Shown: in pieces, positions 1-64,000 of the stretch
Layout: each line of letters opens with the position of its first letter
Position numbering within the stretch: the stretch's first letter is position 1
Assembly (NCBI GenBank): GCA_012517765.1
Contig: JAAYUI010000026.1
Location: forward strand, 31,843 to 95,842
Direction of reading: 5' to 3'
Length of the DNA stretch: 64,000 nucleotides
Source: Caldisericales bacterium
Lineage (GTDB): Bacteria; Caldisericota; Caldisericia; JAAYUI01
Made by a program: the position numbers and the translations under genes
The notes under the pieces: model-generated
Told to the model about the DNA's origin: nothing
Database searches by the model: none
What the model saw: the letters and a program-made list of their open reading frames with translations, nothing else

Positions 1-1059
1 AAAGTCAATCTTGAATTGTTCTTGTGAAAGCTGGACTGGTTTTCCATTCAGAGTCAGCAGGACCGATCCTTTGGCCATGCCTTCAATTGTGACTTTCTCG
101 CCCGTTATTGCTGCGCCATCCTGCGGGTTCGTGATTGCCAACTGGTGGTCACTTTTTTCAAGTCTTTCAATTTCAATTTGCTGTTCTGCATATCTTCCTG
201 CCGGATCGATTGACTTAATGGTATATTTTATCTTGCCAATGGGGAGTTTGATCTCTATTTCAAAAGTTCCTTCAACAGAGGATTTGGCAACCTCCTGGCC
301 GTCAAGAAGGATTATGTTTAGAGGATTTGTCTTGCCAAGGACAGTTTCTTTCTCTTCAGATGTTGTCTTCTCGTAGAACAGTTTCAGATCGGGGGCATCC
401 ATCCTGGTGTTCCAGGCATCGGATTCGTCTATGACTGATTTTTCGATTTTGAAGTGGTTTGACGGGTCAATTCTTGCCTGTCCAAGAGGGGGTATTCTTG
501 TGGTCATATTGCCTATTGTTACTGTTGCGTCGCTGCCCGAGTTCGGTACCCTGACAAGAAAATTGCCCATTCCATCGCCATTTACCCTCATGGTGCCTTT
601 TGTTGCCGAGGCCACAAAACCTGGTGCAATTATATCGTATATGGAGCCTGTTTCTCCGGTATTGACATAAATGCTTCCATAACCTTTCATAAGCCATCTT
701 GCCGAGCGAATGCCCATCATGGGGTTTATGTACAGAGAAATGATCTCAAGCTCTGTATTTTCGCCAATTCTTAATAGTGAGCCGTCATCCAGCCTCACTT
801 CTGCCCATGAACCTGACGCAGTCCTTATCCTGAAGCTGGTTGAGAGCTCGTCACCCTGTTTTGCACCTTCCCAGGATTCACTTGACGGATTGAATATCGT
901 TACCTCTCCGCTGGTCCTGAAGACATAGCTTTTTATCTGGCCAGAATTTGGTGCCAAAAATAAAACAAAACCAAATATGGCTATCAAAACGAAAATAACC
1001 CAGATATAAGTCAAAAGGCGTTTTTTCTGGTTTCCCTCGAATTCGGTATCTTTTGTCAT
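1..1059 (-). CDS. FecR-domain membrane-anchored protein, partial (C-terminus lies beyond window start)
   Basis: Missing from the ORF track because it runs off the edge. Reverse-strand translation from ATG (1057-1059) stays open to nt 1 (353 codons). It begins MTKDTEFEGNQKKRLLTYIWVIFVLIAIFGFVLF (TM anchor), then SWAEVRLDDGSLLRIGENTELEI (FecR-type sensor signature), then beta-rich Ig-like segments. Confidence 0.6.
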   Translation of the reverse strand, partial: MTKDTEFEGNQKKRLLTYIWVIFVLIAIFGFVLFLAPNSGQIKSYVFRTSGEVTIFNPSSESWEGAKQGDELSTSFRIRTASGSWAEVRLDDGSLLRIGENTELEIISLYINPMMGIRSARWLMKGYGSIYVNTGETGSIYDIIAPGFVASATKGTMRVNGDGMGNFLVRVPNSGSDATVTIGNMTTRIPPLGQARIDPSNHFKIEKSVIDESDAWNTRMDAPDLKLFYEKTTSEEKETVLGKTNPLNIILLDGQEVAKSSVEGTFEIEIKLPIGKIKYTIKSIDPAGRYAEQQIEIERLEKSDHQLAITNPQDGAAITGEKVTIEGMAKGSVLLTLNGKPVQLSQEQFKIDF

Positions 1060-1111
1060 TCGCTGGTATTATAGCCATTTGAAAGCGGTTGTCTATTGGC
1101 AAAACAACATA

Positions 1112-1139
1112 TTGACAAAAATTTTGTTGATAAATTAAT
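1112..1139 (+). promoter_or_regulatory. candidate sigma70-type promoter of clpC
   Basis: TTGACA (1112-1117), 16-nt spacer, ATTAAT (1134-1139), about 24 nt upstream of the clpC ATG. No CtsR-type GGTCAAA repeat seen. Confidence 0.4.
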
Positions 1140-1162
1140 CTTCACTTGCTACCATGTGAATC

Positions 1163-3595
1163 ATGAACTGGAGTAATTTGGACGAAAAAACGCAGCGGAT
1201 ATTTTATCTGGCGCAGGATGAAGCCTACGAGCTAGGAAATGACTATCTTGGCACGGAACACCTTCTTCTTGGCCTGATCCGTGAAAACACAAGTTTTGCA
1301 ATGCAGACCCTCAGAGAACTTGAGGTTGATTTTCAGGGGCTTCGCGATCGCATAGTGTCACTGGTAAGGGGTGTAAGGAATTCGGCCATCGGCCCTGTCC
1401 AGAAAAGCCACATAGTACTTTCGGAAAGGGCAAAGAGGGCACTCGATCTGGCAGAGAAGGAGATGAAGGCCCAGAACAGCACAAAGCTCACACCGGAACA
1501 TCTCCTCATAGGCATCCTTTCAGAGGCCGAAGGGCTTGCCGCCAGAATCCTTCGCGACATGGACATTGACCTGGACCGTTTCAGGTCTGCAATTGATGAA
1601 TCTGTGGAAGAACATGGACGTGATGGACATGAGAAAAAAGGAAAGAAATCTCTTGTAGAGCAATTTTCAAGGGACTTGACCGCGCTTGCCAGAAAGGGCA
1701 AACTTGACCCGACAGTAGGCAGGGCAGTTGAGATACAGAGGATCACGCAAATCCTTTCACGCAGGACAAAAAATAATCCTGTTCTTGTCGGTGATCCCGG
1801 GGTCGGGAAAACTGCCATAGTTGAAGGACTTGCGCAACGCATTGTTGATGGTGAGGTCCCGGAAACGTTAAGGGACAAAAGGGTTTTGGCGCTCGACCTT
1901 GCCGCTGTCATTGCCGGAACAAAATATAGGGGCGAGTTTGAGGAGAGACTGAAAGGGATACTTGATGAAATTGACCGTTCCCAGGGCAAGATAATTCTCT
2001 TCATAGACGAGATACACACAATCGTTGGTGCAGGTGCCGCAGAGGGTGCAATCGATGCATCGAATATCCTTAAACCAGCACTTGCAAGGGGTGAGCTCCA
2101 GTGTATCGGGGCCACGACAATGAACGAATACCGAAAATCTATTGAGAAAGATGCAGCCCTTGAAAGAAGGTTCCAGATGGTGCAGGTTGAGGAACCGACT
2201 GTCGAGGAGACTGTCAAAATCCTCATCGGGCTTGCTCCAAGATATGAAAACCACCACAAGGTGACCATCCAGCAGGCTGCACTCGAAGCCGCATCAAAAC
2301 TCTCTGCACAATATATTCAGGGAAGGTTCCTTCCTGACAAGGCAATTGACCTCATAGATGAGGCATGCGCGAAAGTAAGGCTCTCGGTGATGAACCTGCC
2401 GGAAAACATCAGGGAACTTGAAACCACAAAGCGCAGTCTCAGGAAAGAAAAGCAGTCTGCAGCCGAATCCCAGGAGTTTGAAAAAGCCGCCCAGCTTCGC
2501 GACAGGGAGAGGGAGATAGAAGACCAGCTCCGTATCAAGCGCGAGGAATGGCAGAAAGATGTCGACAAGCTGAGCCTTGTTGTCACGGCAGAAGACATTG
2601 CCGATATTGTCAGCCAGTGGACCGGAATACCGACGACAAGGCTCCTCCAGCAGGAAAGAGAGAGGCTACTCACCCTGGAAAAGGTCCTTCACGAGAGGAT
2701 CATTGGCCAGGACGAAGCTGTCGTTGCAGTATCAAAGGCCCTAAGAAGAGCAAGGGTTGGGCTTGCTGGAAGAAACAGGCCAATTGGATCTTTTGTATTT
2801 GTGGGTCCGAGTGGTGTTGGCAAAACGGAACTAGCCAGAGTGCTGGCAAACCACCTCTTTGGTTCCGAAAAGGCGTTGCTCAGGATAGACATGAGCGAGT
2901 ACATGGAGAAGCACGCTGTGAGCAGACTAATTGGTGCGCCTCCAGGCTATGTGGGTTTTGAGGAGGGTGGCCAACTCACTGAAAAAGTCAGGAGAAAACC
3001 ATTCTCTGTCGTGCTTTTCGACGAGATAGAGAAAGCCCATCCTGACGTATTCAATATTCTTTTGCAGATCATGGATGATGGCAGACTCACGGATAGCCAG
3101 GGCAGGCTTGTTGACTTCAGACATTCAATTGTCATCATGACCTCGAATATCGGCTCGCAGTGGAAGAACACAAAATCCCTCGGTTTTGCCAGTGCGGACA
3201 TTGAGGAAACCAGAGAAGATGAAAAAGAGGGTGACAGGCTCGACTCTGAGATTAAAAAGGTCTTCCGCCCGGAATTCCTGGGCAGGATTGACGGAATCAT
3301 AAGGTTCAAGCCACTGACCAAAGAGGAGCTTTGCCAGGTTGCTCGTCTCTTGATAAACAAACTCTCGGAAACACTCACCGATGAGGGGTTGAAAGTTGAT
3401 TTGACCGACAATGCCATCAAGGCGCTGGTTGACAAATCTTATGACCAGAAACTTGGCGCAAGACCGCTTGTCAGGGCAATACAGAACATGATTGAGGACC
3501 CGATTGCAGAGAAGACCCTTGCTGGTGAATTCTCAAGTGGTGATACGATAAAAATAGACCAGAACGGCAATGGCCTTACACTTTCCAAAGCCTGA
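1163..3595 (+). CDS. clpC: ATP-dependent Clp protease ATP-binding subunit ClpC
   Basis: 810 aa. Two Clp_N repeats ([22 protein letters not shown]), two AAA+ Walker A sites ([16 protein letters not shown]) and a UVR-like linker ([14 protein letters not shown]). Confidence 0.95.
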
Positions 3596-3608
3596 TCCAC
3601 TCAAATTT

Positions 3609-3650
3609 AAAAGCCCTCAAATCTAATGGATTTGAGGGCTTTTTGTTTTT
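3609..3650. terminator. bidirectional rho-independent terminator between convergent clpC and the mgtE operon
   Basis: Perfect 11-bp stem gccctcaaatc (3613-3623) / gatttgagggc (3629-3639), 5-nt loop. A-run upstream and T-run (3640-3650) downstream. Confidence 0.75.
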
Positions 3651-3660
3651 ATAGGATTAT

Positions 3661-4215
3661 TTAGTCCAGGTATATAACAAAGCTGCATGTTTTTCCGCCC
3701 GAGCAGGCTGTCTGGACAATGTCTGCTTTCAGTGCGCGCTTCAGGGCAGATTCAAGCAGTTTTTTGACGTGCCCCTTGCAGCACTGGCAGTAGGTTGTGG
3801 AGAAAATCTCGTTTGACACCTTTGGCGTGCAGACACATTTACTCCCCCCGAAATTGACATAGACCTTGTTGCCCTTTTTTTCGACCTTCTTGCCAAAGAC
3901 GTGTGAATTGTCGACAGCTTTGAAAAAACTGTCCAGGTCCTTGTTTTCCTCCGAAAGTTTTTTCATGAGCTTAAGTCTGCTTCCGGTTGTGCAGCATGCG
4001 CATTCTTCCCTGACTTTCACCCTGGTTTCCTCTGGCAGAAGTGAATCCATCCTGTCCATGGCGATCTTCATCCAGGTCGCCTTGTCGGTGGGTCTGGAGG
4101 TTTTCAGTATCTTGTTGCCACCCTCCATTATTTTGTCGAATGTTTTCTTTTCTATGCCTGCTTTTCTAAGCTCCTCATCAAGTTTGGCTATTCTTCCAAA
4201 TACAGCTTTGTCCAT
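3661..4215 (-). CDS. Cys-rich hypothetical protein
   Basis: Start reset to ATG 4215 (AAGGAGG at 4221-4227, 5-nt spacer). 184 aa with clustered Cys (CACC, CVC, CQCC, CSGGKTC). Last gene of the mgtE-strand cluster. I cannot name a family with confidence. Confidence 0.6.
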   Translation of the reverse strand: MDKAVFGRIAKLDEELRKAGIEKKTFDKIMEGGNKILKTSRPTDKATWMKIAMDRMDSLLPEETRVKVREECACCTTGSRLKLMKKLSEENKDLDSFFKAVDNSHVFGKKVEKKGNKVYVNFGGSKCVCTPKVSNEIFSTTYCQCCKGHVKKLLESALKRALKADIVQTACSGGKTCSFVIYLD

Positions 4216-4260
4216 TTGTTCCTCCTTTATATTTTTGGAATAATGCATGCACTGGTTTTG

Positions 4261-5433
4261 TCACCTAGAAATTTTGTAACAGGTTGTTTTATTTTTGGAT
4301 TCAACAAAGAGGAGCTCACCATCCTGAATGATGTTTGTAACACCCTCTCCAAGGTTAGTTACTGAAAGCTCTCTGCCTGTTTTTGTATCACACAGAATGG
4401 CAAGCGTTGTCTGGTTTTCTCCAAATTTTGTCCGGACAAACATATCTTCAATGGAGAACATGAATTCCCTGACCGTTCTCTCTACCCTTGTTTCCCAAGC
4501 TTTGGTCCCTGATTCCGGATCGAACGCATACATGCTGAAATTTCCATGCCCAGTTGATACAACTGATATGAAAAATTCTTTTGTGGTCACCATCCCAAAC
4601 GGCCTGTCAAGTTTTACCTTTGTTTTTCCGGTGAAGATGTTTCTGCAGAATATGGACAATCCTCCTGCGACATCACAATCATGGCCAAGGAAGAATATGT
4701 AATCTCCAACAAAACACGGGGTATTTCCCGTCATGCCATCAAGATTTTTTGGGGCAAGCGGGCAGTCGTTCTGGGGTGTTGCCCATAATTGTGATTTTGT
4801 TTTCAGGTCTATACACATGACATGGTTCCCCGTCCAGAACTGCAGTCCTTTGTATGTCCCAGCCATTCGCTTTAGCGGCCCGGACCCTGTGCCTGCCTTC
4901 CAGAGCAGTTGTCCGTTTCTAGAATCAAAACACTGGATGATGCCATGCTGGATCAAGTAGAAATTATTCCCATCCACGAATGGCATTTTTTCCGGGTTGA
5001 TATCATCAAGCATTCCAAGTGACCATATCTGCTTGCCATCATTTTTGTTGAAACAATTGAATGAGTACTTGTCACCTTCGCGCTGGAGAACAAAGAGCCT
5101 ATCACCTTCGCGCTGGAAATTGTCGGCCCTTATGGCGTCCCAGTTAATGGGTTCCCTCTTGCCTTCTTTCCACAATTGGTTGCCAGTCTTGGAATCAAAG
5201 CATGCAAAAAGGGTCTGGTTTTCCATGTTTGGCCAGCCTGCGACAATGACACCGTCTTTTGCTACGAGGGGGATTGTCCTTCTCATCTCCCAGAGCTTTG
5301 CAAAGGATGCCTCGCCTCTTGCGATCCGGGCACTCACAGATGACAGGGCCATGACTACGCAAATTAGTGCAACTATCAGCTTGTTTTCTCTGTTTCTCAC
5401 CTTGAGTGGAATTTTATTCCATACTCTGTCCAA
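4261..5433 (-). CDS. membrane-anchored PQQ-like (BamB-like) beta-propeller repeat protein
   Basis: N-terminal TM (LIVALICVVMALSSV). Repeated blade motifs GNQLWK, GKQIWS, GQLLWK, SQLWAT, TKAWET. TTG start 3 nt after the mgtE stop; the start is uncertain. Confidence 0.7.
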   Translation of the reverse strand: MDRVWNKIPLKVRNRENKLIVALICVVMALSSVSARIARGEASFAKLWEMRRTIPLVAKDGVIVAGWPNMENQTLFACFDSKTGNQLWKEGKREPINWDAIRADNFQREGDRLFVLQREGDKYSFNCFNKNDGKQIWSLGMLDDINPEKMPFVDGNNFYLIQHGIIQCFDSRNGQLLWKAGTGSGPLKRMAGTYKGLQFWTGNHVMCIDLKTKSQLWATPQNDCPLAPKNLDGMTGNTPCFVGDYIFFLGHDCDVAGGLSIFCRNIFTGKTKVKLDRPFGMVTTKEFFISVVSTGHGNFSMYAFDPESGTKAWETRVERTVREFMFSIEDMFVRTKFGENQTTLAILCDTKTGRELSVTNLGEGVTNIIQDGELLFVESKNKTTCYKISR

Positions 5434-5436
5434 ATA

Positions 5437-6813
5437 CTATAGCCCAAGCAGCAGCTTGGCCAGTGAGAAATAAATCAGAAGTCCACTCATGTCAACGATT
5501 GTTGTCAATGCCGGGCTTGCAATGAGTGCCGGATCAAGCTTGATCGCAGATACAACAAGTGGCAATGTGGCACCGACTACAGTTGATGTTACAACCTGTA
5601 TTGAGAGGGCAAGAGAAATCATTATGCCTATATTGATCAGTGTATACCCTGCTGGCAATACCTCCCCGCTGGAGAGGAGTATTACTTTCAGGAAGGCGAG
5701 CAGTCCCAAAAGAACGCTCATCATGATTCCTGTGGCAAATTCCTTGCCTATTATCCTGAAGAAATGCTTTGGCGTTATCTCTTTGAGTGCGAGTGCCCTT
5801 ATGATGACCGTTGAGGACTGGGTGCCACAGTTGCCGCCGGTATCGGCAAGCATTGGCATGTACAGAGCAAGAATGATCAGTTTGGAAAGCGAATCCTGGA
5901 AAGTGTGGAGGATGGTTCCGCTTATCAGTCCCAATGCGGCCAGCGAGGCCACCCATGGTATTCTTTTGAGGAAGTTCTGGAATGGAGATGATTTTAGATA
6001 TGCCATTTCCCCTGCTGTCGGGACGATCTTTCCCATTCCGAGTATGTCTTCTGTTTGTTCCTCGGTTATGACATCTGCTGCATCATCATGCGTTATTATG
6101 CCAACTAGCTGGCCCCTGTCGTTTATTACAGGAATGGCAATAAGGTCATATTTTTGTATTGTCTCTGCAGCTTTTTCCTGGGGATCGGTTGTTTTTACCA
6201 TCTCGAGGTCTTCAAACATGACATCGGCCACTTTTTTGCGAGGATCATTTACAATCAGGTTTCTGAGGGAGATCATGCCCAAGAGCCTGTTTGAGCCATC
6301 AACCACATAAATATAATAGATCGTTTCCTTGTGCGGCCCTTCAAGCCTGACTTTCTCTGTCGCCTGGGCTATTGTCATGCTGGGGCCGACCGTGACGTAG
6401 TCAGCACTCATTAGGGCGCCACATGTACCTTCTTCCTGTTCGGCCAGTGATTTGAGCTGCTCCCTTTTTGCTTTTGCAAGCAATGGCATCAGGCTGTTCG
6501 AGAGGGGTTCGGGCAATTCATTGATGAGGTCTGCACCCTCATCGGAAAGCATGTGGGAAATGAGTGATGCGAGGTCTTCTTTTTTCAGTTTTTCGGCCAG
6601 CTCAACCTGTGTGTCCAGGTCAAGATAGCCCATGATTTCTCCGGACTGGTGTATCTCTATGCCCCTGAGGATCCTGAGTATTGTCTCCGGGTCGAGTTCT
6701 TCAATTGCCTCTGCAATGTCTGATGAGGAAAGCTCTGCACAATATTCCTCAATTGTCTTGAGCTTGCCCTCTTCAAGTAGTGACAGGAGTTGTTCCCTGA
6801 TTTCGTTTTTCAT
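5437..6813 (-). CDS. mgtE: magnesium transporter MgtE
   Basis: Start reset to the second Met (ATG 6813) with GGAGG (6821-6825) 7 nt upstream. Has the MgtE N-domain, tandem CBS region and C-terminal 5-TM channel domain (…GGNCGTQSSTVIIRAL…). Confidence 0.95.
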   Translation of the reverse strand: MKNEIREQLLSLLEEGKLKTIEEYCAELSSSDIAEAIEELDPETILRILRGIEIHQSGEIMGYLDLDTQVELAEKLKKEDLASLISHMLSDEGADLINELPEPLSNSLMPLLAKAKREQLKSLAEQEEGTCGALMSADYVTVGPSMTIAQATEKVRLEGPHKETIYYIYVVDGSNRLLGMISLRNLIVNDPRKKVADVMFEDLEMVKTTDPQEKAAETIQKYDLIAIPVINDRGQLVGIITHDDAADVITEEQTEDILGMGKIVPTAGEMAYLKSSPFQNFLKRIPWVASLAALGLISGTILHTFQDSLSKLIILALYMPMLADTGGNCGTQSSTVIIRALALKEITPKHFFRIIGKEFATGIMMSVLLGLLAFLKVILLSSGEVLPAGYTLINIGIMISLALSIQVVTSTVVGATLPLVVSAIKLDPALIASPALTTIVDMSGLLIYFSLAKLLLGL

Positions 6814-6950
6814 GCGCTTGCCTCCAAAAAAATGACTTGATGGCATGAGGCAAGCTTAAGAAGGGGTTAGGCCGGCCTCATGGCGCTGTTTGTACAACTA
6901 GGGTAAGGGCTAGGGCTATCAGATTCTATAGCTTCCATGAGGACCTCCTT
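6814..6950 (-). promoter_or_regulatory. structured mgtE 5' leader with four alternative-pairing segments (putative translation-coupled attenuator)
   Basis: RNA segments: S1 GGUCCUCAUGG (6945-6935), S2 CCAUGAGGCC (6883-6874), S3 GCUUGCCUCAUG (6855-6844), S4 GAGGCAAGC (6824-6816, covers 4 of 5 nt of the mgtE SD). S1:S2 pairs 8 bp (+2 after a bulge), S2:S3 8 bp, S3:S4 9 bp. Neighbouring pairings share nucleotides and are mutually exclusive. Confidence 0.45.
6867..6938 (-). CDS. putative 23-aa proline-rich leader peptide upstream of mgtE
   Basis: AAGGAGG (6944-6950), 5-nt spacer, ATG 6938. Translation MEAIESDSPSPYPSCTNSAMRPA, TAA at 6867-6869. The start codon lies in S1 and the last codons in S2 of the leader. 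Too short for the ORF track. Confidence 0.35.
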   Translation of the reverse strand: MEAIESDSPSPYPSCTNSAMRPA

Positions 6951-6969
6951 CTTTTTTTGCTTTTTATGT

Positions 6970-6998
6970 AGTTAAACAGCATGCCCGTGGTTTGTCAA
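6970..6998 (-). promoter_or_regulatory. candidate mgtE promoter
   Basis: Minus strand: TTGACA (6998-6993), 17-nt spacer, TTAACT (6975-6970) preceded by TG (extended -10 like). The -10 is weak. Confidence 0.3.
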
Positions 6999-7098
6999 CA
7001 CTATTTTATTTAGCTCCTGAAATTCGCTCCAATACAACATTAGTGGGCATCTTGGAATTTGACCTGGTTGGAGGGGGTAAAAGATTATTTTGAAGGAT

Positions 7099-7917
7099 CT
7101 ATTTTGCTTGTTTTTTGGTAGTGCATTCAACTCCGCATGAAGCAAGGAATCCGTCCAGATCGGTGTCTGTTCTTATCCCAAGCCTTGTGAGCGGGAAATC
7201 ATACCTTGTGGGATCATCAGGGTCGAATTTTCTGAAATTTTCAGTTATCTGAAGGGCCGTTTTCAGGTTTGCCTGGTTCCTGTCCGTGAGGCCAAGCTTT
7301 CTGCAAATGTTGAACATGTGTGTGTCCAGCGGGACGATTAGCCCCTTTTTTGGAACACCATTCCAGCCTCCAGGGTCGACATCGCTGTCCCTGACCATCC
7401 ACCTGAAATACAAATTCAGCCTTTTACAGGCAGAATCTTTCTCGGGTGCTGGAACAAGGCTGTTTTTGCACCCCCCGCCTATTATGCTGGACGTGAAAAA
7501 GCATTGTGCTTTAATTATCTCACCACCAGATTTTTTCAGGCCATGGACAAAACACTCGTTGAGACTGCCAAATTCCTTCAGGACACGCCTTGTTCCCAAA
7601 AGCATGGCGACAATCTCCTCACCAGTCGTAAATCTGTGCTTGAATCCTGCAAAGAGTTTTTCAAGGAAGCTGGGAGAAGTTTCAAGAAGAAACAGCCTTG
7701 GTGAGCTGCCAAGAACATCCAGGACCTTCCGGACAGACTTGAGGATCTGTGCGACCCTGCCATAAGCCAGCGATGAGGCAATGAGCCCAACTATTTCCCT
7801 GTCGCCAGTGTCCTGGTAAAGATACAGGAATTCCAGCGGGTCAGGATGCACAAACTCTTTTTTAGCGTATTGTTGATAAAGCTGCTCCAACCTTTCATGG
7901 AGCAGATCACTGTTCAC
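7099..7917 (-). CDS. TIGR02757/DUF2400-family protein
   Basis: Start reset to GTG 7917, which overlaps the hrb stop (GTGA, 7914-7917). The sequence [30 protein letters not shown]... is consistent with my recollection of this family. Last gene of the fprA-hrb transcription unit. Confidence 0.7.
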
Positions 7918-8615
7918 TCCGGCGAGAATTCTGACTTGGCAGCGCCGCAGATTGGGCAGACCCAATTGTCGGGGAGCTTTTCAAAAGGTGTTCCCGCCGG
8001 AACTCCATTGTCCGGATCGCCCTTTGCAGGGTCATAAACGTAGCCGCAAACGTTACATATGTACTTTTTCATGGTTTTTTCCTCCTGTGGTTTGTTTTCT
8101 TCTTTTGCAGTTTCCTGGAAAGTAGGGGCCGATTTTGGGGCCTTGCCTTTTCTTTGGTGGTAAATCTCGTAAGTGAGAGGTTTCCCATCTCTGAGGATTT
8201 CGGCCGAAATCACCTCCCCCAAAAATACTGTGTGGGTGCCGGCATCAAGCTGGCCAACCACCTTTGCCTCCATTGTGGCAAGACTATTTTCTATTACCAG
8301 TGGGCAACCCAAGCCTTCTTTGTAGACTGACTTCGAGAGTTTGTCAGTGTCCCTGCCACCCCTGAATCCGAACAGGCCAATAAATTCCATTGGCGTGTTT
8401 TCTTCCAGGACCGATACAGCAAAAACCTTTCCCTTTTCAATTATTTCATGGGTGAGGTTTTCCTTGTTGATTGAAATGGCGATTTTTGGAGGTTCCGATG
8501 TGACCTGGAAGACCGTGTTTGCGATCTGGCCGTTTGCTCTGTTGCCGTCGCACCGCGATGTGACAACGTACATGCCGTAAGATATTGTCCAGAGGGCTTT
8601 TTTGTCCAGTGGCAT
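7914..8615 (-). CDS. hrb: flavin-reductase-domain / rubredoxin fusion (high-molecular-weight rubredoxin, Hrb-like)
   Basis: Start reset to ATG 8615 (AAGGAG 5 nt upstream). N-terminal flavin reductase-like domain. C-terminal rubredoxin with CNVCGY...CPICG (two CxxC pairs). Confidence 0.85.
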
Positions 8616-8623
8616 TTTTCTCC

Positions 8624-9841
8624 TTACTGTTGCGGTAGCTTGCAACCTTCTCTAAGTTTTTCTCCAAGCAGAGCACCTAGCTCATAGCATTTTTTCAGAT
8701 CATCGTCTTTTGGAACGTGTTTTACCTTTAATGGGTCGGCAACGGGATTTACCTTCATCTCGCTCAGTATCTTTGCAATCTGGTCTGCTGCCTCGCCACT
8801 CCAGCCGTATGACCCGAATGAGGCACCTATGAGGTTCCTTGGTGAAAGGCCTTTCAGGTATGTAAGAATATCTGCAACCCTTGGCAACATGTTGCGATTG
8901 AGCGTTGACGAGCCAATTATCAAAGCACCTGCCTCAGTCAGTTCTGTGGCTATGAATGTCCTGTGTGATGATTCGAGTGGGTAAAGCATGACTTCGATGC
9001 CCTTCGAGTCAAGGCCCTCACAGATTGCTTTTGCCATCATTTCGGTTGAGTGCCACATCGTGTCGTAGACAACGATTGCCCTCTCGCAAAATTTCTGTGC
9101 GGCCATTTTTTTGTACAATTCGAGGATTTGTGGAATCCTTGACCGCCAGATTGGGCCATGGTCCGGTGCGATGGTTTTTATGTCCAGGTTCAATCCACCG
9201 AGCTTGTCGAAGAACTTGAGGACAAAATCGGAGTAGGGAAGAATTATGTTTGCATAGTAAGTTTTTGCTTCCCACTCCAGCATGTCCCAGGGGATCTCGT
9301 CGTCAAACTTTTTGTAGGTGCCAAGGTGCATTCCGAATGCGTCCTGCGAGAAAAGCAGTTTTTCGCTGTCCAGATAAGTCATCATGCTGTCTGGCCAGTG
9401 GAGCATCCTTGACTCGATGAATGTCGCATTCATGTTACCAAGATTGAGGGTTTCGCCGTCTTTTACGGGCGTTATCTCGCCTATGCCATGCAGCTCGTCC
9501 CTTAGCACAGAAGCTCCTACAGTGGAAGCAAAGACTTTTTCAGGTTTTATTGCTTCCATTGCCTCAATCAGGCACCCTGAATGGTCCATTTCGGCATGAT
9601 TCGAGATGATGTAATCAATTTTTGAAGGATCGACCACTGAAGAAATCCTTTCCATCATCTCTGAGAAATGCGGTTTCTTGACAGTGTCGATAAGTGTTAT
9701 CTTGTCAGCCATGACAAGATAGGCGTTGTAAGTCGTTCCCCTTGGTGTCCTGTATCCATGGAATTCCTTGAGGGAGCGGTCAATGACCCCGACCCACCAC
9801 ACTTTATCGGTAACCTTTACTGCTTTATATATCCCTGACAT
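8624..9841 (-). CDS. fprA: flavodiiron protein (FprA/Roo-type O2/NO reductase)
   Basis: 405 aa. Metallo-beta-lactamase-like diiron domain ([11 protein letters not shown]) plus a C-terminal flavodoxin-like domain. GGAGGA SD. Confidence 0.9.
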
Positions 9842-9912
9842 TGTTCCTCCATTAAAAAATTACATAAGATGATATAAAAATAAAGCATTGCATTGAATTG
9901 CCTTTCATTATT

Positions 9913-10746
9913 CTATAAGACATGTTTTGCATGTTCTTTTGTGAGCTCTACTATCTCTTCAAGGAACGCCTCGTCTTCTTCTGTAAAGGGGGAGATTTTG
10001 TGCGAATCTATGTCCAGCTCGCCAATCACTTTGTCGCCATCGATTATCGGGACAACAATTTCCGATTTGACCCTGAACGAGCATGAGAGGTAGTTTGTTT
10101 CTTTTGAAACATCCTGAATGATGAAATTGGCTTTCTTGTCCGCGGCTTGCCCACAAATGCCCTGCCCGAAAGATATTCTTGTGTGCTCGGTTGGTTCGCC
10201 GGCATAAGGGCCAAGGACAAGCTCGTTTGGTTTGTTTGGGTCTGTAATATAGTAGCCAACCCAGTCGTAGTGTGGAACATTATTTTTGAGCAACAGGCAA
10301 ACTGCCTCGAGCGTTTCTCTTGGATTTTGTGTTTTTGTAAGCACGTTTTTTATCATGCCAATTACCTTTGAAAAACTTTCCTTGTGATCAGCTTCAAAGG
10401 ATGTCGTTTTTGCCTCGTCCCAGACGTCAAAGGCCCTCCTTATATGGGGAATTGTTATTGATCCTCCAACTATGAGACCGATTGTGAGCGTGTCAACCAG
10501 TTCCTCGTCACTGACATTCTTCTCCAGGCATTGCATGAGGTGGTAATTGATGCAGTCATCACAGCGGAGCACCAGTGAGGCGACAAGTCCCATCAGCTCC
10601 TTGGTTTTTTCCGTGAGGGCGCCAGCCTGGTAGCACCTGTAATCGAGCCCCATGAACTCTTTCATGGTTTTGCTGGCATATTCAGAGAGGACCTTGTTTA
10701 ATCTGTCGCGTTCATTTTTGAAGTTTTGAATCTTGGAGTTTTCCAT
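9913..10746 (-). CDS. fusion of an AhpD-like (carboxymuconolactone decarboxylase family) domain and a GAF-type free methionine-(R)-sulfoxide reductase domain
   Basis: N-terminal half has the AhpD-core CxxC-x3-H motif (RCDDCINYH). C-terminal half has fRMsr-like GICGQAA...NYLSCSFRVKSEIVVPI...GELDIDS. Confidence 0.75.
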   Translation of the reverse strand: MENSKIQNFKNERDRLNKVLSEYASKTMKEFMGLDYRCYQAGALTEKTKELMGLVASLVLRCDDCINYHLMQCLEKNVSDEELVDTLTIGLIVGGSITIPHIRRAFDVWDEAKTTSFEADHKESFSKVIGMIKNVLTKTQNPRETLEAVCLLLKNNVPHYDWVGYYITDPNKPNELVLGPYAGEPTEHTRISFGQGICGQAADKKANFIIQDVSKETNYLSCSFRVKSEIVVPIIDGDKVIGELDIDSHKISPFTEEDEAFLEEIVELTKEHAKHVL

Positions 10747-10752
10747 GTGCCC

Positions 10753-10780
10753 ATTTTACATTTTTTGGGTAAACTGCAAA
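10753..10780 (-). promoter_or_regulatory. candidate promoter giving a leaderless ahpD::fRMsr mRNA
   Basis: Minus strand: TTTGCA (10780-10775), 16-nt spacer, TAAAAT (10758-10753), then only 6 nt (gggcac) before ATG 10746. There is no SD, unlike most genes here. Confidence 0.3.
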
Positions 10781-10798
10781 ATATTTTCAAAAAATATT
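10780..10798. promoter_or_regulatory. perfect 8-3-8 palindrome (candidate operator)
   Basis: aatatttt-caa-aaaatatt on the plus strand. It abuts or overlaps the putative -35 of the ahpD::fRMsr gene, just downstream of the ferritin terminator. Confidence 0.4.
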
Positions 10799-10804
10799 CA
10801 GCAC

Positions 10805-10836
10805 AAAAAAAAGGCGGGGGAATGCCCCGCCTTTTT
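10805..10836 (-). terminator. rho-independent terminator after ferritin gene
   Basis: 7-bp GC stem ggcgggg (10813-10819) / ccccgcc (10825-10831). On the minus strand it is followed by an 8-nt U-run (plus-strand A-run 10805-10812). Confidence 0.8.
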
Positions 10837-10851
10837 GGGCAAGTGTGGTTT

Positions 10852-11364
10852 TTATGCTAGAGCTGAGCCCTCACCTGGCTTGCGGTGGCCAAGTCCCTGG
10901 TCCGCATAGATCAGTGACATACCTGAAGAACCTGCCCTCTCAAGCAGGGCAACTACTTCCTGGGTCTGTTTTTCTTCCTCTATCTGCTCCTCAAGGAACC
11001 AGTGGAGCAGTGGCATTGATGTGAAATCTTCGATTTCTTTGGCCACTTTCACAAGGTTGCATATTTTGGAAGAGATGAAGAGTTCATGATCATAGGCTTC
11101 TTTCCATGCCTGGAGTGGGTTTTCCCATGTGGCCTTCAGGACCGAGAGAGGATAGAGAATGACTTTTGCGCCGCGTTCCACAAGGTGGTTGAAAAATTTC
11201 ATTGCATGGACCATTTCTTCATGCGCCTGTGCCCTCATCCAGCCTGCCATCCCGTCGAGGTTCTGCTCGTGGAAATACGCTGCCATGTTCAGGTAGAGAT
11301 AGTAGGACTCAAGCTCGTGTTTTATCTGTTCGTTCATCAACTCGTGCATTTTGTTTGGAACCAT
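10852..11364 (-). CDS. ftn: ferritin (non-heme, Ftn-like)
   Basis: 170 aa with a ferritin-like diiron four-helix signature (ELESYYLYLNMAAYF, EEMVHAMKF). Abuts the dfx stop. Confidence 0.85.
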   Translation of the reverse strand: MVPNKMHELMNEQIKHELESYYLYLNMAAYFHEQNLDGMAGWMRAQAHEEMVHAMKFFNHLVERGAKVILYPLSVLKATWENPLQAWKEAYDHELFISSKICNLVKVAKEIEDFTSMPLLHWFLEEQIEEEKQTQEVVALLERAGSSGMSLIYADQGLGHRKPGEGSALA

Positions 11365-11748
11365 TTACATCTCTCCTTTCCAGAGGCCGTGAATGTTGCA
11401 GTATTCCCTTGCTACCACCTTGTCCGGATGGACATTGAATGTCGCCTCTGGCGGGTCGCCTGGTTTCAGGAACTGTCTGCAAGCCTTGTCACCAAATATA
11501 ATTTGTATCCACTCAATGTAGTGCTTTTCTTCCATCGGATGGGCAACAGCCCCGATCTTTACTTTTACCCCTTCTTGTGTGTGCTCAATGACCGGGACAT
11601 GTTTTTCTTTTGAGGCATCAACCGTGTTTTCCTGCTGGAGGACCATCGGTTTGTTGCAACAGACAAGTGTTCCCATACCACCATGAACAACTTCAACGAT
11701 GTTTCCACAAATTTCGCACTTGTAAATCTCAAGCTTGTTTGCCATCAA
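11365..11748 (-). CDS. dfx: desulfoferrodoxin (2Fe superoxide reductase)
   Basis: N-terminal desulforedoxin motif CEICGN...CC. C-terminal SOR centre residues ([25 protein letters not shown]). Confidence 0.9.
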
Positions 11749-11778
11749 TCCTCCTCTTTCCCTTTTTAGATTTGTTTA

Positions 11779-12354
11779 TTACCAGTTTTCTGCCAGAACT
11801 TCATAGTATGCCCTTGGATGATTACAGGCTGGGCAAAGCTCTGGGGCCTCGGTACCTTCGTGGAGGTAGCCACAGTTCCTGCATCTCCAGATGGTTTTGT
11901 GCTCCCTGCTAAAAACCCTTCCCTTTTCGATATTTGCTGCTAGCGCACGGTATCTTTTTTCGTGCTGTTTCTCGGCGTTTGCGATTGCCATAAAGACTGC
12001 TGCTATCTGTATAAAGCCTTCCTTCTCGGCAATTTTGGCAAACTCTGGATACATAACCATGTGTTCGTGGTTTTCACCACCAGCTGCTTCAAGAAGGTTT
12101 TCAAGTGTTGTGCTTATTATGCCTGCAGGAAAAGTGGCTGTTATTTCAAGATCGCCACCCTCAAGGAACTTGAAGAGTCTTTTTGCATGCTCTTTCTCCT
12201 GGTTTGCTGTTTCCTCAAAAATATCAGCAATTTGCATAAACCCTTCATCCCTTGCCTTTGAGGCAAAGTAGGTGTAGCGGTTTCTTGCCTGTGATTCTCC
12301 AGCAAAGGCCATCAGCAGGTTCTTTTCAGTAGTTGATCCTTTCAGGTTGCTCAT
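11779..12354 (-). CDS. rbr: rubrerythrin
   Basis: N-terminal diiron ferritin-like domain (two EXXH). C-terminal rubredoxin-like CRNCG...CPAC. AGGAGG SD. Confidence 0.9.
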
Positions 12355-12409
12355 AATTTCCTCCTTGTTTTTATTTTAATCAATACTTCAGATTTTTTCA
12401 AATTTCATT

Positions 12410-12895
12410 TTACAATGTACTGGCTTCCTCTCCGGTGTTTTCTGCCTTGGCAGGTTTCAGCTCAGGAAGCTCTTCCAGACTTGTTTTTCCTTCATTGGTT
12501 TCCCCATTTTTCTGGCACTTGGGACATATGCCGATAAATTCGAATTTACAATCAAGAACCTCATAATCGCTTTTTTTGTTAACAAACTCCATGACGTGCG
12601 CAGTTTTTTCAAATTTGATGTCATCAACCCTTCCGCATTTTGTGCATCTGATGTGGTGGTGTATAGAAAGCGTTGCATCATAGCGTGTCTGCCCTTCAGA
12701 AAACTGGATCTTCCTTGCGAGGCCCTCCTCACATAGGATTTCAAGGTTTCTGTATATGGTGCTGAGGCTTATTCCAGGTAATCTGCCCCTCACTTTTGCA
12801 TACAATTCATCTGCCGTGGGGTGGTTAAGTACTTTTCTTAATTCTTCAAAGACTACCATTCTTTGCACTGTTGTCCGTCTGGCCACTTTTTTCAT
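12410..12895 (-). CDS. perR: Fur-family peroxide-type regulator (PerR-like) with acidic C-terminal tail
   Basis: Start reset to ATG 12895 (AAGGA 5 nt upstream). Winged helix (TVQRMVVFEEL...HPTADELY) and structural Zn site CTKCG...CPKC. It heads the rbr-dfx-ftn genes with no intervening terminator. Confidence 0.75.
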   Translation of the reverse strand: MKKVARRTTVQRMVVFEELRKVLNHPTADELYAKVRGRLPGISLSTIYRNLEILCEEGLARKIQFSEGQTRYDATLSIHHHIRCTKCGRVDDIKFEKTAHVMEFVNKKSDYEVLDCKFEFIGICPKCQKNGETNEGKTSLEELPELKPAKAENTGEEASTL

Positions 12896-12918
12896 GTTGT
12901 CCTTATTCATAACGCAAT

Positions 12919-12934
12919 CTATTATTGATAATAG
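12919..12934. promoter_or_regulatory. Fur/PerR-box-like 7-2-7 inverted repeat
   Basis: ctattat-tg-ataatag contains a TGATAAT half-site. It overlaps the predicted -10 of the perR promoter. Confidence 0.45.
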
Positions 12935-12955
12935 CCTTCCAGATTTTTTTGTCAA
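12928..12955 (-). promoter_or_regulatory. candidate perR-rbr-dfx-ftn promoter
   Basis: Minus strand: TTGACA (12955-12950), 16-nt spacer, TATTAT (12933-12928). Confidence 0.45.
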
Positions 12956-13022
12956 CCTACAGGAATTAACAAAAAACATTTCACATTTTTAACACAGATT
13001 TACAGGAATCTTTGCTAATATC

Positions 13023-14051
13023 ATGGAAAGAATGAAAGAAGACAGGTCAAGGTCAGAGCTGATATTGACCATTCTAGTCAGCCTGTATATTGAAAAAGGC
13101 GAGCCCATATCGTCAGAAGAGATCACTTCAAAGATGCCCTTCAAGGTCTCCCCTGCGACGGTGCGCAATGAGCTAGCAACCCTCGAGGAACAGGGGCTTC
13201 TTTTGAGGCAACATGTGTCATCAGGCAGGATACCAAGCTACAGGGCATACAGATTGTATGTTGACAGGCTCCTTGAATCAGGAAAACTCAAACCTTCAAA
13301 CCTCAACGTGGAACTTCCGGAACACCGAAGGCTCGAAGCCGTACTCAGGGCTGTATCAATGACGCTATCCGAACACACCAGAACCGCATCACTTGTCATG
13401 TTCCCGCTTGCCAGAAAGCTCAAGATAAAATCTTTCCACCTTCTTGGAATATCACCAAACAGGGTGCTTCTGGTCATTGTGGTCAATGCCGAAGACATAA
13501 GGGAGTTTATCCTCTCCATGCCCCTTGTGCCTGAACAGGACCTTCTGGACAGGATTTCAAGGGCCATATATTCCAAGATAGAATCAAGACAAAACTGGAC
13601 ACCGATACAGGTCTTGCAGGATATTGTTCGTGACAATCAGGATCTTGCAATGGAAAAAGACCTGATTCTGAATGTTTTGCAGCTTATAAGGGAGATAGCT
13701 TCAAAGGAAGCCGTCCAGATATATATGGAGGGCACACACAGGCTGCTCCTGAACCCAGAGCTTGCCGACATCAACAAGGCAAGACAGCTTATCGCGGCCC
13801 TTTCTGCACAGGACGGGCTTAGGGACCTTCTTCTGGACACTGTCACAAAAGGTAAGCTGGACATTGTTCTTGGCTCCGAGGCAAGGCGTCCTGAAATGGA
13901 AGATGTTGCATACATTGGGGCACCGTATCAGGTGGATGACGCAATCGGTGTGCTCTCGCTTATCGGGCCACTAAGGATGAATTATGCCCTCATGTTTGGC
14001 GCACTTACGACAATCGCAAGCAAACTCGAAAAGGAGCTCAAAAAAGAATAA
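13023..14051 (+). CDS. hrcA: heat-inducible transcription repressor HrcA
   Basis: 342 aa. N-terminal winged helix (ILTILVSLYIEKGEPISSEEI...VRNELATLEEQGLL) plus the HrcA C-terminal domain. Confidence 0.9.
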   Translation: MERMKEDRSRSELILTILVSLYIEKGEPISSEEITSKMPFKVSPATVRNELATLEEQGLLLRQHVSSGRIPSYRAYRLYVDRLLESGKLKPSNLNVELPEHRRLEAVLRAVSMTLSEHTRTASLVMFPLARKLKIKSFHLLGISPNRVLLVIVVNAEDIREFILSMPLVPEQDLLDRISRAIYSKIESRQNWTPIQVLQDIVRDNQDLAMEKDLILNVLQLIREIASKEAVQIYMEGTHRLLLNPELADINKARQLIAALSAQDGLRDLLLDTVTKGKLDIVLGSEARRPEMEDVAYIGAPYQVDDAIGVLSLIGPLRMNYALMFGALTTIASKLEKELKKE

Positions 14052-14764
14052 TGCACAGGTTCTATGTCCAGGGCGGCAAGCCTGTCCTGAAAGAAGGAGA
14101 TTTCCAGCATGCAATAGTGGTCCTCAGGCTGGAAGAGGGCGAGGAGATAGAGATCATTCAAGGACTTGGGCAGCGCCATCTGGCCAAGATAGGAAAGATT
14201 GACCTGAAATCAAAGCAGGCAGAACTGGTCATGGGCGAAAAAATAGAGGAAAGTGTTGAACCACCTTGCAGGATTACCCTTCTTCAGGGCGTCCCGAGGA
14301 TGGACAAGCTTGGAGACATCATTGAGGCATGCACGCAATTAGGCGTTTCAAAATTCGTACTTGTCAATTGCAGAAGAACGCAGGGAAGGTATCCCCAGGA
14401 CAGGTGGGACAAGAAAATCCATAGCCTCGGCATAACTGCGAAGTGTGCCGCAGAGCTCTCAGCCAGGGAGATAGTGCCGGAAATAATCGGACCAATTGAT
14501 TTTGAGAAGGCGATAGGATTTTCTGGAGGGACCAAGCTCATACCGTGGGAGCTCGAACAGGGCGTTCATATAGCAAAATCAATAAAGGGCCAGCCATCTG
14601 AGGTCACAATCGCAATCGGACCGGAAGGTGGCCTTGAACATTCCGAAATCGAGTTTGCAAAATCAAATGGTTTTGTACCTGTAACGCTTGGCCCGAGAAT
14701 TTTAAGGGCAGAGCTTGCCCCTGTTGTTGCAATTTCCCAGGTGCTGTCACAGATTGAGGCATGA
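14051..14764 (+). CDS. rsmE: 16S rRNA (uracil1498-N3)-methyltransferase RsmE
   Basis: MHRFYV start, PUA-like N-domain, SPOUT C-domain with IGPEGGL and LGPRILRAE motifs. Confidence 0.9.
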   Translation: MHRFYVQGGKPVLKEGDFQHAIVVLRLEEGEEIEIIQGLGQRHLAKIGKIDLKSKQAELVMGEKIEESVEPPCRITLLQGVPRMDKLGDIIEACTQLGVSKFVLVNCRRTQGRYPQDRWDKKIHSLGITAKCAAELSAREIVPEIIGPIDFEKAIGFSGGTKLIPWELEQGVHIAKSIKGQPSEVTIAIGPEGGLEHSEIEFAKSNGFVPVTLGPRILRAELAPVVAISQVLSQIEA

Positions 14765-14765
14765 A

Positions 14766-15938
14766 TTGAATTTCTCTGTAATCAGCTTTGGTTGTAAAGT
14801 CAACCAATATCAGGGAGAACTGCTCAGAGAGAACCTTGTTTCACTGGGTCTTGTGGAAACCACATCTCCTCCCTATGACCTTGTTTTTGTGAATGGATGC
14901 ATGGTCACGGAAACGGCTTCCAGGGAGGCCATGAGGCTTGCAAGGAAGCACTCGTCAACAGCGAGAGTTTTCCTTACGGGGTGTCTCGGCAAAAACAACC
15001 CGAAAGACGGTTTTGAGTTTATTGATCCTGATGCGCTTGAGGAGTTGCCAAAAAAACTTGGTTTGCAAGGAAGCGTAAAGTCACAAATAAGCACATTTCT
15101 TGGCCATACCAGAGCGATGGTGCTTGTCCAGCTTGGATGCAACAATTTCTGCTCATATTGCATTGTTCCTCATGTTAGAGGGGAACCAAGGGACAGGCCG
15201 GCAAAAGAAATTGTTGAGGAAACCAGAAAGCTGGAGTCCTCTGGATTCAGAGAGATTGTTCTGTGTGGCACCGAACTTGGGCATAGAAAAGACCTTCCAG
15301 ATCTTGTAAAATCAATATCTGATGTTGATGGAGTGGAGCGAATAAGGCTTTCTTCCATAAACCCGAGACATCTTTCCCCATTAATGGTGAAAGAGCTGCT
15401 CTCAATCGACAAGGTCGCGCCGCATTTGCACTTGCCATTGCAGTCTGGCTCCGACAGGGTGCTTGGCCTTATGAACAGGGGGTATGACCAGAAGCACTTT
15501 TTGCAGCTGGTTGATGCGGCAAGGGAGGGCAGGGACGAGATTGGCATAACAACTGACATTCTGGTTGGCTTCCCTGGGGAGAATAAAAACGATTTTGAAG
15601 AAACCATTAAAGTTATGGAAATGGCAGCTTTTTCCAGATGCCATGTGTTCCCGTTTTCAAAACGCCCCGGAACAAAGGCGTATGGCATGGAGCCAGTTCT
15701 GGATGGAACCATAAAGGCGCGGGCAAGAGATGCCAGAGCAAGGGCATCTTCACTTGCAAGGCAAGCAATTTCTGCTATGATAAATCGTTGCACCAAAGTC
15801 CTTGTCGAGTCGGACTGCGAAGGCTTTTCAGGTTCTTACCTGCGTGTTAGGATAGATGGAAAGGCCAATGTGGGTGACTTGGTGCCAGTAAGAATCACTG
15901 GCAAAGAAAAAGAGGGCCTGGTTGGAGAGAAGATTTGA
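14766..15938 (+). CDS. mtaB: radical-SAM methylthiotransferase, MtaB-like
   Basis: Probable TTG start at 14766, directly after the rsmE stop. UPF0004 N-domain (SFGCKVNQ), radical SAM CNNFCSYC, C-terminal TRAM domain. Confidence 0.85.
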   Translation: MNFSVISFGCKVNQYQGELLRENLVSLGLVETTSPPYDLVFVNGCMVTETASREAMRLARKHSSTARVFLTGCLGKNNPKDGFEFIDPDALEELPKKLGLQGSVKSQISTFLGHTRAMVLVQLGCNNFCSYCIVPHVRGEPRDRPAKEIVEETRKLESSGFREIVLCGTELGHRKDLPDLVKSISDVDGVERIRLSSINPRHLSPLMVKELLSIDKVAPHLHLPLQSGSDRVLGLMNRGYDQKHFLQLVDAAREGRDEIGITTDILVGFPGENKNDFEETIKVMEMAAFSRCHVFPFSKRPGTKAYGMEPVLDGTIKARARDARARASSLARQAISAMINRCTKVLVESDCEGFSGSYLRVRIDGKANVGDLVPVRITGKEKEGLVGEKI

Positions 15939-16567
15939 CTGAGAACAATAAGAAGACATCGTATTTTATTAACAAATATGGCTCTTTTGTCATCGCCATG
16001 CTTGGTTTTGTTGCGCTTGTTGCGGTTTCGTTTTTCCTCAACAGGAACGAGACTGATGGAAAACTGACCTGGTTTTGGGGAAGCATGGTTTTCTTTGCTG
16101 CATGGCCGATCGAATCTGCCATCTTCACTTTTCTGGCCCAGTCTTTCTGGCAACATTTTGCAGGGGCCATGATGCTTGCTTTTTGCCTTGCTCTGGGCAA
16201 TTTTCTTCAGACCCAGACACTCACATGGTCACTGCTTCTTGCTCCGGCATGCCTGCTTTGGCCGGTGGCATATGCCGTCTGGGCGCTTGTAAAAAAAATT
16301 TCCAGATCAAACCTTCTGGCCTCTCTGGCCGGCTGGTTTGTTGTATCTGCCGTTGCTGTTGCTGCAGAATGGCTTGTAATGAAGCGTTTTACATGGTCAC
16401 TCACCTTGGTGATCTGCCTTGCTTTCTGGCCTGCAGTGTCGCTTGCCTACATCCAGGACGATAATCCTCGCAAGACCCAGACAGAAGCTGGCGGGGCTGT
16501 GCCGGATACTCAAATTGTGGCAAGCGCTGAAGAACCAGAGCAAGAAAAGGAAGATAAAAATGAGTGA
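15935..16567 (+). CDS. hypothetical polytopic membrane protein with acidic tail
   Basis: TTGA overlap with the mtaB stop. About 5 hydrophobic helices and a C-terminal EEPEQEKEDKNE tail. Confidence 0.55.
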   Translation: MTENNKKTSYFINKYGSFVIAMLGFVALVAVSFFLNRNETDGKLTWFWGSMVFFAAWPIESAIFTFLAQSFWQHFAGAMMLAFCLALGNFLQTQTLTWSLLLAPACLLWPVAYAVWALVKKISRSNLLASLAGWFVVSAVAVAAEWLVMKRFTWSLTLVICLAFWPAVSLAYIQDDNPRKTQTEAGGAVPDTQIVASAEEPEQEKEDKNE

Positions 16568-16892
16568 TTGTATCTTCTGTAAAATAGTTGCTGGTGAAGT
16601 TCCCTCAAAGAAGGTCTATGAGGATGAGGATTTCATTTGTTTTCATGATATTCATCCGGCAGCCAGCGTTCATGTGCTGGTTGTGCCGAAAAAACATTTT
16701 TCAAGCCTGAACGAGCTTGATGACCCCGAGCTTGCAGGCAAGCTTTTCCTGGCCGTACCCAAGATAGCAAGAATACTTGGCGTGGATGGTGCCTACAGGA
16801 CTGTTGTGAATACGGGAAAAGGTGCCGGGCAGAGTGTTGCCCACATCCATCTCCATATCCTCGGTGGCCCCAGGATTGGCATGCCAGAGTGA
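16560..16892 (+). CDS. HIT-family (HinT-like) nucleotide hydrolase
   Basis: Start reset to ATG 16560 (MSDCIFCKIVAGE). Histidine triad HIHLHILGG. Confidence 0.9.
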   Translation: MSDCIFCKIVAGEVPSKKVYEDEDFICFHDIHPAASVHVLVVPKKHFSSLNELDDPELAGKLFLAVPKIARILGVDGAYRTVVNTGKGAGQSVAHIHLHILGGPRIGMPE

Positions 16893-16919
16893 GCCGACAG
16901 GAAGGGGGTGATTAAATAA

Positions 16920-17096
16920 ATGCAAGAACTGAAGCGTAAAGACAATGAAACTTTTGATTCGATGTTCCACAGATTCCAGCAGGTTTGTCTGAAGGACGGC
17001 ATCTTTGCCGAGATCCGCAAGAGAGAGTATTTCATGCCCCCTTCGATCAAACGCAAAAAAAAGAGAGCAAAAGCCAAGAAGGGAAAGAGGTTTTAA
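16920..17096 (+). CDS. rpsU: 30S ribosomal protein S21
   Basis: 58 aa, below the ORF-track cutoff. MQELKRKDNETFDSMFHRFQQVCLKDGIFAEIRKREYFMPPSIKRKKKRAKAKKGKRF matches the S21 pattern (ESFD..l.RFkr.c.k.G...e.r.r..yekPs.krk). Confidence 0.85.
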   Translation: MQELKRKDNETFDSMFHRFQQVCLKDGIFAEIRKREYFMPPSIKRKKKRAKAKKGKRF

Positions 17097-17105
17097 TGTA
17101 AACAG

Positions 17106-17138
17106 GGGCCCCAGGAATGCATCATTTGGGGCCCTTTT
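17106..17138 (+). terminator. candidate terminator or attenuating hairpin after rpsU
   Basis: 7-bp GC stem gggcccc (17106-17112) / ggggccc (17128-17134), 15-nt loop, then tttt. Confidence 0.45.
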
Positions 17139-17147
17139 ACAAAAAAG

Positions 17148-19232
17148 ATGAGCCAAAAAACAAAAAAAGCTGGCGCCATAGGTTTAAGGGCCTGGGTTGC
17201 AGGCATTTTTGTTTATGTGTCCTTTGCTATAATCCTGGCAACTTTCTATTTCCCGGGCCTTTCTTTCACCCTCCATTCAGGAAATATTGCACCAAAGGAC
17301 ATCATATCCCCAAGGGACGACCAGATAATCGACAAGGCCGCAACTGATGCGGCAAGGGAAAGGGCAGCTGCAAGCGTTCTGACTTCTTATGATTTTGACG
17401 AGAAAGTCCTCGAGAACTCCATAAAACGCATTGACGCCCTTTTTGATCTCGTCATAGAAACAATAAGGGACAAGACACTCCTCACGGACGCCCAGAAAGC
17501 TGAACAGCTCCGTTTCCAGATCGCAAGATCAAACCTTGGTTTTGATCTCAAGCAGGAAACCATTCTCAAGCTTGCAGGGGCCAATACTGCCCAGATAGAG
17601 GACTTGAGGAGCGGTGTTATTGATGTTACAAGGAGCCTTCTCGTAAAAGGCATCAATGAGGAAGGCATAAAAAACATCGCCAATGACATAGAGACTTATG
17701 TCAAACTGAGGCCTTCAAGCCAGTGGACTAGAAGCCTCATGCTAGAAATAACAAGATTCACCGTTGCCCAGAACATGTTTGTCAATGAGGAGCAGACTCG
17801 TAAAAGCAGGGAATACGCCAAAAACAGGATCAGCCCCATTGTGAGGACAGTGAGCGAGGGAGAGATAATAGTGAGGGCTGGTGAGACAATTTCGCCTGAT
17901 GCAATGGCGATAATTGAATACCTCGGGATCGCCAGGAATGTAAGTGACTGGAGAACATGGCTTGCAATTGCGCTCTATCCGCTCATTCTGGTTGTTTTTC
18001 TTTACATGGTAATCGCCACTTCTAACAAAGCTGTTCTTGAAGACACGACAGAAACTGTCCTTTTCGTGGCCCTTGTAGTAGTGTCCCTTGTTGGTTCGAG
18101 ACTTCTTGTTCCGATTTCCCCTTTTCTTGCGCTTACACCTTTTGTGGCCATCATAATGACCATTTTTCTCGGGTCACAGGTGTCGATTCCAGTCATGCTT
18201 GTACTTTCCCCGATTGGTGTACTTTTTAAAAGCATAGCTTCTGCACCTGTTTCCGGGACCATGGCGCTTGCACTTGGCTTTGCACTCATTGGTTACATGA
18301 CTTGTCTTCACCTCCCAAGGGTAAAACGTTTTACCCATTTTGTTGTCGTTATAGCATACTCCCTTATAGGGACTGTTCTTTCAGCCTCACTTTTTGTGCT
18401 TTTCTCCACGCTAGACAGAATGAGCATGCTTGTTGTGGTGGCCATTGCGCTTGGTTCTACGGCAATACAGGTTGCGCTTGCACTTGCACTGACACCTTTC
18501 ATCGAGTTGCTCACCACTCACACAACTGTTTTCAGGTTGCTTGAGCTTTCCGATCTCAACCATCCGCTGCTCAGGAAATTGATGGTGGAGGCCCCTGGGA
18601 CTTACCAGCACTCAATCCTTGTTGGCAACATGGCCTCAATTGCCTGTGATGAAATCGGGGCAAATGGCCTTCTTGCAAGAACTGGTGGTTATTATCATGA
18701 CATAGGTAAGCTGAAATATCCTTATTATTTTATCGAGAACCAGCAGGGCCCAAATCCACATGACAGTCTTTCACCAAGCCTGTCAAAAACAATCATCACA
18801 AAACATGTTTCTGAAGGGATCGACCTTTCAAGGTTTTACAAGCTCCCCCAGGAAATAGCAGGATTTATTGATACGCATCACGGCACGTCGTTGGTCGGTT
18901 TTTTCCTTATGAAGGCCAAGGAAAAAGACCCAGAGGCAGAAGAGGAAGATTTCAGGTACCAGGGGTCGCACCCAAAAACCTTGGAACAGGCGGTAGTCAT
19001 GCTTGCCGACACAATAGAGTCGGCTTCAAGGGCATGCCAGACGCAAAACAACCTCTGCGACCTTGAAGACCTCATCAATAGGCTTGTTGATGAGAAGCTG
19101 AGGGATGGACAGCTCCAGGATAGCCCGATAAGCCTTTCGCAACTAACTGCAGTAAAGAATTCTTTCATAAGACAACTCTCAGCTCAGTACCACAAGAGGA
19201 TTCCATATCCGGCAGAGGTCCAGCATGGATAA
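17148..19232 (+). CDS. pgpH: 7TM-HD (HDIG) membrane phosphohydrolase, PgpH/YqfF-like
   Basis: 694 aa. Extracellular N-domain, 7-TM block and a C-terminal HD domain (HSILVG..., YYHDIGK). Confidence 0.85.
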   Translation: MSQKTKKAGAIGLRAWVAGIFVYVSFAIILATFYFPGLSFTLHSGNIAPKDIISPRDDQIIDKAATDAARERAAASVLTSYDFDEKVLENSIKRIDALFDLVIETIRDKTLLTDAQKAEQLRFQIARSNLGFDLKQETILKLAGANTAQIEDLRSGVIDVTRSLLVKGINEEGIKNIANDIETYVKLRPSSQWTRSLMLEITRFTVAQNMFVNEEQTRKSREYAKNRISPIVRTVSEGEIIVRAGETISPDAMAIIEYLGIARNVSDWRTWLAIALYPLILVVFLYMVIATSNKAVLEDTTETVLFVALVVVSLVGSRLLVPISPFLALTPFVAIIMTIFLGSQVSIPVMLVLSPIGVLFKSIASAPVSGTMALALGFALIGYMTCLHLPRVKRFTHFVVVIAYSLIGTVLSASLFVLFSTLDRMSMLVVVAIALGSTAIQVALALALTPFIELLTTHTTVFRLLELSDLNHPLLRKLMVEAPGTYQHSILVGNMASIACDEIGANGLLARTGGYYHDIGKLKYPYYFIENQQGPNPHDSLSPSLSKTIITKHVSEGIDLSRFYKLPQEIAGFIDTHHGTSLVGFFLMKAKEKDPEAEEEDFRYQGSHPKTLEQAVVMLADTIESASRACQTQNNLCDLEDLINRLVDEKLRDGQLQDSPISLSQLTAVKNSFIRQLSAQYHKRIPYPAEVQHG

Positions 19233-19659
19233 CAGGTGTGATGTTGCCGGCCCTCTGTCTGACCCTTTCAGTAGCCACATAGAAAAATTCGTTGTTTCCT
19301 GTTGCCAGGAAGTTTTTGGGAAACGTTGCCCTGTTGCGGTTTCTATTGCGATTGTGGATGATGATGAAATCCAGTCACTAAACAGGGAGTACAGGGACAA
19401 AGACGAACCAACTGATGTTCTCTCATTTGAGGATGACCTCATCATTGAAGATGGGACAAGCTTTGTTGGTGACATAATAGTTTCGCTGCCATACGCGCAG
19501 AGAGACAAGGGTGACAAACCAATCCTTGAATACGTCCTTTTCCTTGTTGCCCATGGTTTGCTCCATCTGTCAGGTCTTGACCATAAGACCGATGAAGAGA
19601 GGCTCCAGATGATTGAAAAAGGGGAGGAGCTCGTCAGAAAATATGCCCCCAAGATTTAA
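19225..19659 (+). CDS. ybeY: rRNA maturation endoribonuclease YbeY
   Basis: Zinc motif HGLLHLSGLDH. Overlaps the pgpH stop. Confidence 0.9.
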   Translation: MDNRCDVAGPLSDPFSSHIEKFVVSCCQEVFGKRCPVAVSIAIVDDDEIQSLNREYRDKDEPTDVLSFEDDLIIEDGTSFVGDIIVSLPYAQRDKGDKPILEYVLFLVAHGLLHLSGLDHKTDEERLQMIEKGEELVRKYAPKI

Positions 19660-20041
19660 AAGATCATTCTATAGGGCTTTTATTGGCCTTGGGATTGGGT
19701 TTGAAGACCCGATGCTAAAAAGACATATTGCTTCAACCATAGGAGCAATTTCCTGTGCGATATATTACAGGCTTGACAGTGTTGAAATGGCCGTAGTTCT
19801 TTTGTGTTGTTCACTTGTTATTGGCCTGGAACTGCTCAATACTGCTTTTGAGAGGATCGCTGACGAGCTAAAAAATCCCCGGCCATCTCTTGATGTTGCT
19901 GCAGCGTCTGTTTTTATAGTGTCACTATTTTCTCTTGTTATTGGATTTATGTTTTTCTTGCCCAAAGCAGCTGCTTCTTCGCCATGGTTTTTGTTGATGA
20001 TTATGGTTCTAACTCCTATCTCATGGATGGTAATAAAATAA
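19643..20041 (+). CDS. dgkA: diacylglycerol/undecaprenol kinase (DgkA family)
   Basis: Start reset to MPPRFKRSFYRAF (ATG 19643). Three TM helices and the ELLNTAFERIADE motif. Confidence 0.8.
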   Translation: MPPRFKRSFYRAFIGLGIGFEDPMLKRHIASTIGAISCAIYYRLDSVEMAVVLLCCSLVIGLELLNTAFERIADELKNPRPSLDVAAASVFIVSLFSLVIGFMFFLPKAAASSPWFLLMIMVLTPISWMVIK

Positions 20042-21328
20042 ATGGATAACGGTTTGAATTACTTGTATACGTTCCTTCTACTTCTGGCCTCCGCTTTTTT
20101 CTCGGCTGCAGAAGTTGCATTCCTTACCTCTGACAAGATCAAGCTCAAGGAAATGGCCAGTGAGGGTATTTCCTGGGCCAATAGTGTTCTTAAACTCAGG
20201 CTTGATAGGGAAAAGACACTCACTGCCATTTTGTTACTGAACAATCTCGTAAACAATGCTGCTACGGTTATTGCCACAATTATCGCGCAAAACCTGAGCC
20301 AGTCTGCCATAGTGTGGGTAACTCCCATCATGACAATGATAATAGTTATCTTTGGGGAGATGATCCCCAAAACGGCAGGATCCAGGAAACCAATCTCCAT
20401 TGCCAAGCTGGCGCTCTATCCGATGCAGTTCCTTATAGTGGTCCTCACCCCTTTTATATGGATATTGCAGAAAATAACAGAGTTTTTTCTCTGGGTGATG
20501 CACCTTCAGCCAGATTCCTCCCAGTCGGCTGTTGTCACGGAGGACGAGCTGGAGGCCATGATCAATATTTCACACCAGGAAGGGCTCATCCCCACCGAAG
20601 AGAGGGTGATGATAGAGAAGGTGTTCGAGTTTGGAGACACGACGGTCTATGATGTAATGGTGCCAAGGGTCGACATAATCTCGGCGCCAGTGACTTCTTC
20701 GGTCAAAGAACTTCTTTCAATAATAAAAGAACATGGACATTCAAGGTTGCCCATTTACAGGGACAACCCTGACAATGTTATTGGAATATTGCATGTAAAA
20801 GATCTCATATCTTCTGTTGCCGGGGCTGGCAGTGGTGAGTTCAACCTTGAGAAGAAACTCAGGGAGCCATATTTTGTTCCTGACAGCAAGCACATCTCTG
20901 ACGTATTCAAGGAGATGAGGGCCAAGAAAATCCATCTGGGCATGGTTGTTGATGAGTTTGGCGGTATCTCCGGACTCATCACGCTTGAGGACCTGCTGGA
21001 GCAGCTGGTTGGGGAAATTCAGGACGAGTACGACACTGATGAAGAACCTGTCAAAAAAATAAATGAAAACACATATGTTCTTGAGGCCAACCTCAACATG
21101 GAGCAGGTGAATGAAGTCCTTGATACCGATTTGAGCAATGAAAACTACGACACGCTTGCTGGTTTCATGATGGAAAGACTTGGACACCTTGGGAAAATTG
21201 GAGAAAAGGTTGAGACCGGTGATTTCACCTTCATTATTGACCAGATAAGAAAGATGCGCATCCTCAAGGTAAAAGTGATAGACAAGCGCGAGAAATCCAA
21301 AGGTCCCGAGATTTACACGACAAATTGA
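20042..21328 (+). CDS. CNNM/TlyC-family transporter-associated protein (DUF21-CBS pair-CorC_HlyC)
   Basis: 428 aa with N-terminal 4-TM DUF21, a tandem CBS pair and a C-terminal CorC/HlyC domain. Confidence 0.85.
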   Translation: MDNGLNYLYTFLLLLASAFFSAAEVAFLTSDKIKLKEMASEGISWANSVLKLRLDREKTLTAILLLNNLVNNAATVIATIIAQNLSQSAIVWVTPIMTMIIVIFGEMIPKTAGSRKPISIAKLALYPMQFLIVVLTPFIWILQKITEFFLWVMHLQPDSSQSAVVTEDELEAMINISHQEGLIPTEERVMIEKVFEFGDTTVYDVMVPRVDIISAPVTSSVKELLSIIKEHGHSRLPIYRDNPDNVIGILHVKDLISSVAGAGSGEFNLEKKLREPYFVPDSKHISDVFKEMRAKKIHLGMVVDEFGGISGLITLEDLLEQLVGEIQDEYDTDEEPVKKINENTYVLEANLNMEQVNEVLDTDLSNENYDTLAGFMMERLGHLGKIGEKVETGDFTFIIDQIRKMRILKVKVIDKREKSKGPEIYTTN

Positions 21329-21341
21329 TGGCGGTGAAGTC

Positions 21342-22070
21342 ATGCTTGTGATTGGCAATTGGAAAATGAACAAGACCGTGGCAGAAACCAGGGTCTTCAT
21401 AAAGGAACTGCTTCGTGAACATTTTGACAAAACATGCTCCGTTGGTGTTGCTCCCAGTTTTGTTGCCCTGCACATTGCAGGCGAGATTCTGGAAGGTTCA
21501 CCAATTGGTTTAGGAGCCCAAAATTGCTACTTCGAAGACCATGGGGCGTTCACTGGTGAAGTTTCTCCATTGATGCTAAAAGATCTTGGCTGCAAATGGT
21601 GCCTTGTTGGCCATTCCGAGCGAAGACACATTTTTGGCGAAACTGACGAACTGGTCAGAAGAAAAGCAGTTGCCCTTCTCAGGCATGGAGTAAAGCCAAT
21701 CGTGTGTGTTGGTGAAACACTCGAGCAGCGAAACTCCGGAAGGGCCATTTCAGTACTGTCTGCCCAGCTCTCAAGGGCGCTTGAGGGACTGGATCTTGGC
21801 AATGAGGAGTTTGTTCTGGCCTATGAGCCAGTATGGGCAATTGGCACCGGAATGGTTGCCAGACCCTCGCAGATAGAGGAAGCACACAATTTCATCATCG
21901 AGCATTGCAGGAGAATGCACCCGAAAACGGATTTCAGGGTCCTTTATGGCGGGTCCGTTACACCTGAAAACTGCAGGGAGATTGCAGTCAATGGAGTTGG
22001 TGGTTTTCTTGTGGGCGGGGCGTCACTCTTTGTAGAAAAATTCTCCTCGATAATTAGATCCTGCAGCTAG
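21342..22070 (+). CDS. tpiA: triosephosphate isomerase
   Basis: GNWKMN, VGHSERR and AYEPVWAIGTG motifs. Confidence 0.95.
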   Translation: MLVIGNWKMNKTVAETRVFIKELLREHFDKTCSVGVAPSFVALHIAGEILEGSPIGLGAQNCYFEDHGAFTGEVSPLMLKDLGCKWCLVGHSERRHIFGETDELVRRKAVALLRHGVKPIVCVGETLEQRNSGRAISVLSAQLSRALEGLDLGNEEFVLAYEPVWAIGTGMVARPSQIEEAHNFIIEHCRRMHPKTDFRVLYGGSVTPENCREIAVNGVGGFLVGGASLFVEKFSSIIRSCS

Positions 22071-22672
22071 ACTATGGTTGGTGGGAACATTGGTATTTTC
22101 ATCATCCTGAAGATTATCCACACTAGGATCAGATAGACCAGTTCAAACACCCACCACATGTTTATTGCTTGACCCCAACCCTTGGCCAGTTCCACTTTTA
22201 TGTCCCACAGGATTACCCCGGATATTATTGCGAAAAACGCCATTGTGAGATATACCTGCCAGCCGAGAGGCATTCCTGTTGTGATGGCCATTACCACGTA
22301 GGATGGGAAATTCAAAAACCAGAGGTTCACGACCTCCCTGATCTGCTGGTCAAGACCCTGCGGAATCAGGACATTGTCAAACTGAATTGCAGGGATTGAA
22401 AGCAGTGCCAGAAGCGCAACCACACCAAAAACTTTCGCTGACCTGTATTTTATCTCCGTGTTCATCCACGAGACACCATACATCACAAAAAACATTACAG
22501 AGAGAAGAAACAGCCTGTCCATGACTGGCGAGAAGCTGGATTTTCCGACAAGTACCATCTTGCCAAAAAAACCCTGCGCAATGAGCCAGAATGAGAGGGG
22601 TAAAATGAACATTATTGCTGCCACTGTGATTATCGAGATTTCCACGACCCTGATTTTTGTTTTTTCATCCAT
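22067..22672 (-). CDS. hypothetical polytopic membrane protein
   Basis: 201 aa with 5-6 hydrophobic helices. Shares the palindromic CTAG (22067-22070) stop with convergent tpiA. No SD; see the leaderless promoter feature. Confidence 0.6.
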   Translation of the reverse strand: MDEKTKIRVVEISIITVAAIMFILPLSFWLIAQGFFGKMVLVGKSSFSPVMDRLFLLSVMFFVMYGVSWMNTEIKYRSAKVFGVVALLALLSIPAIQFDNVLIPQGLDQQIREVVNLWFLNFPSYVVMAITTGMPLGWQVYLTMAFFAIISGVILWDIKVELAKGWGQAINMWWVFELVYLILVWIIFRMMKIPMFPPTIV

Positions 22673-22680
22673 TTGGGGAA

Positions 22681-22708
22681 ATTATATTTTATGGGGCCAA
22701 ATGGTCAA
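22681..22708 (-). promoter_or_regulatory. strong sigma70-type promoter predicting a leaderless mRNA
   Basis: Minus strand: TTGACC (22708-22703), 16-nt spacer, TATAAT (22686-22681), then 8 nt (ttccccaa) before ATG 22672. Confidence 0.5.
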
Positions 22709-22750
22709 CGTTACTTGCCATATTTTATTCCAGGTTGTATCATTCACACG

Positions 22751-23239
22751 ATGGAACAAGGACAAAGGATGGAGTTTTTGCCTGTTGGAAAATCGGATTC
22801 CGGCTTGTTGGACAAGACTTGCCATTTTGAATGGGCAAGTTTTGAACATCCAGTGCAAGCCAATCAGATGTTTTTCCCCAACACCATAAGTCCCTCACTC
22901 ACGTTCGCATTGAAATTTGCCGATGGCAAAGTAGCTGCTCTATCTTCATTATTTGATTACGACCAGAAAAATAGCAACTGTCAGGTTGCTGTGGTGGGCA
23001 GTGTTGCCCCTGCCGATGTATTCTTGCCATTATTGAGGCACTGTTTTGGGGTCCTGAACCTCGAAAAAGTAGGGGTAAAATTTGTAGAGGGCTCAAAAAC
23101 AATAAATGACCTCGAGAAGATTGGTTTTGTTGTAGAAGTGAAAATGAGAAGACATTCTTTTAACAACGGCAAATACATGGATGTTGTCTGGCTGGCAATC
23201 ACAAGGGACGATTTCAAGAGGTGCAACAATGAACTATAA
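22751..23239 (+). CDS. GNAT-like (RimJ/RimL-type) acetyltransferase, start uncertain
   Basis: The C-terminal part (…EKIGFVVEVKMRRHSFNNGKYMDVVWLAITRDDF) resembles the RimJ-type GNAT C-terminus. The ORF-track start (22673) would lie on top of the divergent promoter, so I prefer Met at 22751 (alternative 22769). Confidence 0.5.
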   Translation: MEQGQRMEFLPVGKSDSGLLDKTCHFEWASFEHPVQANQMFFPNTISPSLTFALKFADGKVAALSSLFDYDQKNSNCQVAVVGSVAPADVFLPLLRHCFGVLNLEKVGVKFVEGSKTINDLEKIGFVVEVKMRRHSFNNGKYMDVVWLAITRDDFKRCNNEL

Positions 23240-24539
23240 AGTTGCCGTTGCTGTGGCAATAGAAGCTGTTTTAATAGCCATTTCAATAATATTTTTTGCC
23301 CCGCTTGGATACATGGGGATAGAGGTGGAGCCAAAGGGCGCCCAGGTGAAAATCGATGGGGACCCGGCGGGGAGATCACCATTATATCTGGCTTTTGTAA
23401 CACCACGCAGGTACCAGCTCGAGATAAGCAAGGAAGGTTACAAAACACTCAATGCCAGTTTCAACGTTTCCAGGTTTACCAAGACCATACAACAATTCAA
23501 GCTTGAAAAGGTCTATTCGTATGAGATACTTTCCGATCCGCCTGGAGCATATGTCATCCTGGATGGGAAGCTCCTGCAGGAGACCACGCCAATGAAAATT
23601 GGTGGCCTGACTGCTGGCAAGTACTTGCTGATACTTCAGAAAGATGGGTATCCTTCGATATCAAAAGTCATTGAGACATCACAAAGTAAAGCTTCTTTTC
23701 TGCTTTCTTTCAGGCAGGGGATAAATGTCGAATTCATATCAAATCCTCCAGGAGCAGAACTCCATCTGGATGGGAAAAAAGTTGGTGTGACCCCCTGTAT
23801 TGTTGAGGGGCTTTTCGCAAAGACTTACAAGGCCGAACTCACACTTGAAGGGCATGAAGACCTGAAACAGAACGTAGATATCAGTGTAAATGGGGACAAG
23901 GTGGCTTTCACACTCAGAAAGCTAAACCCTCTTGCCATAATTTCGGACCCGCCAGGCCAGATTGCATATCTTGATAGCAGACCTGCCGGCAAGACGCCAT
24001 TGATGGTCAATATCGTTGATGGACACTACGAAATTACTGTTGGAAAGATAAAAAAACAGGTTGTTTTGCCAAAAGACCAGGTTGTCAAAATAGAAAACCC
24101 TGAAAAAGCAAATTTTGAGCTGATAAATGAGAGCGGTGCTATCCAGAAATATCAGGGCCCATCCGATTCAGTCTTGCCCAAACCGTCAAATGGCAAATAC
24201 AGGCTGGCCGTCTCAATCGAAGGAGGAAGAATATATCTTTCAGAATACACTTTTGCCGACAAGCCGCAAAAGGTGTCTTCGTATGTATACTCAAAAGACG
24301 GGAAGACGATAGTGCGGAGTGTTGGCGGTGCAAGATCCATTGAAATTGTGACCCCAAAGGAAAATATTGAGCTCGGCATGGGCGAAGCTCAAATAGACAT
24401 CAGGCAGATTGAAGAAAAAATAGGCAAATTCGACACCCTCAACATAATGGTCGGGCAAGGGGTATGGAGTGCCAAATTCACGCTCACAAAAGCCGAGATT
24501 ATGGCAGGTATTATTCTTGAAGTGGAGGTCGTCAGGTGA
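23229..24539 (+). CDS. membrane-anchored PEGA-domain protein
   Basis: Start reset to ATG 23229 (MNYKVAVAVAIEAVLIAISIIFFA, TM). At least 4 PEGA repeats (PKGAQVKIDGDPAGRSPL, PPGAYVILDGKLLQETTP, PPGAELHLDGKKVGVTP, PPGQIAYLDSRPAGKTP). Confidence 0.75.
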   Translation: MNYKVAVAVAIEAVLIAISIIFFAPLGYMGIEVEPKGAQVKIDGDPAGRSPLYLAFVTPRRYQLEISKEGYKTLNASFNVSRFTKTIQQFKLEKVYSYEILSDPPGAYVILDGKLLQETTPMKIGGLTAGKYLLILQKDGYPSISKVIETSQSKASFLLSFRQGINVEFISNPPGAELHLDGKKVGVTPCIVEGLFAKTYKAELTLEGHEDLKQNVDISVNGDKVAFTLRKLNPLAIISDPPGQIAYLDSRPAGKTPLMVNIVDGHYEITVGKIKKQVVLPKDQVVKIENPEKANFELINESGAIQKYQGPSDSVLPKPSNGKYRLAVSIEGGRIYLSEYTFADKPQKVSSYVYSKDGKTIVRSVGGARSIEIVTPKENIELGMGEAQIDIRQIEEKIGKFDTLNIMVGQGVWSAKFTLTKAEIMAGIILEVEVVR

Positions 24540-25015
24540 AGAAGACCCTTTTTGTCCTGCTTACTATCATGGTCCTTGCTGGTTGTGGCAGGCGTGAAGT
24601 GGTTTTTGTCGGCACCCATGAAACAACATGGGGCAGTGTAGGGGTTGCTGCCGGCTGGAAAGCCGAACCCGTCAACAAATCCGATGTGAATCTTTATTCC
24701 ATAGAAGAGCATAATGTGAAATTGACAATACGGCTCCTTCCGTTCCCAAAAGACCTTGCCGGCTACATAGAAGGGCAAGCAAAACTTACAGGGAGAGAAT
24801 TTGTGGGCTCTGAAGATGTGGAACTGGGTGGCGGAGAGGCAAAAAAATTCAGGATGAAGGCCGTTTATGCCAAACTCAATCTGATTGAAGACCTGTATGC
24901 AGTAAAGATTGGCGACCAGCTTTTGTCAATTCTTGTGTCGGTGCCTGAGGAGTCGATGACTGGGTACCAGGCAGAACAGGTGGCAAACTCTGTCAGGTGG
25001 AATGGAGGGAGATGA
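24536..25015 (+). CDS. hypothetical lipoprotein
   Basis: GTGA overlap with the PEGA gene. Lipobox MKKTLFVLLTIMVLAGCG. Confidence 0.6.
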   Translation: MKKTLFVLLTIMVLAGCGRREVVFVGTHETTWGSVGVAAGWKAEPVNKSDVNLYSIEEHNVKLTIRLLPFPKDLAGYIEGQAKLTGREFVGSEDVELGGGEAKKFRMKAVYAKLNLIEDLYAVKIGDQLLSILVSVPEESMTGYQAEQVANSVRWNGGR

Positions 25016-26430
25016 GCGAAGAAAACCAGGGTGATCTTTTTGGAGTCGGGCAGGAAGAAACGCAGAAAGTGCAAAGCGCCATAAATGAAGCCCTAACATT
25101 CTTCAAATCTGGAAAACTTGTCGAAGCACAAAAAATTTTGTCGCAATCCATAATTTTTGTTGAAAAGTCTCCGCCAGCATTTGGTTTTGCGCTTTTACAA
25201 AAACTTTGTTCAGTTGATTATCTCAGGGGCGACAAAGCCTCGCTTGTCCAGCACCTCAAGGCGTTGGGAACATTTTTGATGTCATCAAAACAATTCAAGC
25301 AGGCCGCAAATGTTTTTGATACCACCCTCGCATTTGAGCCAGACAACAAGGAAATCATTTTTTTAAATGCCAAAAACATCATTTTGTCTGGGGACCTTCC
25401 GCTGGGAGTGCCACAGCTCAAAAAAGTCATCGATTGTGATCCGACAAATGTTGAAGCGTTTGCCCTTCTTGTAAGAAACAGCGCTTCTTACAGGCCCGAA
25501 GGTGCCCTTCAATATGTCAATGGTTATCTCAGGCTCCAGCCGGACAGCTTTGATGCCCATGGTGATGTTGTCAGGATATATGAGCAACTTGGGATACAAA
25601 CCGAGGCAGTAACACTCAGGATTAAAATGTCGGCTTTGACCAAAGATGAAAAACAGCTCCAGGAGCATCTTTCGGAGTCATCCAGGCTTTATCCAAATGA
25701 ACCAGAATTTCACCGTAAAATGCTTGAGATTGCCGTAACAAATACTGACTGGGAAAAAGCAGATGTAGAACTGGCCCACCTTTCGAAAATATTCGAGAAA
25801 TCGGCAGATTTGAGGCAAGCCCTGATATTTTCTGAAATGAGGCTGGCAATTGACCCAAAATCGGAAGAATTGAGGGAGGAAGTGGTTGTAATAAGGAAAC
25901 AGCTCGGCCTTATTGATTCGCCACTGGTTTTCCAGGAAGCACCGCTTCCATGGCTGGAGAGCGCAAAGAGGTGTTTGTTAACACTTGATTTCCAGCCCTA
26001 TTTTGACAAATGTTCCAAGTCAATCCAGGAGGCCCTGTCCTCCGGTGATGTTGAAATGGCAAAAAAGGTCCGCCTGGAATGGCTCTCTGTTCAGGAGTTC
26101 AAGGGCATACTTGAAGAGAGACTTGAAGGCAACCATTCGGCAACAGATGATGTCTGGGCCAAGCTAATGACTGCCTCGACATTTGAACAGCTAAAACCTC
26201 TGAAGGACGCACACCCGAAGTTGCTGCCGGTTTTGGAAAAAATCCTTGTTGCATCCAGAGATGATGTTTCCAGGCTTATTGGAATCTGGCTGGATGAAGC
26301 CCAGACATCGGCAAACGCGGTTGATTTTGAGGCCACAAAGGTTTATATTTCGCTTCTGGCCCAGACGCTCCCATCGCTAGCACCATTCCTTCCAAAAATT
26401 AGGCCAATCCTTCTTGCAACCGTGAGGTAA
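25012..26430 (+). CDS. hypothetical helical-repeat (TPR-like) protein
   Basis: ATGA overlap with the upstream stop. About 470 aa, predicted all-helical, with TPR-like periodicity by eye. No signal peptide. Confidence 0.55.
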   Translation: MSEENQGDLFGVGQEETQKVQSAINEALTFFKSGKLVEAQKILSQSIIFVEKSPPAFGFALLQKLCSVDYLRGDKASLVQHLKALGTFLMSSKQFKQAANVFDTTLAFEPDNKEIIFLNAKNIILSGDLPLGVPQLKKVIDCDPTNVEAFALLVRNSASYRPEGALQYVNGYLRLQPDSFDAHGDVVRIYEQLGIQTEAVTLRIKMSALTKDEKQLQEHLSESSRLYPNEPEFHRKMLEIAVTNTDWEKADVELAHLSKIFEKSADLRQALIFSEMRLAIDPKSEELREEVVVIRKQLGLIDSPLVFQEAPLPWLESAKRCLLTLDFQPYFDKCSKSIQEALSSGDVEMAKKVRLEWLSVQEFKGILEERLEGNHSATDDVWAKLMTASTFEQLKPLKDAHPKLLPVLEKILVASRDDVSRLIGIWLDEAQTSANAVDFEATKVYISLLAQTLPSLAPFLPKIRPILLATVR

Positions 26431-26433
26431 CAC

Positions 26434-26526
26434 ATGGATTTCTGGATCATAACGGCAATGGTCCTTGCCATTGCGCTGACCCTTGTTGGGGTAATCTATA
26501 CGATTGTAAATTGGGGCAAAGAATGA
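26434..26526 (+). CDS. 30-aa single-TM peptide, putative symporter small accessory subunit
   Basis: MDFWIITAMVLAIALTLVGVIYTIVNWGKE. Its stop overlaps the symporter ATG (ATGA at 26523-26526). Below the ORF-track cutoff. Confidence 0.45.
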   Translation: MDFWIITAMVLAIALTLVGVIYTIVNWGKE

Positions 26527-28091
26527 ACTCTGCTACTTTCAACCCATACATTTTCTATGGCATAGCCGTTGTCTTTTTGGCACTGCTTGGCATTCTTGCG
26601 TATCTTGGGTGGGTCAGGACCAAAAATAGTGATGATTTCATGCTTGCCGGCAGGCGTGTCCCGCCGTGGCTGATGGCCATCTCTTATGGTTCGGCCCTCA
26701 TTTCGACATCATCAATTGTAGGTTTTGGTGGCAAGGCCGGCGAAGTTGGTCTTGCGATGGCCTGGATAATTGCGATCAATATCGGTATGGGTGTTATAAT
26801 GGCCTATATCGTCTTTGGGCCAAAAATAAGGGCTGTGGGTACTAAGATAGGTGCACAAACCATGCCGGAGCTCCTTGGCTTGCGCTTCAAGTCAAAATTT
26901 GTCCAAGGCGTTGCTGGCATAGTCAATTTTGTTTTTATGCCATTGTATGCCGGTGCTGTTCTGGTGAGTGTCTCAAGATTGATGGAAACAATAATTGGCA
27001 TCAATTTTGGCATCGCATTGATCATATATGCCGTAATCATAGCCATTTATGTTGTTGGCGGTGGTCTTAAGGGCATGATTTTTGCTGACGCTGTCCTTGG
27101 AATCCTCAAATTTACCGGTGTTGCAACAATGTTTGTAATAGTGCTTGCAAAAGCTGGCGGATTTGGGGCCTTTTCTGCTATATCCAATGTCCCGGTTCCG
27201 GATGTGCTCATAAAGGAGGGAGTGAGGAGTTTTGGGACCCTGCCTGCTTTTGGTTCCCCAATCTGGTGGCAATTGATAACCACGCTGTTCTTTGGAATCA
27301 GTGTCGGCCTCCTTTCGCAGCCCCAGCTTGGCGTACGTTTCCTCACGCTTAAAAATACCAGAGACATCAAGATAGCAGTTGGTTTTGGGGCCGTTTTTGT
27401 GCTGGTGGTCAATGGTGGAGGCATCCTGACGGGTGCATTGTCAAACCTTGCTGCTTACAGTAATCCCGCATTTGGCAAGACGGCAATTGAAATGGTAGGG
27501 ATGAACGTCGATTCGATTATTCCTTTTGCGATCAGGTCGTTTCTTCCAGAATGGCTTGGGTACATAATCCTGTTTACCCTGTTTTCTGCGGCCCTTTCCA
27601 CTTCAACTGCCCAGATACACACCATGGCAACATCTCTTGGGTACGATTTCATGATAAGGGGCCTTAGGGTCAAAGCTTCGATAGGGCTGGTTAAAGCGGC
27701 AGCGCTCATTTCACTTGCAGTGGTCATTATTGTTGGCTATCTGTTGCCAAAATCGATCATCGCAACGGCAACAGCCATGTTTTTTGGGATAGCGGCCTCT
27801 GTTTTCTTGCCGTCCATCTGTGGTGCGATATTCTGGAAAAGATGTACAAGGGCAGCTTCTATTGCCTCAATGCTGACTGGCATAGGGACGATAGCATTCA
27901 TGTACTTTTTTGTTCATATCAAGGAATCGGCCTCAATAGGTATCTGCAATATGTTTTTCGGGAAGCCCAGCCTTTTTGAAGGTCACTGGCTCAGCATGTG
28001 TGACCCGACTTGTGTTGCTGTCCCGCTGTCTTTCTTGGTACTATTTGTGGCTGGGTTCCTTACAAAGGTGACAAATGAAGAAAGCATTTAG
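26523..28091 (+). CDS. sodium:solute symporter family (SSF) transporter
   Basis: Start reset to ATG 26523 (MNSATFNPYIFYG). About 13 TM helices with an SSF-like N-terminal region (…DDFMLAGRRVPPWLMAISYGSALIS). Confidence 0.9.
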   Translation: MNSATFNPYIFYGIAVVFLALLGILAYLGWVRTKNSDDFMLAGRRVPPWLMAISYGSALISTSSIVGFGGKAGEVGLAMAWIIAINIGMGVIMAYIVFGPKIRAVGTKIGAQTMPELLGLRFKSKFVQGVAGIVNFVFMPLYAGAVLVSVSRLMETIIGINFGIALIIYAVIIAIYVVGGGLKGMIFADAVLGILKFTGVATMFVIVLAKAGGFGAFSAISNVPVPDVLIKEGVRSFGTLPAFGSPIWWQLITTLFFGISVGLLSQPQLGVRFLTLKNTRDIKIAVGFGAVFVLVVNGGGILTGALSNLAAYSNPAFGKTAIEMVGMNVDSIIPFAIRSFLPEWLGYIILFTLFSAALSTSTAQIHTMATSLGYDFMIRGLRVKASIGLVKAAALISLAVVIIVGYLLPKSIIATATAMFFGIAASVFLPSICGAIFWKRCTRAASIASMLTGIGTIAFMYFFVHIKESASIGICNMFFGKPSLFEGHWLSMCDPTCVAVPLSFLVLFVAGFLTKVTNEESI

Positions 28092-28533
28092 CATTATCTT
28101 GTTGTGTCTGGCCATGGTCTCGTGCTCTTCACCTACCTCATCTGCCATCAGGGCCTATACCGATTACCGTGAAGCTCTCAAGTCCGGGGAAATTGGAAAC
28201 ATACTTGCTTTCTGGCACCCGGAAATGCTCACAAGGAATGGCGATTCCATCAGGCTGGACATTGAAAAAAAGCTCGACACATACGGCATACTTCTTGGCT
28301 ACGAAAAGATGGAAGTGCTCTCGACAAAAAAACTCGAGAATTGGATATTTGACGGAATTGTATTCAAAGATGTTGTACAGCTCGATATTTCTATAAGGTT
28401 CCCGAAAATGGATGCCCTTCCACCCAAACAGAGCTCACTCGTTGCTGATGGGCCTGTTATTGCCAGGGAGTTTGTTTATATGGTTGATGTTGGCGGTTCC
28501 ATGAGGATACTGGCATGCGAAGCAAAATCCTGA
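28075..28533 (+). CDS. hypothetical lipoprotein (NTF2/DUF4878-like by eye)
   Basis: Lipobox MKKAFSIILLCLAMVSCS. Overlaps the symporter 3' end by 17 nt. Confidence 0.6.
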   Translation: MKKAFSIILLCLAMVSCSSPTSSAIRAYTDYREALKSGEIGNILAFWHPEMLTRNGDSIRLDIEKKLDTYGILLGYEKMEVLSTKKLENWIFDGIVFKDVVQLDISIRFPKMDALPPKQSSLVADGPVIAREFVYMVDVGGSMRILACEAKS

Positions 28534-29411
28534 CAGTATTAATTTTCTCGTTGTTTCTTGCCTCATGCGGGCGATCGCCTGTTTTTGAGGGCAGTTTTGA
28601 TGGCGAGCAGGGTGAAACTTGCCGTTCCGTCCAGACATATATCACAGCTGTTGCAAATGGCAACTTATCAAAGACCTTTGAATTTGAAAGTCCTTATCTC
28701 TGGCCTGGCTTGGATGAGAAGCTATATAAGGTGATGAGGGCAAAAAACCCTGATTTTGCGTCTCTTGTGGGCAAATCAAGCTTCAAGTTTACGCAATGCA
28801 GTGTTCAGGAAGGCTGGGGTCTTTATGGAAAAACATACGATTTGGCATATATCATTGCAGTTGAAGCAATGTGGAATGTTGAACTGACGCAGGATGAGAA
28901 AAGGATTGCCGATGTAGTTGGCAAGGGGCCTTTCCTTACAGTTGCCACAAAAATGGATGACCAGTGGAAACTCATGCCTTTCTTTGGCCCGGAACTTTTT
29001 GAGATCAAAGAGGCTGAAAAGGCCTACATTGCCTACCTTGATGCCATAAAGAGTGAGCAATTTTCCAAAACCTATGATTTTACCCCAATTGATCTCTTGT
29101 CTGGTGCAAGCAGGGAGCAAGTCGAGCGTGAATGGAAAAACAATAATGGCAAGGGAATTGCCGAATTTTTAAGGAAGCTTGAACTGAAACCGACTGCCGG
29201 AAGGATTGAATTTGCTGTCAACCACAACGGAAGGACATATCCTTACGGGGTTACTTTTAACCTATTCATGAATATTGACCAGATGTTATATCAAGGGGAT
29301 GATGCCCTTATAAAAATGATTTCTGATGACTGGACAACTGGGAAAAACACCACAGTCACAATGATTTACGAAGATGGCTGGAAGGTTGTTGCAGAGAACC
29401 CGCTTTTCTGA
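28515..29411 (+). CDS. hypothetical lipoprotein with two internal repeats
   Basis: Lipobox MRSKILTVLIFSLFLASCG. Two similar modules start VQTYITAVANGNLSKTFEF and AEKAYIAYLDAIKSEQFSKTYDF. Confidence 0.6.
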   Translation: MRSKILTVLIFSLFLASCGRSPVFEGSFDGEQGETCRSVQTYITAVANGNLSKTFEFESPYLWPGLDEKLYKVMRAKNPDFASLVGKSSFKFTQCSVQEGWGLYGKTYDLAYIIAVEAMWNVELTQDEKRIADVVGKGPFLTVATKMDDQWKLMPFFGPELFEIKEAEKAYIAYLDAIKSEQFSKTYDFTPIDLLSGASREQVEREWKNNNGKGIAEFLRKLELKPTAGRIEFAVNHNGRTYPYGVTFNLFMNIDQMLYQGDDALIKMISDDWTTGKNTTVTMIYEDGWKVVAENPLF

Positions 29412-29814
29412 CGATTTCCAGACACTCTTTCGCCAGCATCACGACGTCTTTTGGTGCCCCCATCGATTCCACCTCTTCGATTGTGGCCCAGGAGAACGGT
29501 TCCAGGATTGTTTCTGAGTCTGATACTGCTGCGTATATCATGTCAGTGTGGCAATGCTCGCCGTTTATGTTTTCGACAAGAATTGCAACAGGAAGTGGAA
29601 CAGTTTCTATCCCATAATCTGGGAACGAATCGAAAAGGAGCCTGGGTTTTACTCCAAGCTCCTCCATCACTTCCCTTATTGCCGCCTCGTGCGGCAGTTC
29701 ATTTTGCTCTACATGGCCCCCTGGTGGAAGCCATTTTTTAATCTTCTCATGAAAGTGTATTGCAAACCTTTCCCCATTAAAAACGAAGGTGGTTGCCGCC
29801 AGTTCATACCTCAT
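29356..29814 (-). CDS. NUDIX hydrolase
   Basis: Nudix box GGHVEQNELPHEAAIREVMEELGV. The 3' end overlaps the convergent lipoprotein gene by 56 nt. Confidence 0.8.
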   Translation of the reverse strand: MRYELAATTFVFNGERFAIHFHEKIKKWLPPGGHVEQNELPHEAAIREVMEELGVKPRLLFDSFPDYGIETVPLPVAILVENINGEHCHTDMIYAAVSDSETILEPFSWATIEEVESMGAPKDVVMLAKECLEIVRKAGSLQQPSSHLRKSL

Positions 29815-31040
29815 GAACCTGCCATTCTAAGTGGGGGTGCCCTGACTGCGGATATGAGTGGCGGGATGGATGCAAGAATTCCCAGAACAACGGCCACACC
29901 AACTGAAAGAAGAAGCAGGTCAGGAGGAAGTGATACCAGATTTGTGTTGGGTGCGTTTGGTATCAAAATCCTCAGCAGATCACTTAACGGGTTCTGCAAA
30001 ACAAGTGTAAGCGCAATGCCTATGATGCCGCCTATTAGCGTGAGCATGACTACCTCAAGACCAACTGATGTTCCCACCTGTATCGGTGTTGCGCCGATAG
30101 TCCTCATCATGCCGATCTCTTTTGATCTTTCAATGACGCCCATCAGTGCGGCACCTGCAACAACAATTGCACAGGCAAGAATTGCAACTATGACAACGGA
30201 AAGCATTATCGATCTGGCCGAATCAATGAGCCCGGACACTGTGTTTGCAACCTGGTTGATTGTCACTGGCTGTGCGTCATTGACGCCTTCAACGGCAACA
30301 GCCACGAACTCTTTTGAGCCAGCCTTATCATCAAGTTCTATTGCAATGGCAGTGTATCCGTTGAGGTCAATGATTTTTCTTGCTTCGCTGTCGTTTGTAA
30401 TGAAGAAGTTGTCTTCGGAAGCGCCAGTTTGGTCAAGAAGGCCAACAATGGTCAGCTCTCTTGGGTCCGTCTTGTAAGTTATGACTTGCTGGCCAATCGG
30501 TGGATAGGTGCCAAGCTCTTCCTGCTGTTTTTTGTCCTGGGCAATCCCGATCACAGTGTACTTCTTCCCGATTTCTGCACCGAGTTTTTTAGCAATGGTG
30601 GAACCGAGAACGAGTTCACCTTCCGTGGTTGGGAATTTTCCTTGCACCTTCCAGTTTGGTCTGAGCTTTTCAAAGCCAGGAGAAATGCCGTAGACAACAT
30701 GTTGTATGCCATCAAGCTCGAGGGTCCCCATCACAATACCTTGCGCACTTTTTACATGCTGGATTGCCTTTATCTTGTCAATTGCCTCAAGCGGGAGCTT
30801 GTTTGGGATGACTCCACCATGCAAGAGGAGTGTTGTTGAAGAATAGGGGCATCCCTTTGGCACGGCAAGCATCTGTACTCCAAAGTTGTTCAGCTCGTCC
30901 CTCATGGCTTTGTTATATCCAAAATAGAAACCCAGAAGTGACAGAAGGAGCGTTATGGATACAGTTACTGTGGCAATTGCCAACACTGTGCGCAAGGGTT
31001 TTTTTGCCAAATTGCGCAAGGCAAGCTTGAAAGTTGACAT
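29811..31040 (-). CDS. ABC transporter permease, FtsX/MacB/LolE-like
   Basis: 409 aa. TM1, large periplasmic domain, then 3 C-terminal TMs (FtsX-like region …MMRTIGATPIQV…). Confidence 0.85.
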   Translation of the reverse strand: MSTFKLALRNLAKKPLRTVLAIATVTVSITLLLSLLGFYFGYNKAMRDELNNFGVQMLAVPKGCPYSSTTLLLHGGVIPNKLPLEAIDKIKAIQHVKSAQGIVMGTLELDGIQHVVYGISPGFEKLRPNWKVQGKFPTTEGELVLGSTIAKKLGAEIGKKYTVIGIAQDKKQQEELGTYPPIGQQVITYKTDPRELTIVGLLDQTGASEDNFFITNDSEARKIIDLNGYTAIAIELDDKAGSKEFVAVAVEGVNDAQPVTINQVANTVSGLIDSARSIMLSVVIVAILACAIVVAGAALMGVIERSKEIGMMRTIGATPIQVGTSVGLEVVMLTLIGGIIGIALTLVLQNPLSDLLRILIPNAPNTNLVSLPPDLLLLSVGVAVVLGILASIPPLISAVRAPPLRMAGS

Positions 31041-31423
31041 CAGTCGATAAGCTCCACCCTGTGGCCCTCAAGCATTTCACCCGTGTTTGAGGCCGTCACT
31101 TTTCCATAAACTTTTGCATGGAGGCCCTTTATGGATTCTGGAACTGTAAAACTGTCCTTGTTCCTTGAGACATAAAGCCTTACCTGGTCGCCCGGCTTGT
31201 CTGTGATGAAAAACCAGCATCCTGCAGGACAAACTTCATCTATGTAAACATCCATTACAACCATTTTGTCATACAGTTCAGGGTTTGCGAATACCTGTTC
31301 AACAGTTGCTGGCTGGTATTCCTCCAGTTTTTCAAGCGGTGGACCAAACGTTTTTTCTTGGGGGCCTGATGGTCCGCATGATGCGAGTATGGCAATGGCG
31401 CCAAAAAGTACCACGAGTGCCAC
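31040..31423 (-). CDS. DUF4920-like lipoprotein
   Basis: GTG start with lipobox AILASCG. The motif VYIDEVCPAGCWFFITDKPGDQVRLYV…VPESIKGLHAKVYGKV matches my recollection of the DUF4920 pattern (C..GCW…D…v.f). Confidence 0.6.
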   Translation of the reverse strand: MALVVLFGAIAILASCGPSGPQEKTFGPPLEKLEEYQPATVEQVFANPELYDKMVVMDVYIDEVCPAGCWFFITDKPGDQVRLYVSRNKDSFTVPESIKGLHAKVYGKVTASNTGEMLEGHRVELID

Positions 31424-31429
31424 ACAAAG

Positions 31430-32107
31430 CTAATTTTTTTCATCTCTTGTTATTCTCCCGTCCATGAGTTCTACCACCCTGTCGCAGTCTTTTGCAAGTT
31501 TCTGGCTGTGGGTGGCGATAATAATTGTTTTTCCTTGTCCGGCAAGTTTCCTGAAGAGCCCGAATACGGCCTCGGCGTTTGCCGTGTCAAGATTTCCTGT
31601 TGGTTCATCAGCGATAATGACTGGTGGATCAAGTGCCAGCGCCCTGGCAATGGCCACCCTCTGCATTTCGCCGCCAGACATCTGGCCTGGTCTATGATTG
31701 TACCTCTGTGATACTCCAACCATTTCAAGGAGTTCCATGATATGGTCTTTCCCGAGTTTTTTGCCTGCAAAGAGTCCGGGTAGTGCAACGTTTTCGTAGG
31801 CTGTTAGTGTTGGAATGAGGAAAAACCTCTGGAAAACAAAACCCATGAGTTCCCTTCTCAGAATTGTTCTCTGGGCCTCGGAAAAGTCCTTAATGTTCCT
31901 TCCTTCCAGTGCCAGTGTTCCAGAATCAATGTTCTCGAGCATTCCGATGCAGGAGAGCAGGGTTGTTTTTCCGGAGCCTGATCTCCCCATTATTGAGAGC
32001 ATTTCTCCCTTGCCAATATTAAGGGAGACGTCCTGAATGGCATGGATGGTTTCCGTGCCCCTTTTGAAAGATTTCGAAATCCCGTTTGCTACTATAGCAT
32101 CATTCAT
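31430..32107 (-). CDS. ABC transporter ATP-binding protein (MacB/LolD-like)
   Basis: Start reset to MNDAIVANGISKSF (ATG 32107). Walker A GRSGSGKTT, signature SGGEMQRVAIARAL, Walker B VIIADEPTGNLD. Confidence 0.9.
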   Translation of the reverse strand: MNDAIVANGISKSFKRGTETIHAIQDVSLNIGKGEMLSIMGRSGSGKTTLLSCIGMLENIDSGTLALEGRNIKDFSEAQRTILRRELMGFVFQRFFLIPTLTAYENVALPGLFAGKKLGKDHIMELLEMVGVSQRYNHRPGQMSGGEMQRVAIARALALDPPVIIADEPTGNLDTANAEAVFGLFRKLAGQGKTIIIATHSQKLAKDCDRVVELMDGRITRDEKN

Positions 32108-33248
32108 CGGAAGCTGCCTCCGTCGGTTTTGTACTGGCGGCATTTTTGGCCGGGCCATAAGCAGCCAGGACTGATATCACAATGACTATGGCCAGTGTTA
32201 TCAAGGCCGAAGTCCATCCTATAGAGATGATGTTTCCACCTGGTGATTGTGGAAGACTTTTTTTGATCAGATCGCTAACGCTAGACGACAAGACAAAACC
32301 AGACAGGATTCCGGTTATGGCACCTATCAAGCCAAGAATGGTGGCTTCAAGTGTTGTTCCAAACAGCACTTGCCCACCTGTTGCGCCCATGGCCCTCATC
32401 ATCCCGATCTCGCCCTTTCTTTCAGCCACAGACGAAGCCTGGGTTGTAAGAATGCCTACAGCTGCTATGAGGATTATGATTACAAGTACTGAAAGGATGG
32501 CGATCCTCGCGCCTGAAATGAAGTCACTTATTGTGGCCTGGAAGTCTCCAATCGTGACAACCTGAAGGTCGGGAATGGTCATCAGCTTTTTCGCAACGGT
32601 GTCCGATTTTGTGGGGTCGTCAACCTGGATCAGGATTGAGGAGAGCATCCCCTCTGCCTTGAGAAGATTTTGCGCTGATTTCAGGTTCACGAAAACGAGG
32701 TCCTCGTCCTCTGTTGCGCCCTTATCGGCTATGGCGGTGATTTTGTAAGTTTTTCCGGATATGTCGAAATTGTCGCCAACTTTTGCTGAAAGCACCTGCG
32801 AAATCTTGTATCCGAGGGCAACTTCATTCTCGGCGAACGGTTTCTGAAAACCTAGTTTTGGCCTCATCAGGTGGTAATTTTCATCAGCGCCGACAATTAC
32901 ATGGACTTTTTTGTACGGACCGACTGGACGCTGCCCCATGATTACCGCTGAAACAATTTTTACGCCATCGGTTTTTCTAATTGGTTCAAGCTGGTTTTCT
33001 GCAACGGCATACCTGAGGTTGCCACCACTCAAAATGACCCCTGTGGCTTCATAGGGGCACCCTTTTGGGATTGCCAGGATGTTGGCGCCTATACTGCTGA
33101 TGTTTGAGAGGAGGGCCGAATCATAGCCTTGGGAGAGGCCCAGAGACAAAACCAGAACGAATGACGCCACTGCTATGGTCAGGCAGGCTGCAATAAAACC
33201 TGCAGGTCTCCGGAGTAGTCCCTTGAAAGCAAGTTTTATAAAACTCAC
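32100..33248 (-). CDS. ABC transporter permease, FtsX/MacB/LolC-like
   Basis: 382 aa with the same architecture as 29811-31040 (…MMRAMGATGGQV…). Confidence 0.85.
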   Translation of the reverse strand: MSFIKLAFKGLLRRPAGFIAACLTIAVASFVLVLSLGLSQGYDSALLSNISSIGANILAIPKGCPYEATGVILSGGNLRYAVAENQLEPIRKTDGVKIVSAVIMGQRPVGPYKKVHVIVGADENYHLMRPKLGFQKPFAENEVALGYKISQVLSAKVGDNFDISGKTYKITAIADKGATEDEDLVFVNLKSAQNLLKAEGMLSSILIQVDDPTKSDTVAKKLMTIPDLQVVTIGDFQATISDFISGARIAILSVLVIIILIAAVGILTTQASSVAERKGEIGMMRAMGATGGQVLFGTTLEATILGLIGAITGILSGFVLSSSVSDLIKKSLPQSPGGNIISIGWTSALITLAIVIVISVLAAYGPAKNAASTKPTEAASDE

Positions 33249-33787
33249 TTGGCCCCCTCCATGCTGTCAACAATTTCCAGAAGCCTGTCTATGTCAACAC
33301 TCCCTTTCTTTCTGCCGGTTATTTTACCATTCTGGTCAACAAGCATCAAATCCGGTATTGTAGACACCCCATATTCCCTTGCCACTGCAGATGTTGGGTC
33401 AAGTACCACCGGAACTGTGAGACCCAACGATCCCAGTATTGCAACAACAGAATTCAGCGTGTCAACCGGATTGATGCACACGGTCAGGATAGGGACCTTG
33501 TACTCGTCGCTCACAGTCTGTATCGCCTGGATCTCCTCGATGCACGAGGAGCAACCGTATTTCCAGAAAACGAGGATCGTCTGTTTTTCTACAGGTCCAA
33601 AAGTTTCTTTTGCACCCCCGACATCGGTCCAGGTGAATGCAGTTGCATCACCAAACTTTTCTCCAATTTCTGAAACGACAGGCATTCCAACAGATTCGGG
33701 ATTTACTGCAGGCAGGGAAGATGATCCGCATGACGCGAGAATGATTGCCGTCAGCACCAAGATCGTGATTTTGTGAAAAAATTTCAC
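33245..33787 (-). CDS. TlpA/ResA-like thiol:disulfide oxidoreductase lipoprotein
   Basis: GTG start. Lipobox LTAIILASCG and a thioredoxin fold with WKYGCSSC (CxxC). Confidence 0.8.
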   Translation of the reverse strand: MKFFHKITILVLTAIILASCGSSSLPAVNPESVGMPVVSEIGEKFGDATAFTWTDVGGAKETFGPVEKQTILVFWKYGCSSCIEEIQAIQTVSDEYKVPILTVCINPVDTLNSVVAILGSLGLTVPVVLDPTSAVAREYGVSTIPDLMLVDQNGKITGRKKGSVDIDRLLEIVDSMEGAK

Positions 33788-33916
33788 TTGTCACCTGCTT
33801 TCCTCAGTTTGCTTGTACATCATAGTAAAGCTTACTGCTAACTTACAGGGTAGTTAATACAATTTTTTTGCAATAGCAAGATGCTCAATAGAAAAAAATG
33901 GCAAAGGAAAAAATTT

Positions 33917-35200
33917 TCAATCTGCCGGTTTTTCAAGCGGTACATATGGCTGTCTTGATAACCGTGCAACTTCCTTCATGGCCATCTCGGTCAGCTCTTC
34001 ATAGTAATATTTGGACGGTCTGGCCACTTTGTCAATAGCTATTGGCCTGCCGACATTTACGATTACCTTGCCACGCCTGAACCATTTTGAACCGTATGGC
34101 ATCACTTTATATGCGCCTATAACGCCCACAGGAAGTATCTTTGCTTCGAATCTGCTGGCAAACTGAGCCGCACCAGTCTGGTAATTCCCCTGGAGTTTTC
34201 CATCTTTCGAGCGAGTGCCTTCCGGATAGATGCAGAAAAGGCCACCATTTGAGAGGGTGTTGCTTATGGCCCTGACCGTGTCTTTTGAGGTCTGACCCCT
34301 CCGGACTGGAACGACCCCAAAGGCCCTGATACAACTGCTTAGCACCGGTACTTTGAGAATCTCTTCCTTGGCAAGATAAACGCCCATTCTTGTAAGTGAA
34401 AGCCCGACAAAAAGAACATCCAGCGCTGATGTATGGTTTGCAATAACCACAACCGGACCTTTTGGTGGTATGTTGCCCCTTCCATGTATTTCTATGTCAA
34501 AGAGTTTTCTCGAGATAAACCATATTACCGAATACGAGAACTTCCACCATCTGGTGAATCTTGTTTTTCCAATCCCTTTCCTTGATTCTCTGACTATGAG
34601 ATTTGCTACCTGGTTGGCATTCATTTTTGTGCTGTCAATGATGATTGCATCGCTGGCAGGGACAAGTGGCGCTATGTCCCTTTCGGAGTCTCTTTTGTCT
34701 CTTTTTTTTAGTGCTTCAAGAATTTCTTCGTAAGTTGCTTTGCACGGGTTCTCGGCGTGCCTTCGTCTTGCCCTCTCTTCAATCGATGCGTCAAGATAAA
34801 CCTTGAGAGTTGCGTCGGGAAGCACCACTGTACCAATGTCTCTTCCTGTGACTATTATCGGGTATTCCGTGGCCAGCTCCCTTACCATTGCGTTGACCCA
34901 TTCGCGTAACTCTGGATCAAGCGACATTTTTGAGGCCAGCTCTCCTGTTTCAACCGAACCGAGTTTGTCTGTGGCGTCCTCTCCATTCACAATGAACCTG
35001 TCCCCTTCAAGTCTCAGGTTTATTTCGGAGAGTATTTCGGGAAGCCCTTTGCCAAGTTTTGTGGATGCGTATGCGGCGACCCTGTAGAGCCTTCCGGAAT
35101 CTAGAAATTTTATCCCCAGTTTTTTTGCAGCAAGCGTCCCGACAGTTGTTTTTCCGGAAGCGGCCGGCCCGTCGATTGCAATTACCGGGTGTTGTATCAT
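33917..35200 (-). CDS. cmk: bifunctional cytidylate kinase / lysophospholipid acyltransferase (Cmk::PlsC-like fusion)
   Basis: N-terminal half has the P-loop IAIDGPAASGKTT and Cmk-like lid. C-terminal half has a TM helix plus LPLAT motifs NHTSALD (HX4D) and YPEGTRS. Confidence 0.85.
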   Translation of the reverse strand: MIQHPVIAIDGPAASGKTTVGTLAAKKLGIKFLDSGRLYRVAAYASTKLGKGLPEILSEINLRLEGDRFIVNGEDATDKLGSVETGELASKMSLDPELREWVNAMVRELATEYPIIVTGRDIGTVVLPDATLKVYLDASIEERARRRHAENPCKATYEEILEALKKRDKRDSERDIAPLVPASDAIIIDSTKMNANQVANLIVRESRKGIGKTRFTRWWKFSYSVIWFISRKLFDIEIHGRGNIPPKGPVVVIANHTSALDVLFVGLSLTRMGVYLAKEEILKVPVLSSCIRAFGVVPVRRGQTSKDTVRAISNTLSNGGLFCIYPEGTRSKDGKLQGNYQTGAAQFASRFEAKILPVGVIGAYKVMPYGSKWFRRGKVIVNVGRPIAIDKVARPSKYYYEELTEMAMKEVARLSRQPYVPLEKPAD

Positions 35201-36132
35201 CTAGATATTATTGTGCCGGCGTCGCCTTTTAATGCAAGTGTTATGTGGGCGGGGTCAGTAATGACTGCCTGCTGGCCGCCGTTTTCCAGGAAATGTATTG
35301 AGGCCTCAACTTTTGGCCCCATAGAGCCCTTTGCAAAGTGGCCTTCCTCGGAGTATTTTTTTGCTTCATCAAGCGTCAGTCTGTCAAGTTGAATCTGGTT
35401 TGGTTTGCCATAATTGAGGCATACCTTTGGAACGGCTGTCGAAACCAGCAGTCTTGATGCCTTCACCTCAAGGGCAAGAACTGCAGATGCCCTGTCTTTG
35501 TCTATTACCGCCTCAATTCCGGATAACCCCTCCGGCCCCTTGACTACAGGTATTCCGCCACCGCCACATGCTATAACAACAACGCCTGAGTCAACGAGGT
35601 CCTTGATGGTGTCTTTTTCGATTATTGATTGTGGCCATGGCGATGCAACAACTCTTCTCCAGCCCCTTCCAGAGTCCTCGACAATATTCCATCCGAGTGT
35701 GAGGGCCCTTTCTCTGGCCGTTTTTTCATCCATGAAACTGCCTATTGGTTTAGTGGGATTTTTGAAGCCCTTGTCTGACGAGGAAACTTCAACCTGGGTG
35801 ACCACGGTTATGACGTTCTTCTTGATCCCTCTCTTGGAAAGTTCTTCAGTGAGGGCCTGCTGCAGCTGGTACCCTATGCCACCCTGTGTCTCTGCGACGG
35901 CATAATCCAGTGTGGTCTCCGGGACTTCGTGTGATGCGAGCTCGGACCTCCTCATGACCTGACCGACCTGCGGGCCGTTCCCGTGCGACACTATGATGCC
36001 GTATCCGGCACTTACGGCCGCTGCTATGTGGAATGCTGTTTCCCATACTGCCGCCCTCTGGTTCTGGACGGTCTGGGTCATACCCGGCAACAGCAAAGAG
36101 TTTCCGCCAACTGCAATGACTATTCTTTCCAT
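35197..36132 (-). CDS. arcC: carbamate kinase
   Basis: 311 aa with IVIAVGGNSLL, SHGNGPQVG and ACGGGGIPV motifs. Confidence 0.9.
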   Translation of the reverse strand: MERIVIAVGGNSLLLPGMTQTVQNQRAAVWETAFHIAAAVSAGYGIIVSHGNGPQVGQVMRRSELASHEVPETTLDYAVAETQGGIGYQLQQALTEELSKRGIKKNVITVVTQVEVSSSDKGFKNPTKPIGSFMDEKTARERALTLGWNIVEDSGRGWRRVVASPWPQSIIEKDTIKDLVDSGVVVIACGGGGIPVVKGPEGLSGIEAVIDKDRASAVLALEVKASRLLVSTAVPKVCLNYGKPNQIQLDRLTLDEAKKYSEEGHFAKGSMGPKVEASIHFLENGGQQAVITDPAHITLALKGDAGTIISR

Positions 36133-36200
36133 AATTCAACAGAAAGAATATCATACCGTGAATTGTTAAGTTCTCAAGGTGTGAAGTAAATACACATTTC

Positions 36201-36228
36201 TTGAATCGGGCCAACCTCAGGTTAAAAT
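36201..36228 (+). promoter_or_regulatory. candidate pdxST promoter
   Basis: TTGAAT (36201-36206), 16-nt spacer, TAAAAT (36223-36228). Confidence 0.45.
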
Positions 36229-36251
36229 ATGGTATGAAAGGAAGGCAATTG

Positions 36252-37133
36252 ATGGACAAGGAACTATTTTTGGTGAAGAAGGGCCTGGCTGACATGCTAA
36301 AGGGTGGTGTGATAATGGATGTTGTGACACCGGAGCATGCAAAAATAGCCGAAGAGGCCGGTGCTGTGGCCGTAATGGCCCTTGAGCGCGTGCCTGCGGA
36401 CATCAGGGTAAAGGGCGGCGTGGCCAGAATGTCTGATCCTCAAATGATTTCTGAAATCATGAAAGCAGTTTCTGTTCCAGTCATGGCAAAATGCAGGATT
36501 GGCCACACCATAGAGGCCCAGGTTTTGCAGTCCATTGGTGTTGATTATATAGACGAGAGCGAAGTTCTAACGCCAGCCGACGAGGAGTTCCATGTTGACA
36601 AGTGGTCGTTCAGGGTGCCATTTGTTTGTGGCTGCCGCAATCTTGGCGAGGCCCTTCGCAGGATTGGTGAGGGTGCTGCCATGATAAGGACAAAGGGTGA
36701 AGCTGGAACTGGCAATGTTGTTGAAGCCGTTCGCCACCAGAGGGCCGTCCAGAGGGAAATCAGAAGAGTCGTCATTGCCCCTGATGAAGAACTTGCCACA
36801 ATAGCAAAAGAGCTTGGTGCTCCACTCGAACTGGTAAAGATGGTCAAGGAAACTGGAAGATTGCCAGTTGTTAACTTTGCTGCAGGTGGTGTTGCAACTC
36901 CTGCCGACGCAGCGTTGATGATGCACCTTGGCTCTGATGGAGTTTTTGTTGGATCTGGCATATTCAAATCGGGAAATCCGGCTAAGAGGGCAAAGGCCAT
37001 TGTTGATGCGGTTGCCCACTGGCAGGAACCGGAAGTCATCGCAGAAGTGTCAAAAAATCTCGGCGAAGCCATGGTTGGAATCAATATTGACGTTTTGGAC
37101 GAGAAAGAAAAACTTGCCGGGAGGGGCTGGTGA
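36252..37133 (+). CDS. pdxS: pyridoxal 5'-phosphate synthase lyase subunit PdxS
   Basis: Start reset to ATG 36252 (AAGGAAGG upstream). [36 protein letters not shown] is the canonical PdxS N-terminus. Confidence 0.95.
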
Positions 37134-37702
37134 AAATAGGCATCTTCGCCCTCCAGGGTGATGTTGCCGAACACATAAAGGCAATAGAGGCTTCTGGTTG
37201 CACACCGGTCCAGGTCAGGAACCCACAGGACCTGGACAATCTGTCTGGGCTTGTTCTCCCTGGCGGTGAATCAACAACCTTCTGGAAGCTCTCGAACAGG
37301 ATCGGACTCGATAAGAAAATAATTTCCCTTTCAAAAGAGGGATTTCCAATATTTGGTACATGTGCTGGGCTCATAATGATGTCTCGCGACATTGAAGGCT
37401 ACCCAAACCAGCCAACATGGAATATAATGGACGTAACAGTCAGGCGCAATGCTTATGGGCGCCAGCTTGAATCGCACGTCGAAACGATACACGCCAAGGA
37501 CATTGGCGATGTGTCGGTCGCGTTTATTAGGGCCCCTTTCATCACAAGGGTCGGTGAAAAAGTGGAAGTGCTCTCCTGCGACAAGGAAGGCAACATCATT
37601 TTCGTTAGGCAAGGCAATTTTCTTGGCGCCGCCTTTCACCCAGAGATGACAGGTGATATAAAAATCCATAATTTTTTTTGCGATATCGCAAGGAGGGTTT
37701 GA
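37130..37702 (+). CDS. pdxT: pyridoxal 5'-phosphate synthase glutaminase subunit PdxT
   Basis: GTGA overlap with pdxS. GIFALQGD, with catalytic Cys in GTCAGLIM. Confidence 0.9.
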
Positions 37703-38457
37703 TGTCAGGACACAGCAAATGGCATAATATCCAAGGTAAGAAATCAGTGACCGATGCCAAGAGAGGCAAGCTTTTTACCAAAATTGCCAAGGAAATCATT
37801 GTTGCAGCAAAAAGGGGTGGAAATCCCGATCACAACCCAAGCTTAAGGTCTGCCCTGGACAAGGCGTCTGAAGCCGGAATGCCGAAAGACAACATAAAGA
37901 GGGCCATTCAGCGCGGGACCGGAGAAATTGAAGGAGCAACCTACGAAGAAGCAGTTTATGAAGGATACGGGCCGGCAGGCACTGCCGTAATCGTTGAGGC
38001 TTCTACAGACAGCAAAAACCGCACGATCTCCGAACTGAAGAAAATCTTCAGCAAACATGGCGGATCACTCGGCGAGCAGGGTTGTGTTGCATGGAATTTT
38101 GAACGCGAGGGTGAAATTGTTGTAGAAGGTGGCGGAAAATCACTTGACGATGTCCTCATGGAAGCAGCGGACGCCGGAGCAAGTGATGTTGAAGCAGATG
38201 GTGACACTTTCATTGTAACAACTCCCCCCGATGTAATGCACCAGGTGGCCGAGGTCCTCAGAAAGGCCGGCTACAAGGTCAAGGGAACCAACCTTGTCTA
38301 TAACGCCAAGAGCACCGTAAAAGTCACGGGGCAGGATGCAGTAAAAGTCCTCAAACTCCAGAACGACCTCGAAGATCATGATGATGTCAATAACGTCTAT
38401 TCCAACTTTGAGATGGACGAATCAGAGATGGAGAAGATAGCAAGCGAGCTTGAATGA
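37702..38457 (+). CDS. yebC: YebC/PmpR-family transcriptional regulator
   Basis: Start reset to [14 protein letters not shown] (ATG 37702, AGGAGGG SD). Confidence 0.9.
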   Translation: MSGHSKWHNIQGKKSVTDAKRGKLFTKIAKEIIVAAKRGGNPDHNPSLRSALDKASEAGMPKDNIKRAIQRGTGEIEGATYEEAVYEGYGPAGTAVIVEASTDSKNRTISELKKIFSKHGGSLGEQGCVAWNFEREGEIVVEGGGKSLDDVLMEAADAGASDVEADGDTFIVTTPPDVMHQVAEVLRKAGYKVKGTNLVYNAKSTVKVTGQDAVKVLKLQNDLEDHDDVNNVYSNFEMDESEMEKIASELE

Positions 38458-38924
38458 AAATAATAGCCGTTGACCCAGGGCTGGCCCGCATTGGATGGGC
38501 CATCCTGGAGTCGGATGGCGATTCGTTTTCGCTTGTCGAATGTGGATTGCTGCAGACCCCAAAGGAAGACAATCTTCCAAAGAGACTCTCCGAAATACAT
38601 TCAAAAATAACCGGACTTGTTTCAAAACACAAACCAAGCTCTTTTGCAGTAGAAGAACTGTTTTTTTCAAAAAACGTCAAGACAGCAATCGATGTCGCAC
38701 AGGCAAGAGGTGTCATAATAATGTCGGCCCAGTTGACGGGTCTGCCTGTCTACGAATACACACCAAACCAAGTCAAGCAGGCCGTAACTTCATCAGGTAG
38801 CGCAGACAAACTCCAGGTTGGGAAAATGGTGCAAATGCTTTTGAGGCTTCCCAAAATACCCTCGCCAGATGATGTTGCAGATGCCTGTGCGCTCGGACTT
38901 TGCCATCTCTTTTCGCTGAGGTAA
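38454..38924 (+). CDS. ruvC: crossover junction endodeoxyribonuclease RuvC
   Basis: MKIIAVDPGLARIGWAILE (catalytic Asp) and C-terminal DDVADACALGLCH. Confidence 0.9.
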   Translation: MKIIAVDPGLARIGWAILESDGDSFSLVECGLLQTPKEDNLPKRLSEIHSKITGLVSKHKPSSFAVEELFFSKNVKTAIDVAQARGVIIMSAQLTGLPVYEYTPNQVKQAVTSSGSADKLQVGKMVQMLLRLPKIPSPDDVADACALGLCHLFSLR

Positions 38925-38926
38925 AA

Positions 38927-39502
38927 ATGATAAATCATCTGGATGGAACAATAGAAGACTTTGATGACGAAGTTATTGTCCTGAATGTAAATGGCATTGG
39001 TTTTGAGGTCCTTGTTGGCAGGGTATCCGGGGTTGAGATTGGAAAAAGCCTGAGGCTGTATACTGTATGGCGCTTCAACAGTGAAGACGGATACACTATT
39101 TTTGGTTTCGAGACACCGCAGGAATCAAAACTCTTCAAGACAATAACAAGCAAGGTTTCCGGGGTCGGGGGGAAAACAGCCCTTTCTCTTTTAAAAACAC
39201 TGACACCCGGTCAGATAGCTGATGCCGTCATACATGAAAAAGCCCATGTTTTCAGGGCCGTTTCCGGCATTGGCCCAAAGATGTCCGAAAGGATAGTTCT
39301 GGAATTGAGGGACGTCATGGCCGGAATGCCAGTACAACCAGGTTCTGTTGGCAAATCGGACGAGATTGATGAAGCCAGGGCGGCATTGCGTGCACTTGGT
39401 TTCTCGATTGGCGAGATAGAGAAAGCGCTAGATGGCATAAAGGGCAAAAGTGCGTCCTCGGAGGAGATAATAAAGCACGCCCTCTCAAGGCTGTCAAAAT
39501 GA
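38927..39502 (+). CDS. ruvA: Holliday junction DNA helicase subunit RuvA
   Basis: Start reset to MINHLDGTIE (ATG 38927). OB domain, HhH pair (VSGVGGKTALSLL / VSGIGPKMSERIV), domain III. Confidence 0.9.
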   Translation: MINHLDGTIEDFDDEVIVLNVNGIGFEVLVGRVSGVEIGKSLRLYTVWRFNSEDGYTIFGFETPQESKLFKTITSKVSGVGGKTALSLLKTLTPGQIADAVIHEKAHVFRAVSGIGPKMSERIVLELRDVMAGMPVQPGSVGKSDEIDEARAALRALGFSIGEIEKALDGIKGKSASSEEIIKHALSRLSK

Positions 39503-41082
39503 ATTTCAGGGACAAGATCGCTGGGAGGGAGCCGGTTGACTTGCTGGTAGTGAATGCCAGGATAATAAATCCGTCACTTGGGCAGGTTGTTGATGGCCAT
39601 GTTGCGGTTGCTGATGGAAAATTTGCTGGTTTTGGCCAGAAAAAGAGTGTCAAAGTTTTTGATGCTGGTGGTGCCTATATTGCCCCAGGCTTTATCGACC
39701 CTCACACTCACCCGGAAACCCTAGTTTCCCATCCTCTAAGGTCGTTTGCTTCGATGCTTCGAAGGGGTGTCACGACAGTGGTCTTTAATCCCTCAAACAC
39801 CGCCAATGCAACGGGGCTTGCCGGTGTGAGGTATCTTGACCAGACAACCCGAGATTTTGAGAAAAACATCCTGTTCTATGCCCCGTCAAGTGTCCCTCCG
39901 TACGAATTTGAAGATTATGGCGTTGACCTTTCATATCTTGATCTGGCGTGTTTTGCTGCAGAACCAAGATTTGTTGGGCTTTCAGAAATAATTGATCCAA
40001 ACGGCGACGGCATGGACATGAAAATAAAGCTGTTCCGAAACAAGGTTGTGGATGGTCATGCAAGGGGCCTTGGCGGGAAAGCGCTTGAGGAGTATTTTTC
40101 AGCAGGGGCATCCTGCGACCATGAATGCAAAACGCCAGAAGAAGCTGAAGAGAGGTTTGCGATTGGTGTGAGGATAATGGCAAGAGAGGGCAGTTTCGAC
40201 AGAGACCTACTGTCTGTGCTAAAGGCCTGCAATAGTGAGAACCAGCATTTTTTCAGTTCCTGCACTGACCATATCAAGCCACAGATGCTGCTTGAAGAAG
40301 GCTCAATCGACAATTGTGTCAGAAAAGCTTTCCAAAGCGGTGTCCCGCTGGTCAGGGCGGTCCAGATGGCTACCATAAACACTGCCTCGACCCTGAAGAT
40401 GACCGACAGGGGCAGTTTTGCCATCGGCAAGAGGGCCGATTTTGTGTTGATTGATCCCGGGACATTGAATGTGGTTTCAACATTCCTGTCTGGTGAACAG
40501 GTGACTAGCGAGCTTCTCGACTACCTGGAGGCTTGCGATCTGGGAGGACGCCCGCTAAATGCAGTTATTGATTTTGATATTGATGATATAAATTTCCGAA
40601 ACAGCGAGATTGTTGATGCAGGGGATGGTGCAACTGGGCGATATTCCAGCGAACCGGTTTTTGCGTGCGTAATCAATGTGCGCTCTGGTCAAAAGAATGT
40701 CTCATTTTGCAGACTCGCAGGACTTGGGAAGGTCAGTGGCGCTTTTGCCACAACGACACCGATCCACTCGCACAACATTTTTGTTTTGGGCAGTTCAGCA
40801 GGATTGATGAAAAAGGCCGTCAGCATGGTTGCTGGCGATGGTGGAGTGGCTGTTTGCGGGGAGGATTTTTACGAATTTCTACCGCTGCCAATCTTTGGCA
40901 TTTACTCCGACCTTTCTGTGGCCAGAGTTTCGGAGGGGATGAACAGAATACAGAGTGCCCTCGATAGAACAGGCGTCCATGAAGACATGTTCGGTCTTGT
41001 GAGGAGGCTCACACAGCCGGGTTTTGGAACCTGTCTTACTTCGAAGGGTGTATTTGTTTGTGAGGACCTAAAACAAAAATAA
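39499..41082 (+). CDS. amidohydrolase-superfamily protein, adenine-deaminase-like
   Basis: 527 aa. N-terminal VVNARIINP…PGFIDPHTHPE metal motif and a C-terminal region resembling the adenine deaminase C-domain. Substrate uncertain. Confidence 0.65.
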   Translation: MNFRDKIAGREPVDLLVVNARIINPSLGQVVDGHVAVADGKFAGFGQKKSVKVFDAGGAYIAPGFIDPHTHPETLVSHPLRSFASMLRRGVTTVVFNPSNTANATGLAGVRYLDQTTRDFEKNILFYAPSSVPPYEFEDYGVDLSYLDLACFAAEPRFVGLSEIIDPNGDGMDMKIKLFRNKVVDGHARGLGGKALEEYFSAGASCDHECKTPEEAEERFAIGVRIMAREGSFDRDLLSVLKACNSENQHFFSSCTDHIKPQMLLEEGSIDNCVRKAFQSGVPLVRAVQMATINTASTLKMTDRGSFAIGKRADFVLIDPGTLNVVSTFLSGEQVTSELLDYLEACDLGGRPLNAVIDFDIDDINFRNSEIVDAGDGATGRYSSEPVFACVINVRSGQKNVSFCRLAGLGKVSGAFATTTPIHSHNIFVLGSSAGLMKKAVSMVAGDGGVAVCGEDFYEFLPLPIFGIYSDLSVARVSEGMNRIQSALDRTGVHEDMFGLVRRLTQPGFGTCLTSKGVFVCEDLKQK

Positions 41083-44000
41083 TGAAAAAAATATCTATTG
41101 CTCTGATTTTTGTTCTTTTGATCTCGGTTTTTCTTCCAACATGGCCGAGATTTTCAACTGCCCAGCAACCCACCCAGGTTGTTGAAAGACTGTTGATGTT
41201 TGACCAGCCCGATGCAAAAAATCTGGCAGAGTTGAAAACAGAAACCTCGCTGGCGCAGTCTGGTGCAATATCCGAGCTGGAGGCCCTTTCCTCATCGGGC
41301 GAGGTGCTCTCTTACAAACCATTCTGGATACAGAACTGCATTCTTGTCACAGGCACCCAGAAGGCCTTTTCGCGCCTCGAGAGCCTTGGCTCTGTGAGGG
41401 CTGTTTTGCCCAACACAAAAATTTACCTGCCCCATGCCGGGCGATCGAAGGTGGAAACTGACATAGAGTGGAACCTCAAGGCAACGCATGTGCCAGAGGC
41501 ATGGGCCATGTCGGCAAAGGGTGATGGCGTGCTCGTCGGTGTTCTGGACAGTGGTTGTGATTCCACCCATCCGGAGCTTGCCGGAAAAGTCCAGAGTTTT
41601 GCTTCTTTTGACAGTTATGGCAGGAAGACTGGCCAAACTATTGCAAGCGACAGTGATGGCCATGGAACAAGCGTCTGCTCGGTCGTTTGTGGCGAAACGC
41701 TTGGCGTTGCCCCAAAGGCAAAATTGATTGTAGGTTCTGTCATCCCTGACGGCTCGGGAAACATTTCCCAGATTTTGGGCGGGTTGCAGTGGATAACCGA
41801 CCCTGACGACGACCCATCAACCAATGATTACCCAAGGGTTGTCAATATGTCGTTTGGCGCTTCCGGGACAATGGACTACCTGAAGACCGCAATAAAAAAC
41901 CTCAGAACATTTGGAATATTGCCCATTGCCTCGATAGGCAACGATGGCGAAGGTTCATCGAGCAATCCTGGCAATATGCCAGAAGTCCTCTCCGTTGGCT
42001 CTGTGGACTACGGGCTCAAGGCGTCTGGTTTCTCCGGCGGTGCCGAAGTGGTGTGGGAGAACGAAGACGACTCACTGACACTGGTTAAACCTGATTTATG
42101 TGCACCTGGGGAAAACATCAGGGTGGCCACCCCAAGAAGGACCTATGATGTTGCCGATGGCACCAGCTTTTCTTCCCCACATGTCGCCGGAATCTGCGCG
42201 CTTTTGCTTGAAAAGAGGCCCGGCATATCCCCTGAAGACCTGACCTATCTCCTCTCAAAGACTGCTGTCGACCTTGGTAGGCCAGGCAGGGACAGGCGCT
42301 ATGGCGAGGGCCTTGTCGATGCAAGGGACAGCCTTTCACTTGCCCTGTCAATGGAGCCAAAAACTGTTTCTGTGACGTGGCCCACCGGTTCTGCCCTCTG
42401 GGGAGACATAAATGTCACCTCTGGTGACCGTTCGTATGTGGTTTCAAGGGAACAGGCGAAATCGTTTACTTTTCTCTCCAGATCAGGCGAGGAGACAAAG
42501 ATAGGGGCTTTCGGTTTTGAATCCTCAACGATTGCAGGCAGTTCCATTGAGCTAAAACCTCTTCCGGAGCATTCGCTTGTTCTGACGGTGCACGAAGAGG
42601 GCACCCAGAACAATCTTGACAGCAAAGTCACCCTGAAAGATTCCCCGTTGCCGACATTTGAGGCACCTGACGGAACATTAAAGCTTGCTTTACCGGAGGG
42701 CGAGCACGAATTTGTTGCGACTTCTTTTGGCCACGCATCGAGGAGTTTCAGGATAAAACTCTCGTCTGATTTGTCTGCCTCCATGCCTCTCGAGAAGGCA
42801 AAATTAGCCTTTATTGACACAAGAAAACCAGTTTGGGGGATGAGCCCGGAACCGATCCGTGGAAAGCTCAAACCAGCTTTGGATTCAACAGGATTGCCCT
42901 ATTTTATATGGTCAACCTTGCAAGGTAATGTGACAGCCAAGCAACTTGGTGCTTTCCAGTATGTGGTATGGAACTCCGGTGGTTCACTTTCGGCCAAAGA
43001 CGTTGGCATTCTTGGCGGATACATGGACATGGGAGGTAAACTTGTCCTTACCTCCGATTTTTATGGCGCATCCTTCATCGGCCAGACCGATTCTACGGTT
43101 TTTCTGGACTCATATTTTGCCTGCAGACCAAGCGATGAGGGTGGAGCGGCATTAACCCACTGGGACGGAAAGACTTACAAGAGCCTTGCGCTTGGCAACC
43201 CAAGCGCCTATTTTTCCACTTCAAATCTTGTGCCGATGTCCGAAAAGGCAAAAATCCTGCTTTCTTATGCTGGTACAAGCCCCAAAAAGTATGCAGGGTT
43301 GAAAGTCTCAACCCTCAAAAACCAGGGAATAATCCTTGGGTTTACGTTCCCAAATGTGGCTTCGGAAGAGGACAGGGGCTGGCTTTTAAAGCTTTGCATC
43401 GATAGTTTTGAAGACACATTGCCATGGAAGGCCGATATAAAAACTGACGATGGTAAATTGCCTTCCGGAAACATAGCAATTGGCGGGGAAACCATAGATT
43501 TTACCGGGGGCAATATTTTTGTGCCTCACCTCCCGCTTGTGGCAACAAAAATCGAAATTTCCAGTTTTGGCTATAAAAAGGTCATCCTGGAGGATAGGCC
43601 GGAAAACCTCCCTTCGCAGATAATGCTTGAACCTGCCCCCCTGTCTGGAGTTTCTTTTGAGTCCAACTCTGATGGATACCTCATTTTCAATGACAAGAAT
43701 GTGGAGCCCATTAAGTTCTCAGCAAAGGGTGAAGTCAGATTGCCCGAAGGCAAATACAAAGTTGTGGCTGTATCGAGGGGAAGGGATCCTGTGGAAGTTG
43801 ATGTCGTTGCCCCAGGCAGGATTGCTCTTAATATGAGGCAGTCCCAGAAGGCAGCAGTGGTTTTTGAGGAAGCTGATGACATAAAGCTGACGCTGAGCGA
43901 AATCGGCATACCCTACAGGACCATCCAGCAGCCAACTGTCGCAGACATTGTGTCCTCGGGTCTTATTGTCTGGAACCATCCGGAGAAAATCTCAAGCTCC

Positions 44001-45416
44001 CAGATGGAGATGATAGGCAATGTGAAAACTGCCCTTCTTTGTGGTGCAGGTGCCATTATTGCCGGCCCGGAGCTTTGCAGGGCCTTTGGCAGACCAGTCC
44101 AGATAGATTCAGCCACTTCGCCTGTCTATGCGTCCATGGGTGAGAATGAACTCCAGGGAATACTCATATCCAACTCAAAAAGCATGAGAAACTACAGCAT
44201 GTCAATTCCTGTAATTTCGGGAGGAGATGTCCTGGCAAGGTTTATTGGCCAGGGTGCCTCAATCATAAAGCATGACAATCTCATAGCCTGCTCGTTTGGT
44301 TTGCAGGATGTTGATCTTGCAAATGTCAAGGCTGAGTTGATCAGAAGATTGGCCATGGTGCTTGGTTTTGGTGAAGGCAGGCTCCTTCCCGGCCAGATAG
44401 TTTCACCGTCAAAGGCTGTAAACACAAAATCTGTGGAAATAAGTGGTTTTGCACCACCTGCATCAAAAACTTCAATAACAATAGACGGTGTCGAAAAAAT
44501 CGTTGATCTTGATCCAGAGGGTTTTTTCTCTTTCTGGGCCAGCCTTGCGGAAGGAAAGCACGAATGTGTACTAATCTCACAATCAAATGGCCTTCTGGCG
44601 AGATCAGCGCCGCACACTGTAACGATAGACACCACACCACCCAGCATTGTCATGTATTCGCCAAAAGGCGGTAAAACACCGTCGCTCGAGATAGAAGTTT
44701 TGGCCAATGTCAGGAGTGCTTCAAAAGTCTTGATTGATGGCAAGCCGGTAAGAGTTGAGGGGACACTTCTTCGCACAACAGTTCCGGCTGGGTCAGGTTC
44801 CATCCTGATCTCTTGTGAAGATGAGGCGGGCAACAGGTCTGAGGTCAGGGCAAACTATACACCGTCACCCGGGCTTTTTGCTGACGCGCAAAAATCCGGG
44901 TCATTTTTCGAGATTGGCCAGCTTGCCTGCGCGAACATCCTGAAGAATGAGAATGGCCAGTTTTACCCCTCAGAATCTCTTTCTAGAGGAAAGATGGTCA
45001 TCTGGGTTGCACTACTGCTTGGGCTTGACCCAAAGCCGGGAAAATCCACATACGAAGACGTGCCAAAGAATTCTCCGGAAGAGCCGTTTATTGGCGCCCT
45101 TGTCCAGCACGGGACATTGTCCGGAAAAGGAAAATTCTACCCCACATCTGCCTGCACGAGAGAGCTCCTTGTGCAAGTCCTCTCCAATGGCTTGAGGCTT
45201 GGCAAAAAGGCCGAAAAAATGCCATTTTCTGATATAAAACAGGACAATGTCTATTCACAAGCCATCCTTAGGTGCGTTTTTGCCGGCATAATTGACCCCG
45301 CAGAAAAAAGACTGTTCTCAGGTGGCAAATTCGGTCTAGGGCAAAAGCTCTCAAGAGAGCAAGCCTGCATAATGCTTTACAATGCCCTTGTCTACAGGGC
45401 AAGAGGAGAACAATGA
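41082..45416 (+). CDS. secreted S8 subtilisin-like protease with large beta-rich middle region and three C-terminal SLH domains
   Basis: Signal peptide MKKISIALIFVLLISVFL. Triad motifs VLDSGCD, HGTSV, GTSFSSPHVAG. The C-terminal ~180 aa form three SLH-like repeats (FADAQKSG…, YEDVPKNSPE…, FSDIKQDNVY…). Confidence 0.85.
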   Translation: MKKISIALIFVLLISVFLPTWPRFSTAQQPTQVVERLLMFDQPDAKNLAELKTETSLAQSGAISELEALSSSGEVLSYKPFWIQNCILVTGTQKAFSRLESLGSVRAVLPNTKIYLPHAGRSKVETDIEWNLKATHVPEAWAMSAKGDGVLVGVLDSGCDSTHPELAGKVQSFASFDSYGRKTGQTIASDSDGHGTSVCSVVCGETLGVAPKAKLIVGSVIPDGSGNISQILGGLQWITDPDDDPSTNDYPRVVNMSFGASGTMDYLKTAIKNLRTFGILPIASIGNDGEGSSSNPGNMPEVLSVGSVDYGLKASGFSGGAEVVWENEDDSLTLVKPDLCAPGENIRVATPRRTYDVADGTSFSSPHVAGICALLLEKRPGISPEDLTYLLSKTAVDLGRPGRDRRYGEGLVDARDSLSLALSMEPKTVSVTWPTGSALWGDINVTSGDRSYVVSREQAKSFTFLSRSGEETKIGAFGFESSTIAGSSIELKPLPEHSLVLTVHEEGTQNNLDSKVTLKDSPLPTFEAPDGTLKLALPEGEHEFVATSFGHASRSFRIKLSSDLSASMPLEKAKLAFIDTRKPVWGMSPEPIRGKLKPALDSTGLPYFIWSTLQGNVTAKQLGAFQYVVWNSGGSLSAKDVGILGGYMDMGGKLVLTSDFYGASFIGQTDSTVFLDSYFACRPSDEGGAALTHWDGKTYKSLALGNPSAYFSTSNLVPMSEKAKILLSYAGTSPKKYAGLKVSTLKNQGIILGFTFPNVASEEDRGWLLKLCIDSFEDTLPWKADIKTDDGKLPSGNIAIGGETIDFTGGNIFVPHLPLVATKIEISSFGYKKVILEDRPENLPSQIMLEPAPLSGVSFESNSDGYLIFNDKNVEPIKFSAKGEVRLPEGKYKVVAVSRGRDPVEVDVVAPGRIALNMRQSQKAAVVFEEADDIKLTLSEIGIPYRTIQQPTVADIVSSGLIVWNHPEKISSSQMEMIGNVKTALLCGAGAIIAGPELCRAFGRPVQIDSATSPVYASMGENELQGILISNSKSMRNYSMSIPVISGGDVLARFIGQGASIIKHDNLIACSFGLQDVDLANVKAELIRRLAMVLGFGEGRLLPGQIVSPSKAVNTKSVEISGFAPPASKTSITIDGVEKIVDLDPEGFFSFWASLAEGKHECVLISQSNGLLARSAPHTVTIDTTPPSIVMYSPKGGKTPSLEIEVLANVRSASKVLIDGKPVRVEGTLLRTTVPAGSGSILISCEDEAGNRSEVRANYTPSPGLFADAQKSGSFFEIGQLACANILKNENGQFYPSESLSRGKMVIWVALLLGLDPKPGKSTYEDVPKNSPEEPFIGALVQHGTLSGKGKFYPTSACTRELLVQVLSNGLRLGKKAEKMPFSDIKQDNVYSQAILRCVFAGIIDPAEKRLFSGGKFGLGQKLSREQACIMLYNALVYRARGEQ

Positions 45417-45826
45417 TACTGGAACAGCTAAAACAGGCTGGCTATAGAATAACAAAACCCAGGAAAGCGGTCATAGCGCTTCTTGAAGAAAATGATGACA
45501 TGGATGCAAAGCAGATATACAGGACCCTAAGGGAGCGCGGGCAGGACGTCGATGTTGCTACCGTTTACAGGGTGCTTGACCTTCTTTTCAGGCTTGGTAT
45601 TGTGCACAGGAGCAATTTTACCCAGCAGCACGCCCATTTTGGTTTTGTGAAGGCCGTCCACATGATATGCAGGCGTTGCGGTAAAATCGATGAGAAAGAA
45701 GTGGACAGCAAAATTCTGCTTGATAAAATGAAAGACGTCCTGGGGGATTTCTCCGCCCAGGACGTCTCTGTAGAGGTCTATGGTTATTGTAAGACCTGCA
45801 GCCGATCAGCAGATGGCAACGTTTGA
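45413..45826 (+). CDS. Fur-family metalloregulator
   Basis: ATGA overlap with the protease stop and a GAGGAG SD. Winged helix ([13 protein letters not shown]…[11 protein letters not shown]), structural Zn site CRRCG…CKTC. Confidence 0.8.
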
Positions 45827-46009
45827 CGCCTGCACGCCCTTCGGTGTCTCTTGGATCTCGAACCTAACTCTGTCGCCTTCCTTAAGGGACTTGAATCCGT
45901 CAGCCCTAATGGCTGAAAAATGTACGAAAACGTCCTCTCCGTTGTCAGCACGGGTGATGAATCCATAACCCTTCTTTGCGTTAAACCACCTAACAGTTCC
46001 TTCTGGCAT
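45806..46009 (-). CDS. cspA: cold-shock protein (CspA family)
   Basis: 67 aa. [18 protein letters not shown] (RNP1) and DVFVHFSAI (RNP2). Confidence 0.95.
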
Positions 46010-46080
46010 TCTACTTCTCTTTCCTTCTGCTCCTTTTTCAGGAGCTAATACTAATTTGGGCTTTTTGCCCTTTTATAGTG

Positions 46081-46105
46081 AAAAAGGCCTCATAAATCCG
46101 AGGCC
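46081..46105 (-). terminator. rho-independent terminator after paralog A
   Basis: Stem ggcctc (46086-46091) / gaggcc (46100-46105), 8-nt loop. U-run on the minus strand (plus-strand aaaaa 46081-46085). Confidence 0.7.
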
Positions 46106-46144
46106 CAAATCACTTGGACTTCAAATTCACACTTTGATTATACA

Positions 46145-46894
46145 CTATAAAACAAAATTTGCAATCTTTCCCCTGTTTATCCAAATGAGTTTTGCACCAA
46201 GTGCGTCACCAACAGCTTTTACTGGTACAAAGGTCTTTCCGCTGACTATCTCTGGCGGAGCATCAAGCGGATAATCTTTGCCGTTGATTTTTGCGTTTTT
46301 TTTGCCGACCCACATCTGTCCGACAAGTTTGCTGCCTTTCTTGATGTCGATTCTCTTTTCCGAGGCGACCCAGCCAACTGTTCCACCGAGGCTTTCAATG
46401 CCTATGCGGAGCGGTGCCATTGATTTGCCGTTTTTGATATAGCATGCACCACCATGGGGTGTGAGATCAACTTTCTTTCCGTCAACAGCGCAAACAGTAA
46501 TTGGCTTTTTGGTTGTTGTGTCAAGCGAGAGGAAGAACGTAACGCATTTTTTGTATTTTGCCGACCCGGGATGGTCCATGAAATCACCAGGATACGTTTT
46601 GGCATTCAATTCCTCAATGTTTGTATATCCATCGCCGTCCGCGTCAAATTTCTCAAACGCATCAAAGTCGCCAAGTTCTTCTGTATTTTCATACATTACG
46701 CCATACGGGTTTCTTGGCCCGGTGCCTTCCTGTATGAAGTGGCAGCAAAGACATGTCTTGTCGATCTTTGATCCCTTCAGCTTCGGATAGGTAAGAATGA
46801 GTTCATCGTGGTAATCCTGTTGTGCGTAAACATAAGCGAATGCACCCAGAATGAGTCCGGTAAGTACCAGAACTGCCACAATTGACCTTTTCAT
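46145..46894 (-). CDS. secreted CXXCH + EF-hand-loop + copper-amine-oxidase-N-like (stalk) domain protein, paralog A
   Basis: Signal peptide MKRSIVAVLVLTGLILGAFAYVYA. KTCLCCHF (CXXCH). DADGDGYTNIEE (canonical 12-residue EF-hand loop). C-terminal stalk-like domain (GKSMAPLRIGIESLGGTVGW…GKTFVPVKAVGDALGAKLIW). Confidence 0.7.
   Translation of the reverse strand: MKRSIVAVLVLTGLILGAFAYVYAQQDYHDELILTYPKLKGSKIDKTCLCCHFIQEGTGPRNPYGVMYENTEELGDFDAFEKFDADGDGYTNIEELNAKTYPGDFMDHPGSAKYKKCVTFFLSLDTTTKKPITVCAVDGKKVDLTPHGGACYIKNGKSMAPLRIGIESLGGTVGWVASEKRIDIKKGSKLVGQMWVGKKNAKINGKDYPLDAPPEIVSGKTFVPVKAVGDALGAKLIWINRGKIANFVL
46704..46819. repeat. 116-nt tract about 92% identical to 47525-47640 (47-nt perfect core 46767-46813)
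   Basis: Direct base-by-base comparison gives 9 mismatches in 116. It encodes the QQDYHDELILTYPKLKGSKIDKTCLCCHFIQEGTGPRNPYG module of paralog A. Confidence 0.9.
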
Positions 46895-46956
46895 TTACAC
46901 ATACCTCCTTGGTTTTCTATCCTCAATACAATATTTTTTGTTTCAGGTTCAGCCTT

Positions 46957-47718
46957 TTATTTAAGGTTGTAGTTCCAGATTTTACCCATTGTTATCTTTG
47001 CTTCGGTGGCACCAAGGGCCTTGACTGCGAGGTCAAATGTCGAAACAAACATGTTCTTTCCCTTAAGTTCCGGAGCAATCTTGCAATTGTAGTCTTTTCC
47101 ATTGAGCTTGCCCTTTGCTTTTCCGACCCAGAATTGCGCAACAACCTTGCCACCTTTTTTGACGTCGAGTCTGCCCTTGCCATCTTTTGCATTGAAGATT
47201 GCAGTTGCACCAAGTCCATCAACAACCGGCTTCCATGGGGCCATTACCGTTCCCGATTTTTCATATGCGGCCCCGCCAAGTGGCGCTATGTCAACTTTCT
47301 TCCCACCAGCAACACAGACAGTAATGTCTTTTTTTGTCTTCGTGTCCTTTGAAGTGAAGAAAGTCACGCATTTTTTGAATTTCCTTGGTGATGGCGAGTC
47401 AGAAAAATCACCAGGATATGTTTTTGCATTGATTTCCTGGACGTTTGTATATCCGTCACCATCTGCGTCAATTTTTTCAAATGCTGCGAAATCGGCAGAT
47501 CCCTCGTTTTCATAGAGGACGCCGTACGGGTTTCTCGGCCCGGTGCCTTCCTGTATAAAATGGCAGCAAAGGCAGGTTTTGTCAATTTTTGATCCCTTCA
47601 GCTTCGGATAGGTAAGAATGAGTTCATCGTGGTAGTCCTGCTGGGCAAAGACGAACGCAAGTGTTCCAAGCATTATCAATGCAGTGGTGGCTACAGCAAT
47701 CAATGTGTTTTTTTTCAT
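46957..47718 (-). CDS. secreted CXXCH + EF-hand-loop + stalk-domain protein, paralog B
   Basis: Start reset to MKKNTLIAV (ATG 47718, AGGAGG 6 nt upstream). Same module order as A: KTCLCCHF, DADGDGYTNVQE. The C-terminal half is diverged. Confidence 0.7.
   Translation of the reverse strand: MKKNTLIAVATTALIMLGTLAFVFAQQDYHDELILTYPKLKGSKIDKTCLCCHFIQEGTGPRNPYGVLYENEGSADFAAFEKIDADGDGYTNVQEINAKTYPGDFSDSPSPRKFKKCVTFFTSKDTKTKKDITVCVAGGKKVDIAPLGGAAYEKSGTVMAPWKPVVDGLGATAIFNAKDGKGRLDVKKGGKVVAQFWVGKAKGKLNGKDYNCKIAPELKGKNMFVSTFDLAVKALGATEAKITMGKIWNYNLK
47525..47640. repeat. 116-nt tract about 92% identical to 46704-46819
   Basis: See the partner repeat. Perfect core 47588-47634. Confidence 0.9.
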
Positions 47719-47892
47719 GGACATCCTCCTGGTGCAGGTGTGTTTTCCTTTATGAAAGTTTAAGGGCACACAGGTCAAAACAAGGTCACCAAGACTAAAC
47801 CCAGGTTTAAGCTTTGATTACAGCTTTGTTCTGCCAGCACACATCTTTACAAAGTTCAAAATTTAACATTGAATTAAGTTTGGTTTCGGGAA

Positions 47893-48663
47893 TCAATCGC
47901 CTTCGCAGCAGGATTTTTTTGCTTTATATCCGATATTGAGAATTTTGGACGGTGCTACCCAGTTCAGTTCTGCATCCATCGAATCGGAAAGGGCCCTTAC
48001 AGGAACAAAGGTACTGCCACCAACTATTTCGGAAGGGTTCCCAAGCTTGTAGTCTTTGTTTTTTATTCTTGCGGTGTTTCTTCCAATCCAGAACTGCGCA
48101 ACCACTGTTTCGCCCTTTTTTATGTCTATTCTTCTTTCAGAACCAAAGAATGATGCTGTGCCGCCAAGGTTTTCCACTGCAAACCTCAATGGAGCCATGG
48201 AAGTACCGTTTTTGATATAGCAGCTGTTACCACTGGGCAATTCGACATATTTCCCGTCCACAAAAGAGTATGCTGGTATCTTGCCTGTTTTTGGTGCCTG
48301 GAAAAAAATCAGGCTGACACATTTTGAATATTTTTTTGGGTCTGGCTGATCAGTGAACAACCCAGGATATGTGCCTGCTTTTATCTCATCAATATTTGTG
48401 TATCCATCTCCATCGGAGTCGATTCCTTCTATCTCGGAAAACCCTTTCATGTTGTTGGCGGCAAATGATATTCCAAAAAGGTTTCTTGCTGTTCCACCCT
48501 CAGGTGTGATGTGGCACAATGAGCAATCTCTGTATAATTTTGTGTTTTTGGCATCAGGGTATCTTGCAAAAAATGCCTCCCTGTAAGTTCCTCTTCCAGT
48601 TACCACTCCGGCAGCAGCAACTATGAAAAATATTGACAATACAAATACCATTGTTCTTTTCAT
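47893..48663 (-). CDS. secreted CXXCH + EF-hand-loop + stalk-domain protein, paralog C
   Basis: Start reset to MKRTMVFVL (ATG 48663, GGAGAG upstream). RDCSLCHI (CXXCH), DSDGDGYTNIDE, stalk-like C-terminal domain, extra C-terminal KKSCCEGD. Confidence 0.7.
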   Translation of the reverse strand: MKRTMVFVLSIFFIVAAAGVVTGRGTYREAFFARYPDAKNTKLYRDCSLCHITPEGGTARNLFGISFAANNMKGFSEIEGIDSDGDGYTNIDEIKAGTYPGLFTDQPDPKKYSKCVSLIFFQAPKTGKIPAYSFVDGKYVELPSGNSCYIKNGTSMAPLRFAVENLGGTASFFGSERRIDIKKGETVVAQFWIGRNTARIKNKDYKLGNPSEIVGGSTFVPVRALSDSMDAELNWVAPSKILNIGYKAKKSCCEGD

Positions 48664-48726
48664 GTGCACTCTCCATATTGATTATTATTACTTAAAAATG
48701 TACATAAAGATTGTTAAAATGCAAAC

Positions 48727-50211
48727 TCAGGGTTTTTTGCCTGGCTTGCCCTGGCCCCAGAGATAGTGTGATATTCTGTCAGAATCAACGCTTGTTATCC
48801 ATGAGGGATCTTTTGATGCCATTCTTTTTACAATCTCTGGCCAGATGTCCCGTTCTTTTGTGTCTGGTGATGGTGCCTGGTGACACCTGTTGCATTTTGC
48901 CTCGAAAAGATCCTTGCCGATGTCCGGTTTTGGTGGTGTCTGTCCGGGGATCAATTTCGGGGAAATGAAAAAGATGGTGTCCTGTGTTGATGAGCTTGAA
49001 ATATCAAGCGCCATGTCAAAAAAGGTCGAGGGAACGATGATCCTTGATTTAAGAATTGTCGGTTTTGGGTCGAGCAATATCCTTTTGTCTGGCAGTTCAA
49101 CAGTTGCATTATCAATGTTAAGTTTTATTGATGAACCCGGTTTTCTGATTGTAACTGTCCTGGTTTTTGGTGCCCATAAGACCTCAAATCCCAGCGATTC
49201 ACAGACAGCCCTCAATTCAACCATGAATATTCCTGATGTGTTTTTTGCCGGTGTTGAAAGCTTTATGTTTTCGCCAGACCTGTTGTACAGGACGTAGCTG
49301 CCGGTTTTGGTGTAAGAAAGCTTTTGCGCTGGCAGCGACATCAGGTCTTTTATTGAAAACAGATAAACACCATTTTTGTCAAATTTGTGGATGTTTACCT
49401 TTCCGTCTGTCACTTCACCCACATAACAACCGGAATCAAGATAGTCGCAGATTACAGATGACGGATTTTTGACGATGCCGTCACCGCAGTCGAAAAGATG
49501 TGCAAAATTTTCAGAAAAAACGTGTACTTTCTTGGTGCCCGAATCTGCAACCCATATTCTCCTGTCGTTGTCCTCGGTTGTGGAGACATCAACCGGACTG
49601 GAGAGGACACCTTGCCCAAATGATCCTGTTAGATTGCCATATTCGGTGGTTTTAATGATCCTAGAATTGTCGGGATCACAGATAAAAACCTGTTTTATAA
49701 AATCCATATATGCACCGGCAGGATTGCCCAAAGTGGAGAGGATTTCTTTTGGAAAAACCTTGCTTGATTGCCCTGGGGGGGAGATGTGAAAGATTTTTCC
49801 TGGTGCAGTTGCTATGACGTGCTCGTAGTCTGAGTCCTGGCAAAGGGCAATCGCATTTACGCTCTGCTTGTCATAGAACAATTCCGGCCCTTTTAAGTCG
49901 TAGTTCCAAAGCTTGTTCCGGTCGTAATCGTATAGCCTGACAGTTTTTTCTGCCTCGTCAAGCATTGCGATTGCGCCACCACATGAGCAGACTGAAACAT
50001 CTGTTATTGATCCGGCGCCGATGTTTTTTGAAGAGATGAAATCGCCGAGGTATATGCCTGTTTCTGTGTCCAGGTGCATTACCTTGCCTACAGAAGCAAC
50101 TGCAACATACAGATCTTTGTATTTGCTGGTCCCGAGCCCAAGCTGGTTTGTAGGTTCAAAAGCAATCGAGTCCGGGCTGGCAAAGAGCACCAAAAAAGAA
50201 AGGGCCAGCAT
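48727..50211 (-). CDS. secreted NHL-like beta-propeller protein with stalk domain and C-terminal CXXCH segment
   Basis: Probable start MLALSFLVLFASP (ATG 50211); the longer ORF-track start 50298 would overlap the upstream gene by 62 nt. NHL-like blades (VFICDPDNSRII, RRIWVADSGTKKVHVF), stalk domain (VELRAVCESLGFEVLWAPKTRTVTI), C-terminal DLFEAKCNRCHQ. Confidence 0.6.
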   Translation of the reverse strand: MLALSFLVLFASPDSIAFEPTNQLGLGTSKYKDLYVAVASVGKVMHLDTETGIYLGDFISSKNIGAGSITDVSVCSCGGAIAMLDEAEKTVRLYDYDRNKLWNYDLKGPELFYDKQSVNAIALCQDSDYEHVIATAPGKIFHISPPGQSSKVFPKEILSTLGNPAGAYMDFIKQVFICDPDNSRIIKTTEYGNLTGSFGQGVLSSPVDVSTTEDNDRRIWVADSGTKKVHVFSENFAHLFDCGDGIVKNPSSVICDYLDSGCYVGEVTDGKVNIHKFDKNGVYLFSIKDLMSLPAQKLSYTKTGSYVLYNRSGENIKLSTPAKNTSGIFMVELRAVCESLGFEVLWAPKTRTVTIRKPGSSIKLNIDNATVELPDKRILLDPKPTILKSRIIVPSTFFDMALDISSSSTQDTIFFISPKLIPGQTPPKPDIGKDLFEAKCNRCHQAPSPDTKERDIWPEIVKRMASKDPSWITSVDSDRISHYLWGQGKPGKKP

Positions 50212-50236
50212 TGCTGGCCCTGTGGTCTTGAAATTC

Positions 50237-50674
50237 CTAGAACTCAATCCTGAGTCCTTCCAGATAGCAACCCTTGCCCCTGCGCTTTGGCGTCCCATAA
50301 ACAGTTACGGTTTTTCCGGTCCTGTCAGGCAGGACAACATTGGCTGGTTTCAAATCAACAAAAATCTCGTCAGTACCATCAGTCAGCCTGAACCATGTCC
50401 CCATCTTGCATTCAAGTACTATCTTGCCTGATACTTTGACAAGGTCCCCGGGTATCTGGTCACATTTGCTGACAATCTCACCTATCGGCATTTCGATGGC
50501 TGAATGGGTTTCTGTACTCCCGTATGTCTCCTGGACACCTTCGAGCGTGAGCCAGCCAAGGGAATACATTGAAATGAATACTCCCACGACAAGCACAAGC
50601 CCAATAATGATGATGCCGAACTGACGCACGAGGCCGGAGAAGCCCTTTCCGGTTTCTTTACGGACGGGTTCCAT
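50237..50674 (-). CDS. membrane-anchored DUF4920-like protein
   Basis: TM FGIIIIGLVLVVGVFISMY. The C-terminal domain VKVSGKIVLECKMGTWFRLTDGTDEIFVDLKPANVVLPDRTGKTVTVYG is similar in layout to the lipoprotein at 31040-31423. Confidence 0.55.
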   Translation of the reverse strand: MEPVRKETGKGFSGLVRQFGIIIIGLVLVVGVFISMYSLGWLTLEGVQETYGSTETHSAIEMPIGEIVSKCDQIPGDLVKVSGKIVLECKMGTWFRLTDGTDEIFVDLKPANVVLPDRTGKTVTVYGTPKRRGKGCYLEGLRIEF

Positions 50675-50716
50675 TTTTTACCCTCCTTTGCTCTGTACGC
50701 CTGTCAGCCTGGCCAA

Positions 50717-51103
50717 TCATTTGAAGAACTGGCCGTCCTTGTACTTGAAGCTGTCAATGACCTTGCCGTCCTTTATGATGGCAATGCCAGTGCAGCAACC
50801 CGCATTGAAAGTTTTTGCTGTAACATTGCTGTCGCCATAAGTCCTTGCGTAATAATCTACAGCTTCTTTTTCCAGCGATTTCAAATCTGTTGTTGCATTG
50901 GTGGTGGGAGCAATCTGCTCGCCACACCCGGAACCGTAGCTTTCGCCACCACAGCCGCCTGCGCCAGATTCTGCGCATGAACTTCCGCAATTGTTTGCCG
51001 AGGCCAGCGAGCCTCCGTTGTTTGTATAAGCGACTATTCCAATCACTACCAGGGCCAAGACTGCTGCTCCGGCTATTATTCCGGCCCAAAACCTTCTGTC
51101 CAT
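50717..51103 (-). CDS. membrane-anchored Cys/Gly-rich hypothetical protein
   Basis: TM FWAGIIAGAAVLALVVIGIVAY, a low-complexity CGSSCAESGAGGCGGESYGSGCGE segment, and a ~60-aa C-terminal domain with a CC pair. Confidence 0.5.
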   Translation of the reverse strand: MDRRFWAGIIAGAAVLALVVIGIVAYTNNGGSLASANNCGSSCAESGAGGCGGESYGSGCGEQIAPTTNATTDLKSLEKEAVDYYARTYGDSNVTAKTFNAGCCTGIAIIKDGKVIDSFKYKDGQFFK

Positions 51104-51234
51104 TAAGGCCTCCTTTTAGGAACAATTCTAAGTAGTAGAGAGCCACTAGCAAGGTTGCGAGGTTAAGATGCAGTAAACCTGACTTTATCAGTTTTACGGT
51201 ATTGGTTCGTAATCCGGGTTCTGTTCCCGAATTA

Positions 51235-51263
51235 TTGCCAAACGCCCCGCTTGTGCTTATAAT
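51235..51263 (+). promoter_or_regulatory. candidate dnaN promoter
   Basis: TTGCCA (51235-51240), 17-nt spacer, TATAAT (51258-51263), 21 nt upstream of the dnaN ATG. Confidence 0.5.
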
Positions 51264-51284
51264 TAACCCTCCACGGAGGTGGAA

Positions 51285-52382
51285 ATGAAGTTTGAAGCCA
51301 AAAAAGCAGACATCGTCAATGCCACAAACCAAGTTGGTACCGTTGTTCCAAGAAGCCCATCAATACAGCTTCTTGGGAACCTTTTGATTGAGGCTGACGG
51401 TTCCGAGCTGAAATTCACAGGTTCCGACATGGAAACCTGGGTTTGCGTAAAAATTCCGGCCACAGTTCTGGAGCCAGGGCAAACGACTGTTCCATCCAAA
51501 ATATTCACCGAGCTTGCAGGAAACCTCCCTGGCGAAGATGTCCAGATAGAAATTGGTGATGGCTCCCAGATGGTCATGAAATCTTCCAAGGCGAAAGTGA
51601 CGCTCAATTGTGCCGATGCCTCTGATTATCCCAGGATCCCTGAGATGGCATCAGGAGACAAGGTGGTAATTGACAGGGACACGCTCCTCGGCGCAGTCGA
51701 CAGGGTCACGCCTGCACTTTCGGACAGAATGGAAGACAAAAGGGAACTCCTGGGAGCGCTTGTTTCGATAAGGGGTGGCACATTCAACCTTGTCGGGACA
51801 GATGGCCAGAGACTTGCGCTTTGCGAAGTTCCGACCCCAGGGTCACCCGAAGTAGAGGTCATTGTGGCTGGAACAGTATGGCGCAACCTTGCCAAGCTGA
51901 TTGGTGAAGGCGAAAACAGTGATGTCGGGCTCGCATTCTCCCAAAACCAGGTTGGTTTTGAATTTGGTAACGTAAGGGTCGTCAGCAGGCTGATAGATGG
52001 TGAATATCCTCCATACCGCCAGGTCGTGCCGGCCAAGTTTGAATACAAAGTCATTGTTGATATGAAGACACTCCTTTCTGCGCTGCAGAGGGTCAACATC
52101 ATTGTCAGGCAGAGCTCAAGAAAGGTCACGATTGCTGCAAGGGATGGAGAGCTTGTTTGCAAGGGAATTGCACCCGAAATTGGAGAGGTTGAGGAAAAGC
52201 TGGAAGCTGCAACTGATGGTGCCGATGTTGAGCTTTCCTTTGACATCAAGAAACTCATTGACGGAATCAAGGGCACAACAGGTCCACAGGTCCAGATCAA
52301 CATAAATGGACCGTTGCACCCTGTTCTCATACAGACAGAGGGCGACGATACCTACAAGTACATTCTTGTAACCCAGCGTTGA
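51285..52382 (+). CDS. dnaN: DNA polymerase III beta sliding clamp
   Basis: Start reset to MKFEAKK (ATG 51285, GGAGG 5 nt upstream). About 365 aa with three-domain clamp-like periodicity. Confidence 0.9.
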   Translation: MKFEAKKADIVNATNQVGTVVPRSPSIQLLGNLLIEADGSELKFTGSDMETWVCVKIPATVLEPGQTTVPSKIFTELAGNLPGEDVQIEIGDGSQMVMKSSKAKVTLNCADASDYPRIPEMASGDKVVIDRDTLLGAVDRVTPALSDRMEDKRELLGALVSIRGGTFNLVGTDGQRLALCEVPTPGSPEVEVIVAGTVWRNLAKLIGEGENSDVGLAFSQNQVGFEFGNVRVVSRLIDGEYPPYRQVVPAKFEYKVIVDMKTLLSALQRVNIIVRQSSRKVTIAARDGELVCKGIAPEIGEVEEKLEAATDGADVELSFDIKKLIDGIKGTTGPQVQININGPLHPVLIQTEGDDTYKYILVTQR

Positions 52383-53377
52383 TCGTAAAGGAATTAAGGG
52401 CATCGAATTTCAGGCTCCTGGAGGAGTCTTTTTTCGAGTTCAGGAGTGGACTCAATGTCATAGAGGGCCCCAATGCCACAGGAAAAACAACCATTCTCGA
52501 GGCCATCGGGTATTGCCTCAGGGGAAAATCCATGCTTGGCAGCCAGGATGTTGATGCGGTGTCATTTGGCAAGGATTCATTCTACCTGAGGACAGATTTT
52601 GACCAGACAACCAAAAGCCGGGTCGAGGTGTCTTTCAATGGCCGGAAGAGCGTCTTGCTGGATGGAAAGCCAGTGAGAACTTCAAGAGCATTGCTCGAGG
52701 CGTTCAAGGTGGTCACAATAACCCCGAATTCCTCTCTGGTTGCAGTTGGCCCGCCCTCCCACCGGAGGGAACTGCTTGATGATACTGCTTCGCAAATAAA
52801 TCCTTCCTGGGCGGCAGTTGTTTCTGATTTCAGGGTCGCACTGTCTGAGAGAAACCTTGCCCTCAAGAATGACAGGCCACAAAAGCTTGTCGATGTTATG
52901 ACGCTTGATTTTATTGCCCTCTCAAGGAAACTCAGGGAGGCAAGGCTGGAAGTTGTCAAAATGATGAATGGTTTTATGGAAAAAGCAAACACCAAAATGG
53001 ATTTTGGCCTGTTACACCCGATCGAGGTGGATGATTTTGCAAGGCTGTTGCCCGCCGAGAAGGCAAGGGGAATGACGCTCATTGGGCCGCACAGAGACGA
53101 CTGTTTTTTTGTGCTTGACGGCAAAAGGGTCGACAAATTTGCCTCAACGGGTGAAGCCAGATCGGTCATGCTGACCGTCAAAATTGCACAGGCCGACCTC
53201 ATTTCAAAGGCCACGGGCATAGAGCCGCTCGTTTTGGCCGATGACCTCCTTGCAGAACTGGACAGAGAGAGGCAGGAAGCTGCACTTGGAGTGCTTTCCC
53301 GGTATTGCCAGTCGTTCCTTACATGTGCCTGCAAGGCCCCTGAAGGAAACTATAATCTTGTAAGGACAAGCCAGTGA
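52379..53377 (+). CDS. recF: DNA replication/repair protein RecF
   Basis: TTGA overlap with dnaN. LRASNFR and Walker A GPNATGKTT. Confidence 0.9.
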   Translation: MIVKELRASNFRLLEESFFEFRSGLNVIEGPNATGKTTILEAIGYCLRGKSMLGSQDVDAVSFGKDSFYLRTDFDQTTKSRVEVSFNGRKSVLLDGKPVRTSRALLEAFKVVTITPNSSLVAVGPPSHRRELLDDTASQINPSWAAVVSDFRVALSERNLALKNDRPQKLVDVMTLDFIALSRKLREARLEVVKMMNGFMEKANTKMDFGLLHPIEVDDFARLLPAEKARGMTLIGPHRDDCFFVLDGKRVDKFASTGEARSVMLTVKIAQADLISKATGIEPLVLADDLLAELDRERQEAALGVLSRYCQSFLTCACKAPEGNYNLVRTSQ

Positions 53378-53850
53378 AATCACCAGTCAAAGTTGGCCAT
53401 GTCATGGTTTCTATGAACAAGTCGCGGATCCCAAAAGTCGTCTCTGCGACAATAATAGCTCCGAGATGGCCGTCAATTGTCGGGGTTGCCGTTGCCAGGC
53501 ACACCGAGCCTTATGGACTGCTCAAAGGAAGTCTCTTGGTAAGGTGCGACAGTTCCACCTGGAGTGCAGAGCTTGCAAACCACAAGAGTCTGATTGTCGA
53601 AAACATAACAAAGATGCTTGGAAAAGGGATTGTCAGCGAAATAAGGATAACAATAGCAAAACAGCCACGGCAGAATAAGAAAACCACTCCAAAAGAGACA
53701 GAATATTCAAGAATACCCCTGTCTGACAAGGAAGTGGCGATGATTGAGGAAGTGAGCTGCATGGTGCCAAAAGACCTGAAAAATGATTTTGGTGATGCAA
53801 TGGCTTCGTATATTGCAAGAAGGAAATCCTTTTCAAAAAAAGTCTTTTGA
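53374..53850 (+). CDS. DUF721-domain protein (recF-associated)
   Basis: GTGA overlap with recF. Size and position are typical of the DUF721 gene found after recF. Confidence 0.65.
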   Translation: MKSPVKVGHVMVSMNKSRIPKVVSATIIAPRWPSIVGVAVARHTEPYGLLKGSLLVRCDSSTWSAELANHKSLIVENITKMLGKGIVSEIRITIAKQPRQNKKTTPKETEYSRIPLSDKEVAMIEEVSCMVPKDLKNDFGDAMASYIARRKSFSKKVF

Positions 53851-53875
53851 TACCTGAATTTTATGGGAGTGTGAA

Positions 53876-54628
53876 ATGATGGATTTGACGAAATCGGCAG
53901 GATTTGAAGTTTATTTTGACCCGGAGAGTGGAGAGCTTGTTTTCCCGCAGATACCGGATTTTTCTGGCCCAGCCATCAGAAAACTTGATGATGCAAGGGA
54001 TTTTCTCATGGACCCTCAAAGCACTGGTCCTGAAGTGCTCTACTGGATGTACAGAGGGGTTTCTTTGCCGCAGGACAGGGAAAAAATTGAATCAGCAAAC
54101 TTGCGGTACGACATAACTGTCTTCTCGCCTGGAAAGATTGGGAAAGAATATGTAAAGTCGATTGGCCATTACCACCCAAAAACACCGAGTGGCGAAGCTT
54201 ATCCGGAAATCTATGAAGTCCTTTTTGGAGAAGCTGTTTTTCTCCTGCAGGATGAAAATGTGGCCGATGCTATTGTGATTGAGGCTAGTAGGGGTGCGCA
54301 GGTTTTTGTTCCTCCCGGGTATGGCCATGTGACGATAAACCCGTCAAAAGATTTTCTTGTTACCGCCAATGTCATCTCAAACAAATTCACTTCTGAGTAT
54401 GGTGTTTTCAGAGAACACCATGGTGGTTGTTACTATTGTGTCGGAGCGGAGAACGAAAGAAGGTGGATTGTTAACCCTTCCTACCAAAAGCACCCTCCCC
54501 TCAGGTTCCTTGGCCCGACAGAAATGCCCGTGCTGAACGGTCTTTTTAGCAACCTGTATGAAAGCCTTGCAAAAGACCCAAAAATTTTCGTTTGCATGAA
54601 TATCCCGGAGATGTGCCCGGCATTCTGA
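53876..54628 (+). CDS. cupin-type glucose-6-phosphate isomerase (cPGI)
   Basis: Cupin PGI signatures SIGHYHPKTPSGEAYPEIYEV (GHxH…ExY) and PPGYGHVTIN. Confidence 0.75.
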   Translation: MMDLTKSAGFEVYFDPESGELVFPQIPDFSGPAIRKLDDARDFLMDPQSTGPEVLYWMYRGVSLPQDREKIESANLRYDITVFSPGKIGKEYVKSIGHYHPKTPSGEAYPEIYEVLFGEAVFLLQDENVADAIVIEASRGAQVFVPPGYGHVTINPSKDFLVTANVISNKFTSEYGVFREHHGGCYYCVGAENERRWIVNPSYQKHPPLRFLGPTEMPVLNGLFSNLYESLAKDPKIFVCMNIPEMCPAF

Positions 54629-54652
54629 TTTTTCCATCCCGAACGCCTAATT

Positions 54653-54686
54653 AAAAAAGGCCGTCCCTCGAGGGACGGCCTTTTTT
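54653..54686. terminator. bidirectional rho-independent terminator
   Basis: Perfect 22-nt palindrome ggccgtccctc/gagggacggcc (54659-54680) flanked by aaaaaa and tttttt. It lies between convergent cPGI and the giant propeller gene. Confidence 0.85.
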
Positions 54687-54710
54687 AATTATTGAATAAT
54701 TTGTCTTGCC

Positions 54711-57700
54711 TCAGGGAGTCGCGCCCTCATCGCCGAGGGTAGCTCCCCAGTTCATGCACAGTATGATGAGGTCCATTCCATCAACGATTCCATCTTCGTT
54801 GAAATCAGCCCTTGCGTCAAAATTCGGGTCTCCTCTTGAGAGTCCGAATGTTTTGCCAAGGAGTGTAAGGTCCTGGGTATCGACCTTGCCGTCACCGTTA
54901 ACATCTCCCGGTAGGAAGCCAGACACAGTCAGCTTGAGCGTTGGCTCGGTTCCGGTTATTGTCCTTACTGAAATGAACCCGTTGTTGCAGTCAAAGACTT
55001 TTATGTTGGCAATCCTGAGCCTGGTTTCCTGGGTTATATTGGTGCCCCTGAGTTGTACCCTACAGAAAACACCAGTGCCCGATATTGGCCCTGTACCCTG
55101 TTCCCTTGTCGAGGCAACATGGGCTATGCCTATGTTTGAGTCGATTGTCCTTACGAATGCCGATCTCTTCAGGTCGGTTGTCATGAGCGGGCCTTCGGTG
55201 ACGTCGATGATCTCGATTGCAAGGGGATCATAGATGATGTCAAATTCTACCGCGCAGGCATTGGTTAGGTTGCCAATCTCTATATCGACCGTATCAGAGG
55301 CCTTTTTCTTCAGACCCTTGTATTCAGGCGTAAACTTGACCATTTGTGGCGAGTCTGCCTTGTAGACCCTCAGCAGGACGTCCCTTGAAGACACTCTCTG
55401 GCCACCACCTATACCCACAGTCTGGAACAGGCATTCCTTAAGTCCTTTTTGGAGAGCGTCTGCGTCACCATCAAGGAAGGTCGGCGGGACCTTGATGAGG
55501 CATACAACTCTCTGAGTGAGCCTGCTTGGAGCGAGTCTCTTCGGCAGAAACTCGTATTCGATGCCCTTGCATGCTTCTCGTTGGTTGAGCGAGAATGCAA
55601 CGGAAGCATTGAAGTTTGATGTCATGTTGACTTCAAACACTGCCATGGCCATCTGTCCAGCGGATATCTGGAGTATGCCCTCCTTGGGGCTTATCGAGAA
55701 CCCGCCCTGCTCCTTCTTTACGGTCAGGATGAAGCTGACCTGCATCTTCGGGGCCTTTCGTCCGGAGTTTGTGACAATTGTCACCCTCTTGCCGTCTATC
55801 GGTTGTCCAAGGAATTCTGACTGGATGACCAGTGATACGACACCTGATGAGACGACCTCGTTCGGCTTGAATGTGAATGTTATTCCCGGGAAGTCGTTTT
55901 TGCCAAGCACTTCAAATGTGACGGGCAGATTGTATCCTTCGAGGAAATCAACTGCTATGCCAACTTCTTTTGTTTCACCGAGCCACATCACTATGTCCCT
56001 GTCGTCCGGGTTTGCCAGTTTTGACCTGTAGTCTCCAGGAACAGGCGGCTCAACAACAAGTGTGACAGGGAAGGTGTGTGATTTGCATCCACCCTCTGCC
56101 CTGAATGTTAGGTTGTATAGGCCAGGGGCCGTATTTTTGGCTATGTCCAGTTTGTATTTCGATTTCCCTGGAACAGGTGTAATGATTGGGGCAAATGAGC
56201 CAGTAACGCCCTTTGGAAGACCGTCTATGGACAGCGATACAGCACCCACAAATCCTCCTGCCGCGTCAATCGTGAGACCAATTTCAGCTGGTTCTCCTGC
56301 ATAAAGCGTTACTTTTGTTGTATTTGCTGTGAATGTGAAGTCCCCGGGTGCGGGCTTCCTGACTACAAGGCTGATGGTGGCGTTTCTCTCAAACCCTGCG
56401 CCGTAAGCCTGGATGACCATGATGTGTGTTCCTTCCGGACAACCTTCGCCGACGCTTATCGAAAGTGTTGTAGTTCCGGAAGCTGACAGGGTGTCAGGGC
56501 TGAATGTTGTTGTTGTGTCTGGTGGGGCCTGAATTATCTTGAACCTGACAGCAGTCTTGAGCGGGATTTCTGACCTGAAGAAGATGTTGAGCGGCATTGA
56601 TGTTCCCTGGCAAATGACCGGACTGCCGGTTTCCGGGGCAAGGCCAAATCCCCACTTCTGGGCCCAGGCCATGACATGGCCGTCTTCGGTTGCATAATAC
56701 AGCATTCTTCTGGAGAATGTCAGGTGGGATTTGCTTGGCCTGTTTGTCTTGATTGTGAAGATAGTTTTTCCATTTGGATCAAAGCAGTATATCTGGCCGT
56801 CCTTGTTGTATGTCATGGACTGCGCGTCCTTGTCGATTATCACCGAGCCGTAGGCGTACTGCCTCTTTTCACAGCTCCATTCGCCAATGACGTTGTCAAG
56901 GATCTTTTGCCTGTTTTCGGATTCCACCCTGACAAACCTGTTTGTCTGTGTCCTTATCTCCGGTGTGATGCCCCAGTTTGTGTTGACGTGGATGACATCT
57001 TTGTCTGGATTGATCCTGAGTGCCGGCGAGCCAAACGTTGGCCCGAATGTTGCCAGCTGCCAGCGCATTGATCCATCGGAGATGTTGTTCCTGTATATCA
57101 TCGAGCTGCCATAGCAGTAGTTGTCGTCTGTGGCACCCTGTGCGCCTGCAAAATAAAACTCGCCCTTGTCTACATCGACCGGGCAGGCATTGATTGGCCT
57201 TGATTTGAAAAACTCGGTTTCCCAGTATTTCTTCCCGTCCTGAGCGTCGAGCTGGTAAACTTTGCCGTCCATGCATGGGACAAGGATGGTGCTTTTGTTT
57301 ACTTGCGGAACCCTGTTGAATGCGTAGGAGAACGGGGCGTAGCAGGACGCCGGGAGTTGCTGCTTCCATATTATGGTGTCGATGTCGGTGTGTGCGGCCA
57401 TGCAGTAAACTGTGCCGTTGACTGTTGCAAAATATACCCTCTTTGTTGGCACTTCTGGCTGTTTGAGCAGGAGCACGGATGTCCTGATTGGTTTTGTCGT
57501 GTTGTAGCTCCACACCCTCTGGCCAGTTTTTGCGTTGATACAATAGAAGTTTCCATCGAGAGAGCCAATATATATGTAGCCATTTTCAGTGTCGAGTGCC
57601 GGGGTGCACATAACTGGCCACTGTTTGTCTTCATTGTCGTCAAAATTGTCAACTTCCGAGACAGACTTTCCGAACTCAAAAGACCACATTTTTGTTCCCA

Positions 57701-59840
57701 GAACGGCATCGAGGCAGATCAGCGAAGACCTGTGTATTCTCGAATTGTCCTTTGATTCCCATTCCGCAACAACAAATAGCTTGCCCATCCCGTTTACCGG
57801 CTGTGTGCGATACCTGACCACGGTCTCCGGGTTGTCGTCCGGCTTGAAGCTGAAGTCCCAGCGCGGTTCGGGATCAGTTAAGAATTTTTCTTTGGTGTTT
57901 GCGCCGGTCTTGAAGATGTTTTGCTGGAACTGCGTCCAGTCTTCGGTGTCAAATCCACCAACAGTGAACCATACGTTTGTGGTTCTCACCTTTCCACCGG
58001 CGTGGCCCTGCAGTTCGATTACATATCTATCTGCCTGTGTGGTGGTGTCTGTCCTGATGACCGCAGTTGCGTAGCCATCGGGTGTTATCTTGTCCGGGAT
58101 GAAGTAGACCTGCATGCCCGGCGGGAGTGTTGACTGATTCGGATAGAAGGCAACCTCTGCATTGAATCCGCCGATAGCTTCGACCTTCACCTGGAACGAT
58201 ATTGAATCTCCCTGGTTGACGTTTCTGTCTGGAGAGAGCTGGTCTGGTGACACCGATAGCTTGAAATCGCCCGCCAGTGGCGGAAGGACCTGTATTTGAA
58301 TGATAGCATTTCTTTCCCTGCCAAGCAGAATGCCGCTTACGTTGCAGATGTAGTTTCCTGGCTGTGCTTCTGGTGATGCCTCAATCGTGAGGTCAACCTC
58401 GACCGGCTCGATTCCAGGGAAAATGAATGGTTTTGAGAACTGGGCCTTCAGGGTGGTTGGCAAACCAACCGCAGATAGCGTGAGCGGGTGGGAGAAGTTC
58501 ATTGTGGCCGAAATGGTCACCTTGAATGACCTCTTGTTGCCTGGATATATCCCCTCTGACCTCGGAAGCGCGTCTATTGTGAAGTCATCATGGTCTGAGA
58601 AGGCATACAGCCTTGCATCATTGCAGGCGCAGTAAACCATGCCCTCGTTGACGATCGGGTGCCCGGTTATGGTGTTCCCAAGTGACTGCTTGAACACAAC
58701 ATTGCCCTTTGCGGCATCAATTGCATAAAGCATGTTGGCAGCACCAAGCACTGCATACTTTCCAGAGACTATAATGTCTGTGGTGATAGGCGTTCCGAGC
58801 TTGTATGACCAGCGCATCCTTCCGGTTGGCGGGTCTATCATGTAGACAGTACCGGTGTCTGATCCTATAAGGATGCCGATGTTGTCCACAACAGGCGGGT
58901 TTACAACAGACGGGCCGGCCCTGTGGAACTGGTCAATCTCCATGTTCTTGCCCCAGATGACGTTGCCGGTCGTTGTGTTGATCCCGTATATCTTTCCCTT
59001 TGCACCGAGCACCGATTTGCCCCTTGAGGCGCAAACCAGGAGGTTGTAGCTCGGGATGTAGCACGGGGTGTTGTTGAACTCGTACATTTCCTTGTCGTCG
59101 ATGACTGTTTGGGAGATGAGCTTTCCGGTCTTGAGGTCAAGTATTGTCAAAACACCCAATGTGTTGAGCTGGAAGATTTTTTGCTCTGCAACAACAGGGT
59201 CAGACTGTGGGAAACCATTGAAGCCAAATCCCCATATCCTTGTTCCTGTCTTGTAGTCAAGGGCGAAGATCGCGCCTTTGTCCACGGTCACAAGGACCAT
59301 CATTTGCCCTGGCACCAGGCCGTCATTTTCACCAACGACTGTTGGCCCTGATGTTATCTGGGCTGTGCTTCCCTCCGAGCCTGGCGTCCATTGCCATCTC
59401 TGGGTGCCTGTTACTGCATCAAAGCAATAAAGCACTGACTGGCGTTCAATCTGGCCGCCGGTTGCCACATAGAGGTTCTGGGTGCCGACATTGATTGTTG
59501 GGGATGAAACCGGGAAGTTGGACATTTCTGCAGTTTCCCAAAGCTCTTCGCCAGTCGTCCTGTCGATGCAGTGCACCTTGCGGTCGTTTGATGCGATGTA
59601 GACCCTTGATCCGCAGGCAACAGGGGGTGTCGAGATATTGGCTATGCTCTGCCAGTACCATGTTTGAAGAAGGGCGGGTGCATTTATCTGGGTGCCCTGG
59701 TAGACTCCGTCCCTGAAGTTGTTTCCTTTTCTCGTATCAAAACATCCGTCCGCTGCGATGGTATTTTGAATGGTTGCGGGGAACGGAACAAGTGGTGCCA
59801 TTATGGCCACAGAAAGCAGCAAAACTAGGATCTTCTTCAT
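54711..59840 (-). CDS. giant secreted protein: PQQ-like beta-propeller blades + Ig-like (CARDB/NEW3-like) domains + cohesin-like domain + C-terminal type-I dockerin
   Basis: 1709 aa with signal peptide MKKILVLLLSVAIMAPL. More than 12 blade motifs (GEELWET, TQRWQWT, TRIWGFG, GNVIWGKN, GRMRWSYK, TKMWSFEF, GQRVWSYN, KKYWETEF, MRWQLATF). Cohesin-like …DIEIGNLTNACAVEFDIIYDPLAIEIIDVTEGPLM…. Dockerin duplicated loops DVNGDGKVDTQDLTLL / DFNEDGIVDGMDLIIL. Confidence 0.8.
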   Translation of the reverse strand: MKKILVLLLSVAIMAPLVPFPATIQNTIAADGCFDTRKGNNFRDGVYQGTQINAPALLQTWYWQSIANISTPPVACGSRVYIASNDRKVHCIDRTTGEELWETAEMSNFPVSSPTINVGTQNLYVATGGQIERQSVLYCFDAVTGTQRWQWTPGSEGSTAQITSGPTVVGENDGLVPGQMMVLVTVDKGAIFALDYKTGTRIWGFGFNGFPQSDPVVAEQKIFQLNTLGVLTILDLKTGKLISQTVIDDKEMYEFNNTPCYIPSYNLLVCASRGKSVLGAKGKIYGINTTTGNVIWGKNMEIDQFHRAGPSVVNPPVVDNIGILIGSDTGTVYMIDPPTGRMRWSYKLGTPITTDIIVSGKYAVLGAANMLYAIDAAKGNVVFKQSLGNTITGHPIVNEGMVYCACNDARLYAFSDHDDFTIDALPRSEGIYPGNKRSFKVTISATMNFSHPLTLSAVGLPTTLKAQFSKPFIFPGIEPVEVDLTIEASPEAQPGNYICNVSGILLGRERNAIIQIQVLPPLAGDFKLSVSPDQLSPDRNVNQGDSISFQVKVEAIGGFNAEVAFYPNQSTLPPGMQVYFIPDKITPDGYATAVIRTDTTTQADRYVIELQGHAGGKVRTTNVWFTVGGFDTEDWTQFQQNIFKTGANTKEKFLTDPEPRWDFSFKPDDNPETVVRYRTQPVNGMGKLFVVAEWESKDNSRIHRSSLICLDAVLGTKMWSFEFGKSVSEVDNFDDNEDKQWPVMCTPALDTENGYIYIGSLDGNFYCINAKTGQRVWSYNTTKPIRTSVLLLKQPEVPTKRVYFATVNGTVYCMAAHTDIDTIIWKQQLPASCYAPFSYAFNRVPQVNKSTILVPCMDGKVYQLDAQDGKKYWETEFFKSRPINACPVDVDKGEFYFAGAQGATDDNYCYGSSMIYRNNISDGSMRWQLATFGPTFGSPALRINPDKDVIHVNTNWGITPEIRTQTNRFVRVESENRQKILDNVIGEWSCEKRQYAYGSVIIDKDAQSMTYNKDGQIYCFDPNGKTIFTIKTNRPSKSHLTFSRRMLYYATEDGHVMAWAQKWGFGLAPETGSPVICQGTSMPLNIFFRSEIPLKTAVRFKIIQAPPDTTTTFSPDTLSASGTTTLSISVGEGCPEGTHIMVIQAYGAGFERNATISLVVRKPAPGDFTFTANTTKVTLYAGEPAEIGLTIDAAGGFVGAVSLSIDGLPKGVTGSFAPIITPVPGKSKYKLDIAKNTAPGLYNLTFRAEGGCKSHTFPVTLVVEPPVPGDYRSKLANPDDRDIVMWLGETKEVGIAVDFLEGYNLPVTFEVLGKNDFPGITFTFKPNEVVSSGVVSLVIQSEFLGQPIDGKRVTIVTNSGRKAPKMQVSFILTVKKEQGGFSISPKEGILQISAGQMAMAVFEVNMTSNFNASVAFSLNQREACKGIEYEFLPKRLAPSRLTQRVVCLIKVPPTFLDGDADALQKGLKECLFQTVGIGGGQRVSSRDVLLRVYKADSPQMVKFTPEYKGLKKKASDTVDIEIGNLTNACAVEFDIIYDPLAIEIIDVTEGPLMTTDLKRSAFVRTIDSNIGIAHVASTREQGTGPISGTGVFCRVQLRGTNITQETRLRIANIKVFDCNNGFISVRTITGTEPTLKLTVSGFLPGDVNGDGKVDTQDLTLLGKTFGLSRGDPNFDARADFNEDGIVDGMDLIILCMNWGATLGDEGATP

Positions 59841-59851
59841 GCTTTCCTCCT

Positions 59852-61354
59852 TTATCTCTTCACGTATACTATCGTGACCCTGCGGTTTGCCGAGTCGTAG
59901 CTTGTTGTTGCGCCAAAAGAATCTGCAATAAATCTTATTGGTACCATTGTTCTGCCAGTCTTTGGTGGAATTTGTGGTGGAACATCAAGGAACATTGTTT
60001 TTCCGTCAAGCGTGTAGTTCTTTTTGCCTATCCAGAGCCTTAGGTGGTGCTGTACCGGTGTCCCACCCTCCTTGACTGTCCAGACAATGTCAATGCGTTT
60101 TTCAGTCGCCTCAAAAGTTGGGTTCATGCCGAAGGCCTCGGCAATAAATCTTAGTGGGACCAGCACACGGCCACTAATGTTTGTTGGTGGTGGATCAATT
60201 ATGACGACGCTTCCGTTGATTGTTCCCTGGCGCTGGCCTTCATTCATTATGATGGTAGTTTTCTTGATGAGCGATACGGAGTGTGTTTCCTGGACTATGT
60301 TGCCGGCTTTGTCGATTGCCGCAACGTGCACGGTGTTCGGGCCTTCAACGAGTCTGAGCTGGACACAGAAGGTCCCATCATTATTTATTGGCACCCTTGC
60401 GCCCTGCACAAGGAGCGAGATTCCGGTTTCCGGTTTTTCTGTCTTGCCGCAGAGGTTGTAAGTGACTTCTTCGACTTCTGGAGGTATCGGGGCAAGCTCA
60501 AGGATTGGCGGGGTCGAATCATAATTTATTGTTACGCATGCGGGCTGGGAGACGTTTCCGAACTCGTCCCTTGCCCTGACGCAGAAGGTGTTTTTGCCCT
60601 GGGCGCCAAAGGTGTAGGAATAACAGGTCTTGTCCATCCACGGTGTCCATTCGCCGCCCCTGATCGGGTCCTCAAGCCTCACCGAATACTGGATCTTGTC
60701 CTGCGGGGTGCTGTCATCTGTGGCCTGGTAGCAGAACTGTCCTATGACCTGGTTTGTTTCTGGTGGCGGGCTCTTGGTTATGGTCACGCTTGGAGCGATG
60801 TTGTCTTTTGCGCAGATGTTTATTTTTGATTCTTCCAGCCTCACCGGCACCTTCTCCAGGAATGTTTCACCCTGCTTTGTCTGGAGGTTGATCAGATTGA
60901 CTTCCTTGAAGCCGAGTGCGCACTCGCCAACGATCTTCACCTTTGCCGAGAAGTACAGGACAAGGCCCTCGCCTGCTATTGGCCCGTATGAATCGTTCTG
61001 GTCATTGAACCTGGTGATGCCAAATATAAGCTTGCCGACCTTTGGGTTTTGCGGCTCAGTGGTCACCTTGCTGGCAAAATACGTTGTGGCGCCGTCCTGC
61101 CTGAAGAATTCGCCCTCAACCACCTTGTCAGGGTTGATCTCGAGATATTGGGTGTCAAAAAGTATTTGGGCACCAATCCCGTAGGCGAAGGGGCATTCAG
61201 TTATCTTCACCTGTACGAGGATCTCCGAGCCCACTGTTACACACTCAAGCTGGGGTGATATCCACAGGGTAGCCATGTCCTGAGACGATGCTGTCCTATA
61301 GAACCCACCCAAAACAAGAAAAAACAGCAATGCAAACGTTGCCAGTTTTTTCAT
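59852..61354 (-). CDS. secreted cohesin-domain protein with Ig-like domains and C-terminal stalk (copper-amine-oxidase-N-like) domain
   Basis: Signal peptide MKKLATFALLFFLVLGG. Cohesin-like VGSEILVQVKITECPFAYGIGAQILFDTQYLEINPDKVVEGEFF. C-terminal …GRVLVPLRFIAEAFGM…GRTMVPIRFIADSFGATTSYD. Confidence 0.75.
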   Translation of the reverse strand: MKKLATFALLFFLVLGGFYRTASSQDMATLWISPQLECVTVGSEILVQVKITECPFAYGIGAQILFDTQYLEINPDKVVEGEFFRQDGATTYFASKVTTEPQNPKVGKLIFGITRFNDQNDSYGPIAGEGLVLYFSAKVKIVGECALGFKEVNLINLQTKQGETFLEKVPVRLEESKINICAKDNIAPSVTITKSPPPETNQVIGQFCYQATDDSTPQDKIQYSVRLEDPIRGGEWTPWMDKTCYSYTFGAQGKNTFCVRARDEFGNVSQPACVTINYDSTPPILELAPIPPEVEEVTYNLCGKTEKPETGISLLVQGARVPINNDGTFCVQLRLVEGPNTVHVAAIDKAGNIVQETHSVSLIKKTTIIMNEGQRQGTINGSVVIIDPPPTNISGRVLVPLRFIAEAFGMNPTFEATEKRIDIVWTVKEGGTPVQHHLRLWIGKKNYTLDGKTMFLDVPPQIPPKTGRTMVPIRFIADSFGATTSYDSANRRVTIVYVKR

Positions 61355-61417
61355 GGTTCCTCCTTCCCAAACACTTGGTTTTGAAAACCTGCTACGGAAA
61401 GAAAAAATACATATTGG

Positions 61418-61446
61418 TTTATAAATACCACTCTTTTGCCAGTCAA
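61418..61446 (-). promoter_or_regulatory. candidate promoter of the cohesin / giant-propeller gene pair
   Basis: Minus strand: TTGACT (61446-61441), 17-nt spacer, TATAAA (61423-61418), about 60 nt upstream of ATG 61354 (GGAGGA SD). Confidence 0.45.
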
Positions 61447-61475
61447 ACTTAAATACGTTTCAACATATGTGCGGT

Positions 61476-62915
61476 TTAATACCATTTTGTAAGCAACGCC
61501 CCCTGATAGTAGTGGGATATGATCTGGGCATACGTTTTCCCGGATTGTGCCATGGCCTTGGCACCGTACTGTGAGAGTCCGACGCCGTGGCCCCATCCTC
61601 TTCCGCAAAAAACAACAAATTCTGAAGCAAAAACTATATCAAACCAGGTGCTGTTGAGTGAAAACGTCGATCTGACAGTACCACCTGAAACCTTGGCCTC
61701 GCCTTTTGTCCCGATGGCAGAACCTGCATAGGTCCTTCCGGAGACGCCCAGTTTTGTTGGTTTCCAGTCGATTATTGCCCCTATGTCGGTCTTGATCAGC
61801 GGTTTGAATATCTCCTGGAATTCCTCCATGGGCACTGTCTTGAACCATGTGTGGCGCGGTGATTCCTCCTCGCCTGGTGAAGGGACGCCTTTCAGGTATG
61901 GTGTTGGACTTAAAAAAACATACTCGGAATTTTCGGTATAACCGCCAGAGTTGGCAAAAAATACTGCATCTATAGGTTTTCCCTGATAGATAGCCACCAT
62001 TCCCATGGTTTCATCAATTGCCCTGTTGGATTGTGGCTGTTCACGGTCCAGACCGCCGTACACCTGGCAACCGGTGTCTGCGCAGATGTCGTAGGCGTAG
62101 TTTGTTGGCCTGTCGATGTAGCGTATTGCGTATGTTCTGGCTGCAACGGCCTGAGATTTTACTGCTTCGATGTGCCACAGTGCCGGCATCTCTGCAGGAA
62201 CAACACCCCTCAGATAGTCTTCAAATGGAAGAGTGTTGACCATTACAAATTTTTCGTTTGAATAGAACAGCTCAAGTATTCCCCGGTATCTCCTGCTGTT
62301 ATACTTTGCATATTGCCCCTGCTTTATTTCAATGGCAAATATTTTTGTGGCTTTTCCAGTCACGACAGGGTGCATGACGATATTGTCGCCGATCTTTACT
62401 GTCAAACCGGCATGCGCAACAACCGCTGCTTTTGGGAGATCAGAGAGGAAAGATTTTATGGCATTTTTTGCCTCGTCCTCTGCCTGATATTCGCCAATCT
62501 CGAGTGAAAAAACACCCTTTTGTGAAACGATATTGTAGCCGGTACCAGCCGGGAACCTTGAAAGTAGTGTTTTGGCAAAGTTCTCAGCGTCTGCGCTGGT
62601 GTAGAAGGTGTCTATGAATACTGAATAAACTGCTTTTTCACCGTCCTGGACAAGGCACTTTGTTTCCTTCTGGAGGGTGCATGCGACCTTTCCACTGGAT
62701 GCCTCGATGACAGAGAATTGATCTGTCCCGCCAATGGTGAATTCTTTGGCAATCGACCCCAGTCCAACCCTTATGGCAGGTTCTTTGCTTGCCGATATGG
62801 TGAAGGGGAGTGTCAGGCTAATAGCCAAGAACAAGGCGAGTGATTGAGCCGTAAATTGTTTGAATTCCCAAGAAGTTGTTATAGACCAGACCTCCGAAGA
62901 ATGATTGTGAAACAT
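61476..62915 (-). CDS. SpoIID/LytB-domain protein (lytic transglycosylase-like)
   Basis: Nearest plausible start is ATG 62915; the ORF-track start 63086 lies deep inside cvpA. Signal-like AQSLALFLAISLTLPFTISA. SpoIID motif YLRGVVPAEMPALWHIEAVKSQAVAARTYA, and C-terminal GRGWGHGVGLSQYGA. Confidence 0.8.
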   Translation of the reverse strand: MFHNHSSEVWSITTSWEFKQFTAQSLALFLAISLTLPFTISASKEPAIRVGLGSIAKEFTIGGTDQFSVIEASSGKVACTLQKETKCLVQDGEKAVYSVFIDTFYTSADAENFAKTLLSRFPAGTGYNIVSQKGVFSLEIGEYQAEDEAKNAIKSFLSDLPKAAVVAHAGLTVKIGDNIVMHPVVTGKATKIFAIEIKQGQYAKYNSRRYRGILELFYSNEKFVMVNTLPFEDYLRGVVPAEMPALWHIEAVKSQAVAARTYAIRYIDRPTNYAYDICADTGCQVYGGLDREQPQSNRAIDETMGMVAIYQGKPIDAVFFANSGGYTENSEYVFLSPTPYLKGVPSPGEEESPRHTWFKTVPMEEFQEIFKPLIKTDIGAIIDWKPTKLGVSGRTYAGSAIGTKGEAKVSGGTVRSTFSLNSTWFDIVFASEFVVFCGRGWGHGVGLSQYGAKAMAQSGKTYAQIISHYYQGALLTKWY

Positions 62916-63516
62916 AGGTTCCCACAGGCGATTTGCCAGCAACACCTGCAGGGAAAAGTGCTGCAAAAATGGCCAGGATGCCAAACCCAACAAAAAAGGC
63001 GAGAAAGGCATAGGTTGCTCCGCCAAGGAGGTTGTCGAAGTCATGAACAAAACCCTCCTGCGGGAGTGAAAGCTTGGTTCTTTCAACCAGCATCTTTGTG
63101 AAAAAACCGATTATTACGAGTAACAGCATAAACACCAACACTACGATCATTGTGTTTGCGACCCAGTAGGAAATCAGGTCACCGGTTGTTGAAACTGTGT
63201 ATCCCTGGTCAACAACCCTTCCAAGCATTCCCTTTGCCCATGGCGGAAGACCGCATTTTGCAAGGGCGTTCGCAACAGTCGAGCAATCCTGTAGTGGTGT
63301 TCCCGATATGGCTGGCGAGAGTAGCGATGCCAACCATGAAACGATGCCAAATAATGACTGGAGGAGATTTTTTACTGGAGCGGCTAGTAAAAATGCTGCA
63401 ATCCAGGCGATGAGTGTCGCAAGGCTACCGAGGATTGCACCAGAGAATCCTATCATCAGCCCTTTGATGGCCATAAAGACAATGAAAGCCAGAAAAAGGT
63501 AATCAATCCAGTTCAA
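62818..63516 (-). CDS. cvpA: CvpA-family membrane protein
   Basis: MNWIDYLFLAFIVFMAIKGLMIGF is a typical CvpA N-terminus. 4-5 TM helices. Confidence 0.8.
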   Translation of the reverse strand: MNWIDYLFLAFIVFMAIKGLMIGFSGAILGSLATLIAWIAAFLLAAPVKNLLQSLFGIVSWLASLLSPAISGTPLQDCSTVANALAKCGLPPWAKGMLGRVVDQGYTVSTTGDLISYWVANTMIVVLVFMLLLVIIGFFTKMLVERTKLSLPQEGFVHDFDNLLGGATYAFLAFFVGFGILAIFAALFPAGVAGKSPVGTYVSQSFFGGLVYNNFLGIQTIYGSITRLVLGY

Positions 63517-64000
63517 TCACCCCTCCAGACAATCGTTGCTCTTGAATCTCCAACGTCTCCGCCGAAAGCGACCGCCAATGCCCCAAGAGGGACCATTACC
63601 ACATTATCTTTTGCTTCAGGTGGATTGCAGAATGACGCTTTGCCATCCACTATGACGAATGGTTGCCCAATCATCATTAGAACAGATTTTTTGTCGAGTG
63701 TGAAAGTCAGGTTCTGCCCCTTCTTGTCAGATGCCATCCCATCGACAAGAATGCCAAGTTTTGAAGCATCAATCATTATCTCGCTATCGACAGTCTTGAA
63801 TGAAATGTCGGCAATTTTTTTGTCGTTCACCGTTATTCCGGTGTTGTCCCATGAGATTTCTGCTTTTCTGAGAGACTGGAGGGTGATAGTGTAGGTCGTT
63901 TTGAGGCCTGCTATGTTGATTGCAGTTATTGAAATCGGATTGTCACCCTTCTTCAGGGTGGTCTGGAAACTGAAACTGCCATTGTCCCCAAGCTCCAGTG
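63513..64000 (-). CDS. secreted or surface protein with C-terminal stalk-like domain, partial (N-terminus beyond window end)
   Basis: The ORF-track entry starts at GTG 63830, but my translation of the same frame upstream is open to the window edge (…LELGDNGSFSFQTTLKKGDNPISITAINIAGLKTTYTITLQSLRKAEISWDNTGITVNDKK…). The C-terminus NVVMVPLGALAVAFGGDV…ATIVW is stalk-like. Confidence 0.55.
   Translation of the reverse strand, partial: LELGDNGSFSFQTTLKKGDNPISITAINIAGLKTTYTITLQSLRKAEISWDNTGITVNDKKIADISFKTVDSEIMIDASKLGILVDGMASDKKGQNLTFTLDKKSVLMMIGQPFVIVDGKASFCNPPEAKDNVVMVPLGALAVAFGGDVGDSRATIVWRGD

What the first reader, a model, noticed from the sequence alone, without database searches (positions are those of the whole stretch)
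6814..6998. mgtE leader: proline-rich leader ORF plus a 1:2 / 2:3 / 3:4 alternative-pairing switch that sequesters the mgtE Shine-Dalgarno (mgtL-like logic, no obvious M-box)
Seen directly on the minus strand:
- A strong SD (AAGGAGG 6944-6950) lies 5 nt from ATG 6938. It opens a 23-codon ORF, MEAIESDSPSPYPSCTNSAMRPA, with stop at 6867-6869. Four codons are Pro, three of them in SPSPYP.
- There are four complementary segments. S1 is GGUCCUCAUGG (6945-6935) and contains the leader AUG. S2 is CCAUGAGGCC (6883-6874) and forms the last leader codons. S3 is GCUUGCCUCAUG (6855-6844). S4 is GAGGCAAGC (6824-6816) and covers 4 of 5 nt of the mgtE SD.
- S1:S2 pairs 8 bp (+2 after a bulge), S2:S3 8 bp, and S3:S4 9 bp. 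Adjacent helices share nucleotides, so they are mutually exclusive.

Inference: a ribosome that reaches the leader stop covers S2, so S3:S4 forms and mgtE translation is off. A ribosome stalled on the Pro codons keeps S1 from pairing with S2. S2:S3 then forms and the SD is free, so mgtE is on.

Established knowledge: Salmonella mgtA and mgtCBR use Pro-codon leader ORFs (mgtL, mgtP) to couple Mg2+/proline status to expression. Bacillota mgtE is classically controlled by the M-box riboswitch. I could not recognise M-box-like conserved elements here.
Basis: partly seen in the sequence, partly recalled or inferred. Interest (0 to 1): 0.75.

Follow-up and report, generated by a model that had tools for sequence, protein, structure and literature searches.

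The report
Leader-peptide switch upstream of mgtE
In front of a magnesium-channel gene (mgtE) of a Caldisericia bacterium lie a strongly conserved 23-codon acidic, proline-rich mini-gene and three mutually exclusive RNA helices, which probably make exposure of the channel's ribosome-binding site depend on how smoothly ribosomes read the mini-gene; this design is known from Salmonella mgtA and mgtB, but I found no description of it for mgtE.

Summary
No M-box or other Rfam family matches. The organism is an uncultured Caldisericia bacterium from anaerobic digesters. The MgtE protein has no relatives between 52% and 90% identity, so orthologous leaders come only from one shallow clade: 45 loci, 8 leader haplotypes.

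Within that clade the leader diverges 2-11%, against 26-30% at four-fold sites of mgtE. S3, S4 and codons 5-14 (ESDSPSPYPS) are almost invariant. The S3:S4 loop drifts at a near-neutral rate. The ORF is intact in all haplotypes. The S2:S3 helix stays fully paired, with one compensatory pair.

A simple ribosome-position folding model reproduces the proposed switch. A second Caldisericia lineage has the same four-segment logic with unrelated sequence. About two thirds of 75 related mgtE loci from a dozen or more named lineages carry a coding leader ORF (MSDSDGSHSC...[DE][DE]PGPR) followed by an SD-sequestering helix. The window's leader is not a detectable sequence member of that family.

The best reading is an mgtL/mgtQ/ermC-like translational attenuator. 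Mg2+ as the signal, and proline versus acidic codons as the sensor, remain inferred. An RNA-only switch is the main rival.

The parts
6970..6998 (-). Probable sigma-70-type promoter: -35 TTGACA (6998-6993), 17-nt spacer, extended -10 TG (6978-6977) and -10 TTAACT (6975-6970). The inferred transcription start is near 6964.
   Evidence: Read directly. It is conserved in all 8 haplotypes, with divergence 0.069. The consensus scan did not list it because the -10 hexamer matches only 3 of 6 positions. The assignment is an inference.
6944..6950 (-). Leader Shine-Dalgarno AAGGAGG, 5 nt before the leader ATG.
   Evidence: It is invariant in all haplotypes.
6867..6938 (-). Leader ORF of 23 codons plus TAA, encoding MEAIESDSPSPYPSCTNSAMRPA.
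   Evidence: The ORF is intact and of the same length in 8 haplotypes from 45 loci.
6897..6926 (-). Codons 5-14 (ESDSPSPYPS), the candidate sensor segment. It holds acidic residues followed by three CCT Pro codons in a hexanucleotide tandem, AGCCCT AGCCCT TACCCT.
   Evidence: Divergence is 0.022, and both substitutions are synonymous. CCT makes up only 19% of Pro codons in 33 long ORFs of the window.
6935..6953 (-). S1: the 5' strand of the long helix. The core GGUCCUCAUGG is at 6945-6935. The strand contains the leader SD and AUG.
   Evidence: MFE structure, inverted repeats I3 and I6, pair counts.
6858..6883 (-). S2: the 3' strand of the long helix. The core CCAUGAGGCC is at 6883-6874 (codons 19-22). 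The extension GCCU/CCUUCUU runs across the stop codon. S2 pairs alternatively with S3.
6844..6855 (-). S3, GCUUGCCUCAUG. It is the anti-SD arm: 6855-6847 pairs with S4, and 6851-6844 pairs with S2.
   Evidence: Divergence is 0.028.
6826..6843 (-). Loop of the S3:S4 hairpin, including the U7 run at 6832-6826.
   Evidence: Divergence is 0.24, close to neutral.
6816..6825 (-). mgtE Shine-Dalgarno GGAGG (6825-6821) and S4 GAGGCAAGC (6824-6816).
   Evidence: From 6825 to 6814 there are no substitutions in three comparisons.
5437..6813 (-). mgtE, 458 aa, with MgtE_N, CBS and MgtE domains. Its ATG is at 6813-6811.

Best explanation
This is a translational attenuator in the mgtE 5' leader. The time a ribosome spends on the first ~14 codons of a 23-codon leader ORF decides whether the mgtE ribosome-binding site is hidden.

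Resting state (shown by folding): S1, which holds the leader SD and AUG, pairs with S2, which holds the last leader codons. S3 pairs with S4, which holds the mgtE SD. Both initiation sites are closed.

Inferred steps:
1. A ribosome loads on the leader SD during transcription, before S2 has been made.
2. If it translates smoothly, it reaches the stop codon and covers S2 but not S3. S3:S4 forms and mgtE stays off. After release, S1:S2 locks the leader shut.
3. If it lingers on codons ~2-14, S1 is covered or held apart and S2 is free. S2 pairs with S3 as soon as S3 emerges. S4 stays single-stranded and mgtE is translated. The lingering would occur on the acidic E2, E5 and D7 followed by S-P-S-P-Y-P.

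By analogy with Salmonella and E. coli MgtL and MgtQ, the likely signal is low cytoplasmic Mg2+. Low Mg2+ makes translation of acidic/Pro nascent chains inefficient. Limiting Pro-tRNA or EF-P are alternative signals. Low Mg2+ would then raise the amount of MgtE channel.
For: - Anatomy and energetics. The S2:S3 duplex is -18.0 kcal/mol against -9.6 +/- 2.2 for shuffles (p = 0.007).
- Ribosome-position folding: the RBS-opening cost is 13.4 kcal/mol with no ribosome, 6-10 with the P site on codons 1-15, 16 on codons 17-21, and 12 at the stop. The footprint geometry fits exactly.
- Selection: the leader diverges 0.02-0.11 against 0.26-0.30 at four-fold sites of mgtE. S3 is 0.028, S4 to the ATG 0.000, the loop 0.24, and the stop-S3 spacer 0.18. 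Codons 5-14 are 0.022 with only synonymous changes. Codons 15-23 are 0.11 with 5 of 7 changes nonsynonymous.
- Base pairing across haplotypes: S2:S3 is 100% paired in all haplotypes, with one compensatory C-G to U-A pair. S1:S2 changes are all Watson-Crick to G.U.
- Likelihood of translation: the SD is AAGGAGG with 5-nt spacing, as at real genes of this genome.
- Independent recurrence: L024/L127 come from a different Caldisericia lineage, with MgtE 50% identical and the same DUF2400-mgtE synteny. They carry AAGGAGG-ATG MDDCDSRQCCADAFIEKSQASVLPLR with the same four-segment logic. The opening cost there is 13.9 with no ribosome, 3 on codons 1-15 and 16 on late codons.
- Context: 49 of 75 related mgtE loci carry an acidic-N-terminal or [DE][DE]PG leader ORF. 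Controls gave 3 of 75 and 0 of 75. The coding signature is clear. Each ORF is followed by an SD-sequestering helix supported by covariation.
- Precedent: mgtQ-mgtB (PMC8092293) and mgtL/corL (PMC11552253). In those leaders, too, a stem sequesters the uORF SD.
Against: - There is no experimental or expression data, so translation of the ORF is unproven.
- In the equilibrium structure the leader SD and AUG are themselves sequestered.
- If pairing across a ribosome is allowed, stalling at the Pro codons does not open the RBS.
- Codons 5-14 are conserved even at third positions: 2 changes in 30 position-comparisons (10 third positions x 3 pairwise comparisons), against about 8 expected. That could reflect an RNA-level constraint instead of a peptide-level one.
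- The syn:nonsyn ratio over the whole ORF is unremarkable (about 4 to 5-6), and substitutions split 1:3:6 across codon positions 1, 2 and 3 (p ~0.15).
- Covariation is statistically weak because the clade is shallow.
- Non-consecutive prolines (PxPxP) are not classic EF-P stall sites.
- The window's peptide and its S3:S4 helix are not detectable homologues of the widespread family. That family supports the logic, not membership.
- In GC-rich family members an ORF:S3 anti-sequestor cannot be told apart from shuffles.
Confidence: 0.5

Rival explanations
1. RNA-only switch. S1:S2 would be the P1 stem of a ligand- or Mg2+-stabilised fold. The conserved interior, nt 6926-6897, would be its core. 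Stabilising P1 withholds S2, so S3:S4 closes the mgtE SD. Loosening P1 lets S2:S3 form. The ORF would be incidental or secondary.
For: - P1 (S1:S2), then the anti-sequestor (S2:S3), then the sequestor (S3:S4) is the classic layout of a translational OFF riboswitch.
- Codons 5-14 are conserved at all three codon positions.
- The leader SD and AUG are buried in the most stable fold.
- Mg2+-sensing leaders exist, such as the M-box.
- Riboswitch candidates have been proposed upstream of mgtE: the mgtE and mgtE-II motifs (PMC11109978).
Against: - No Rfam family matches.
- The interior of P1 is predicted to be largely unstructured apart from two small hairpins.
- A gene-quality SD with ideal spacing and an ORF kept open in all haplotypes would be a coincidence.
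- The same position in related mgtE leaders holds demonstrably coding ORFs, with no consensus structure over the ORF.
Confidence: 0.22
2. Plain translational coupling or dampening, with no sensing. The hairpin keeps mgtE translation low. Any leader translation transiently opens it by disrupting S1:S2 and so freeing S2. MgtE output then simply follows leader initiation frequency. The peptide sequence matters little.
For: - The RBS-opening cost falls from 13.4 to about 9 whenever a ribosome occupies the leader start.
- In the wider family a terminating ribosome overlaps S3 and lowers the cost to 3-6.
- MgtE channels are already gated by cytosolic Mg2+ at the protein level through the MgtE_N and CBS domains (established knowledge).
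Against: - Purifying selection is concentrated on ESDSPSPYPS.
- Acidic and Pro composition recurs in unrelated mgtE leaders.
- In the window the stop lies 11 nt before S3, so the terminating ribosome barely reaches S3 (cost 12).
Confidence: 0.15
3. Transcription attenuation through Rho. The C-rich, G-poor, unstructured stretch inside the ORF would act as a Rho loading site when the leader is not translated. This would resemble the mgtA and corA leaders. The SD hairpin would be secondary.
For: - Codons 5-19 contain 15 C and 8 G and are predicted to be unpaired.
- mgtA and corA use Rho downstream of their uORFs (PMC11552253).
Against: - There is no evidence for Rho activity or a termination site here.
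- There is no intrinsic terminator.
- The most conserved elements are the SD-sequestering arms, which points to control of translation.
Confidence: 0.06

Closest known systems
Salmonella mgtQ-mgtB translational control (Choi et al. 2021, PMC8092293)
   Same: A short uORF directly upstream of a Mg2+-transporter gene has acidic residues at positions 2 and 5; the window has E2 and E5. Mutually exclusive stem-loops are present. A translation-inhibitory stem-loop sequesters the transporter's RBS and is released by a 2:3-type alternative helix. The output is at the level of translation.
   Different: - mgtQ has 8 codons and lies between genes inside an operon. The window's ORF has 23 codons and lies in a 5' leader.
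- The transporter is the P-type ATPase MgtB, not the MgtE channel.
- There is no sequence similarity.
- The window adds an S1:S2 helix that also closes the leader's own SD.
Enterobacterial mgtL-mgtA and corL-corA leaders (PMC11552253 and references in it to Park 2010, Gall 2016 and Chadani 2017)
   Same: The leader ORF combines acidic residues with alternating prolines (xPxPxP). Inefficient uORF elongation at low Mg2+ gives the ON fold, and efficient elongation gives the OFF fold. A stem sequesters the uORF's own SD.
   Different: Their output is Rho-dependent transcription termination. Here the regulated helix hides the SD, so the output is translation. The transporter family and phylum differ. 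No homology is detectable, and no Rfam leader model matched.
ermC/cat-type translational attenuation (established knowledge)
   Same: Four segments pair 1:2 and 3:4 at rest. A ribosome stalled in the leader ORF frees segment 2 to pair with 3, which exposes segment 4 carrying the SD of the downstream gene.
   Different: - In erm and cat the stall is induced by an antibiotic bound in the exit tunnel. Here the presumed trigger is the ion or translation status.
- Here S1 overlaps the leader SD and AUG instead of the body of the ORF.
M-box (ykoK) Mg2+ riboswitch, RF00380
   Same: A cis-acting 5' leader in front of mgtE, expected to shut the gene off at high Mg2+.
   Different: There is no match to the covariance model, even with permissive filters. 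The M-box is a three-helix metal-binding aptamer, typically with a terminator, and has no leader ORF.
Widespread mgtE leader ORF plus SD-sequestering helix found here (MSDSDGSHSC...[DE][DE]PGPR; anti-SD GGUUCRCCUCC pairing with GGAGGUGAACC-AUG)
   Same: - It sits at the same position, upstream of an MgtE 45-52% identical to the window's.
- The ORF is preceded by an SD and has an acidic/Ser N-terminus and an acidic-Pro motif.
- The stop lies a few nt before the anti-SD arm.
- The helix runs from the SD to just before the AUG.
   Different: - The window's peptide is not recognised by the family HMM: rank 258 of 3170 scored (N-terminal profile) and 14 of 3565 scored (full-length profile), out of 3931 sORFs.
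- The window's hairpin is not found by the family covariance model.
- Family ORFs are about 45 codons, and most family helices enclose a GC-rich inner hairpin.
- The S1:S2 lock is seen only in the two Caldisericia lineages.
Breaker-lab 'mgtE motif' (Thioalkalivibrio) and 'mgtE-II motif' (Leptotrichia) riboswitch candidates (PMC11109978)
   Same: Both are orphan structured leaders upstream of mgtE. In the mgtE motif the SD and AUG sit at the base of a stem.
   Different: Both have a narrow distribution in other phyla and are described as multi-stem aptamers without a uORF. Their alignments were not available here, so no direct comparison could be made.

Membership tests
M-box riboswitch (RF00380) | Match to the Rfam covariance model (conserved three-helix Mg2+-binding core) | tested here: not met
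   There was no hit in three scans: 4 kb at E<=10, the whole window at gathering score, and a 311-nt sensitive scan. The only match was a spurious plus-strand miRNA at E=3.4.
mgtL/corL-type Mg2+-responsive leader ORF | Short ORF with acidic and proline residues in the 5' leader of a Mg2+ transporter gene | tested here: met
   The ORF is MEAIESDSPSPYPSCTNSAMRPA, with E2, E5, D7, P9, P11 and P13, and lies upstream of mgtE. Pro makes up 17% of the peptide, against 4.9% in long ORFs of the window.
mgtL/corL-type Mg2+-responsive leader ORF | Mutually exclusive stem-loops that overlap the ORF and are selected by uORF translation | tested here: met
   Met computationally only. S1:S2, S2:S3 and S3:S4 share nucleotides. 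The ribosome-position folding profile switches between them.
mgtL/corL-type Mg2+-responsive leader ORF | Output by Rho-dependent transcription termination in the leader | not testable with these tools
   No termination data are available and there is no intrinsic terminator. The regulated helix hides the SD, which points to translational output.
mgtL/corL-type Mg2+-responsive leader ORF | Expression responds to cytoplasmic Mg2+ through uORF elongation efficiency | not testable with these tools
   This needs reporter, toeprint or ribosome-profiling experiments.
mgtQ-type translational control | Translation-inhibitory stem-loop that sequesters the transporter gene's RBS, relieved by an alternative helix that involves the uORF region | tested here: met
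   S3:S4 is 9 bp and covers 4 of the 5 SD nt. S2:S3 is 8 bp plus 3. The arms are near-invariant (0.028 and 0.000) while the loop drifts at 0.24.
mgtQ-type translational control | Ribosome-destabilising acidic residues near the uORF N-terminus are required | tested here: inconclusive
   E2, E5 and D7 are present, and E5 to S14 are invariant at the amino-acid level. Whether they are required is untested.
   A family HMM was run against the 3931 sORFs of the window. The leader ranked 258th of 3170 scored (N-terminal profile, E=83) and 14th of 3565 scored (full-length profile, E=10).
   R1 hits about 43 of 80 related loci at the mgtE start with E<0.01. It does not hit the window's leader. The only window hit is at 42972-43044, E=5.6.
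   In the window the stop lies 11 nt before S3 and S4 ends 2 nt before the ATG. In the family the stop lies about 6 nt before the anti-SD arm.
ermC-type translational attenuator | Four segments pairing 1:2 and 3:4 at rest, with 2:3 exposing the downstream SD when a ribosome stalls in the leader ORF | tested here: met
   Met computationally only. Stalling itself is untested.
Breaker mgtE / mgtE-II motifs | Match to the published consensus alignments | not testable with these tools
   The alignments are not in the held supplements. If the motifs are in Rfam 15, they did not match.

The most novel reading that the evidence does not exclude
Sensing of Mg2+ by the ribosome through acidic/proline leader peptides has been studied mainly in enterobacterial mgtA, mgtB and corA. 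It may instead be an ancient, phylum-spanning way to control MgtE channels. On this reading the window holds a compact Caldisericia version: 23 codons and a four-segment translational attenuator with a self-locking leader SD. A dozen or more other named lineages would use a conserved ~45-codon peptide whose [DE][DE]PGP core may define a new class of Mg2+-sensitive arrest or destabilisation motif. That core resembles the viral 2A motif D-x-E-x-NPGP, a resemblance I recall from memory and did not test.
Probability: 0.35. Interest if true: 0.8.

Novelty: new variant of a known kind. Interest (0 to 1): 0.6.

Why it matters
MgtE is the most widespread bacterial Mg2+ channel. Its only well-established RNA-level control is the M-box riboswitch.

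If this leader works as proposed, translation-coupled Mg2+ sensing would extend beyond enterobacterial mgtA, mgtB and corA. It would reach MgtE and a deep-branching, uncultured phylum, with a purely translational output.

Together with the large leader-peptide family found in related mgtE loci, it offers many natural sequence variants. These could show which nascent-chain features make a ribosome Mg2+-sensitive. All of this can be tested directly in cell-free translation at defined Mg2+.

It also warns that some 'orphan riboswitch' candidates upstream of metal transporters may be leader-peptide attenuators.

Tried and rejected
- Known riboswitch: three Rfam scans of the window and two scans covering 40 related mgtE loci gave no M-box or other cis-regulatory family.
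- Intrinsic terminator: none found. S3:S4 is not followed by a U tract.
- Orthologous leaders at intermediate distance: none exist in the collections. MgtE identity drops from 96% to 52%. The metagenome scan gave 5 loci. P0004/L126 has only a 71-nt spacer and no leader ORF, and L127 has the same leader as L024.
- Sequence membership in the wider leader family: the peptide HMM test and the covariance model test were both negative for the window.
- Family-wide test for an ORF:S3 anti-sequestor: not distinguishable from shuffles in GC-rich members. Mean z was -0.4 and the Fisher combined p of 0.02 was driven by a few loci. I do not claim it for the family.
- RBS sequestration as an outlier: with 130 nt of context, mgtE ranks 8th of 40 ORF starts. 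Only with the full leader (13.4 kcal/mol) does it exceed all of them.
- dN/dS-type evidence inside the clade: there are too few substitutions (about 10 events).
- Pfam and NCBIfam for the peptides: nothing.
- Functional small protein: considered and set aside. The peptide is hydrophilic and its C-terminal third varies.
- Literature: searches combining mgtE with 'leader peptide', 'uORF', 'mgtL' and 'ribosome stalling' found no description of an mgtE leader ORF. One broad search was uninformative.
Full report
**1. What is there**

On the minus strand, the 285-nt spacer between a DUF2400 gene (ends 7099) and mgtE (ATG 6813-6811) holds the following elements:
- A probable promoter: TTGACA at 6998-6993, a 17-nt spacer, and TGtTTAACT with the -10 hexamer at 6975-6970. 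This is my reading. The consensus scan did not list it, because the -10 hexamer is weak.
- A strong SD, AAGGAGG (6950-6944), 5 nt before an ATG at 6938.
- A 23-codon ORF, MEAIESDSPSPYPSCTNSAMRPA, with TAA at 6869-6867.

S4 covers 4 of the 5 nt of the mgtE SD GGAGG (6825-6821). The repeat finder recovers all three complementarities (I3, I2, I1).

The minimum-free-energy fold of the leader is -46.2 kcal/mol, with z = -2.9; 2 of 200 shuffles fold as well. It consists of two parts:
- An extended S1:S2 helix of 19 bp (6953-6935 with 6883-6858), which buries the leader SD and AUG.
- The perfect 9-bp S3:S4 hairpin, which buries the mgtE SD.

No intrinsic terminator is present.

**2. Not a known RNA family**

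Rfam 15 gave nothing in three scans:
- E<=10 over 4 kb.
- Gathering score over the whole window.
- A sensitive scan of 6790-7100 alone.

So there is no M-box.

**3. Organism and available relatives**

The MgtE protein (458 aa) has one close cluster at 96% identity, with 13 members. Their sources name them Caldisericia or Caldisericales bacterium and 'bacterium ADurb.Bin132'. After that, identity drops to 52% or less.

Orthologous leaders therefore come from one shallow clade. I collected 45 loci, which collapse to 8 leader haplotypes.

**4. Evidence from the clade**

The ORF is intact and of equal length in all 8 haplotypes.

The leader is strongly constrained. Compared with the window:
- Four-fold degenerate sites of mgtE differ by 0.26-0.30.
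- The 151-nt leader differs by 0.02-0.11.

The substitutions fall as the helix model predicts (summed over three comparisons):

| Region | Divergence |
|---|---|
| S3 | 0.028 |
| S4 to the ATG | 0.000 |
| S3:S4 loop | 0.24 (near neutral) |
| Stop-to-S3 spacer | 0.18 |
| ORF codons 5-14 (ESDSPSPYPS) | 0.022 (2 changes, both synonymous) |
| ORF codons 15-23 | 0.11 (7 events, 5 nonsynonymous) |

Pair counts on the 8-haplotype alignment (A8) gave:
- Resting structure: 97.6% of cells paired. The changes in S1:S2 all convert Watson-Crick pairs to G.U pairs. There were no compensatory pairs.
- S2:S3 helix: 100% paired, with one compensatory pair. GCC changes to GUC in the last codon together with G to A at the first S3 base, turning C-G into U-A. 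With so few sequences this is not significant, since 94 of 500 shuffles reach it.

Within-clade data therefore show function and fit the helices, but they cannot prove them by covariation.

**5. Does the proposed switch work on paper?**

I used a footprint of about -14/+15 nt around the P site.
- A ribosome at the stop covers ORF nt 53-82. That covers S2 (56-65) and leaves S3 (84-95) free.
- Codon 14 is the last P-site position that leaves S2 uncovered.
- Codons 1-5 cover S1.

I then folded only the RNA 3' of the ribosome and calculated the free-energy cost of opening the mgtE RBS:

| Ribosome position | RBS-opening cost (kcal/mol) |
|---|---|
| None | 13.4 |
| Codons 1-15 | 6-10 (minimum at P9 and S14) |
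| Codons 17-21 | 16 |
| Stop | 12 |

This pattern was obtained for the three clade haplotypes folded (window, L022, L023). The MFE retains S1:S2 and S3:S4 in all five haplotypes folded.

The S2:S3 duplex (-18.0 kcal/mol) is stronger than in shuffled ORFs (-9.6 +/- 2.2; p = 0.007).

There is a caveat. If pairing across the ribosome is allowed, a ribosome on the Pro codons leaves the cost at 13.4. The ON state therefore needs steric exclusion of S1:S2, a queued ribosome on S1, or the kinetic head start that S2:S3 has because S4 is transcribed about 20 nt later.

A second caveat concerns context. With only 130 nt of upstream sequence, the mgtE RBS cost (9.7) ranks 8th of 40 ORF starts in the window.

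**6. Independent recurrence**

L024 and L127 come from another Caldisericia lineage. Their MgtE is 50% identical to the window's, and they share the DUF2400-mgtE synteny. Their leader has:
- A TTGACA promoter.
- AAGGAGG-N5-ATG opening the ORF MDDCDSRQCCADAFIEKSQASVLPLR.
- An anti-SD near the ORF end that pairs with the leader SD.
- A segment spanning the stop codon (GCUGACAUC) that pairs with GAUGUCAUCC. That sequence pairs alternatively with GGAUGACA, which holds the mgtE SD and start.

The RBS-opening cost there is 13.9 with no ribosome, about 3 with a ribosome on codons 1-15, and 16 on late codons. The sequence is unrelated but the logic is the same.

**7. The wider context**

I surveyed 80 genome loci encoding MgtE proteins 44-52% identical to the window's. 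They come from a dozen or more named lineages: Thermodesulfobacteriota, Planctomycetota, KSB1, Sumerlaeota, Acidobacteriota, Ignavibacteriota/Bacteroidota, Spirochaetota, Lentisphaerota, Kiritimatiellota, WOR-3 and Syntrophorhabdus, among others.

Most of them carry an SD-preceded leader ORF of about 45 codons. Its N-terminus is conserved as M-[SNG]-D-[SP]-D-G-S-H-S-C, and it has a second motif, [DE]x[DE][DE]-P-G-P-R. Shorter versions keep only [DE][DE]PG[PSA].

- Frequency: by simple criteria, 49 of 75 loci have such an ORF. The reverse-complement control gave 3 of 75 and the internal-sequence control 0 of 75.
- Coding signature: the ORFs are coding. Single-nucleotide codon differences fall 144/100/366 on positions 1/2/3. 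The syn:nonsyn ratio is 314:296 in frame, against 167:435 and 56:516 in the other two frames.
- Anti-SD helix: the stop lies about 6 nt before an anti-SD arm (GGUUCRCCUCC) that pairs with GGAGGUGAACC just before the AUG.
- Structure support: RNAalifold predicts only this helix plus an inner hairpin, with compensatory changes in 6 of 16 pairs. It predicts no consensus structure over the ORF.
- Covariance model: a model of this element finds it at the mgtE start in about 43 of the 80 loci.
- Protein databases: the peptides occur only as 'hypothetical protein', with no Pfam or NCBIfam family. There are 88 representative clusters at E<=0.001 among 1.84 billion.
- Rfam: none of the 40 loci scanned has an M-box.

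The window's leader is not a detectable sequence member of this family:
- The family HMM ranks its peptide 258th of 3170 scored (N-terminal profile) and 14th of 3565 scored (full-length profile), out of the 3931 sORFs in the window.
- The covariance model does not hit its hairpin.

I therefore use the family as support for the principle that mgtE in this clade is preceded by a translated acidic/Pro leader ORF and an SD-sequestering helix. I do not use it as a family assignment.

**8. Mechanism**

The best-supported explanation is a translational attenuator.

Shown by sequence and folding:
- Two closed initiation sites at rest.
- Three mutually exclusive helices.
- A footprint geometry in which a terminating ribosome masks S2 but not S3.
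- Purifying selection focused on the helix arms and on codons 5-14.

Inferred:
- The ORF is translated co-transcriptionally.
- Slow elongation over the acidic/Pro segment keeps S2 available for S3 and leaves the mgtE SD open.
- Low Mg2+ is the condition that slows elongation.

The last point rests on precedent:
- MgtL combines prolines and acidic residues that make its translation intrinsically inefficient, and higher Mg2+ counteracts this. The uORF SD is sequestered in a stem in the mgtA and corA leaders (PMC11552253).
- In mgtQ, Asp2 and Glu5 are needed to release the mgtB RBS from an inhibitory stem-loop through alternative pairing, whereas the Pro codon is not needed (PMC8092293).

The window's peptide has E2 and E5, and then xPxPxP like MgtL. 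I recall the MgtL sequence from memory. The formal layout is that of ermC-type attenuation (established knowledge).

Whether acidic residues, Pro codons or both are the sensor is open. The three Pro codons are all CCT, which accounts for 19% of Pro codons in the window's long ORFs. They lie in a hexanucleotide tandem, AGCCCT AGCCCT TACCCT.

**9. Rivals**

- An RNA-only switch is the main rival. P1 would be S1:S2 and the conserved interior would be a ligand- or Mg2+-binding core. Conservation of codons 5-14 even at third positions favours it. The gene-quality SD and ORF, and the coding leaders in related loci, weigh against it.
- Sensing-free translational coupling.
- Rho-dependent attenuation using the C-rich unpaired ORF interior.

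The last two are less likely. None of the three is excluded.

**10. Novelty**

My literature searches found no description of a leader ORF for mgtE. The known mgtE leaders are the M-box and two narrow riboswitch candidates, the mgtE and mgtE-II motifs (PMC11109978). I could not compare those two candidates directly.

The window's element is best filed as a new variant of a known kind: mgtL/mgtQ-like sensing with an ermC-like translational output, in front of mgtE, in Caldisericota. All functional statements are computational inferences.

Noticed in passing
L025-L101 (e.g. L064:985-1206, L084:986-1206, L079:957-1176), upstream of mgtE: An apparently undescribed leader-peptide family is widespread upstream of mgtE. 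It is an ORF of about 45 codons, MSDSDGSHSC...[DE]x[DE][DE]PGPR..., ending about 6 nt before an anti-SD arm (GGUUCRCCUCC) that pairs with GGAGGUGAACC-AUG. It occurs in 49 of 75 loci from a dozen or more named lineages and shows a clear coding signature. There are 88 representative clusters in the protein library, all unannotated. The [DE][DE]PGP core resembles IRD-type acidic/Pro sequences and the viral 2A NPGP motif; the latter resemblance is from memory.
   Followed up: partly
L033, L045, L052, L085, L082, L038, L060 (upstream of mgtE): Short versions of the leader ORF keep only the acidic-Pro-Gly core near the N-terminus: MSKSDDPGSW, MNDGEDPGS, MPDSKEPGAS, MISEKEDPGPR and MEENDDPGPS. This suggests that [DE][DE]PG is the minimal functional unit of the family.
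   Followed up: no
L020, L039, L048 (spirochaete-type mgtE leaders): A sub-type has N-termini MESECNS, MEVEGST and MDIEGST, and a long (11-13 bp) SD-sequestering helix. In equilibrium folding that helix stays closed wherever the ribosome sits. These leaders may work differently, for example through unmasking by the terminating ribosome.
   Followed up: partly
window 6952-6959 and 6825-6832 (minus strand): The A7 tract just upstream of the leader SD (gCAAAAAAAg) is perfectly complementary to the U7 tract in the loop of the S3:S4 hairpin next to the mgtE SD (I4). This could be a loop-to-5'-tail contact. Both tracts are shorter (A5 and U4) in most other haplotypes.
   Followed up: no
window 6897-6914 (minus strand): The SPSPYP codons form a hexanucleotide tandem, AGCCCT AGCCCT TACCCT. 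It uses the minor Pro codon CCT three times and is invariant in all 8 haplotypes apart from one synonymous TAC to TAT change. The constraint may act on codons or on the RNA, not only on the amino acids.
   Followed up: partly
window about 7015-7060 (minus strand), upstream of the -35 box: An inverted repeat, CTCCAA...TTGGAG, sits in a conserved part of the spacer (divergence 0.11 against about 0.27 neutral), between the DUF2400 stop and the mgtE promoter. It may be a regulator-binding site or the 3' end structure of the upstream gene.
   Followed up: no
window 4261-9841 (minus strand); also L001, L024, L126, L127: The gene order is conserved: flavodiiron protein, flavin reductase-rubredoxin fusion, DUF2400, mgtE, PQQ-like beta-propeller, DUF6144. 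The DUF2400-mgtE adjacency is shared by three Caldisericia-like lineages. One of them (L126) has only a 71-nt spacer and no leader ORF.
   Followed up: partly
L102 and L105 (clade haplotypes), position equivalent to window 6825: In two haplotypes the first G of the mgtE SD is A (GGAGG becomes AGAGG). This base is the one SD nucleotide outside S4, so the change weakens the SD without touching the helix.
   Followed up: no

What the first reader, a model, noticed from the sequence alone, without database searches (positions are those of the whole stretch)
46145..48663. Three tandem paralogs with an unusual architecture: signal peptide - CXXCH - canonical EF-hand loop - copper-amine-oxidase-N-like wall domain
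Three co-directional genes (46145-46894, 46957-47718, 47893-48663) encode ~250-aa secreted proteins sharing the same module order:
- One heme-attachment-type motif: KTCLCCHF in A and B, RDCSLCHI in C.
- One 12-residue loop about 35 aa later that fits the EF-hand consensus (D-x-D-x-D-G-x-x-x-x-x-E): DADGDGYTNIEE, DADGDGYTNVQE, DSDGDGYTNIDE.
- A conserved TYPG(D/L)F…KKCV segment.
- A C-terminal domain typical of copper amine oxidase N-terminal-like 'stalk' domains.

I do not know a described family combining a monoheme-like motif, a single Ca-loop (half-dockerin-like) and this wall-associated domain. A triplicated array suggests dosage or diversification of a surface redox or metal-binding function. 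The calcium loop could also be a docking element for the cohesin proteins 7-14 kb away.
Basis: partly seen in the sequence, partly recalled or inferred. Interest (0 to 1): 0.7.

Follow-up and report, generated by a model that had tools for sequence, protein, structure and literature searches.

The report
Calcium-loop monoheme cytochrome-like surface proteins
Three neighbouring genes of an uncultured Caldisericota bacterium encode secreted proteins whose head domain belongs to a widespread but untested family (Pfam Temptin_C) that pairs a heme-attachment motif with a calcium loop, so the domain is catalogued, though no structure, no named relative and no paper on prokaryotic members turned up.

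Summary
Three co-directional genes on the minus strand (46145-46894, 46957-47718, 47893-48663) encode ~250-aa exported proteins. Each has one CXXCH, a canonical 12-residue EF-hand loop 35-36 residues later, and a C-terminal Cu_amine_oxidN1 domain.

It is Pfam PF24784 (Temptin_C) and is homologous to the first heme module of NCBIfam NF041762.

- An exhaustive profile search found it in 1717 protein clusters.
- C-x-x-C-H is kept in 97-100% of 137 aligned domains, along with an invariant Tyr and the Ca-loop ligands.
- The module occurs in tandem arrays of 4-7 copies and at the N-terminus of multiheme cytochromes.
- Eukaryotic temptins keep the His and the Ca loop but lack both Cys.
- AlphaFold gives a confident fold (pLDDT 90) with no PDB match.

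The fusion to Cu_amine_oxidN1 was seen only in Caldisericota. There, 1-3 copies always follow a beta-propeller/Cu_amine_oxidN1/cytochrome-c gene.

Best reading: envelope-tethered, Ca-stabilised monoheme c-type cytochromes that form an extracytoplasmic redox module. Heme attachment is inferred, because no maturation genes could be examined. The dockerin idea is not supported. Interest is moderate.

The parts
46145..46894 (-). Paralog A (249 aa). Signal peptide at 46823-46894, Temptin_C-type head module at 46520-46822, Cu_amine_oxidN1 at 46175-46486.
   Evidence: A Shine-Dalgarno sequence AAGGAGG lies upstream. The ortholog is 94-96% identical in Caldisericota MAGs.
46739..46753 (-). CLCCH motif of A: a CXXCH with an extra Cys at the third position.
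   Evidence: Family-wide conservation of the motif is shown.
46610..46645 (-). EF-hand-type Ca loop of A (DADGDGYTNIEE).
   Evidence: The profile gives only weak hits to EF-hand helix-loop-helix motifs in PDB chains.
46957..47718 (-). Paralog B (253 aa). CLCCH at 47560-47574, Ca loop at 47434-47469, divergent Cu_amine_oxidN1 at 47035-47277.
   Evidence: The ortholog is 90% identical in L001 and L002 and 72% identical in L024.
47893..48663 (-). Paralog C (256 aa). CSLCH at 48511-48525, Ca loop at 48385-48420, Cu_amine_oxidN1 at 47947-48261, C-terminal KKSCCEGD tail.
   Evidence: This is the only copy that passes the Pfam Temptin_C gathering score (28.1 against 27). It is absent from L001 and L002. 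A divergent copy sits at the same position in L024.
48727..50298 (-). Conserved upstream partner gene: NHL-like beta-propeller, then Cu_amine_oxidN1 (49000-49275), then a C-terminal class-I-like cytochrome c segment (CNRCH at 48880-48894, with a conserved downstream Met). The real start is probably Met30 at 50211.
   Evidence: The gene is conserved immediately upstream of the paralog(s) in L001, L002, L003 and L024, with CGQCH or CNKCH and the 'V(K/E)RM' segment retained.
50237..51103 (-). Two small membrane-anchored proteins of unknown family: p145 at 50237-50674 and the Cys-rich p128 at 50717-51103. They lie at the head of the same-strand gene string and are syntenic in relatives.
46085..46106 (-). 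Terminator-like hairpin plus T-run just downstream of paralog A. It is the likely 3' end of the transcription unit.

Best explanation
The three genes encode Sec-exported monoheme c-type cytochrome-like proteins that are tethered at the cell envelope.

**Head domain.** After signal-peptide cleavage, a ~100-residue head domain of the prokaryotic CXXCH-bearing branch of the temptin superfamily (Pfam PF24784) is proposed to receive one heme. The heme would be linked covalently at C-x-x-C, with the invariant His as proximal ligand. A single EF-hand-type loop binds Ca2+ as a structural ion that stabilises the helix-loop-helix packing of this small domain.

**Tail.** A short Cys-containing linker joins the head to a Cu_amine_oxidN1 domain. 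This organism places that domain at the C-terminus of several exported proteins. It most likely holds the head at the envelope or on a partner protein.

**Partner.** The genes sit in a conserved Caldisericales string behind a beta-propeller/Cu_amine_oxidN1/cytochrome-c protein. The most likely job is short-range extracytoplasmic electron transfer to or from that propeller protein. The 1-3 paralogs would offer different heme environments; for example, only A has the His83 that precedes the invariant Pro84.

**Shown:** sequence features, family membership, conservation, synteny and a confident fold model.
**Inferred:** heme attachment, Ca binding, tethering and the electron-transfer role.
For: **Family membership and size.**
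- Pfam Temptin_C and NCBIfam diheme_GEGP hit the head module.
- An exhaustive profile search gave 1717 representatives at E<=1e-3 and 289 at E<=1e-10.

**Conservation of the motifs.**
- 148 of 153 full domains carry CXXCH, 135 carry the Ca loop, and the modal spacing is 33-36 residues.
- Y12, C27, H28, D61, D63, E70 and P77 are invariant across 137 domains. An invariant His directly after the Cys pair is what heme ligation needs and what a plain disulfide does not.

**Association with cytochromes.**
- The module is fused to recognised cytochrome c domains: Cytochrome_CBB3 in 12, Cytochrom_C in 10, Cytochrome_C7 in 7, MtrC/MtrF in 6 and Paired_CXXCH in 5 of 99 members.
- It forms arrays of 4-7 modules, each with its own CXXCH.
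- Named source organisms are, to my knowledge, cytochrome-c-rich lineages: Methanosarcinales, Ca. Methanoperedens, Desulfobacterales and Chloroflexota.

**Eukaryotic relatives.** Eukaryotic temptins lack both Cys but keep the His and the loop. To my knowledge the eukaryotic secretory pathway has no heme lyase, which would explain the loss of both Cys.

**Local evidence in Caldisericales.**
- CXXCH is retained in every Caldisericales ortholog despite 40-77% identity.
- The adjacent gene carries an independent class-I-like CXXCH segment with a conserved Met in orthologs only about 45% identical. This argues that these organisms do make c-type cytochromes.
- A ResA/StoA/DsbE-like extracytoplasmic thioredoxin lipoprotein lies in the window.

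**Fold.** The AF2 model of the head has pLDDT 89.9.

**Tether.** Cu_amine_oxidN1 recurs on at least six exported proteins of this locus and its flank.
Against: - No heme-attachment machinery (ccm, or ccsBA/resBC) lies in the 64-kb window or about 10 kb beyond its right end. The rest of the genome could not be searched.
- No conserved distal Met or second His exists in the family, so the heme would be unusual: five-coordinate, or ligated by Tyr or another residue.
- A stable Caldisericota subfamily has C-x-C-H instead of C-x-x-C-H. I know of no precedent for this as a heme-attachment motif.
- The family's only studied member, Aplysia temptin, is a secreted pheromone described as having two disulfide bonds (PMC2762978). 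As far as I know it has not been reported to bind heme.
- Neither Foldseek nor sequence profiles link the fold to any solved cytochrome.
- The electron-transfer partner and the tethering role rest on synteny and domain recurrence only.
Confidence: 0.55

Rival explanations
1. The proteins are non-heme, Ca-binding adhesion or signalling proteins. As in animal temptin, the head would be a small Ca-stabilised binding domain. The Cys pair plus His would form a disulfide, or a non-heme metal site such as Zn, Cu or Fe, rather than thioether links to heme.
For: - Pfam places the module in the temptin 'Cys/Cys disulfide' family.
- Temptin acts as a secreted pheromone and has disulfides (PMC2762978).
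- A CXCH variant subfamily exists in Caldisericota.
- No conserved distal heme ligand exists.
- No maturation genes were seen locally.
Against: - The disulfide cysteines of eukaryotic temptins sit at other positions. Eukaryotes have no Cys at either CXXCH position.
- The His after the second Cys is invariant in 137/137 prokaryotic domains and in the eight eukaryotic temptins aligned.
- The module is repeatedly fused to bona fide cytochrome c domains.
- NCBI curators treat the related NF041762 as a diheme protein.
Confidence: 0.25
2. The head is a redox or metal sensor rather than a carrier. The tethered monoheme domains would sense extracellular redox state, O2/H2O2 or iron, or scavenge heme or iron, and signal or protect rather than transfer respiratory electrons.
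For: - Fur-family regulator and cold-shock genes are immediate neighbours.
- An oxidative-stress cluster lies in the same window.
- The lack of a conserved sixth ligand would leave a site open for small ligands.
- Holmes et al. suggested a sensor role for a monoheme cytochrome of Methanosarcina (PMC6703419). Membership of that protein in this family was not confirmed.
Against: - The Fur gene is on the opposite strand and overlaps the stop of the S8 peptidase gene, so it belongs to another unit.
- No transmembrane or signalling output domain is present in the paralogs.
- Neighbourhoods of two homologues elsewhere showed no shared neighbour and no regulatory genes next to the module gene.
Confidence: 0.12
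3. The Ca loop is a half-dockerin that plugs into the cohesin of the 1709-aa protein at 54711-59840.
For: - The loop has the D-x-D-x-D-G pattern shared with dockerin repeats.
- A protein with both cohesin and dockerin domains lies 6-11 kb away.
Against: - No Dockerin_1 hit appears in any paralog, even at E<=1.
- There is a single loop rather than the duplicated 22-residue segments.
- The loop is embedded in a conserved globular domain together with CXXCH.
- The loop is equally conserved in archaeal PGF-CTERM proteins and in the eukaryotic temptins aligned.
- The cohesin protein carries its own dockerin.
Confidence: 0.03

Closest known systems
Pfam PF24784 Temptin_C ('Temptin Cys/Cys disulfide domain'; namesake Aplysia californica temptin, P0302)
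   Same: The homology covers the whole head module. The His of CXXCH, the R-N-x-[FY]-G motif and the D-S-D-G-D-G-x-T-N-x-x-E loop are shared. Protein C passes the Pfam gathering score, and 56 of 99 relatives match.
   Different: Eukaryotic temptins have G-V-G-H in place of C-x-x-C-H and carry their own cysteines elsewhere. They are free secreted proteins or N-terminal domains of DBH-like monooxygenases (PMC2762978). None of those retrieved is fused to Cu_amine_oxidN1.
NCBIfam NF041762 'GEGP motif-containing diheme protein'
   Same: The head modules align to profile positions 44-127 with E values from 8e-11 to 2e-12. This region matches the single-CXXCH head, and the family's name implies that curators read its CXXCH motifs as heme sites.
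   Different: Scores of 42-47 bits are far below the 300-bit cut-off. The window proteins have one CXXCH, not two, and the rest of the 359-position model is unmatched. They are not members.
Small PGF-CTERM-anchored single-module proteins of Methanosarcinales (e.g. P0153, P0177, P0194)
   Same: They share the same head module (39-54% identity to A) behind a signal peptide, followed by a linker and a surface-anchoring element.
   Different: The anchor is an archaeal PGF-CTERM sorting signal instead of a Cu_amine_oxidN1 domain. All are annotated only as hypothetical or by the sorting signal.
Class I c-type cytochromes
   Same: They share an exported small helical domain with one CXXCH. A class-I-like segment sits in the adjacent gene.
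   Different: The paralogs give no Cytochrom_C or Cytochrome_CBB3 hit. The family has no conserved Met or second His. It has an EF-hand loop, and Foldseek finds no structural match in the PDB.
Type I dockerin and canonical EF-hand proteins
   Same: They share the 12-residue D-x-D-x-D-G-x-x-N-x-x-E loop flanked by short helices. Profile hits to calbindin and calmodulin loops are weak.
   Different: The loop is single and unpaired. EF-hand Pfam scores are below cut-off and there is no dockerin hit. The loop is part of a larger conserved domain.

Membership tests
Pfam PF24784 Temptin_C | Whole-protein score at or above the curated gathering score (27 bits) | tested here: inconclusive
   C scores 28.1 bits and passes. 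B scores 20.1 and A 16.8, both below the cut-off. A and B are 38-39% identical to C over the module. The profile built from all three retrieves a family in which 56 of 99 members hit Temptin_C.
Pfam PF24784 Temptin_C | Shared core residues with bona fide temptins: His, RNxFG and the DSDGDGxTNxxE loop | tested here: met
   In the alignment with Aplysia, Trichoplax, diatom, oomycete, green-alga and sponge temptins, H28, N38, G41, D60, D62, G63, D64, N68 and E71 are invariant.
Pfam PF24784 Temptin_C | The Cys/Cys disulfide pattern of eukaryotic temptins | tested here: not met
   The eukaryotic Cys positions (before GVGH, before DSDGDG, and in GDPxCxW) have no Cys in A, B or C. Conversely, the CXXCH cysteines are absent from eukaryotes.
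c-type cytochrome (covalent heme protein) | CXXCH motif, conserved in orthologs | tested here: met
   The motif is present in A, B and C and in all Caldisericales orthologs. C27 and H28 are in 137/137 and C24 in 133/137 family domains.
c-type cytochrome (covalent heme protein) | Export to the extracytoplasmic side | tested here: met
   N-terminal K/R-rich segments are followed by hydrophobic stretches ending in AxA-like sites: VYA|QQ, VFA|QQ and VTG|RG. This is by inspection; no dedicated predictor was available.
c-type cytochrome (covalent heme protein) | Cytochrome c maturation system (Ccm or CcsBA/ResBC) in the same genome | not testable with these tools
   None lies in the window or about 10 kb beyond its right end. 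Only a ResA/StoA/DsbE-like thioredoxin lipoprotein is present, at 33245-33787. The other contigs of the related MAGs could not be read.
c-type cytochrome (covalent heme protein) | Conserved distal axial ligand (Met or His) | tested here: not met
   No conserved Met exists. The His at position 83 occurs in 35% of domains and, in the window, only in A. The only other invariant side chain that could act as a ligand is Tyr12.
c-type cytochrome (covalent heme protein) | Covalently bound heme demonstrated | not testable with these tools
   This needs a heme stain, pyridine hemochrome assay or mass spectrometry.
NCBIfam NF041762 GEGP motif-containing diheme protein | Score at or above 300 bits, and two CXXCH motifs | tested here: not met
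   Scores are 41.7-46.9 bits and cover only profile positions 44-127 of 359. There is one CXXCH per protein.
Type I dockerin (PF00404) | Pfam match, and duplicated Ca-binding segments | tested here: not met
   No Dockerin_1 hit appears at E<=1. There is one loop per protein.
EF-hand | 12-residue loop consensus (positions 1, 3, 5, 6, 9 and 12) flanked by helices | tested here: met
   D59, D61, D63, G64, N67 and E70 are conserved at 90-100%. The AF2 model has helices at 53-57 and 68-73 around the loop. Pfam EF-hand scores are below their cut-offs (17.7 against 25.9), and the hand is unpaired.
Pfam PF07833 Cu_amine_oxidN1 | Score at or above the gathering score (24.2 bits) | tested here: met
   A scores 79.2, B 28.0 and C 67.4 bits. 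The AF2 full-length model is confident only in this domain.

The most novel reading that the evidence does not exclude
The prokaryotic temptin-like module would be an unrecognised class of Ca2+-stabilised monoheme c-type cytochrome domain. It would have an unusual axial environment: no conserved Met or His, an invariant Tyr, and a C-x-C-H variant in Caldisericota. It has no structural relative in the PDB.

On this reading it is the ancestor of the eukaryotic temptin domain, which lost the thioether cysteines but kept the His. In Caldisericota, whose sulfur-reducing electron path is unknown, it would be displayed on Cu_amine_oxidN1 stalks as part of a cell-surface electron-transfer system, together with a propeller-cytochrome enzyme.
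Probability: 0.3. Interest if true: 0.65.

Novelty: new variant of a known kind. Interest (0 to 1): 0.42.

Why it matters
If the head domain really binds heme, it defines a large cytochrome domain family (more than 1700 clusters at 50% identity) for which I found no biochemical study. The family has an integral EF-hand Ca site and a fold with no match among solved structures. It occurs in methanogens and methanotroph-related archaea, sulfate reducers, Chloroflexota and Caldisericota, often at the tip of multiheme or surface proteins.

It would also recast the animal pheromone temptin, and the temptin domain of lophotrochozoan DBH-like monooxygenases, as a derivative of a cytochrome fold.

For Caldisericota, whose terminal sulfur-reducing system is unknown (PMC12285271), the conserved propeller-cytochrome plus 1-3 tethered monoheme proteins is a concrete candidate extracytoplasmic redox module.

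If heme is not bound, the locus is simply a set of lineage-specific Ca-binding surface proteins and is of minor interest.

Tried and rejected
- **Word-indexed homology search** with the head of A found a single near-identical fragment. The exhaustive profile search was needed.
- **AF2 of full-length A** with only the three paralogs gave a poor model (pLDDT 49). The head alone with a 44-sequence alignment worked.
- **Structure and sequence searches against the PDB.** Foldseek gave nothing usable. phmmer and the profile gave only sub-threshold EF-hand loop hits.
- **Gene neighbourhoods** of two single-module homologues were uninformative.
- **Maturation genes.** A Pfam scan of essentially every sizeable ORF of the window found none. 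Walking off the left end failed because the protein was not on record. About 10 kb off the right end held none. I found no way to target the other contigs of the Caldisericota MAGs with the available scans, so the genome-wide test was abandoned.
- **M. acetivorans MA0167.** This monoheme cytochrome is up-regulated 6-fold during AQDS respiration (PMC6703419), and I tested whether it belongs to the family. A scan seeded with a Methanosarcina member returned no M. acetivorans locus, and cluster names did not include it. It remains an unconfirmed lead.
- **Literature searches** for 'temptin/heme/bacterial', 'GEGP/diheme' and Caldisericota cytochromes gave nothing specific.
- **Dockerin reading** rejected.


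Full report

Yes. The ORF list shows three minus-strand genes: A at 46145-46894 (249 aa), B at 46957-47718 (253 aa from its ATG) and C at 47893-48663 (256 aa).
- Their alignment gives 61% identity for A/B and 45% for A/C, with 76 invariant columns.
- Pfam confirms a C-terminal Cu_amine_oxidN1 domain above its curated cut-off in all three.
- Each protein starts with a basic-then-hydrophobic segment ending in an AxA-like site, so all three are probably Sec-exported (by inspection).
- A has a strong Shine-Dalgarno sequence. A terminator-like hairpin follows A at 46106-46085.
- In the whole window, the only CXXCH motifs inside credible genes are these three and one in the adjacent gene (cross-checked).

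**2. What is the head module?**

It is not an orphan.
- Pfam places protein C in PF24784 Temptin_C (28.1 bits against a gathering score of 27). A and B hit the same model below threshold.
- NCBIfam NF041762 ('GEGP motif-containing diheme protein') matches all three over profile positions 44-127, with E values from 8e-11 to 2e-12. These scores are far below its 300-bit cut-off.
- A profile of the three heads, searched exhaustively against 1.84 billion representatives, found 1717 proteins at E<=1e-3 and 289 at E<=1e-10.
- In the best 150, a local hmmsearch finds 153 near-full-length domains in 139 proteins. Of these, 148 carry CXXCH and 135 carry D-x-[DN]-x-[DN]-G, at a modal spacing of 33-36 residues.

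Column statistics over 137 domains:

| Conservation | Residues |
|---|---|
| Invariant | Tyr12, Cys27, His28, Asp61, Asp63, Glu70, Pro77 |
| 96-99% | Cys24, Asn38, Asp59, Asn67, Pro84 |
| 85-95% | Gly41, Phe52, Ile55, Ser60, Gly64, Ile71, Thr75, Gly78 |

The loop fits the EF-hand consensus at positions 1, 3, 5, 6, 9 and 12. No Met or second His is conserved: the His at position 83 occurs in 35% of domains and, in the window, only in A.

**3. Architectures and hosts**
- The module usually sits directly behind a signal peptide.
- It occurs alone with an archaeal PGF-CTERM anchor in Methanolobus, Methanosarcina, Methanococcoides and Methanomethylovorans.
- It occurs as arrays of 4, 5 and 7 modules, each with its own CXXCH (P0004, P0003 and P0002).
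- It sits in front of many other domains. Among 99 members: Cytochrome_CBB3 (12), Cytochrom_C (10), Cytochrome_C7 (7), MtrC/MtrF (6), Paired_CXXCH (5), Ig-like, PKD and CarboxypepD_reg modules, PASTA, and Cu_amine_oxidN1 (6).
- Other named hosts include Ca. Methanoperedens, Desulfobacterales, Thermodesulfobacteriota, Chloroflexota/Anaerolineae and Hydrogenedentes.
- All source annotations are 'hypothetical' or name only the sorting signal.

**4. Relation to temptin**

I retrieved genuine temptins, namely the Aplysia californica temptin precursor P0302 and relatives from Trichoplax, flatworm, diatom, oomycete, green alga and sponge. I then aligned them with A, B, C and two archaeal members.
- Invariant across all 13 sequences are the His of CXXCH, Asn38 and Gly41 of the R-N-x-F-G motif, and the D-S-D-G-D-G-x-T-N-x-x-E loop.
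- Eukaryotes have G-V-G-H where prokaryotes have C-x-x-C-H. Their own cysteines lie at other positions.
- The window proteins therefore belong to a CXXCH-bearing prokaryotic branch of the temptin superfamily.
- To my knowledge the eukaryotic secretory pathway has no heme lyase. Loss of both Cys with retention of the His in eukaryotes would then fit a covalent-heme role for the Cys in prokaryotes.
- In lophotrochozoan DBH-like monooxygenases, a temptin domain occupies the N-terminal position that is usually held by a DOMON domain (PMC2762978). This is at least compatible with a cofactor or redox role, but it is only an inference.

**5. Structure**
- With the three paralogs alone, AF2 modelled only the Cu_amine_oxidN1 part confidently.
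- With a 44-sequence alignment, the 101-residue head of A gave pLDDT 89.9 and pTM 0.79. It is a small helical domain with helices at 2-11, 19-22, 39-50, 53-57 and 68-73.
- Foldseek found no PDB match.
- A sequence profile found only sub-threshold EF-hand loops in PDB chains, and phmmer found nothing.
- I could not access the coordinates, so the Cys geometry and the position of Tyr12 relative to His28 remain unchecked.

**6. Genomic setting**

The window is chromosomal DNA of an uncultured Caldisericales bacterium. A is 96% and 94% identical to genes of two Caldisericota MAGs and 50% identical to a third.

The local minus-strand gene order is p128, p145, a 523-aa protein, C, B, A and a cold-shock gene.
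- It is flanked by dnaN/recF/dciA on one side and by a convergent S8-peptidase-SLH plus Fur unit on the other.
- The 523-aa protein is an NHL-like beta-propeller followed by Cu_amine_oxidN1 and a C-terminal class-I-like cytochrome c segment (CNRCH...VKRM).
- That segment gives weak Cytochrome_CBB3, SorB and PDB cytochrome hits. Its real start is probably Met30.

The propeller gene precedes the paralog(s) in every relative examined:

| Locus | Relation | Copies after the propeller gene |
|---|---|---|
| L001, L002 | A 94-96% identical | A and B only |
| L003 | A 50% identical | one copy |
| L024 | A 77%, B 72% identical | three copies, same order |

- In L024 the first copy is only 41% identical to C, but it shares C's odd C-terminal KKSCC tail.
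- CXXCH and the downstream Met of the propeller protein are conserved at 45-47% identity. This is independent evidence that these organisms make c-type cytochromes.
- The segment AQQDYHDELILTYPKLKG(S/T)KIDKTCLCCHFIQEGTGPRNPYGV is identical in A and B, both here and in L024, although the proteins are only 72-77% identical overall. It is therefore the most constrained part.
- Cu_amine_oxidN1 also ends the 500-aa Ig-like protein at 59852-61354 and an S8 peptidase just beyond the window. It looks like a general C-terminal module of exported proteins in this lineage.

**7.

Pfam scans of essentially all sizeable ORFs found no Ccm or Ccs/Res genes, and none lay in about 10 kb beyond the right end.

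One extracytoplasmic thioredoxin-like lipoprotein (lipobox LASC, active site CSSC) sits at 33245-33787. It resembles ResA, StoA and DsbE at E about 1e-13 but below their cut-offs. This is suggestive, not specific.

I could not reach the remaining contigs of the related MAGs, so this test remains open.

**8. Interpretation**

The most economical reading is that A, B and C are exported monoheme c-type cytochrome-like proteins. The small head is stabilised by one EF-hand Ca2+ and held at the envelope, or on a partner, by a Cu_amine_oxidN1 domain. They would work with the propeller-cytochrome protein as an extracytoplasmic redox module.
- Heme binding is inferred from four things: the invariant C-x-x-C-H, the fusion partners, the host range, and the Cys loss in eukaryotes.
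- Against it stand five things: no conserved sixth ligand, a stable C-x-C-H variant in 690-aa Caldisericota proteins with Ig repeats and two Cu_amine_oxidN1 domains, no local maturation genes, no structural link to known cytochromes, and a namesake protein not known to bind heme.
- I put heme binding at about 0.6-0.65 and the full mechanism at 0.55.
- The main rival, a non-heme Ca-binding surface protein with a disulfide or metal site, gets 0.25. A sensor or scavenger role gets 0.12. The dockerin idea gets 0.03.

**9. Novelty and score**

The head domain is catalogued (Pfam and NCBIfam) but I found no experimental work on the prokaryotic members. The fusion to Cu_amine_oxidN1 and the conserved pairing with a propeller-cytochrome gene were seen only in Caldisericota, and I found no description of them.

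I classify it as a new variant of a known kind, of moderate interest (0.42). The value lies less in the triplication, which varies from 1 to 3 copies, than in the family itself. It is a very widespread CXXCH plus EF-hand domain with an invariant Tyr and no solved structure, and it is related to animal temptin. Caldisericum is reported to depend on sulfur compounds while its sulfur reductase is unknown (PMC12285271), so a surface redox module in this phylum is worth testing.

Noticed in passing
window 48727-50298 (-); probable start at 50211: A 523-aa protein combines an NHL-like beta-propeller, Cu_amine_oxidN1 and a C-terminal class-I-like cytochrome c segment (CNRCH...VKRM). It lies immediately upstream of the paralogs and is conserved in that position in four related loci. 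A terminator-like hairpin at 50221-50201 overlaps the annotated 5' end, which supports the later start.
   Followed up: partly
L021 611-2686; L022 549-2615; L023 6001-8067; P0035, P0048: 690-aa Caldisericota proteins carry the same head module but with C-x-C-H (DFCLCH, DVCICH, DFCVCH) instead of C-x-x-C-H. Ig-like repeats and two Cu_amine_oxidN1 domains follow. I know of no precedent for CXCH as a heme-attachment motif.
   Followed up: partly
alignment A5; P0302 and other temptins: Eukaryotic temptins (mollusc, placozoan, flatworm, diatom, oomycete, green alga and sponge) align with the prokaryotic module. They keep the His of CXXCH and the Ca loop but have G-V-G-H in place of the two Cys. This suggests temptin is a cytochrome-like fold that lost covalent heme attachment.
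   Followed up: partly
P0002 (643 aa), P0003 (466 aa), P0004 (388 aa): Metagenomic proteins are built almost entirely of 7, 5 or 4 tandem head modules, each with its own CXXCH and Ca loop. That is about 80 residues per putative heme, much sparser than typical multiheme cytochromes.
   Followed up: no
window 47893-47925 (C-terminus of C); L024 6001-6774: Paralog C ends in KAKKSCCEGD, and the first-position paralog of L024 ends in KAPKKSCCGG. The shared C-terminal Cys-Cys tail has no known function and is absent from the A and B types.
   Followed up: no
window 46697-46825 and 47518-47646 (residues 24-66 of A, 25-67 of B): The 43-residue segment AQQDYHDELILTYPKLKGSKIDKTCLCCHFIQEGTGPRNPYGV is identical in A and B. 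It is nearly identical in their orthologs in L024, although those are only 72-77% identical overall. DNA identity between A and B is 83% over nt 70-314 and undetectable elsewhere. This points to strong constraint or gene conversion.
   Followed up: partly
window 33245-33787 (-): A lipoprotein-type thioredoxin-fold protein (lipobox LASC, CSSC active site) is most similar to StoA, ResA and DsbE thiol-disulfide oxidoreductases (E about 1e-13, below their cut-offs). It lies next to MacB/FtsX-type ABC transporter genes and could be a cytochrome-maturation reductase.
   Followed up: partly
window 50717-51103 (-) and 50237-50674 (-): Two small membrane-anchored proteins head the gene string and are syntenic in relatives. 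p128 has a Cys-rich Gly/Ser segment with a weak hit to the Cys-Xaa-Xaa-Xaa repeat radical-SAM target family (TIGR04117, E=0.01). p145 has no family.
   Followed up: partly
window 7914-12979: A cluster typical of oxygen defence in anaerobes: flavin reductase-rubredoxin fusion, a flavodiiron-type protein (ODP beta-lactamase fold plus flavodoxin), a CMD-GAF protein, ferritin, rubrerythrin and a PerR-like Fur-family regulator.
   Followed up: no
window 54711-59840 (-) and 59852-61354 (-): A 1709-aa protein has multiple PQQ/BamB-like beta-propellers and carries both a cohesin and a type I dockerin. Next to it is a 500-aa Glucodextran_B/Ig-like protein ending in two Cu_amine_oxidN1 domains. Cohesin-dockerin elements in a Caldisericota genome are unusual.
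   Followed up: no
window 41082-45826 (+): A 1444-aa S8 subtilase with C-terminal SLH repeats has a stop codon that overlaps the start of a Fur-family regulator gene (45413-45826). The pair is syntenic in all related loci.
   Followed up: no
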